A DNA stretch of 25,735 nt from the IMG/VR virus record IMGVR_UViG_3300037851_000519, positions 1-25,735 of that record. The stretch is one strand, 5' to 3'. The notes under the pieces are model-generated. The model was not told the origin of the DNA and did no database searches. It saw only the letters and a list, made by a program, of their open reading frames with translations. The first letter of the stretch is position 1. Each line of letters begins with the position of its first letter. Source of the DNA: a virus (lineage: Duplodnaviria > Caudoviricetes). This document shows, piece by piece, positions 1-25,735 of this stretch. The translations under genes were made by a program, and so were the position numbers.

Positions 1-50
1 AAAACAGGGGCGTTGTCGGGGCAAGCATTGGGGCGATAGGCGCCTAAATC

Positions 51-95
51 AAACAAGGGCAATCCGCGCGGGGAAGCGGATTGCCCTTGTTTTCT
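51..95. terminator. Perfect 17-bp inverted repeat, probable (bidirectional) intrinsic terminator
   Basis: AAACAAGGGCAATCCGC (51-67) / GCGGATTGCCCTTGTTT (76-92), 8-nt loop; the arms end in A and T tracts. Confidence 0.6.
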
Positions 96-98
96 GCT

Positions 99-134
99 TC
101 ATGGTTTCGATAAGTATTATTATCGAAACCATGA
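99..134. repeat. Perfect 15-bp inverted repeat
   Basis: TCATGGTTTCGATAA (99-113) / TTATCGAAACCATGA (120-134), 6-nt spacer GTATTA. Function unknown. Confidence 0.85.
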
Positions 135-437
135 CTTTGTGACTAAAATTGTCACGAAACCCGCATTTTATAACAGTTAGTGTGCCTTTCAGGCCACTAA
201 TCGAAATGAAATGCAACCAGCCGAAATTTACAAAGTGTAAACAAGAAAGTAAGTTATTTACATTTCGCGACCCAAGTGCAAATTGGCAAATCGGATACTT
301 CTTTTATTCCTGCTCCCCTGCCCTACCAAGCTTTCCGGTTATACCAGTATGACTACGCGAATATTAGAAAATGCTGGATAAATGTGGGATATGTGGTATA
401 TTTGTTCTAATTTCATAGGCGTGTGCCTCTTGCAAAT

Positions 438-474
438 CGATTGCGCGGATCTCCACCGCGCAATCGGCCTTTTT
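438..474 (+). terminator. Intrinsic terminator-like hairpin upstream of the operon promoter
   Basis: CGATTGCGCGG (438-448) / CCGCGCAATCG (456-466), 7-nt loop, then GCC and TTTTT (470-474). Confidence 0.65.
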
Positions 475-488
475 AATAAATTTTACCC

Positions 489-540
489 TTGACAAAAGAT
501 AAATATGTTATAATTTTAGAACATTTAGTATAGATATAAT
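489..540 (+). promoter_or_regulatory. Sigma70-type promoter region for the structural operon
   Basis: AT-rich stretch with TTGACA (489-494), a perfect extended -10 TGTTATAAT (506-514) and a second TATAAT (535-540). The TTGACA-TATAAT spacing is only 14 bp, so the extended -10 is the better supported element. Confidence 0.6.
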
Positions 541-553
541 TTTTATTTGATGA

Positions 554-597
554 GGCGCTCACATTTGCATATTGCAGGTGTGAGCGCCGTTGTTTTT
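554..597 (+). terminator. Leader hairpin with U-rich tail (possible attenuator) between promoter and portal gene
   Basis: GGCGCTCACA (554-563) / TGTGAGCGCC (579-588), extendable to 16 bp with two G-U pairs, followed by GTTGTTTTT. Confidence 0.55.
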
Positions 598-616
598 AAC
601 GAGTTCGAGGAAATTA

Positions 617-2188
617 GTGGCCTTACCATTCAAAATACTTTCTGCACGCATGAAATCACCTGAGGATATCCCTGGATATCCGCAAAATGATTATTTAACT
701 AATTTGCGGAAATACCAGGAATTAGAGCAGTGGTTTACTGGTGAGGCACTTAGAGAGGTTATCAATACACAGACCTCCGCAGTAGAAAAATTCCCCATTC
801 GGATTAACCCTGTTTATCGAACTGTACTAAAGCATGCCCAAAGTTTATTCGGGGAATACCAGGATGACGCAGAGGGACCACTCGTTATGCCCAAAGTGCG
901 AAAGCTCGACGGATCATCCGACGATACAACTCTAAAGTACGAACAAATTTTAGAGGCATTATGGTCTGACAATAGCGGTTCTGCCTCGCAGATGCGCAAT
1001 GGCATTTTTAGTCAGATTTATGGTAATTGCGTTTTCCGGCTGGCCTATGATCCATTCGACAAATTCCTGACCAATCGCTTGCGAATTGACCACATTGTTC
1101 CATACGAGTTTGTGGGTTACTCGTATCCTGATAATCCGTGGATGTTCAATGAAGCCTGGATCATCAGGAAAATATCGCGCAAAACTGCTGCGCAATATGG
1201 GTATGAAGTTGATCAGCCTACTGCTTATTATATTGAGAAGTGGACGACAATGGAATACGGCATTTACATCAACGGCGATCCGATTTCTATGGTGTTCGAG
1301 GATGAGGATTTCGTGTTTCAGAATGAAAATCCGTTTGGTTTTGTCCCATTTGTTCAGATTCCACATATTTGGGCAGTTGACCCAAACGGCGATTCGCTGA
1401 TCACCGACACCGTTACTGGTATTGTGAAAGAATACAATGCCAGATTTGCGGACGCCGGAGATGCAATCTCGAGCGATACGCATGTAACAGCAGTCATGAA
1501 GAATGTTCGTGGCACTCCGCAGGTAATAAATATAACCCCGAATCTCCGTGTAATAAACCTGGGGAGTACACAATCTCTTACTGGTGCAGGCGATAAAGAG
1601 CCGGGGCTCGAATTCCCGGAACGGCAACGCCTGGCGCCAACCATTATCGATGTCCTCCGCGAGCTATACTCCGAATATAGGCGCGAGGTATCTGTTCCTG
1701 CCGTTGCGGAAGGCGAGGACGAGGGATCACAACGATCGTCCCTGACGTTGACGACCAGGATGCAACCACTGGCTGCACATATCCGTATGGAGCGCATTAA
1801 TTGGTCTGTTGCACTTCGCATATTGCATCGAATGGGACTGATTATGCTTGCGACAATTGGAACGCCAGGTGTAGTCGCAGAAGAAATAAACGGTTTACGC
1901 ATATCATCGCGCTGGTATCCGATACTGCCGCGCGATCGCGAAATGTTGATTAACGAGCTGTCGGTACGCTCGTCTAATGATCTTGGTTCTATTGCACATT
2001 TGCTCGATCTTACTGGCGATATCGAGGACGTTGACGCCGAGATAGAAAAGATTCTGGCATGGAAGAAGCAGCTATCAGAAGCTACGGCAAAGCCCGAAGA
2101 ATCTCAACCGGAGTCAAAATCGTCATCGCAAAGTACAGCCGCGCGCGAAAAGAAAGAGACCAAGAAAGCAAGTAAGTCCGACAAGTAA
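617..2188 (+). CDS. Portal protein (SPP1 gp6-like)
   Basis: Track ORF 590-2188; start moved to in-frame GTG 617 behind GAGG (607-610), 523 aa. Portal-like motifs NPFGFVPFVQIPH (1328-1366), GDSLI and WYPILPRDRE, a charged disordered C-terminus, and first position in the head module. Confidence 0.85.
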   Translation: MALPFKILSARMKSPEDIPGYPQNDYLTNLRKYQELEQWFTGEALREVINTQTSAVEKFPIRINPVYRTVLKHAQSLFGEYQDDAEGPLVMPKVRKLDGSSDDTTLKYEQILEALWSDNSGSASQMRNGIFSQIYGNCVFRLAYDPFDKFLTNRLRIDHIVPYEFVGYSYPDNPWMFNEAWIIRKISRKTAAQYGYEVDQPTAYYIEKWTTMEYGIYINGDPISMVFEDEDFVFQNENPFGFVPFVQIPHIWAVDPNGDSLITDTVTGIVKEYNARFADAGDAISSDTHVTAVMKNVRGTPQVINITPNLRVINLGSTQSLTGAGDKEPGLEFPERQRLAPTIIDVLRELYSEYRREVSVPAVAEGEDEGSQRSSLTLTTRMQPLAAHIRMERINWSVALRILHRMGLIMLATIGTPGVVAEEINGLRISSRWYPILPRDREMLINELSVRSSNDLGSIAHLLDLTGDIEDVDAEIEKILAWKKQLSEATAKPEESQPESKSSSQSTAAREKKETKKASKSDK

Positions 2189-2277
2189 GCAATTCCCCTC
2201 ACATTCGACATTTGACAATTGAATATGAAAATGGACGGTTTTGTCCATTTATCTAATTTTTGATTAGGAGATTAGAA

Positions 2278-2925
2278 ATGCCCGAACCTATTGAAAGCCC
2301 TGTAGTTACCGGAGGCGATTCTGGTGTAAGTGGCACGTCTGGTACTGCCACCATTGTCGCGCCTGCCGCAGTTACACCGGCCGCAACGACACCCCCATCA
2401 GATGGGGAAGATTGGAAAAAGAGATTTACCGGCCTGCAAGGTAGTTACGAGAAACAGCGCCAAGAACTTGTCTCAGCGCGAACTCGTATTTCCGAATACG
2501 AGGCATCGATCGCCGGGATGGACGCAGAAAGGCAAGCACAATTGCAAAAACTCACCGAGCTCGAGCAACGCGTTGGGCAACTAGCGCCTGTTCAGGCACA
2601 GTACGAAAGGCTGCAAATTATTGCAAAGGAGTTCCCGGATCTTCTCGATTGGGAAGCTGATGGCCTCCTGCCGACAGTTACCGGAGATGAGTTGCGCACA
2701 AAGCTAACCGCTCTGAAAGCCAAGCGCCAGGCTGCTCCTGTCGCTCCCACGGCTCCATCCTTGAAGGGCGCTGTACCGTCTACTCCGCCATCGCAAGCTC
2801 CGCAAACTGCACAGGATATGTTAAATGCGGCAATGTCGGCGATGAGGGCCGGGAAGCTCGATGAATACACCGGTTATTACGATCAATGGTTGACGCTATC
2901 AGCCAAATCAAATGGAGGATCCTAG
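2278..2925 (+). CDS. Capsid scaffolding protein
   Basis: ATG 2278 behind AGGAG (2266-2270), 215 aa. Low-complexity N-terminus, DWKKRFTGLQGSY followed by coiled coil, Pro/Ala linker and short C-terminal helices; lies between portal and capsid. Confidence 0.75.
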   Translation: MPEPIESPVVTGGDSGVSGTSGTATIVAPAAVTPAATTPPSDGEDWKKRFTGLQGSYEKQRQELVSARTRISEYEASIAGMDAERQAQLQKLTELEQRVGQLAPVQAQYERLQIIAKEFPDLLDWEADGLLPTVTGDELRTKLTALKAKRQAAPVAPTAPSLKGAVPSTPPSQAPQTAQDMLNAAMSAMRAGKLDEYTGYYDQWLTLSAKSNGGS

Positions 2926-2927
2926 TT

Positions 2928-3326
2928 ATGAGCGTGAAAACTCAATTTCTTGCCACGCATCAGCAAAGCGACGGCGACGCCTTGCTGCCATATTTGAAAG
3001 AATACGATTATGGCGTTGCTGATCTGGTATCCGATAAGTACACAATTCCTGTTCCAGCCGGCTCGCTGATTTTGGGCGTGACGCATGTCGTTACCCAGGT
3101 CTGGAATGGCACAACGCCAGTTGTTGATGTTGGAGACGGAACTGACGCCGATGCGTTTATCGCTGCCGCATCAACGGCGACTCTCAATGCTGTTGCATCG
3201 TCTCTTGCTGGCGCTGCGGCCAATGCCGGAGGCTATTACTTTCCAGCGTCCGGAAAAATCGTTCTCACGCACACCACCGCGGCAACCACTGGTGCGTCGA
3301 AGGTGCTTGTGCAATATGCCTATTAA
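2928..3326 (+). CDS. Capsid cement/decoration-like small beta-sandwich protein
   Basis: ATG 2928 behind GGAGG (2914-2918), 132 aa. The pattern VPAGSLILGV..VTQVWN..VDVGDGTDADAFI..TTG..VLVQY resembles jelly-roll cement proteins (BPP-1 Bbp16-like); adjacent to the capsid gene. Confidence 0.6.
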   Translation: MSVKTQFLATHQQSDGDALLPYLKEYDYGVADLVSDKYTIPVPAGSLILGVTHVVTQVWNGTTPVVDVGDGTDADAFIAAASTATLNAVASSLAGAAANAGGYYFPASGKIVLTHTTAATTGASKVLVQYAY

Positions 3327-3348
3327 ATCCTGTTTTGGGGCAGGATTT
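3325..3348 (+). other. Short intergenic hairpin
   Basis: AAATCCTG (3325-3332) / CAGGATTT (3341-3348) with a TTTTGGGG loop. Weak terminator or mRNA-stability element. Confidence 0.4.
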
Positions 3349-3378
3349 TAATTTCCTACAGGGAGAAGGAGACTCACT

Positions 3379-4785
3379 ATGCCTGTATTTGAGCAGTATT
3401 ACGACTTAAACCCGATTGCGGTTATTGATCAGGACCAATGGGATTTTCGTTATCCCGAAGTCGCCCTGCTTTTCCGCAATTCGGCTGTATATACTCCCCT
3501 AATCGACTGGACGAATGATCCGGCCAAGTTGGGAGTCATGGGCACTATCGTTACCGAGTTGATCGAGGGCGATACCAATGCCGACGAAATTCCGTTCGAC
3601 GCGATGTATATCGATGCCCAGGGCGTTGATAGTCGATCGCGTACCTATAGCGTGAAACGCTATGGTGGAAAGGTTCAACTCAAGAAATACGAGAATCTTT
3701 TCACTCAGTGGCAAAAGGCTGGCGGGCGTGATTGGCGTCCCTTACTACGCGGCCTGCTCGGGCAGGACGTTTTACGCAAACACGAAATCCTGGCGCGCAA
3801 TATTTTCTTGCGCTCCCCGAAGGATCGCTGGACATACGGCGGCAACGCTACGAGCATTGGAACTATTGATAGTTCCGATATTTTCAATCTCGCATCTGTT
3901 CTGGATTGGAACTTCCGGCTTGGCAATACTGGTTCTCCGGTCATTCCTGGGGATGCTGCATCTGCGAAGGTCGCTATTGTCCCGCCTGGGATCGAGTATG
4001 ACATCCGCAAGGGCCTGGCGGCTGCGTCCGGCAACGAGGCCGCAATGTGGCGCGACGCGCGGCTGTATGCTGGCCAAACCTTGAACTACGAACTCGGCGA
4101 ATACTCCGGTGTACGTTTTATCAAGGCGCCGAATGATAAGTTTGGGATCAATCCTGCGGTTTTATACAACACCGGGGCGATCACCAAACAGTATGGCGTC
4201 TCAGAGCGCATCAATGCCGGTGACGGTTCTCCTGATCCCGAAACGACCAAAGTTGATGAAACCTGGTCAGTCGGGCAGAAGAATGTTACCCACTACATTC
4301 AGCTCGAAGATTTTGCTCAGAACGATTTCGCCTTGAATGATATCGTCACCATTCACACCCGGCGAACAAGCGCATATGGCGTTACCAATGGTGTCGATCC
4401 ACTCGATGGTACTGCTATCCATCGGCGTGTTGTTGCCGTGGATTACACCAACAATCGCCTTTCGTTTGATCGGCCTGTAATGTGGAGCTATCAAGTTCCG
4501 ATGGTTGCTACTCCTGTGTCCGGCGCGGCAGGTACGTACTACGCATTCGTGACTAAGGCCAAGGCAATCGGTATGGTTCTGGTGATGGGGTCACGTGGCG
4601 GCGTTTTGGGTGCGACTGCTGATCCGCTCAAGTTCTACGAGCCGAAACCAATCGATGACTTCGACAGCGTTTGGCGCTTCTCTTACGATATGGTTCTTGG
4701 CCATAACGTTTGGGAGCCAAACTATTTCGAGCTGCATTTCTGCGCCGTTTCTCAGCCAAAGCCTGGCGGGATCGTAGCGCCGTAG
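3379..4785 (+). CDS. Major capsid protein (HK97 fold, N4 gp56-like)
   Basis: AAGGAG RBS, 468 aa. AIVPPGIEYDIR...W...YA...YELGEYSGVRFIK matches the N4-gp56-family pattern; C-terminal PIDDFDSVWRFSY; follows the scaffold. Confidence 0.85.
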   Translation: MPVFEQYYDLNPIAVIDQDQWDFRYPEVALLFRNSAVYTPLIDWTNDPAKLGVMGTIVTELIEGDTNADEIPFDAMYIDAQGVDSRSRTYSVKRYGGKVQLKKYENLFTQWQKAGGRDWRPLLRGLLGQDVLRKHEILARNIFLRSPKDRWTYGGNATSIGTIDSSDIFNLASVLDWNFRLGNTGSPVIPGDAASAKVAIVPPGIEYDIRKGLAAASGNEAAMWRDARLYAGQTLNYELGEYSGVRFIKAPNDKFGINPAVLYNTGAITKQYGVSERINAGDGSPDPETTKVDETWSVGQKNVTHYIQLEDFAQNDFALNDIVTIHTRRTSAYGVTNGVDPLDGTAIHRRVVAVDYTNNRLSFDRPVMWSYQVPMVATPVSGAAGTYYAFVTKAKAIGMVLVMGSRGGVLGATADPLKFYEPKPIDDFDSVWRFSYDMVLGHNVWEPNYFELHFCAVSQPKPGGIVAP

Positions 4786-4859
4786 GATAGGGCAGCGTGA
4801 CTGATGGAAGTTTGGACGTTGTACTTGATAACGCCAATCTCGCGTCCTCTGGAGTAGGT

Positions 4860-5504
4860 ATGGCCACTCTGTCGAGTCTAAAAGAGAGACTAATACGGCT
4901 GCTTGGAGATACCATTGAGGCCGGTTCAAGTCCGCTCGGAGGCAAACTGTATAGTGCCGACCTCTTGGCTGACGGAATACGTGCCGGCCTCGATGCCATA
5001 CTTCAATATGTACCGGATATAAAAACAGTAGACTTTGTACAGATTGGTACTCAGAACTCCTATAGTCTGCCAGCCGATTTGTATCGCATAGAGGCGATAC
5101 AGAGCCTCGCTACAGGCGAGTATATTCAAGAACTAAATTTCTTTGAAGATCGGCTGGCAGACCTGCTCTGGCTGGATGCTCCAACGGGTTACGTCACCTT
5201 CTCTTACACATTGCCGACCAATGGCATAAGGATGTATTACTCCGCAAAATGGAGCTCTCCATCTGGCGACAACGATACGATTGCGTCGCCGGGTATCACG
5301 CATGTTGGGATACTTTTATATGCTGCAAGCTATTGCAAGTTACCGCGCGCTGGCCTGGCCTCTATGACTAGGCAATATCTGTCAAAAGAAATCGACAGTG
5401 GCACTCCAATCATGAATCCAGAAATGGATGCTAGCACATACTTCCTCAAGCGGTATGAGGACTATATGCGCCAGTTGCCCGCAATCAAAAAGGGGATGCG
5501 CTAA
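4860..5504 (+). CDS. Head-tail adaptor/connector protein
   Basis: ATG 4860 behind GGAG (4851-4854), 214 aa; the track start is GTG 4797. N-terminal MATLSSLKERLIRLLGD helix, YSLPADL motif and helical C-terminus are typical of adaptors; follows the capsid gene. Confidence 0.7.
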   Translation: MATLSSLKERLIRLLGDTIEAGSSPLGGKLYSADLLADGIRAGLDAILQYVPDIKTVDFVQIGTQNSYSLPADLYRIEAIQSLATGEYIQELNFFEDRLADLLWLDAPTGYVTFSYTLPTNGIRMYYSAKWSSPSGDNDTIASPGITHVGILLYAASYCKLPRAGLASMTRQYLSKEIDSGTPIMNPEMDASTYFLKRYEDYMRQLPAIKKGMR

Positions 5505-6050
5505 ATGACTCACGTTGTGAGGCAAATTCTCGAAGAAATCGCTGAAGAGTTGACGTTGGTGTGCCAAACCAATGTTGATCCAGACGATGGCGCATATGCC
5601 GATATTGTCAAAGTGGGTAGATTTCAGGACGATCCCATATCGTCAAACATCGCCATTTCTGTAATTGGCGGCGATCCGGAGGATACAAAATATCGCGACG
5701 GAATAGTATCGCTTGGCGATACAGACGATTTGGACATCAATGTCCCCCCACGAGAAATCGGAGGCGGTGAATACTGGTGGAGGCGTGGAGTTATCGTTAT
5801 CAGTTGCTTTTTTATAAATGAGCAATTCTCTGAGAGCACAGCCGCAGATTACGCGTATACGGTTTTACAGCGAGTACAAAGTGTTCTCGATAACGATGGT
5901 CTTGTCGCAGGTTTAACGGGCGACGATGGTGAAACAGCATTGCTTTTGCTGAATGGCGGCAATACTTTTTTTCAATCTGGCGGACCTCCAACCAATTACA
6001 TCTGGCGAGGCCGCTGTTACTGGCAGGCTCTTACAGAGAGGCCAAGCTAA
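5505..6050 (+). CDS. Tail completion/terminator-like protein
   Basis: 181 aa acidic alpha/beta protein, abutting the previous stop (TAAATG) and directly before the tail tube gene. Assigned mainly by position. Confidence 0.55.
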   Translation: MTHVVRQILEEIAEELTLVCQTNVDPDDGAYADIVKVGRFQDDPISSNIAISVIGGDPEDTKYRDGIVSLGDTDDLDINVPPREIGGGEYWWRRGVIVISCFFINEQFSESTAADYAYTVLQRVQSVLDNDGLVAGLTGDDGETALLLLNGGNTFFQSGGPPTNYIWRGRCYWQALTERPS

Positions 6051-6068
6051 TTACTGGAGGAGAACACT

Positions 6069-7163
6069 ATGGCTATTACTGCTCAAAGTGGCGCAATCGG
6101 TATGTCGATCAATGCAGGTGGAGCGAAGGACGGGGCTAATGCAAGCTGGCATCGCGTCCGCGCGCTTGCTACCGATATGTCAATCCTGGACGATACTCGT
6201 ATCGGCCCAGGTGAGATCGGTGGGATCGTTACTCCGACTATGCCCTACAAGGCCGGGTATTCGGTCGCCGGAGGCATGACTGTAATGCCACGGCTAAAAG
6301 AAACGTTTGGATGGTATTTGCTCGCCGCTCTTGGCGAGGATGCTGTCACCACTGGCAAGGATATCGATGATACTTCGGTGGTCGGACTTAACAAGCACGT
6401 TATGTCATTCAAGACAACGGATTCTGCATTTGTGCCGTATGTCAGTTTCCGCAAGCTGATCCCCAATCCGACAGCCGGAGATATTCTCGGTGAAATTTAC
6501 AAGAACTGCAAAATCCTTGGTCTTACTATGGATTTCCCTGGCGAAGGGCCTCTGCAATTCCGTATCGATGCTGCTGGCCTGGACTTTACGCTAGCCGAAA
6601 ATCCATCGTGGACCTGGGCCGCAGCTTACGAGGACTGGCAAAGTGTGCCGATCTCGTGCGTGACTGGCGGAACGGTCAAGGCCACTCCGCTTGGCGCCAG
6701 CGAGCAAACTCTGGATGTCGTTTCCGCGTCAGTGTCCCTGGTGAATGCCCCGCTTGATTTCAGGCAGGAGAAGAAATTCGGGTCTCCGTTACTGGATGGC
6801 ATCACCGTCGTCAATCGCGCCGTTACGTTCGATATGATCGTGAAGTGGAACAATCCCAATCTGTATCAGGAAATGCTGACCGGGGCGGCAGCCGGTACGG
6901 CGTGGACTGCATCGCCGTTTGTGGCAAAGGTTGAGATTACTGCTCTAACGAGCAAGTTGATCGGAACTGCTCCGCTGAACGTGCCCTGGAAAGTGCGTGT
7001 TTCGTGCCCCGAGGTCAATCTTGCGCAGGTTGGCGGGGTTGCATTGGTTGCTAGTCAGAGTTTGATGATGCGCGTGCGCGGCACTGCTATCGAACCGGGC
7101 TCCGGCTCGTATGCATCAGTTACTTTCCACAACGAGAAAGCAACGGCATACGCTATTCCGTAA
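6069..7163 (+). CDS. Major tail tube protein
   Basis: GGAGG RBS, 364 aa, beta-rich with tube-like segments (VAGGMTVMP, YKNCKILGLTMDF, RAVTFDMIVKW). Precedes the chaperone pair and TMP. Confidence 0.75.
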   Translation: MAITAQSGAIGMSINAGGAKDGANASWHRVRALATDMSILDDTRIGPGEIGGIVTPTMPYKAGYSVAGGMTVMPRLKETFGWYLLAALGEDAVTTGKDIDDTSVVGLNKHVMSFKTTDSAFVPYVSFRKLIPNPTAGDILGEIYKNCKILGLTMDFPGEGPLQFRIDAAGLDFTLAENPSWTWAAAYEDWQSVPISCVTGGTVKATPLGASEQTLDVVSASVSLVNAPLDFRQEKKFGSPLLDGITVVNRAVTFDMIVKWNNPNLYQEMLTGAAAGTAWTASPFVAKVEITALTSKLIGTAPLNVPWKVRVSCPEVNLAQVGGVALVASQSLMMRVRGTAIEPGSGSYASVTFHNEKATAYAIP

Positions 7164-7176
7164 ATCAATACATAAC

Positions 7177-7202
7177 GGCAGGGGAATAGCTATTCCCCTG
7201 CC
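7177..7202. repeat. Perfect 26-bp palindrome after the tail tube gene
   Basis: GGCAGGGGAATAG|CTATTCCCCTGCC with no spacer; no clear U tract follows. Confidence 0.85.
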
Positions 7203-7228
7203 AAATTTCAATATCAGGAGATACAGAA

Positions 7229-7660
7229 ATGGCCAAACCATTCAAGCTAATTGCACCAATCGAGAAAACATTCGCTCTTACGCGTACGGATGAGCTATTT
7301 GACTCCGATGGAACCGTAGTTACTGTTCGTCAGGCGAGCCAGGCGCAACACGAATTGAGAGAAGCGATGTGGGACACTTTCGTTCGAGAGGAACGTACTG
7401 ACGACGAACTCCCGGATGGTGTTGCGGTCCGCTATGAGCAAAAGTTTTCGTTTCTTGAACTTATGCGAGTTGAGGCTCAGCTAACAGTTGTCGAGTCCAA
7501 CATCATGACGTTGGATGATAGCCAGTTATTCTGGCGCGGTATGAGCAAGGCTCAATTCGACAAAGCCTGGGGTCAACTACCTGCTGCTGTTTGCAGCGAA
7601 ATACACGCGAAGGTCCTGGAGGCCAACCCGGATTGGGCCCGCCCAAACCAGACGGCGTAG
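7229..7660 (+). CDS. Tail assembly chaperone (gpG-like)
   Basis: AGGAG RBS (7216-7220), 143 aa, acidic; sits between tube and TMP and ends at a slippery heptamer. Confidence 0.75.
   Translation: MAKPFKLIAPIEKTFALTRTDELFDSDGTVVTVRQASQAQHELREAMWDTFVREERTDDELPDGVAVRYEQKFSFLELMRVEAQLTVVESNIMTLDDSQLFWRGMSKAQFDKAWGQLPAAVCSEIHAKVLEANPDWARPNQTA
7642..7648 (+). promoter_or_regulatory. Programmed -1 ribosomal frameshift site C CCA AAC
   Basis: X XXY YYZ heptamer in the correct phase, 3 sense codons before the G stop. The -1 frame is open to 7989. Confidence 0.7.
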
Positions 7661-7989
7661 GGGGAGTAGATCGTGTAAATGTAAAAATTGACGGCCTCAA
7701 GGATGCTATTCGCGAATATCTGGGTGGCCTCAATGAGGTAAGAGCAGGTGGTAGGGCAAGTCAAATGCCGCCCAAGCCCGAGGCGATGATCCTATATGAA
7801 CAGTGTTTAAACATGCAAATTCCTATAGTACAAGGTGGTCTCCGCGATCAGCCGCATATCTGGTTATTGGAATGGCGGGTGATCCAGCAAGAGTTAGAGC
7901 TATGGGAAGCTGTTCATCGTAGGAACAATGAGGCCGTAAATGCCGCGCAAAGCCAAGAATTCACCAGCCCATTCACAAGTCCTTTCTAG
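7648..7989 (+). CDS. Tail assembly chaperone T segment (C-terminal part of a ~253-aa G-T frameshift product)
   Basis: Track ORF 7591-7989 lies in the -1 frame of G. It has no convincing own start or RBS near its 5' end and contains GGLRDQPHIWL, typical of pre-TMP proteins. Confidence 0.65.
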   Translation, partial: PDGVGGVDRVNVKIDGLKDAIREYLGGLNEVRAGGRASQMPPKPEAMILYEQCLNMQIPIVQGGLRDQPHIWLLEWRVIQQELELWEAVHRRNNEAVNAAQSQEFTSPFTSPF

Positions 7990-10900
7990 GAATCCATTCC
8001 GCATTGGTCCAAGAAATCAAGAGACCTTGTGGGATGAGATTAAAAACGCATTCGAGTTTGAAACTTCTGGCGCCGGAAGGAATATCGATGACTACGAGAT
8101 CGAGCATCTATATGACTCGTTAGAAAGCTTTACGCGCGTACGAGTACTCAATAAGATTTCCGGAAAGTCGCAGACCATTGATCTTCGCAGAGTTGGCGAG
8201 CGCAACGAAGAAACCGCGGCGCTTCAAATTGTACATCACGGCGACGCAACTCAGGGTGGCGGTATTCTGCCACAGATTGAGGCCGCATCCGATTTCGGCT
8301 GGAACAATCTTGCGTATTCATATGTTTCGCCAACGAGGGTTTTGTCTCGCGCGTTAGCAGCCAGCCTGGAAAAACGTGCGCCATCGTTTTATAAGATACT
8401 TGGCGAGGGATCCGAAAGGTACGGCGTGGCGAGCCACAAAGCAGCCGGAGACGAATCGATAGTCGCCGGTGGTCTTATTGGCGCGCTGTCGTATTCCGGA
8501 CAATCGCAAATCAATATGCTATATGGATCTGTCAATATTCAGATACCAGGAAGCGTCGGCGGCGAAAGAGTTTTAGGCGATATCAGGCAGGAACAGCGAT
8601 ACTTGCAATCGCTTGGGGTCTCGATGGAAAGCGGTATGCTGCGCGATTTTGGGGGAGCTGGCTATCAAATTAGAACAACGAGCGCAGTACCGCGCGCCCA
8701 ACGTACGGTATATGATCCACTAGTTGAAACGGACGCGGCCGGGATTCCCAGGATAACTGGCCTGGCGCATGCCTACACAAAATCCGGCGAGCCACTTCCA
8801 GCAAAAGCCTACAAACACGGTCAGGCTGCATTCGGTCCAAATAGAGAGGTTGCAATGCCGATGATTGGGTGGACGCCGGCGCAACCAAGCCCATTTGAGT
8901 TTGAACTGAAGAAGAGTAGAGGTGTCACGCGTGCCGATTATCCCTTCTATTCTCAATTGCGTGGCAGGTTTGAGCAGTGGGAGCAGCAAGAGATAAGAGA
9001 CGATAGCGGAAATATTATTCAGGATGCTGCCCCATTGCATAACGTCAAAGTGGGACTTCAGCTATTCCCCAATGCCGTACCATTTGAGTCTGGTTCCCAA
9101 AAGTTCGATCCGACAATGCGTAATATCGATAGTTTCGCTATCCAGCAACCAAGATACATGAGATTGCCAGGAATACAGACGATTGACGATCTGACATCAA
9201 TCCAGAATCTATCAATTGATGCCGGCAGGGTTATTGGTGCAGGGCATGGGTCGGCAATCATCGGCCAGTTGAATGGTTCGGATATTCGCATGGCTCGGAG
9301 AGCGCGCGAGCAAATGGTTGTTGGCGGAAGTGCATCCCTTGTAATCCCGCCATACATGAATCTTAATCCCCAAGAGGGAGAATCCCCATTTCTCGGAACT
9401 GCGCCGGATGTACTTCCTAGTGGCTCTACAATTAAAAGCACAGAGGAACTGGCTAGAAATCTGAGCGAAAGACTTGGAATGCCGGTTTATCGCCGCGAAG
9501 TAGATGCTGTTGGTTTGCGATTTGAGACATTATCCAAAACACAAGCTGCACTCAAATTCGCGGGGCTCAAGACATCCGAGTCGCCGGTAATATCGGGTTT
9601 GCCTATTATGGCAACGATCGGTGGGGAAAAAGTTAGAGTATCGGATGTCGGCTCCGAGATCAAGACCGCTCCACTGATGGTGTCGCAATCATTTATGATG
9701 TTCCCGCAGAGGATGAAAGCAAATTGGGCCGGTTTGCTTGGGTCTGATGAATTCACAAATTGGGTATCACGGGCCCCAGAAAATACAACGATTGACGAAT
9801 ACGCGCGTCAGTATTCTGGGTTTTCTGGAAAACGAACGAGCTGGCTCGAGATGGTTGGACAAATGTATCGCGGCGTGCTCCAACAGCCTGAGGGTCTTGA
9901 TACTCTAAAAAAGTACGGATATACACCAGTCAAGACTCCTCAGTGGGTTAATTGGGATCTCATGAGCGAGGGAGAGGTCGCCATTCATCGCAATGCTATG
10001 CGAGAGCAGGGCTATACGCAAGAGCAAATAGATCAGCGATTACGTTTTACGCCAGATCCCAAAAGACAGGGGATGTACCAGGCATCATTTTTTATGCAAT
10101 CCGGTTTGCTCGGTTTTGGCGCGCAGGACTATGTACCCGAGCTAGAGGGCTGGGGCATCATGAATTATCGTCAGGTAGCGGCCATGAAAACTTATTTTCC
10201 GGAAGCGTTTTCGTCCATATTTGCTGGGCGCCTGGCCACAAACGAATTGAGCGCGCCAGATAAACAGGGATGGAACGAACTCCTTAGTTGGTACTCGTGG
10301 GATCGCGAGTCTGTTACCGGGGAATATCCGATATTCGCCGGAAAAGATGTATCCACGTTGATCACAAGAGAAACTGCCGGAAAACTCAATTTCCTTACTC
10401 GGCATCCTGACCAGATTACCGGATTGAGCGAAGAAGAGGCGGCCAGGATCGCAGAGGTTGGAGCTGGCGGCCTTACAGAGCTGGAGAGAATGACTCTCTA
10501 TGACAAGGCGATAAAAACTGCCGCGCCAGATTACAAATCCGGGAATATGCTTTATTACGAAAGCTCGAATTTATATATACCTGGCCCACGATCAATCAGA
10601 TCGATTGACGAATTCAACGAAGCTGGCGAGTCCACCGGATATGCCTCAAAGTCGTGGCTATCCATGTTTGGAAAAGCAAATGTTGCGTCTGGACAAGGAC
10701 AATCAAATATCGATGTTCAGAAATCGGCCTACAGATTTCGCAAGATGATGGATAATCGATTGTCGGGAAAGAATATTGCCAAAAATGTATTCGGCTATGA
10801 TGCGCCTGGAATGATCTTTGAGCGTTATATCGGCATGGGCGCGCTAAAACCGAATGAAGTATTTCTCGGTGAGGGTACACTTCGCAGATCCATAGAGTCT

Positions 10901-13900
10901 CTGCCCGGAATAACAAGCAGCGGCACGCGCCGAATGATGCACAGCCTAACTGGTGGCGTGTCGCCAGAAGTTTTATACATGGCATCAAAATTCGCAGAGC
11001 GCGAGGATGCTGTCGGCGGTTTATCTAAAGCTCTAATCGATAAATATCCCAATCTTTATACTGGCGCTTCTGGCGCTAAGGGATCTGCTCGTGTAACCTA
11101 CGAGGACAGAGCAAGGAAAGATGCAGCGCGTTTCCTGTCAAAACAAGCAGCGCTGGCGAACGCATATATTCCATCGTTTTCGTTTAGACAGCCTGATACC
11201 AGCAGAGGAAGCGTTCTCCCAACGAGAACGATTACTGCTCATCAGTTGGCGGCAAGGGGTATTGATCCGAAAACATTTGCTGGCGTGAATACTGGCATTT
11301 CATCCTGGTTTTCCGCGATGGGCGTGGGCGATTGGGACAGAGATCCAATGCAGACGTTCTTCTCTGTTACCAGGAGCGGGAATAAATATACGCAACACCT
11401 TTCCCCGGAAGCCGCGCAGTGGAACGAGGAACTCGATGCGATGACCGCGAATTTCGCGGGTCGTCTTGGTCTGAAAGAGGCTGATGTATTCTCCGCTATG
11501 GAGGGAATGTTCGGAGATAAGGCGAATGATCTAAATATTGTTAGCGCAACCCTGAAAGGGTACATGGACGCTCAGGCTGGCGGGGCCCCTGCATACGAGA
11601 AGGGTCTTGTAATGGAACGAAGGCCATACAGCGAATTTGGCGATCTAAATACCATGTGGGGATCACAAAAACGTGATATGGGCTCTGTGTACAATATTCA
11701 GCGGCTCATTGAGTCTGCGGCTGGCTCTGTGGCAGCGTTTACCGGAGAGAATGAAAAGACATTTGTCGAGAATGTGTTCGATCCGAACCAGGCTGAATAC
11801 CAGGCTGCGCTTGACTTCTCTCGATATGGCAAGAACAATCCCCTATTTACAATGCTGACAACTGCCCGGTTTTTCCGCGAAGGTGGCGGCCAAGCGCCTA
11901 ACGCAAAACTGAATTTCGGCTTTTATTTTGACGATCCAACTAAATCCGGCAACTTTATTTCCGCGATGTCGAGTGGCCAATCTGATCCGTCCAACTTGGT
12001 CAATGCCATGATCGGGGAATTGGCGATAGACAAAAATGGCAAGCACTATATGAGCAATAGTGCGCTTGCGTCCCTGTTTTCGCCAAATATGGACGCATTC
12101 AGTAGAAATGTCCAGGCATTGGACGAGTTCGACAGACTGAAAGCCGCAAATGACCCGATGGTGGCTGGAATGTCGCGCGCTGGTGTATTGCGTGGCGATT
12201 TTATCGGTAAGCACGATGTTCTCGGAAACGTGAGTGTTTCCGAACGATCGATCGCTCCAATGGCGATTATGGCGACTGGCGTTGGCAAATCCTTGACGAG
12301 CTCGCATGAAAAGTATGCGACAACGCAGGCCGTTGCCGATGACATGGATTTTGGGGTAAGCTGGATGGGGTCGACTCAAACAATGTCGCAGATATTCAAT
12401 TCGCCAGAGGTATATCTGACGAATATGATCAATCGGTATCAGCGCAAAGAAAATCTAAAAATCCCACAATCCGAGAAAATCATGGCCATCTCGGCCATGC
12501 GTACACTGGCTGGAAGGATGAGGGGGACTGGAAATAAAAACGAGCCACTTACCGATGATGCATTAGCAAAAATGCCTATTGCAGTTCAGGAACTTGCGCG
12601 TTCTTACCGCCAAGGCATGGGCGATCAGGATTGGCTACGATATACTCAGGGAACACAAAATATTGATCAGCTGCTTGGCGAAGAACTTGCGTCAATGCGC
12701 GTGAAAGTGGCCGGGGCGCTGATGACCGGAGAACTTGGTACACCGATGAATGTCCGAACATCCGAATTGTCCGGTTATATCAGGGGTGATGCCAGATACA
12801 AGAATAACCCGCTCAAGAAAATGCAGTTGTCCAGAATGGGATACAACCGCGAGACAATCGAGTCGATGTATCCATTCAGGGGCGATGAGGGAAAGGCGAG
12901 GTCCGGAAATGAATTCGAGAGCCAGTTCGCCGCGGCCGCTCGCCAACTAACACTAAAGTCGAAAGCACAAGGCGCGCCGGCGTGGGGAGGCGGCACACGT
13001 TTTGCGCACGTTGGTAGTGGGGCTGGCGCAAACGCTGGCGGATATCTCGAGATGCCTGCTGGTGGCTCGACATATCGCGGGTTTAGGATGTCGATATCTC
13101 CGGATATTATAGGTTGGGATCCAGATGCGAAAAGATTTTATTGGGGAGAGGCAAAATATTCGCGAAGCTCGGATTACGTTGAACAGGGCAAACTTCAAAA
13201 TGCCTTATACGTAGCTGGCGCCACAAGAATGGCAAACGATCCCGGCAATTTCGATGCTATGCAACAGGCATTCTACAAGTATCTATCTGATGATCCGGTG
13301 GAATGGGCAGAAATGCACCAGGCGATAGCGGGAGGGCAAAACGCTGCATTTGCGGTAACTCCAACCGACAGCAGGATAACAGCCAACGAAGAGACAAGAG
13401 GCAAATTGAATAGCCTCCTGGCGCAAAAGCAGGAAATGCTTGCCAAAAATAGTGGCGCAGATACGGCGGAAATTGACGAAAAAATCTCTGCTATTGCCGG
13501 GAACCTTGATCGATTCGATATTGGTGACTACAAAGTCAGTTTATTTGATTACCAGAAAGTGCTTTCGGAAAACCAGAAGGCCATTGATACATTCGCTGCG
13601 GAGTCCTCAGATCCGCAAATCTTCGCCAGGAAAGTAATTGAGAGTGGAGTTTTCAAAGACCTGCGAAGAAATCGCATTTCAGATCGCGGCCTTAGAGCGT
13701 GGGCATACGAAACGCTTGGCACAAAAGACCCGGACGCGCCAACTGCGTCGGGTGTCAATATCGCCGGGCGCAGATTATCCGATGCCGAGCGCGAACGTGG
13801 TACATCTACACTAAAGGGCGCTCTTGCGGGCTACAGGAGAGCGTCTGGAATCGCCGGCCAGGATCGTGGAAGCGATTATACTGGCGGCGCGGGTGGCCCA

Positions 13901-16900
13901 CCTCCGCCTGGGGCTGCTTATACTGATGACGACGAGCAGCCAGGAGACAGACCTCCGGGCTCCGGTAGCACTCCCGAGGACTGGCAAAAATATCTATCTG
14001 GGATTTCCGGCGCTATAGAGCGTGGAATAAATAGGGGAATGGCCGGCGCAAAGGTAAATGCAGTAATTGATTTTGGCGGTGGCAACAAGCGGCCTGGCGA
14101 CTGGAAAATGGCTCGGGCCTTGGGCGTTGCAACCAAACTCGGGAATATAGTTCGTGGAACTGACAACCTAATGACGCTGCCAACCAGAATCGGTGGTGCT
14201 TTGGAGCAGTCGGGCTTGCTTGGATCCACGAAATTTAGCGATTATCCTGGTCTAAGCCAGGCCATGACCGTTGCTCTTGCGGCAGACCGCAGGAGATTTG
14301 CAGATGTTCTTTCCCCGTTCAGAAAAGAACTCAAGATGGCAAGCGGGCTAATGGTAGAGGGATCACAGGCGCTTGTCGGACCCGGTACAATGCAATCCTA
14401 TGGGCTCGATCTCGAGGATCCGGTTATTTCGCAGATTGCTAAAGGTCTGTTCGGTAATCCAGAAGAAAAAGGCGAATTCGGCAGATTCTTGAGAGAATCC
14501 GTAGAGGCTCAGGCTGCATATGGCGCGTCTATTGCTACTCCTGCCGAAGCAAACAGAGCAGAAAGACAGAGAGCAATATCAGCAGCATTCGCAACCAGGA
14601 TGGATAAGGGGTCTCTTGCTCAAATGGCTTCCGGACTAGCGGGCGCATATGGGATTTCGCTTACCCCATCGCAGAGCAGAGCAGATGTAATTAATACACT
14701 GGCTGGGGCGATAAAGGGCGATCCCCAAGAATTTATAAACTATCTTTCCGCAACCCCATCGATGCACGATTATTTCGGTGATCTACGAGCCACCGCAAAA
14801 AAACTCGGGGGTGATTATAGCCAATTCACGGCCAATGCGTCTGCGGGACCACAATATGGCCCAGAATATGGTGCGTTTGCAGAGGCGTTAGCCGGCATAG
14901 ACGATACCGATTATGGAAAGATCAAATACGATTTTATGGCTGTGCAGGAGGATATGCTTGCCAGAAATAGATGGGCGCGACAGGTTGGAAGGACATCCGG
15001 AATATTCGCCGCTGGCGCGCGTGGATCGGCGACGAGTTTCGATGCTACATCGCGCCAGGCGGCTATAAGCTCTCTCGACGACGATATAGCCAAGATGCAA
15101 GAGCAAATGGAGAAACTTGCATCGGGACTCGATTCGGGTATAAGAGGAGTGACAAAGGATCTTGGGCTTGCAATCGCCGAATTAGGCAAAGTAACATCAG
15201 CATATCAAGCTGACGCGATGCCTTCCGACACAGCCGTATTGACAGCCGGTATTCTCACTGACATTATCGGTAAACACGGTTCAATAGCCGAGGCGAAATT
15301 CAAAAGAGCCGCGCTCGAGGCAAGGACTGGCCCTGCGCACGGCGACACCAGAGATGCGGCGAACGACTACTTCCTGGCAAATGCCGAGGCTCAGCAGGCT
15401 CGCGAGGCATACGCAAAGATACCATCGCACTATCCAATGTCCGCAAGGCAAAGAGCGGCAGAGCGACGTATGTCTACTGCGCTCGATGAGGGTATTGCTC
15501 ATACCAGACTATCAATGAGACTGGCGCGTACCGCGCTTGCTGGCGAATTGGGAGAGGGCGACGAAAGTATAATCCCCGAAAGCCCTGGGGCATTACAGGC
15601 TTATGCTGCAACAAAGACGGGTCTTAGCCGGGAACAGATTGCGGAATTCGCAAAATACAAGGCAACCGTTGATGCACACGATACCGCTAAATCAGCAAAG
15701 CTCGAATATGATACTTCCAGAGTGGCCGCTCCCTGGCAGGGCGAACAGAATAAGCAGGCGCTTACGAGATTAGGCGACTTCAACGATAAGATCAAACAGT
15801 TGGGAGACACGCTCGAACACGGCACTCGATATAGTGGACGCTTTGCCCGTGATATGGCAGAACTGACCGAGGCCATAGCGCGCGACGATCTGCGGGATGT
15901 TGTCAATAAGATCGGAAGGGCAACGGGTATTGATCCGACCGATAAGACACCTGAACAAATGCAAGACATAATTTCCGGGAGGATGAGTAGGCTTAGCGCG
16001 CGCATGAGTCGCCGATGGACGCCAGAACGACAATCCGAGTTTGATGCTCTTGAATCGTATCAGCGCCAACTTGGAGTAGAACAACAAAAATATGGATTGG
16101 CGCAAAACGCACTTCAGTATCAGTCGGAAGATTATGGCATGGGCGGCTTTTTCCGTCGAGCATTTGGCGGTTTTGGTTTATTATATATGCGCGGAATTGC
16201 CAGCAATATTTTCGGCGGATTGAGAACTGGACGCGAGGAACGGCTACAGCAAGAACAGCAAATATATTCGGCAATTGCGCCTGCATTTGGAGGTGTCGAG
16301 TATATCGCGCCAGAACAAAGAGCAGCTATGGCGCGCGGTCTCTATGGCGGATCGTTCTCGGCTTGGACGTCTAATATTAGCGCGAATATTATGCAAAGAT
16401 ATCCTGGCATGAATGCAGCGGCAAATGTTGCACAGGCTGGAATATTCGGTTTTGCTGGCGCTTCCTGGCTGGCATCTTTATCGCCTGCGTTGGCCGGTAT
16501 CGCTGGCGGCACTTTGCCGTTTGCTGGCGTTGCAGCCGGAATAGCCGCTGCGGGAACTTACGGGATGGGGATTTACAGCGCATATAGCGATGTTGAGGGT
16601 ACGGCCGTTGGTATGGCATCCAGATATTTGCCGACCGGGCTGACGGCCCAAGAGAGATATACGAGTGCGGCTAGGCAAGGAGGCGGTTTTGGTCCATATT
16701 GGTCTGAATTCGTAGTAGCTCCTCAGGGTATTGCGTGGCTCGGTAGTGATAGCCAAAGAGAAACCACTTCTAATATCGAGCAAATGATTGATATTATGCA
16801 GAAGGGTGGCGTTAGTCCCGCAGAGGCAGCACGAAAGGTACTCGGAATTGGAGCGCATCGCAACGAGATCGAAAAATATGTAATGATGTATACCAGAGCA

Positions 16901-19900
16901 ACGCGCATAAACAGCGAATCCGGAGTAGACATAGAGACCGCCGCCAAAGCGGTTGGATTGGGAGCCAAATACGGTATACCTGAATATTCGTGGCATCCAA
17001 CAGCGGCGAGTGGTCTATCAATACGAAGTGACGTATACGCTCCGCTCGGGGCTGCACTTCAAGCCGGAATCAATGTCGAGGGTCTAGCACTTGGCGTTGG
17101 CCAAGCTGCCGGATGGTCGCCTATTCAGTCTCAGGCAAATGTTTCAGCGATTGTCACAAACATGATGACGAGTTTCGGTGGAGTATTGGGGGCGCAAATG
17201 ACATCGGCGCAAGCTGATATTCTTCAAGCGGCTACACAGCGATACGCTCAACTTGGCCCGTATGCCGGAATGCCCGGATCGTCATCGGAAGAACAACTTG
17301 CTGCTCTAAGAAAGTTGCAACAATTTGGTGCTCTTGGCAGCAAGCAATGGGATATTTATCAAAGAGAATGGACTAAAAAGCAACAGGAGCATCTCGAATT
17401 TGGCAAAATAATGCCAACGGCAGACGAATTGCTTGACGAATTAAGCGGAAAACCTTGGTGGGCATCCGGGAGTGGAGCCGGCGAGGATATGGGCACAACT
17501 GCGTATACAGCACAGTTGCGTCAGTACGCGGAATGGGAAAGGAAATTCGGAGCCAAATCAAAGATAAAAGAGGTTCTTATCCAGGCGGGATTCGAGGGTG
17601 ACGATGCCCGCAGAATAGTTGGCGGTCTAGGCGAATTCACTCAGGGTAGAGCCCAGGATTTGTTACAACGATTGTCGGCTGTCGATAATATTCGGGAGTC
17701 GCTTGTTTCTGGACGATGGAAGTCGCAAGAAGAGGCGCGCGAGATAGCGAAAGGTATGCTCAGGGATACTCTCGAGGAGTACAGGCGCGATAGAGATAGA
17801 CCGAGCATGCAAGAAGAACAACGCGCACTTAGAACTCCCGACCAGTGGAATCCGCAGCAACTTGCCATTCAGGCCGCAGCTCTGCGCTTCGACCAGGGTG
17901 CGCTTGCGTATGCCAATGCTAACCAAATGAACTTGGCCGGTATGGGGCAAGTCCCATTCTATCTGGTTGGCCAGGAAGTTGGTCAGTTCGGGCCATTTCA
18001 GAATCGGGTGACTGGACAGCCATTGTTCTCTACAACAATGCAGTGGGGTCGGCCTGGTGGCACAACCGATCTTGGCGGGATCAAAGGCGCGCCAACTGGC
18101 CTTACGGCAGAACAAGTAGCGGCAATTCTTTACGGGACAAAGAACTGGCAGCAGCAAGGGCCGCTTGGCGGCAGATTGATCCAGGGAATGGTGCAAGGTG
18201 TAGACATTGGTATACAGGGAATTCCGCAAATTGGCGGTTTGATGGCTGCACAGTTTATGATGGCCCAGGCAAGCTATCAAAACCAAATGGCGTCCATTGG
18301 CAACTCGATGGCGCAACTGAATTTACAGTACGCGTTCCAGACCGGTGTTGGGCTTGATAAATACTCCGGTATCGTCAATCCGCAAACCGGAGTGCCGTTT
18401 GGGGTAAGCTCAAAGGGCTATGGATGGAATATACCTGGCATCGGCAGCTATAAAAGTACGGGGGGAGGCTTCTGGGGGCTCGAGGACGCAAGTCGGGCGC
18501 TTGGCTATGCCCAACAGGAATGGCAATTTGGGCAACAAGAAAAACAAATGCAAATGCAAGAGCGATTCTTCAACCAGAATATGGGATTGCAGACTCGTCA
18601 GGCGCAGATGCAACGCAACTGGACGCAACAGGATTGGGCATTCCAGTCTCAGGTACGTGGACTTGAGTGGCAGTGGAAACAAGAGGATTTTCAAGAAGAA
18701 GTCCGTTTCATGACCGGGCGCGAGCGAAAGAAGGCGGAACGCGGCATGGAGCGCGAGACCATCATGTATGGTCTCGAGGGCGAGCAAATTGATAAGCAGA
18801 AAAAGCGTCAGCAAGAGCTATGGAAGCTCGAGGATGAGCGGTTTACAATCCAGCGCCAGCAGCATCAAGAAACGATGCAGTTCCAGCGAGAGCAGCTTGC
18901 CACGCAAATAGCATTCTTCCAAGAGCGTAAAAAGATTGAGGATGAGCAGGTTAAGCTACAGCGCGCGCAGTGGACCGAGCAAATGAAACTTCAGCGCGAG
19001 GCCCTTGGTATTCAGGCTAAACAAGCAAAAGACCAGAAAGATTACCAGGATTTGCAACTTAAGATCCAGACTTTGCAAGTGGCAATAAATACTGGCATTG
19101 GCGACAGCCAGGTTCTTAGCGATGAATTATGGAAAACGATACAGAAATGGCTCAAGGATCTTGGTATTATGGCCGGGAATTTACCGACTGGCGGGGGCGG
19201 TGGCAGTGGCGGGTGTTTTATCGCTGGAACCCCGATCGCTACACCGGCCGGGAATGTTTTGATCGAGGATATATCAGTTGGCGATCAAGTATACAGCTAC
19301 GATGAGAACAATAGAGAAATAACTATTGGACTTGTTGATCATATACTTAGGTCGTCATCGAACAGTGTATACGATGTTAGTATCGGTGGTCAGACATTCC
19401 GGTGCACATGGAATCACCCCTGGCTAACAACGCGTGGATGGGTCAAGGCAAAATATCTGGCTCCTGGCGATACCGTACTCACCATGAACGGCTCTGATAT
19501 ATCCGAAACGGAAGTGGAAAGCTCGGTTAGCGTAGATGGGAGTTTCCCTATTTACAACTTTGAGGTTGCGGTTACCCACACATACTTTGCCGACCAGTAT
19601 GTCGTTCACAATATACAGCAAAAAACGTCTACGAGTGGTGGTGGCAGCGGGACCATTACTGCGCCACCGGGCAGTCCCGCCAGTGGCGGCATATTCAACG
19701 GGCGCGCGTTGTCATTCGCGTCCGGTGGTTTTACTGTCCCGCCTGGATACCCAAATGATCTGTTCCAGCTTTGGGCATCATCCGGAGAGCGCGTTACTGT
19801 TACCCCGAGATGGGCTAATGCAGCTGTATCTACAAAGGAATTACAAAATCCGTGGAATAGTTCGTTGATGCTAAACAACAATGGCGTAGGTGGGGGCAAC

Positions 19901-19987
19901 GGAAATGTAACCATCGTATTGAATGTTGGCGATCAGCATCTTGGCAAATATGTTCTAAATACTATAAATCAGGAGATTAGTCTATGA
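7940..19987 (+). CDS. Giant tape measure polyprotein (4015 aa): putative virion RNA polymerase + PD-(D/E)xK nuclease + tape measure + Hint domain
   Basis: TMP position after G/GT; GAGG RBS (7930-7933). Gly/Ala hydrophobic segments (~16140-16585), Gln-rich helical region (~18510-19080) and TMP C-terminal motif FASGG..PGYPND..SSGERV (19715-19795). Enzyme motifs are listed separately. Confidence 0.85.
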   Translation: MPRKAKNSPAHSQVLSRNPFRIGPRNQETLWDEIKNAFEFETSGAGRNIDDYEIEHLYDSLESFTRVRVLNKISGKSQTIDLRRVGERNEETAALQIVHHGDATQGGGILPQIEAASDFGWNNLAYSYVSPTRVLSRALAASLEKRAPSFYKILGEGSERYGVASHKAAGDESIVAGGLIGALSYSGQSQINMLYGSVNIQIPGSVGGERVLGDIRQEQRYLQSLGVSMESGMLRDFGGAGYQIRTTSAVPRAQRTVYDPLVETDAAGIPRITGLAHAYTKSGEPLPAKAYKHGQAAFGPNREVAMPMIGWTPAQPSPFEFELKKSRGVTRADYPFYSQLRGRFEQWEQQEIRDDSGNIIQDAAPLHNVKVGLQLFPNAVPFESGSQKFDPTMRNIDSFAIQQPRYMRLPGIQTIDDLTSIQNLSIDAGRVIGAGHGSAIIGQLNGSDIRMARRAREQMVVGGSASLVIPPYMNLNPQEGESPFLGTAPDVLPSGSTIKSTEELARNLSERLGMPVYRREVDAVGLRFETLSKTQAALKFAGLKTSESPVISGLPIMATIGGEKVRVSDVGSEIKTAPLMVSQSFMMFPQRMKANWAGLLGSDEFTNWVSRAPENTTIDEYARQYSGFSGKRTSWLEMVGQMYRGVLQQPEGLDTLKKYGYTPVKTPQWVNWDLMSEGEVAIHRNAMREQGYTQEQIDQRLRFTPDPKRQGMYQASFFMQSGLLGFGAQDYVPELEGWGIMNYRQVAAMKTYFPEAFSSIFAGRLATNELSAPDKQGWNELLSWYSWDRESVTGEYPIFAGKDVSTLITRETAGKLNFLTRHPDQITGLSEEEAARIAEVGAGGLTELERMTLYDKAIKTAAPDYKSGNMLYYESSNLYIPGPRSIRSIDEFNEAGESTGYASKSWLSMFGKANVASGQGQSNIDVQKSAYRFRKMMDNRLSGKNIAKNVFGYDAPGMIFERYIGMGALKPNEVFLGEGTLRRSIESLPGITSSGTRRMMHSLTGGVSPEVLYMASKFAEREDAVGGLSKALIDKYPNLYTGASGAKGSARVTYEDRARKDAARFLSKQAALANAYIPSFSFRQPDTSRGSVLPTRTITAHQLAARGIDPKTFAGVNTGISSWFSAMGVGDWDRDPMQTFFSVTRSGNKYTQHLSPEAAQWNEELDAMTANFAGRLGLKEADVFSAMEGMFGDKANDLNIVSATLKGYMDAQAGGAPAYEKGLVMERRPYSEFGDLNTMWGSQKRDMGSVYNIQRLIESAAGSVAAFTGENEKTFVENVFDPNQAEYQAALDFSRYGKNNPLFTMLTTARFFREGGGQAPNAKLNFGFYFDDPTKSGNFISAMSSGQSDPSNLVNAMIGELAIDKNGKHYMSNSALASLFSPNMDAFSRNVQALDEFDRLKAANDPMVAGMSRAGVLRGDFIGKHDVLGNVSVSERSIAPMAIMATGVGKSLTSSHEKYATTQAVADDMDFGVSWMGSTQTMSQIFNSPEVYLTNMINRYQRKENLKIPQSEKIMAISAMRTLAGRMRGTGNKNEPLTDDALAKMPIAVQELARSYRQGMGDQDWLRYTQGTQNIDQLLGEELASMRVKVAGALMTGELGTPMNVRTSELSGYIRGDARYKNNPLKKMQLSRMGYNRETIESMYPFRGDEGKARSGNEFESQFAAAARQLTLKSKAQGAPAWGGGTRFAHVGSGAGANAGGYLEMPAGGSTYRGFRMSISPDIIGWDPDAKRFYWGEAKYSRSSDYVEQGKLQNALYVAGATRMANDPGNFDAMQQAFYKYLSDDPVEWAEMHQAIAGGQNAAFAVTPTDSRITANEETRGKLNSLLAQKQEMLAKNSGADTAEIDEKISAIAGNLDRFDIGDYKVSLFDYQKVLSENQKAIDTFAAESSDPQIFARKVIESGVFKDLRRNRISDRGLRAWAYETLGTKDPDAPTASGVNIAGRRLSDAERERGTSTLKGALAGYRRASGIAGQDRGSDYTGGAGGPPPPGAAYTDDDEQPGDRPPGSGSTPEDWQKYLSGISGAIERGINRGMAGAKVNAVIDFGGGNKRPGDWKMARALGVATKLGNIVRGTDNLMTLPTRIGGALEQSGLLGSTKFSDYPGLSQAMTVALAADRRRFADVLSPFRKELKMASGLMVEGSQALVGPGTMQSYGLDLEDPVISQIAKGLFGNPEEKGEFGRFLRESVEAQAAYGASIATPAEANRAERQRAISAAFATRMDKGSLAQMASGLAGAYGISLTPSQSRADVINTLAGAIKGDPQEFINYLSATPSMHDYFGDLRATAKKLGGDYSQFTANASAGPQYGPEYGAFAEALAGIDDTDYGKIKYDFMAVQEDMLARNRWARQVGRTSGIFAAGARGSATSFDATSRQAAISSLDDDIAKMQEQMEKLASGLDSGIRGVTKDLGLAIAELGKVTSAYQADAMPSDTAVLTAGILTDIIGKHGSIAEAKFKRAALEARTGPAHGDTRDAANDYFLANAEAQQAREAYAKIPSHYPMSARQRAAERRMSTALDEGIAHTRLSMRLARTALAGELGEGDESIIPESPGALQAYAATKTGLSREQIAEFAKYKATVDAHDTAKSAKLEYDTSRVAAPWQGEQNKQALTRLGDFNDKIKQLGDTLEHGTRYSGRFARDMAELTEAIARDDLRDVVNKIGRATGIDPTDKTPEQMQDIISGRMSRLSARMSRRWTPERQSEFDALESYQRQLGVEQQKYGLAQNALQYQSEDYGMGGFFRRAFGGFGLLYMRGIASNIFGGLRTGREERLQQEQQIYSAIAPAFGGVEYIAPEQRAAMARGLYGGSFSAWTSNISANIMQRYPGMNAAANVAQAGIFGFAGASWLASLSPALAGIAGGTLPFAGVAAGIAAAGTYGMGIYSAYSDVEGTAVGMASRYLPTGLTAQERYTSAARQGGGFGPYWSEFVVAPQGIAWLGSDSQRETTSNIEQMIDIMQKGGVSPAEAARKVLGIGAHRNEIEKYVMMYTRATRINSESGVDIETAAKAVGLGAKYGIPEYSWHPTAASGLSIRSDVYAPLGAALQAGINVEGLALGVGQAAGWSPIQSQANVSAIVTNMMTSFGGVLGAQMTSAQADILQAATQRYAQLGPYAGMPGSSSEEQLAALRKLQQFGALGSKQWDIYQREWTKKQQEHLEFGKIMPTADELLDELSGKPWWASGSGAGEDMGTTAYTAQLRQYAEWERKFGAKSKIKEVLIQAGFEGDDARRIVGGLGEFTQGRAQDLLQRLSAVDNIRESLVSGRWKSQEEAREIAKGMLRDTLEEYRRDRDRPSMQEEQRALRTPDQWNPQQLAIQAAALRFDQGALAYANANQMNLAGMGQVPFYLVGQEVGQFGPFQNRVTGQPLFSTTMQWGRPGGTTDLGGIKGAPTGLTAEQVAAILYGTKNWQQQGPLGGRLIQGMVQGVDIGIQGIPQIGGLMAAQFMMAQASYQNQMASIGNSMAQLNLQYAFQTGVGLDKYSGIVNPQTGVPFGVSSKGYGWNIPGIGSYKSTGGGFWGLEDASRALGYAQQEWQFGQQEKQMQMQERFFNQNMGLQTRQAQMQRNWTQQDWAFQSQVRGLEWQWKQEDFQEEVRFMTGRERKKAERGMERETIMYGLEGEQIDKQKKRQQELWKLEDERFTIQRQQHQETMQFQREQLATQIAFFQERKKIEDEQVKLQRAQWTEQMKLQREALGIQAKQAKDQKDYQDLQLKIQTLQVAINTGIGDSQVLSDELWKTIQKWLKDLGIMAGNLPTGGGGGSGGCFIAGTPIATPAGNVLIEDISVGDQVYSYDENNREITIGLVDHILRSSSNSVYDVSIGGQTFRCTWNHPWLTTRGWVKAKYLAPGDTVLTMNGSDISETEVESSVSVDGSFPIYNFEVAVTHTYFADQYVVHNIQQKTSTSGGGSGTITAPPGSPASGGIFNGRALSFASGGFTVPPGYPNDLFQLWASSGERVTVTPRWANAAVSTKELQNPWNSSLMLNNNGVGGGNGNVTIVLNVGDQHLGKYVLNTINQEISL
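9554..11830 (+). other. Two-barrel (DPBB) RNA polymerase domain within the TMP (motif-bounded)
   Basis: Ordered motifs: KFAGLK (aa 539-544, weak), RLSGKNIAKNVFG (aa 940-952), LKPNEVFL (aa 969-976), RQP (aa 1083-1085), GDWDRDPM (D1131/D1133/D1135), MGSVYN (aa 1247-1252), QAALDFSRYG (aa 1288-1297). Confidence 0.75.
12752..13210 (+). other. PD-(D/E)xK nuclease domain within the TMP (RecB/Cas4/lambda-exonuclease-like)
   Basis: VRTSEL (aa 1605-1610), GNEFE (aa 1656-1660), SPD (D1722), EAK (aa 1737-1739) and QNALY (aa 1753-1757, QxxxY) occur in canonical order. Confidence 0.7.
19214..19612 (+). other. Hint (intein-like) domain, 133 aa, no homing endonuclease
   Basis: CFIAGTPI (C3759), IEDISVGDQV, block B TWNHPW, YNFEV..THTYFA..VVHN (N3891). 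The +1 residue is Ile. Flanked by Gly/Ser linkers. Confidence 0.92.
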
Positions 19988-20406
19988 CGCAATACGATTA
20001 TATTGTCTTGTCGTCGAGCGACAATTCGATTACCGGCAAATTCACTGTTATTCAGGAAGGATACAATCCTTCTCTTGAGGCAATCCAGAATGTTTCCGAT
20101 ACGATCGATGGCGGCGTCGATGTACAGGTTGGTCCAATAGTCGAGATTAGAGGTATGCTAATCAAGTGCCGTCACACAGAGGATCGCGTTGGCTATGGGA
20201 CACTCGCCACTCTCGAGTCGTTATTCCGTCTCAGAAATCCGAAGGGAACGCCGAGCAACATTATTACTTATACTGATAACCTGGGCTCGCAGTATCAGGT
20301 TATATTCATTGACAACTGGCAACAAGCTCTATTAGCCCACCAAGTCGAGGGGCTATATGCCTGGTCGCTGATCAAGATTACATTGAGGATATTGGCGGCT
20401 ATATGA
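19984..20406 (+). CDS. Distal tail (Dit)-like protein
   Basis: 140 aa, beta-rich, ATGA-coupled directly after the TMP. Positional assignment. Confidence 0.55.
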   Translation: MTQYDYIVLSSSDNSITGKFTVIQEGYNPSLEAIQNVSDTIDGGVDVQVGPIVEIRGMLIKCRHTEDRVGYGTLATLESLFRLRNPKGTPSNIITYTDNLGSQYQVIFIDNWQQALLAHQVEGLYAWSLIKITLRILAAI

Positions 20407-23400
20407 TTAGTGTATCATCTACCCTTGCCGATGCAATAAATACTATCTCCTATCGGCCAAAAGCCAAATTGGTGATCAGAGAGAATCGGGTAAAGGCCGG
20501 CGCGATGACGGATTTAACGCCGAGTTGGGTTGCGGACACAAACGAAATTCCGGTAACCCCACACCCGCAAGATGTATGCTATGTTGCGTTGGGTTACGAT
20601 AAATTGCTATCTGTCACTGAGGTCGGCGGCAAACTAAAGGTAACCGCTAATATTAGCGATACTCATACATTTGATGCGAATGAATATGGTGGCGCCGGGA
20701 TCGCCATAAAGGACAAGTGCAAGCCGGCGCTATACAACGATGGCTCAACTGTTTGGGTATTTTATTTAGATACAAGCAACAATCTTAAGCGGGGAACTAT
20801 TGATCTGGCTAGGGCGTTGGCAGGGACACCAAATGCCAATTGCGTGAACAATGTTACTACTGTTGCATCATCGGTGTCATATTCTGGCGCGCTTCACGCA
20901 ATTTCCGATGTCGAAGTAGCATTTATTTATATACTCGAGGGTGGGATATCCGTTATTTTGTATAGGTACGTAACTGGAACATGGTCTGCCTACTCTTGGG
21001 ACAGGCGATTTCTCAAGCCCGCGGCTGTAATTACCGATGTCTATGAAACCGTATTTTCTGCTGCCGCCAAACTCGGGACCGATTATTTCTTTTATCTGAC
21101 CATGCAGGATACCGGAGCCATTCATGGCGTGAAGGCGGACAGTGATTTTAGATGGAGCGATACGTTCGAGGCTGTCCCCGCAGACCTTACCACAACCGCG
21201 ATTTGTAATGCGGTCTCGGCAAACGGATATGTACATTTAGCTTGTCAATTCAAAAGGACGGACGAGCTCGCACTAGCAGGTGTCCGGAGTTTTATTCTTC
21301 GTAGTGACAATGGGTTTGTTTTCACTATTGATAAATATGTATTATTTACTAGTCTTGGATATAGATTCCTGATTGCCACTGATACAAATAATGTTTACGG
21401 GTATGCGTCAAATCGTGTTGTGCAGGGATATAAGTCGAGGCACTTTACCGCCAGTTTGACCTCCAACACGGAATTAGTTATACCTGGATCTGCGATTAAA
21501 AAAGTTAGCGGCGCGCCAGGTGACCGCGCAGGAAATGCGTCAATCGAGATCGCCAATGGGGACGAACAGTACACTTCGCATCCACTGTTAAAACGTGGGG
21601 CGCAAGCAGATGTCTACATTGGCTATGAGACGACCGCAGGAGACGAATATGTTCTGTATATGAGTTGCGTTATTACGCGCGTGTACAACACAAGAGCAAG
21701 TGGCGTGAGGGCACTTACCGTTGGGTTGCTCGCCGATGGTTTGTGGCACTCAACACAGGTTGGATATCCGTTCTACGTGGAAATCGAGGGTAAGGTTGCG
21801 CATCGCGACAGCTGCGATGATCTAGGCAACTTTTATACTCCAGAGAAGTCTGGAACGGTTTTGGATCGTGTTTTTATAGATTTCTGGAAAAGCGAACCAT
21901 ATAACGATGGTATATTGAGTGGCCAGAACTTTATTGTAAATGGGGGTATCTCCCCCACTACTCTCACCGGTGATCACTCGGCTGGCAAGGCAATTATTAC
22001 AGAGTTGTTCAGTGATCAGGTAAACATGCTAAACGAAGTAACGGTAACCGACACGGATGTATTTGTCGAGGTGTTCGGATGGTCGAGAACCGTCAAGGGT
22101 GATACTGGTCCAAACGACACGGTTGAAATTCGTTTAAAAGTCAAGGATGTAAATGGTGCGGAACGAATTCAAACGGGGTCTATTTCCGGAACAGATGTTC
22201 GATTTCCAAAATCATATCAGACGGTATCCGGGGATTACGATAATGGCAGCTATCCGATTAGGTATGTGTTTGCCAATGGATCGGATGTTTATCCGGGCGA
22301 GGAGCTTTTGCAGGCTATCATCATATTCGCGAACGGCGCAACAACCGTTGCATGCCCGGAGCATATTGAGATATATGGTGGTATTTATGCGATAGAGTTG
22401 GGCACAGAGAACACGCCCTGGGATCCCGATCCGGGCTATGCTCCGGGAAAGATACTGGCATCCGGAACACTGAGCGCGACTAGTTATCAGGGTACAGATG
22501 TTAGCAATAACCTAACAATTGGCGCGCTTTATTGCTTCGAGTTGACTGGCGGCTGGTTCAAATATGCCGCTGGTGGCGATGAGGGTACAGCCATCCAGTT
22601 CGCCAACTCTGCCGGAGATACATATAATTCGTATGGCTTGCCCTGGGGTGGCGTAATGGGTTACAGTCCGGAGCTAGCGGAAATCAAAAAGATATTACCG
22701 TCATTCGGGGTCCAGGGCGAAGTGACCGAGGAGAGATACGCCAGGCTTTACTTCGCCGCACAAACAGCGTTACTAAGAATACGTGTTCAAGAGCATACCG
22801 ACACCGATACATCAGGTGAATGGGCCGATAATATCGGTACTTTGAACTGGACATTGCGAGAAGTTTTGACAGATAAATCGAAACTTAGGCTCCCGGATTG
22901 GGATCATCCGTATATCATGTTCTCGTCTAAGCCCTACAATACCTTCAACTTCTCTCTGTATGCAAAGTTTTTCTATACCTCGGGGGCAATGCCAACAGAC
23001 AAAGAGATTAGATGGGGACTGATTGGATTTGCGGAAGATGCTCTTAACTATATTTGCGCCAGATACAACCCGCGTACCTTTATGATGGAGCTCGTAAAAG
23101 TACGTGGCGGAAAAGAGACCGTGTTGGCCAGCTCGTATTTTGTTTACAGTGATGCCCTTTGCTCTCAAAGTGCATTGGTATTCAATCATCGGGATGGGTT
23201 ATTTACAATTCATGCACACCAGTTTGGCAATTATTACAGTTCTCCGCTTGTGTCTTATCAGTGGAAGGCTAGTGATGGGCCTCTTAGTACCACGGATGAC
23301 GTTAGGCACGTTGGTATTTATGGCGACAAAAAGGCTATGTGGTTTTACGTTAACGGATACAGTACGGCTGGTTGCGATGGCGTGATTTTTCTTCCGGGAT

Positions 23401-24125
23401 CTCCGTATACTTATGATCCTACCCTGCCAAGCGATGGGTATATCAAAATGGGCGATGTGATTTATAAATATTCTGGTAAAGCCGAATTCACAGGTGTTCC
23501 GCCAGTACGCAATCGCTATTTTTGGGGACCATTTCAATGCAGGTCTACTACCGGATTGATCGGGGGGTCAGTTGCCTGGGAAATTACTATGTTTGATTGG
23601 TTAAGAGGAACAAGCGATTATGCCGGAATGTTTGTCGGGAGTGACAATAATTTTTGTCGCACGATCGAGCGCAGCGAGTGGCGCATTAGCCACGATCCCA
23701 ACGATGTGCTTCCACCAGACAACGACAATTATATTCGCAATAGGTCAAGGCATTTCAACGTAAATCTACCCCCAAATGATTGCGGTTTTGAGAACCGGAT
23801 GGTAATTGGCTCTGGTGTCAAAATAACAGGCGTATATATGGAAAAGCCATTGTCTACCAAGGCCAACGCAAAGAAGAAGAAAGATGACAAGGGCAATACA
23901 AAGAAAACAACATATACGCCTACGCATGGCTGGCGAGATAAGGCATTTATCAATGCGACAGACGAAATATGGGTATCGGATTTCATGGCTGTGTCTGGTG
24001 GCCAGGATCAAACGATTGAGGATATATTGACCAAGCTCTGTTCATTTGCAGGAACGAGAGCAGAGTTTCCCGGTAACGTTGTTGTATCAAATCTTTCGGT
24101 GTTGGGTAAGACGGTGATCACATGA
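20403..24125 (+). CDS. Large tail tip protein (hub N-terminal part with inserted carbohydrate-binding-like domains)
   Basis: 1240 aa, beta-rich. Propeller-like N-terminus, hub-like ASIEIAN..LLKRGA..VYIGY segment, WADNIGTL and WGLIGFAEDALNY lectin-like motifs, and QTIEDILTKLCSFAG near the end. Confidence 0.6.
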   Translation: MISVSSTLADAINTISYRPKAKLVIRENRVKAGAMTDLTPSWVADTNEIPVTPHPQDVCYVALGYDKLLSVTEVGGKLKVTANISDTHTFDANEYGGAGIAIKDKCKPALYNDGSTVWVFYLDTSNNLKRGTIDLARALAGTPNANCVNNVTTVASSVSYSGALHAISDVEVAFIYILEGGISVILYRYVTGTWSAYSWDRRFLKPAAVITDVYETVFSAAAKLGTDYFFYLTMQDTGAIHGVKADSDFRWSDTFEAVPADLTTTAICNAVSANGYVHLACQFKRTDELALAGVRSFILRSDNGFVFTIDKYVLFTSLGYRFLIATDTNNVYGYASNRVVQGYKSRHFTASLTSNTELVIPGSAIKKVSGAPGDRAGNASIEIANGDEQYTSHPLLKRGAQADVYIGYETTAGDEYVLYMSCVITRVYNTRASGVRALTVGLLADGLWHSTQVGYPFYVEIEGKVAHRDSCDDLGNFYTPEKSGTVLDRVFIDFWKSEPYNDGILSGQNFIVNGGISPTTLTGDHSAGKAIITELFSDQVNMLNEVTVTDTDVFVEVFGWSRTVKGDTGPNDTVEIRLKVKDVNGAERIQTGSISGTDVRFPKSYQTVSGDYDNGSYPIRYVFANGSDVYPGEELLQAIIIFANGATTVACPEHIEIYGGIYAIELGTENTPWDPDPGYAPGKILASGTLSATSYQGTDVSNNLTIGALYCFELTGGWFKYAAGGDEGTAIQFANSAGDTYNSYGLPWGGVMGYSPELAEIKKILPSFGVQGEVTEERYARLYFAAQTALLRIRVQEHTDTDTSGEWADNIGTLNWTLREVLTDKSKLRLPDWDHPYIMFSSKPYNTFNFSLYAKFFYTSGAMPTDKEIRWGLIGFAEDALNYICARYNPRTFMMELVKVRGGKETVLASSYFVYSDALCSQSALVFNHRDGLFTIHAHQFGNYYSSPLVSYQWKASDGPLSTTDDVRHVGIYGDKKAMWFYVNGYSTAGCDGVIFLPGSPYTYDPTLPSDGYIKMGDVIYKYSGKAEFTGVPPVRNRYFWGPFQCRSTTGLIGGSVAWEITMFDWLRGTSDYAGMFVGSDNNFCRTIERSEWRISHDPNDVLPPDNDNYIRNRSRHFNVNLPPNDCGFENRMVIGSGVKITGVYMEKPLSTKANAKKKKDDKGNTKKTTYTPTHGWRDKAFINATDEIWVSDFMAVSGGQDQTIEDILTKLCSFAGTRAEFPGNVVVSNLSVLGKTVIT

Positions 24126-25084
24126 CAAAATATGGCGCGTTTGATGTTCGTTTCGTTCTGCCAGTTCTCAATCCCGATGTTCGGGTGGGACCTGTCGTAA
24201 ATGTTGTTTACGAGACCAATACAAATGATGCCACTGCATTTGTCATAAATCGCGCTGCGTATGCTTTATTGTTTGAAGCCTGGAGTTATAATCTGGCGAC
24301 CGGCGCGCTTGTAACGATGTTTGAGCAGTGTTCGCTGTCTGGTATTTCCGTGACCAGCAAACATCGCCTCAGAATTGTTGGGGGCAACCAAATGGTGTCG
24401 CTTTATATCGACGATCGGTGGATGTTCACGTTTTCGTACACTGATTGTACGTGGGCAGACACGGGAACAGAAATGTATATGCATGCCAGCGATTTGGTCA
24501 ATCTCGAAAATGTAGTTGTTTCTGAATTGAACGTTGGCCGTAATGCTATATTTATCGAGATGGAACACACATCGCAATCTGCAATAGATAGCGTACTTCA
24601 AGAGAGGCCTGTCGAGGCAATGCCGGGTAATCTTGGCGGGATTCGGTTTTCCTACAATGCGATCAGAGATTTATACCAGATGCCAACGCATATCATTAGA
24701 TACCACAAAGACAGGGATGTTGATGTGCCATCAGCGGCCAGCGATGCGATTATTTATTACTCGGATGTCGCAGTTATCGAAGATACCAAATACGAAGAAA
24801 GCGATGGGTTTGTAACCAAAATATTCAGATTGTCTAATCTTGATGCGGACGCAATCCTGGCCGGAAAAATATTGCTCAGGAAAATGCGCGAGTCTCAGCG
24901 AGTACACGAGGTGACTATTCGAGCAGATCCACGCGTCGAATGCGGCGATCGTGTAACACTCGCATATTATATATCTGGGACCGGAACATATTATGTTGCC
25001 GATTTCATTGTTGAAGAAATGAACTTCGATGTATCGCCACAAGAGGTTCAAATGGTGCTAGCCGGGAGGTCATACGATCCATGA
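24122..25084 (+). CDS. Tail tip/baseplate hub protein (Tal/gp27-like C-terminal part)
   Basis: 320 aa. SQSAIDSVL..GNLGGIRF and C-terminal ADPRVECGDRVTL..FIVEEMNFD..MVLAGR, typical of hub barrels. Confidence 0.6.
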   Translation: MTKYGAFDVRFVLPVLNPDVRVGPVVNVVYETNTNDATAFVINRAAYALLFEAWSYNLATGALVTMFEQCSLSGISVTSKHRLRIVGGNQMVSLYIDDRWMFTFSYTDCTWADTGTEMYMHASDLVNLENVVVSELNVGRNAIFIEMEHTSQSAIDSVLQERPVEAMPGNLGGIRFSYNAIRDLYQMPTHIIRYHKDRDVDVPSAASDAIIYYSDVAVIEDTKYEESDGFVTKIFRLSNLDADAILAGKILLRKMRESQRVHEVTIRADPRVECGDRVTLAYYISGTGTYYVADFIVEEMNFDVSPQEVQMVLAGRSYDP

Positions 25085-25735
25085 AGCGGACATTGAGGCG
25101 AACGCTTGACGCGATTGCGGAGAATTCTACCTTTACCGTAACCATTGTAGCCATTACTGGTACAACGGTTAGCGTTAGACTCCCTACGGGTAAAGTCGTT
25201 TCCGGGTTGACCGTTATAGGCGGCTCTGTTTATATTGGCGATGTGGTAACAATGGTGTATCTTGGTGGAACGCCATATGTTCTCGCTCCGTCTACGCAAA
25301 CGTCCTTAGCAGATGATGGGGCAACATCAGGGCCTACGGTTAGCTCGGAGTCATCGTCGGGTTCGTCATCTTCTTCTGGTACAAGCCAACATGAGTTGGT
25401 TGGGCCATTCCATGTGGCAAGTGGACTATCAATAAATCAGGTGCTAAAGGCACTTGGTAGTACAACGTTTGGGTTTGGGTTTTTATCGCATACAGAGTTG
25501 ATTGGTGTTTCTGCAAACGACCATCATTTATCATTTACTGCACTAAAAGATGATCAGGCTGCCCAGGTTGATCCAGTGGCCTCGGTTATTTCTATTCTTG
25601 GCGGGAATGGTATTTCAACGGCCGCCGAAACTGGCGCGTTGAGAATAAATATTGATCTCGACGGCAATTCTATTGCTCTTGGCTCGAATGGCCTATCTGT
25701 AAACCTTGGATCTCCGTCCGGACTGGAGGCGACAA
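25081..25735 (+). CDS. Tail spike/fibre protein, 3'-truncated by the window end (absent from the ORF track)
   Basis: ATGA overlap at 25081 and open for 218 codons to the window end: MKRTLRRTLDAIAENSTFTVTIVAITGTTVSVRLPTGKVVSGL..., Ser linker, HELVGPFH, SHTELIGVSANDHH, ILGGNGI. Confidence 0.75.
   Translation, partial: MKRTLRRTLDAIAENSTFTVTIVAITGTTVSVRLPTGKVVSGLTVIGGSVYIGDVVTMVYLGGTPYVLAPSTQTSLADDGATSGPTVSSESSSGSSSSSGTSQHELVGPFHVASGLSINQVLKALGSTTFGFGFLSHTELIGVSANDHHLSFTALKDDQAAQVDPVASVISILGGNGISTAAETGALRINIDLDGNSIALGSNGLSVNLGSPSGLEAT

Follow-up and report, generated by a model that had tools for sequence, protein, structure and literature searches.

Tape-measure-fused virion RNA polymerases (RNAPs) are known from the Thermus phage P23-45 (gp96) and also from P74-26, G20c, and TSP4 (PMC10770324; PDB 8H2M, 8H2N). 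Fragments of gp96 extend RNA, full-length gp96 is present in virions, and ChIP-seq located it on pre-early genes. Close relatives of these phages do not carry the fusion, and the crAss-like phage protein phi14:2 gp66 belongs to the group of QDE-1-type enzymes (PMC10770324). The principle of the fusion is already published with gp96, and this description of a few hot-spring Thermus phages was the sole relevant paper in the literature found (PMC10770324). In that literature, which covers subscription journals thinly, the phage family analyzed here, a tape measure combining nuclease and RNAP, and Chloroflexota hosts are undescribed, while the family could be among the 23 profiles of PMC10770324.

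Here we describe a viral DNA stretch of 25,735 nucleotides (the window), which makes up 30% of its genome. With a probability of roughly 80%, we consider its likely tape measure ORF to carry a predicted two-barrel RNAP that would be injected and transcribe the earliest phage genes independently of the host polymerase.

A giant ORF behind the tail tube gene

The tail module of the window contains the following features:

6069..7163, plus strand: tail tube protein (Phage_tube_2, E 2.8e-7)
7229..7989, plus strand: tail assembly chaperone pair of the G/GT type, assigned by sequence, with an in-phase -1 slip site C CCA AAC at 7642-7648
7940..19987, plus strand: likely tape measure protein of 4,015 aa, with predicted RNAP, nuclease-like domain, helical tape region, and Hint domain
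18437..19159, plus strand: Gln/Glu-rich region with spaced Trp/Phe, tape-like, assigned by family-wide conservation
19984..20406, plus strand: 140-aa gene in the distal-tail position after the tape measure, assigned by position only

The 4,015-aa sequence was identical in two sources, JGI/IMG and Logan. As no tape-measure family in Pfam or PHROG matched this ORF, its identity is based on synteny and composition. It is the longest tail gene and sits 3' of the tube gene and the frameshifted chaperone pair, and its Gln/Glu-rich region was matched in 11 of 11 other full-length members. An aromatic periodicity (11/18) and the one hydrophobic stretch (residues 2850-2868, KD 1.58) are both weak, and Gly/Pro-rich linkers come after the enzyme domains. 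No sheath gene was seen within the tail module of the window. We regard the ORF as the likely tape measure of a long-tailed phage. The 140-aa gene had no family match in Pfam or PHROGs.

The two-frame chaperone layout was also present in all seven relatives inspected, and we infer -1 frameshifting at the C CCA AAC site. In relatives, a TAG before GGGGAG ends the chaperone, which raised the question of TAG recoding; this was rejected, since the TAG is closely preceded by the in-phase CCCAAAC slip site and no long gene is interrupted with translation table 11.

Motifs and predicted fold of the polymerase region

All RNAP-like motifs named in the sequence-only reading were found in the expected order within the single open frame 7940-19987 (plus strand):

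Residues 539-544 (from nt 9554): KFAGLK
Residues 940-952: RLSGKNIAKNVFG
Residues 969-976: LKPNEVFL
Residues 1082-1086: FRQPD, with R1083-x-P1085 at nt 11186-11194
Residues 1130-1137: GDWDRDPM, with the Asp triad D1131/D1133/D1135 at nt 11330-11344
Residues 1247-1252: MGSVYN
Residues 1288-1297 (to nt 11830): QAALDFSRYG

The arrangement R1083-Q-P1085 ... D1131-W-D1133-R-D1135 matches the motif filter [RK]xP x20-100 DxDxD of Supplementary Data 4 in PMC10770324. D1131 lies 48 aa downstream of R1083, exactly the spacing read earlier, and the triad is the only DxDxD of the protein. Of 2,000 shuffles of this protein, 12% contained the loose pattern and 1.6% its G-DxDxD form, so that the pattern is weak in the 4,015-aa protein alone and far beyond chance only because of its family conservation. 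Of 77 loci retrieved via tube and capsid genes, independently of the motif, in which the tube gene is followed by a long ORF of >=850 aa, 74 contained DxDxD; in the other three, the ORF was truncated upstream of the catalytic barrel. RxP..DxDxD was found in 41 of 43 dereplicated members, as compared to 7% of 4,300 shuffles.

Conservation was assessed in an alignment of 44 rows anchored on the motif, with a median pairwise identity of 16% (A6; the gappier alignments A7 and A8 were set aside, and P0013, P0016, P0017, L055, and L023 are outside the 44 rows). Each Asp of the triad is invariant (44/44), and R1083 (42/44) and P1085 (43/44) are nearly so. The upstream motif has decayed in L077, where R-x-P is replaced by G-E-P, and in L082, which has no RxP. 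The KFAGLK lysines, initially regarded as weak candidates, are in fact well kept (K539 as K/R in 34/44, K544 in 40/44), as is a further lysine, K575 (K/R in 42/44). Conservation of the other motifs is uneven. In RLSGKNIAKNVFG..LKPNEVFL, which had been likened to Rpb1/beta', R940 varies, as does the SGK of RLSGK, and the residues conserved nearby are instead K948 (31/44) and R962 (30/44), which had not been named before. Likewise, only Y1287-Q1288-x-x-L1291-D1292 is kept from the QAALDFSRYG region that had been compared to aVDf.KtG; the K of that motif, which belongs to QDE-1-type enzymes, is not conserved among the 44 rows. The DxDxD loops vary across the family (DWDRD, DFDYD, DKDYD, and others), and the DWDRD of the window departs from DFDGD.

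An AlphaFold (AF2) model of residues 330-1345 (1,016 residues; pLDDT 79, pTM 0.75) contained both double-psi barrels (DPBB). A single-sequence AlphaFold model of residues 901-1340 had a pLDDT of 34. The larger model predicts these elements, all on the plus strand:

9032..11824: predicted single-chain two-barrel RNAP, residues ~365-1295 (AF2 model and structural matches)
9032..10141: beta-type barrel region (DPBB-B), residues ~365-734, with K539, K544, and K575 (boundaries approximate)
10142..10789: inter-barrel connector of ~215 aa, mostly ordered in the model (pLDDT blocks mostly 70-95)
10790..11434: catalytic barrel DPBB-A, with R962, R1083-x-P1085, and G1130-D1131-W-D1133-R-D1135 (Rpb1/DPBB alignment)
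11627..11812: predicted bridge helix (1230-1268, with MGSVYN) and trigger-loop-like helix (1272-1291, with YQxxLD), corresponding to model helices H901-939 and H943-962

The polymerase had previously been placed at 9554..11830; its location in the tape measure gene stands, and its start moves upstream to about residue 365 (nt 9032). Among 48,161 chains compared with the model, ranks 1-17 were occupied by two-barrel RNAPs and the ranks after them mostly by DPBB proteins, and all 48 listed Foldseek matches to the PDB at E<=0.001 were RNAP chains. These structural matches score moderately: the best Z is ~10, the Foldseek TM by query is 0.11-0.14, and about 190-280 of the 1,016 residues align. QDE-1, RDR2, P74-26 gp62, and P23-45 gp96 each align as one body across both model barrels (model 36-38 to 859-941), in line with the single-chain RNAP suggested earlier, and QDE-1 on model 37-941 (VIA) covers both barrels and the bridge helix (Z 10.0-10.2, rmsd 4.2, 260 aligned).

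In the catalytic barrel, Rpb1 343-530 superposes on model 622-863 with an rmsd of 2.5-3.5, and isolated DPBB proteins (designed proteins, CDC48 domains) align to model 628-833. The second, beta-type barrel faces the first in the model with moderate scores; in this region, model 39-405 is matched by residues 653-954 of the plastid RNAP chain 8qma_A (Z 4.8). The connector matches in part, and weakly (Z 6-8), the N-terminal clamp segments of Rpb1/beta' (2pmz_A 10-499 on model 464-872; AR9 7s00_d 3-401 on 463-860). E. coli beta' 343-808 aligns on model 622-940, and the alignment of helix 1230-1268 reaches beta' 808 and QDE-1 1170; from known bridge-helix numbering, we assume this to be the bridge helix, and it includes MGSVYN, the motif already compared to RNAPs. 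The trigger helix is less confident (pLDDT 52-64). Taken together, the motif, the triad, both modeled barrels, and the predicted bridge helix support membership in the two-barrel (DPBB) RNAP superfamily.

Sequence searches with the RNAP region gave no match in Pfam and PHROGs (protein and its profiles), in the PDB (phmmer and three profiles), or in word-index protein searches, and pattern scans with a single RNAP or tube sequence were also negative. The best Atlas leads (0.78) were unnamed viral clusters. The fold matches listed did not include phi14:2 gp66, which excludes nothing.

Further domains, family, and proposed function

Two further domains of the same chain, both on the plus strand, had been missed in the sequence-only reading:

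12857..13309: PD-(D/E)xK nuclease-like domain, with G1656/E1660, P1721-D1722, E1737-x-K1739, and Q1753..Y1757
19214..19612: Hint domain C3759...H3890-N3891 (PT-HINT, E 5.6e-11)

The first has the E ... PD ... (D/E)xK ... QxxxY motif set of PD-(D/E)xK nucleases, with G, P, D, and K invariant in 11/11, and is likely a nuclease. Pfam PDDEXK_1 matched 2 of 11 members (best E 5.5e-6), the window's own protein not being among them; the Atlas leads were all of the REase fold (0.84-0.87), and a PDB profile search was blank. The Hint site is found at the same place in 3 of 12 full-length members. Of the intein splicing set (Cys1, His-Asn, Cys/Ser/Thr at +1), C3759 and H3890-N3891 are present, and Ile stands at +1, where G010 has Leu and G009 has Ser; with Ile, the domain fits cleavage without splicing and is likely able to cleave but not to splice.

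The fusion is fixed in at least 43 very divergent phage lineages and is thus not a curiosity. No cultured relative was found, as tblastn of capsid and RNAP against 50,697 phages was blank, and a tube-profile search of GTDB genomes gave no match; there are hints that the host belongs to the Chloroflexota. Five of six long relatives (G006, G007, G009, G010, G012) contain no other polymerase-sized ORF with the motif. A general rule that the family has no second polymerase was rejected because the sixth, G008, has a 771-aa candidate.

By analogy with P23-45 gp96, the G/GT chaperones would pack the chain into the tail, from which it would exit at infection; the C-terminal part would form an envelope channel, and the N-terminal polymerase would fold in the cytoplasm where the DNA enters. 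Injected along with the tail contents, the RNAP could then transcribe the first phage genes without the host polymerase. Established RNAP chemistry would assign binding of the catalytic Mg to D1131/D1133/D1135, contacts with RNA and NTP to R1083 and to the lysines in the beta-type barrel, and translocation to the bridge and trigger helices. More speculatively, the Hint domain may mature the protein from within by removing its final ~124 residues, and in part of the family the PD-(D/E)xK domain may be a nuclease that is injected as well. It is from such parallels that we infer RNAP catalytic activity and virion location.

The two-barrel domain could also be catalytic but serve as a transcription-driven motor that pulls in the genome, or as a maker of short primers, with the host polymerase expressing the early genes. 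A tether at the entry channel would suit DNA pulling, and PMC10770324 also proposes such coupling. In six relatives, no conserved asymmetric phage promoter emerged among the words listed, the top repeated words being palindromes, and host-type TGTGGTATAAT (-10) sites were seen in G010. The window itself is without an early region, and a genome-wide palindrome of the relatives' kind is not clear in it (best candidate, chosen after looking: 6 matches with <=2 mismatches versus 1.96 expected). However, the full catalytic set with bridge and trigger helices is retained, and gp96 was found on pre-early genes by ChIP-seq (PMC10770324), which makes a motor or primer role improbable as the main function; genome pulling and early-gene transcription are compatible.

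Still less probable is that cleavage, either ahead of assembly or in its course, releases the polymerase from the tape measure as a free, non-virion enzyme that acts on middle or late genes. With no second polymerase in five of the six long relatives, one enzyme could serve later stages, and the Gly/Pro-rich linkers lie behind the enzyme domains, but the gene is in a late structural operon at every locus, a poor place for an enzyme required ahead of late expression, the Hint domain lies C-terminally and not behind the polymerase, and gp96 is full-length in virions (PMC10770324). The lack of a tape-measure family match and the QDE-1-type best fold matches, a type that groups with phi14:2 gp66 (PMC10770324), would suit an ejection or internal virion protein like that of crAss-like phages instead of a tail-length ruler; this is very unlikely, as the ORF is directly 3' of the tube gene and the G/GT chaperone pair and the tail module of complete relatives has no other long ORF fit as ruler. 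A dead or repurposed barrel scaffold, or chance motifs, as the shuffle frequency of the loose motif and the lack of sequence matches to known RNAPs could suggest, is scarcely credible given a triad that is invariant at 16% median identity and a fold that was reached template-free.

With injection of an active polymerase as the preferred reading, the family would offer a second system for studying how an enzyme of ~900 residues crosses a tail tube and folds again, whether such a passage allows for a clamp-like element, and whether transcription drives genome entry. An ordered, bulky connector would be hard to thread through the tube unless unfolded, which speaks against injection. Scaled at 0.16 nm per residue from P23-45 (5,002 aa, 800 nm), full extension of the chain predicts a tail of about 640 nm, and a location of the enzymes outside the tube one of about 310 nm. 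These polymerases would also be compact, with a single chain and DxDxD loops that vary. Tentatively, and with slightly more doubt than confidence, we picture widespread, uncultured, partly temperate Chloroflexota phages of 83-91 kb whose tape measure is a multi-enzyme injection cassette, with an independently acquired, clamp-bearing and usually sole RNAP, a swappable nuclease (PD-(D/E)xK; DEDDh in a relative), and a self-cleaving Hint domain in place of protease maturation of the tail ruler.

Comparison with known polymerases

The best structural matches were QDE-1 and RDR2 (PDB 2J7N, 7Y7P, 7W82; Z 9.8-10.2, rmsd 3.7-4.2, 224-260 residues), which are eukaryotic RNA-interference polymerases with ~10% identity to the model and not virion proteins. 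P74-26 gp62/P23-45 gp64 (PDB 8F5M; Z 7.7, rmsd 4.4, 192 residues, both barrels) is a free-standing enzyme of about 600 aa that is not in virions. For cellular beta'/Rpb1 and phiKZ/AR9, the catalytic barrel aligns at an rmsd of 2.5-3.5 over about 105-118 residues, reaching the bridge helix, but these RNAPs are multisubunit, whereas here both barrels are in one tail-protein chain. The top BFVD matches, A0A8S5SD80 ('minor tail protein', Siphoviridae sp. ctnpt50; E 4e-9) and A0A075BUT7 (Microcystis phage MaMV-DC; E 6e-8), have 8-10% identity and are possibly further tail-associated two-barrel enzymes.

The P23-45 gp96 protein (Z 6.1, rmsd 5.3, 188 residues) shares the architecture, a giant tape measure protein that has a two-barrel RNAP in one chain at its N-terminus, with barrel B before A and a similar AGLK stretch in barrel B. 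However, gp96 is flat, lacks a clamp, and has a connector that is short and disordered (67 aa, 613-679), and the model departs from this form, its ~215-aa connector being predicted as mostly ordered. The catalytic site is DWDRD instead of DFDGD, the extra domains are nuclease-like and Hint instead of a metallopeptidase, and, unlike in P23-45, most of the six long relatives show no candidate for a companion non-virion RNAP. The RNAP, tube, and capsid genes have no detectable sequence homology to their P23-45 counterparts: hmmsearch to gp96 gave -0.7 bits, and hhalign of A6 with gp96 327-1124 gave a probability of 0.15 (E 0.4), where gp96 entered as a single sequence and a very remote kinship is possible. 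As there is no sequence link to gp96, the tape-measure RNAP described here probably represents a separate lineage.

The probable tape measure gene and its neighbors

The window, a complete IMG/VR record of 25,735 bases that covers about 30% of the genome by completeness estimate, is a single structural operon on the plus strand.

590-2188 (+), portal
3379-4785 (+), head protein
4797-5504 (+), adaptor
6069-7163 (+), tail tube
between the tube gene and the 4,015-aa ORF (+), two small ORFs overlapping in the -1 frame
7940-19987 (+), 4,015-aa ORF, after the two small ORFs
3' of the 4,015-aa ORF (+), a 140-aa gene, then larger tail genes

No sheath gene was seen in this operon. The two small ORFs show the G/GT chaperone pattern, the arrangement that precedes tape measure genes. 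Their overlap contains an in-phase slip site, C CCA AAC, at 7642-7648, and the same two-frame arrangement was present in 7/7 relatives inspected. Tape-measure profiles from Pfam and PHROGs did not match the 4,015-aa protein, and its Gln/Glu-rich region with spaced aromatics was matched by all 11 of the other full-length members. We call this ORF the tape measure gene because of its position, the Gln/Glu-rich region, and the lack of any other candidate.

The first chaperone of the relatives terminates ...GE-stop across a G-rich run. In the window (7642-7669), a TAG lies ahead of GGGGAG, with the canonical CCCAAAC slip site just upstream, which suggests that the slip site has moved relative to the relatives.

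Conservation and predicted fold of the putative polymerase region

The sequence-only reading had proposed a single-chain RNAP on the basis of seven motifs, all of which were found at the positions it gave, and both conservation and predicted fold support this interpretation. The 4,015-aa protein contains a single DxDxD, D1131-W-D1133-R-D1135, and the [RK]xP..DxDxD pattern in the query alone is a weak signal, being present in 12% of 2,000 shuffles. Among 1.84 billion proteins, residues 301-1400 had five long homologues (30-36% identity) and one short fragment. Further loci were retrieved via the tube and capsid genes in order to avoid selection on the motif; one such retrieval took 80 of 100 matches. 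With 150 tube-gene loci, an ORF of at least 850 aa followed the tube gene in 77, and DxDxD was present in 74 of these. The three exceptions (loci L055 and L153, on the same contig, and L161) all stop short of the catalytic barrel. For L161, a catalytic-barrel half with GDLDRDP is present on a separate contig of its assembly.

After dereplication, 43 proteins including the query remained, and 41 of them contained RxP..DxDxD, versus 7% of 4,300 shuffles. The proteins of L082 and L139 fail the pattern, that of L077 satisfies it only via a different Arg, and in six proteins with two DxDxD the site was picked by eye. These 43 proteins and the close homologue P0015 were aligned (median identity 16%). 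Conservation of the Asp triad in homologues had been set as a test beforehand: each Asp was present in 44/44 rows, a count that in part reflects the cutting of rows around the motif, which leaves the lysines about 590 residues upstream unaffected. These lysines were K544 (40 of 44), K575 (39, plus three Arg), and K539 (26, plus eight Arg). On the catalytic side, R1083 was conserved in 42 rows, P1085 in 43, and G1130 in 41; other positions were R962 (30), K948 (31), Y1251 (31), N1252 (30), Q1288 (34), and D1292 (37). At L075:2376-6116, the tape measure ORF ends at 1,247 aa, within the bridge helix; AT-rich DNA comes next, close to the end of the contig, which may reflect a chimera or an insertion.

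Residues 330-1345 were modeled with AlphaFold2 from this alignment without templates (pLDDT 79.1, pTM 0.75), giving the following layout.

residues ~365-734, barrel B region
residues ~735-950, connector
residues ~951-1165, barrel A
residues 1230-1268, bridge helix
residues 1272-1291, further helix

The polymerase domain proposed at 9554..11830 was thus retained, but its start was not, as the domain begins about 520 bases upstream according to the model layout. Double-psi barrels were found in the model. Foldseek against the PDB gave 48 chains at E<=0.001; every one listed was an RNAP subunit, and TM scores over the whole length were low. In VIA structure comparisons (model residue 1 being protein residue 330), QDE-1 and RDR2 aligned with Z 9.8-10.2 and rmsd 3.7-4.2 over 224-260 residues (model 37-941), Rpb1 343-530 superposed on model 622-863 with rmsd 2.5-3.5, and the beta' alignment reached residue 808. 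An unbiased search of 48,161 chains placed two-barrel RNAPs at ranks 1-17, including P74-26 gp62 (Z 7.7) and P23-45 gp96 (Z 6.1 and 5.8); most of the chains ranked below these were isolated double-psi barrels. Individual Z scores are moderate, and what carries the fold case is that the matches are so uniform and that triad and barrel agree; judged from the model, the region almost certainly has a two-barrel RNAP fold.

Additional domains and the genomes of relatives

Residues ~1640-1790 carry PD-(D/E)xK-like motifs (E1660, P1721-D1722, E1737-x-K1739, Q1753..Y1757) and are likely a nuclease, judging from sequence. Iterative searching found this domain in 14/46 sequences, 11 of them strong; some of the remaining 32 break off too soon for its presence to be judged. 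Across the 11 aligned rows, the G, P, D, and K positions did not vary; two of these rows matched Pfam PDDEXK_1 (best E 5.5e-6), and the Atlas leads were all restriction-endonuclease folds under the Atlas reliable threshold. A similar domain lies at the tape measure N-terminus, not behind the polymerase, at L165:15004-15498, and at L094:7272-16436 a DEDDh exonuclease (residues 1016-1122; Pfam RNase_T, E 1e-8) is inserted in the polymerase region. The 4,015-aa protein further contains a Hint domain (C3759-N3891), found at the equivalent site in 3/12 full-length members. As the next residue is Ile, intein chemistry predicts that it should cleave without splicing. The G009 Hint domain (residues ~3225-3370) ends His-Asn-Ser and could be capable of splicing, whereas those of the window and G010 end His-Asn-Ile/Leu.

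The long relatives have genomes of 83-91 kb, three with terminal repeats. A second polymerase-sized ORF with the motif was absent from five of six (G006, G007, G009, G010, rated 53% complete, and G012). G008 has a 771-aa ORF with RNP...DYDGD (G008:C1:63458-65770, minus strand; L194:3458-5770), a candidate for a second single-chain RNAP of the non-virion type; it matched no PHROG or PDB sequence and did not hit the profile of the family. Serine integrase genes occur in G006 and G008, and G011 has been classified as a provirus. One family member was found on a 67-kb contig from a Leptolinea assembly and continues into apparent host genes, e.g., NAD-dependent ligase. Leptolinea accounted for 4/8 genome matches and P0015 stems from a Chloroflexota assembly; for the window's phage itself these are hints of a possible Chloroflexota host, and binning can mislead. 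Some relatives, L002/G012 (G012 ~45000-47147), L013, and L067, have the major capsid gene in two separate ORFs, possibly owing to introns or assembly errors.

Six relatives (L175-L200, L206-L210) each have their own 12-15 bp palindrome, genome-wide in coding and intergenic DNA: CCTCCA-N3-TGGAGG (27 copies, G006), TTGGGA-N2-TCCCAA (22, G008), TCCTA-N-TAGGA (22, G007), TTCGCA-N-TGCGAA (15, G012), TTCCAATTGGAA (13, G009), and TCCAA-N-TTGGA (9, G010); Markov controls reached 1-4 copies at most. No clear counterpart was found in the window. At G007:C1:3000-5800, tRNA-like GAGTTCGAATCT elements form a cluster. A phage promoter for the polymerase, sought in the six relatives, was not identified.

Proposed function and relation to known systems

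The polymerase case is built directly on frame, synteny, conservation, and predicted fold. We consider it about 80% probable that the 4,015-aa protein carries an active injected polymerase. From RNAP chemistry, D1131/D1133/D1135 would bind Mg, and the conserved Arg and Lys would line the active site. As with gp96, the chain would be packaged in the tail and ejected, and would then transcribe the first phage genes where the DNA enters.

The phage family was not described in the published literature searched. File 8 of PMC10770324, which is restricted to viruses having two polymerases, contains no entry for Chloroflexota or Anaerolineae, and the accessible text of PMC10684548 describes no such tape-measure-RNAP fusion. 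The top viral fold match, the 'minor tail protein' BFVD A0A8S5SD80 (Siphoviridae sp. ctnpt50; E 4e-9), is possibly another tail-fused two-barrel polymerase.

For P23-45 gp96, the accessible sections of PMC10770324 report demonstrated activity, virion presence, and structure, as well as homologues in P74-26, G20c, and TSP4. P23-45 has no match to the tube or capsid profiles of the window's family. Because gp96 has no profile match with the window's RNAP family, and because the catalytic loop, the connector (longer and, as predicted, ordered in the window's protein), and the passenger domains differ, we do not place the window's protein in the gp96 family; the likeness between the two is one of architecture.

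Follow-up and report, generated by a model that had tools for sequence, protein, structure and literature searches.

Where tape measure proteins carry cargo, it is usually a cell-wall enzyme. Tape measures carrying an RNA polymerase have been published for one Thermus phage group, as described in the available text of PMC10770324. The sequence considered here, a whole virus record of 25,735 bases (hereafter the window), raises a further question: what a nuclease would do inside such a protein, directly behind polymerase motifs. A preliminary description, made from the window's letters and open reading frames, had placed a PD-(D/E)xK nuclease between a polymerase-motif region and a tape-measure-like body, and this placement is borne out by the analysis below. 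We therefore ask whether the domain is real, how constantly it accompanies the polymerase motifs, and on which nucleic acid it might act.

Genomic setting of the large open reading frame

The features of the window are collected in Table 1. The head-tail module also includes an adaptor gene matching PF24175, and no sheath gene was recognised in the window's tail module. The capsid protein has 468 residues against 356 and 324 positions in the matching profiles, which suggests an insertion, and the overlap of the two ORFs in the chaperone position suggests a programmed frameshift. The 4,015-residue ORF is likely the tape measure, given its position and its Gln-rich coiled-coil composition; no tape-measure match was obtained for it in Pfam or PHROG, and its C-terminal Hint domain is the sole domain confirmed by library searches. 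Since the Hint domain ends in His-Asn followed by Ile, self-cleavage is likelier than splicing. The protein contains two cysteines only (3759 and 3822), both inside the Hint domain, so that its first 3,758 residues are cysteine-free. One weakly hydrophobic segment lies near residue 2850, and a Gly/Pro-rich spacer follows the nuclease at about 13900-14000 of the window, similar spacers being present in relatives with and without the nuclease.

Table 1. Coordinates of the features of the window, with the evidence for each; residue numbers refer to the 4,015-residue ORF.
Feature	Position	Strand	Evidence
Portal to major capsid protein	590..4785	+	Portal 590-2188, phrog_64, E 3e-13; major capsid protein 3379-4785, phrog_1357, E 0.003; TIGR04387 weak
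Tail tube protein	6069..7163	+	Pfam PF18906, 30.8 bits (cut-off 27); phrog_290
Two overlapping ORFs in the tail-assembly-chaperone position	7229..7989	+	Position; homologues in the same place in relatives; putative function
4,015-residue ORF in the tape-measure slot	7940..19987	+	Follows the tail tube gene and two chaperone-like ORFs
Two-barrel RNA polymerase-type motifs R1083-x-P1085 and D1131-x-D-x-D1135	11183..11344	+	Invariant in 29/29 aligned proteins
Predicted PD-(D/E)xK nuclease domain, residues 1604-1790 (core motifs 12752-13210)	12749..13309	+	Leave-out profile without window and L018; alignment A8
VRTSEL, N-terminal xRxSE-type motif	12752..12769	+	Motif reading and A8; S1608 kept in 13/15 aligned domains
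GNEFE, helix motif G1656-x3-E1660	12905..12919	+	A8; G in 15/15, E in 11, H in 3, K in 1
Predicted catalytic core P1721-D1722 and E1737-x-K1739 (ISPDIIG 13094-13114; WGEAKY 13142-13159)	13094..13159	+	A8; D and K in 15/15, acidic residue at 1737 in 14/15
QNALY, Q1753-x3-Y1757, RecB-type QxxxY	13196..13210	+	Not one MAFFT column; read by eye in relatives
Conserved Gln-rich coiled-coil region, tape-measure-like body	18080..19100	+	Used for collecting relatives
Hint (PT-HINT) domain, Cys3759 to His-Asn3891, then Ile	19214..19612	+	Pfam PF07591, 43.3 bits (cut-off 27.7)

Relatives of the large protein

Direct homologue searches with the nuclease domain or the polymerase region, one of which covered only proteins of 824-2,350 residues, found nothing, and no true homologue of the window's domain was present among 1.8 billion representatives. 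Two candidates were rejected: P0002 (E 6e-4), a repeat protein matching 39 non-catalytic residues, and L001, whose match consists of one identical 8-mer, read in a frame that two other ORFs overlap. Relatives were instead collected through neighbouring and conserved parts of the module, a search with the capsid protein giving 7 IMG/VR loci, and searches with tail tube and C-terminal coiled-coil alignments giving 27, 13 and 24 loci together with one GTDB contig that ends in the tube gene. Repeats of one contig or sequence were merged, and loci ending before about residue 900 of the large gene were dropped (L002-L004, L020, L022, L023, L025, L026, L028, L031, L035-L040, L042 and L043). The final set comprises 30 proteins including that of the window, of which L021 stops short of the slot that follows the polymerase motifs. 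The start motif of the Hint domain is seen in 3 of the 30 (window, L030, L064), some of the proteins being truncated. L043, from the end of a contig of 9 kb, is assigned to a Magnetococcales bin, but was not used as evidence on the host.

The nearest relative is a homologue of 3,413 residues (L008/L018), 27% identical over residues 43-2181. It keeps the motifs FRQPD, GDxDRD, G-x3-E, PD, ExK and the glutamine of QxxxY, while TSE is replaced by AGD and the tyrosine of QxxxY by N. Its identity to the window's protein is 24% within residues 1601-1800, as compared with 26-36% in the polymerase region.

Polymerase-type motifs ahead of the nuclease

A DxDxD motif occurs at residues 864-1296 in 29 proteins, and in their alignment no column is invariant except R-x-P and the three aspartates; as these rows were picked by DxDxD, R-x-P is the independent sign. 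The remaining protein (L055:3452-11026) has a related C-terminal body, no DxDxD in its available part, and an HExxH metallopeptidase-like motif near residue 940. No significant match of the polymerase region to a solved polymerase or to gp96 of Thermus phage P23-45 was obtained, and the Atlas gave no usable match for it; in a profile comparison with gp96, the best local match pairs the two R-x-P motifs at E 0.19. The same absence of sequence similarity held for gp96 before its structure was solved (available text of PMC10770324). Virion polymerases of the gp96 type have a double-psi barrel fold and transcribe pre-early genes. On these two short motifs, the region ahead of the nuclease is a probable RNA polymerase.

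Identification of the predicted PD-(D/E)xK domain

The five motifs VRTSEL, GNEFE, ISPDIIG, WGEAKY and QNALY, named in the preliminary description, all lie in frame at the places given there, within residues 1605-1757, and the four residues it predicted to be catalytic (E1660, D1722, E1737 and K1739) are present and correctly numbered in the ORF. When the sequence was block-shuffled 5,000 times, the ordered chain of five motifs never arose (0 of 5,000) and the bare core PD..ExK arose in 163 copies, rates that understate chance because the patterns were fitted to the sequence afterwards. Conservation in relatives is the stronger evidence for the domain.

For this purpose, 15 domains were aligned over 213 columns (alignment A8), L024 and L034 being left out as cut by contig ends. 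The domains are 13-21% identical to that of the window. Three columns are invariant, G1656, D1722 and K1739, and position 1737 is E or D in 14 of the 15. The glutamate at position 1660 is kept in 11 of the 15 domains. The motif QxxxY, read by eye in the 16 carriers that reach it, has its glutamine in 15 and its tyrosine in 10. The earlier remark that Fe-S cysteines are absent extends to the whole alignment, in which no domain contains a cysteine.

With the window and L018 both left out, the family profile retrieves residues 1604-1790 of the window's protein from the 30-protein set at E 4.4e-4, the best of the 11 non-carriers reaching 0.24. At E below 0.02, such leave-out profiles recovered only 8 of the 15 domains; those missed were L018, L076, L067, L066, L027, L059 and L048. 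In the PDB, the A8 profile has its best match in the PD-(D/E)xK nuclease Shedu SduA (E 0.029), in an alignment that pairs D, ExK and QxxxY. The PDDEXK_1 cut-off (PF12705, 22 bits) is passed by 3 of 17 nuclease domains, namely L027 (25.2 bits), L059 (23.1) and L070 (25.6), and the same three match PHROG exonuclease families (3 of 15 rows), two of them a Cas4-like family. The other 14 of the 17 domains matched no nuclease family at all, YqaJ (PF09588) was listed for none of the 17, and the window's domain alone had no match in Pfam, PHROG, NCBIfam or the PDB. In the Atlas, the window's domain lies near unnamed viral clusters (0.92), with Tox-REase-9 (0.89) and VRR-NUC (0.87) serving as leads only.

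Structural models of the domain were generated using AlphaFold and are of low confidence, with a pLDDT of 34.6 from the single sequence and 45.0 with A8. In the latter model, a helix carries E1660, and the strands at which D1722 and ExK are placed lead into a helix; this predicted order of helix, strands and helix is the one described in the available text of PMC3424549. Fold searches with the same low-confidence model are uninformative on the fold: the best Foldseek match in the PDB had E 1.1, the best viral match E 0.09, and the best VIA match Z 3.7 over one helix. Overall, the stretch very probably has a genuine PD-(D/E)xK fold, and we infer that the domain is quite likely to be catalytically active, within a superfamily that includes both RNases and inactive members (PMC3424549, available text).

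Distribution of the predicted nuclease among relatives

By eye and by profile, the slot behind the polymerase motifs holds a nuclease in 17 of the 28 proteins that reach it and none in the other 11. The co-occurrence of the two domains proposed as a check in the preliminary description therefore stands for the 17 carriers and fails for the 11 others, and the nuclease is an optional, not an obligatory, partner of the polymerase. No copy elsewhere was found in seven non-carrier records, five of them at least 90% complete, in a low-sensitivity search whose control lay inside the profile and which could miss distant stand-alone nucleases; a PF12705 search of nine records also missed known carriers and was not used. 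Since the nuclease is absent from 11 of 28 proteins and no copy was seen elsewhere in the five records at least 90% complete, any role it has is dispensable.

The distance from DxDxD to a conserved motif of the body, where it is measurable, is 1,053-1,612 residues in 13 carriers vs 728-1,105 residues in 10 non-carriers. A motif-chain pattern derived from the carriers matches 15 of the 17 carriers and 0 of the 11 non-carriers, at shuffle rates of up to 13%; the match in L041 is off target, and L024 and L066 are missed.

The polymerase region was used for a quick tree, on which three labels for the slot require 11 changes; shuffled labels average 12.6, with 43 of 200 shuffles as low. Counting strongly supported branches alone, the non-carrier label must still change at least 4 times. 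The carrier L066 pairs with the non-carrier L064 at a support of 99 and the carrier L067 with the non-carrier L072 at 94, while the non-carrier L053 groups at 99 with four carriers of both helix types. Many of the branches are long, and in the absence of a root gain is indistinguishable from loss.

Several loci show further variation around the slot. In L034 (10316-11758), a DEDD-exonuclease-like motif without a Pfam match precedes, by eye, a RecB-type domain in the same slot; the nuclease domain of L066 (5867-6379) has a degenerate third motif and may be inactive; and in L032 (12293-14832), about 2.5 kb with an extra 333-residue ORF stands between the tube gene and the large gene downstream.

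Proposed role of the nuclease and alternative readings

The reading that we favour, tentatively, over the alternatives below is that the domain is an accessory PD-(D/E)xK nuclease that would be delivered with the polymerase and would trim the incoming end of the phage DNA on its 5' strand. Its motifs are those found in RecB, Cas4 and lambda-type enzymes, which act on ends (available text of PMC3424549 and PMC4176176). In the available text of PMC10770324, gp96 keeps its polymerase in virions as a full-length protein and is proposed to stand at the entry pore; by analogy, the domain is likely carried in the virion within the full-length protein. On the same analogy with gp96, the N-terminal half, with polymerase and nuclease, would reach the cytoplasm with the DNA at infection, and the tape-measure body would form a channel that holds both at the entry pore, where the phage's own leading end would be the first nucleic acid met by the nuclease. 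Limited 5'-3' resection of that end would then leave a 3' single-stranded end, which could serve in circularisation or recombination or be transcribed by the polymerase as its template, and relatives without the nuclease would rely on host enzymes. If the rest of this reading holds, the incoming genome end has close to an even chance of being the substrate.

Lambda exonuclease is a ring, and the several copies of the large protein expected in one tail may bring their nuclease domains together in a ring of that kind. It is a decidedly unlikely extension of the same idea that, across a widespread uncultured phage group, such a ring strips one strand and feeds single-stranded template to the fused polymerase, the slot being an exchangeable exonuclease cassette.

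A different target is conceivable, although it is somewhat unlikely that the domain acts in conflict, being injected to cut the DNA of the host, resident mobile elements or defence nucleic acids and thereby aiding early takeover. Conflict genes typically show the kind of patchy gain and loss seen on the polymerase tree, where carriers have non-carriers as sisters, the two named Atlas leads would suit such a function, and Cas4-type enzymes are also endonucleases (PMC4176176, available text); however, the phage genome would be the first target of an unspecific enzyme at the pore, the window has no recognised immunity-like gene, and all the cargo recognised in the slot is of the exonuclease type.

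Delivery itself may be questioned, and an active nuclease could work late in infection or be cut off during tail assembly, never being delivered, which we regard as improbable. Many tape measure proteins are processed, and a folded domain would have to pass a narrow tube; on the other side, the sole self-cleavage domain found sits at the far C-terminus, and the lack of any cysteine outside the Hint domain would be expected of a protein that is threaded unfolded. The full-length state of gp96 in virions (PMC10770324, available text) also speaks against early removal.

An RNA-processing nuclease, trimming or turning over the transcripts of the neighbouring polymerase or host RNA, is quite improbable. 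The domain always lies directly behind the polymerase motifs, and the G-x-x-F-E helix motif of several members presumably resembles that of Rai1/DXO enzymes, but the library matches of the relatives are to DNA exonuclease families, with no Rai1/DXO match. RNases do occur in the superfamily (PMC3424549, available text). Least probable of all is a domain that does not cut, either a non-catalytic relic or a cap that binds the DNA end and shields or guides the genome. Inactive superfamily members do exist (PMC3424549, available text), L066 is degenerate and the nearest relative L018 is without two accessory motifs; yet it is exactly the catalytic D and K that stay invariant, and 14 of 15 domains keep their acidic partner.

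The setting is a separate group of phages of roughly 80-90 kb in which the polymerase motifs are kept throughout and the nuclease behind them has been gained, lost or swapped. The sister pairs with and without the nuclease (L067/L072 and L066/L064) offer natural controls, and the domain is small enough to be expressed, which opens a route to the role of a virion-delivered nuclease in the first minutes of infection.

Comparison with known systems

Enzymes of the lambda exonuclease and YqaJ type (PF09588) share with the window's domain what we take to be a helix glutamate, an (S)PD motif, ExK and an N-terminal motif resembling S/T-x-S-E. Their hallmark is a toroidal oligomer that works as a processive 5'-3' exonuclease on dsDNA. 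They differ in setting, the window's domain being embedded in a likely tape measure and not encoded as a free early gene beside an annealing protein. RecB/AddB/Cas4-like nucleases (PDDEXK_1, PF12705) share motifs I, II, III and QxxxY (available text of PMC4176176), and three relatives score above the cut-off of that family, whereas the window's own domain is below detection and no helicase or CRISPR context was seen. Cas4 enzymes have four conserved Fe-S cysteines (PMC4176176, available text), in contrast to the 15 aligned domains, all of which are cysteine-free.

Polyvalent injected phage proteins, in the available text of PMC5512222, are likewise large and multi-domain and deliver enzymes with the DNA. 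The carrier here is instead a tail lumen protein, and the terms "tape measure" and "REase" are absent from the main text of that source. In the literature searched, which left most subscription papers outside it, we found no description of a tape measure whose fused polymerase is followed by a nuclease; the supplements to the gp96 study may list further homologues, and in its main text no word begins with "nuclease" (PMC10770324).

The closest parallel is gp96 of Thermus phage P23-45. In our comparison it has no nuclease-profile match above shuffled copies and no nuclease motif between residues 1100 and 2600, and it carries a metallopeptidase where the window's protein carries a Hint domain. 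In common with the window's protein, it is a giant protein in the tape-measure slot with R-x-P and DxDxD (gp96 D779) in its N-terminal part, and it belongs to a phage with a long non-contractile tail (PMC10770324, available text); the window's tail module is without a recognised sheath gene.
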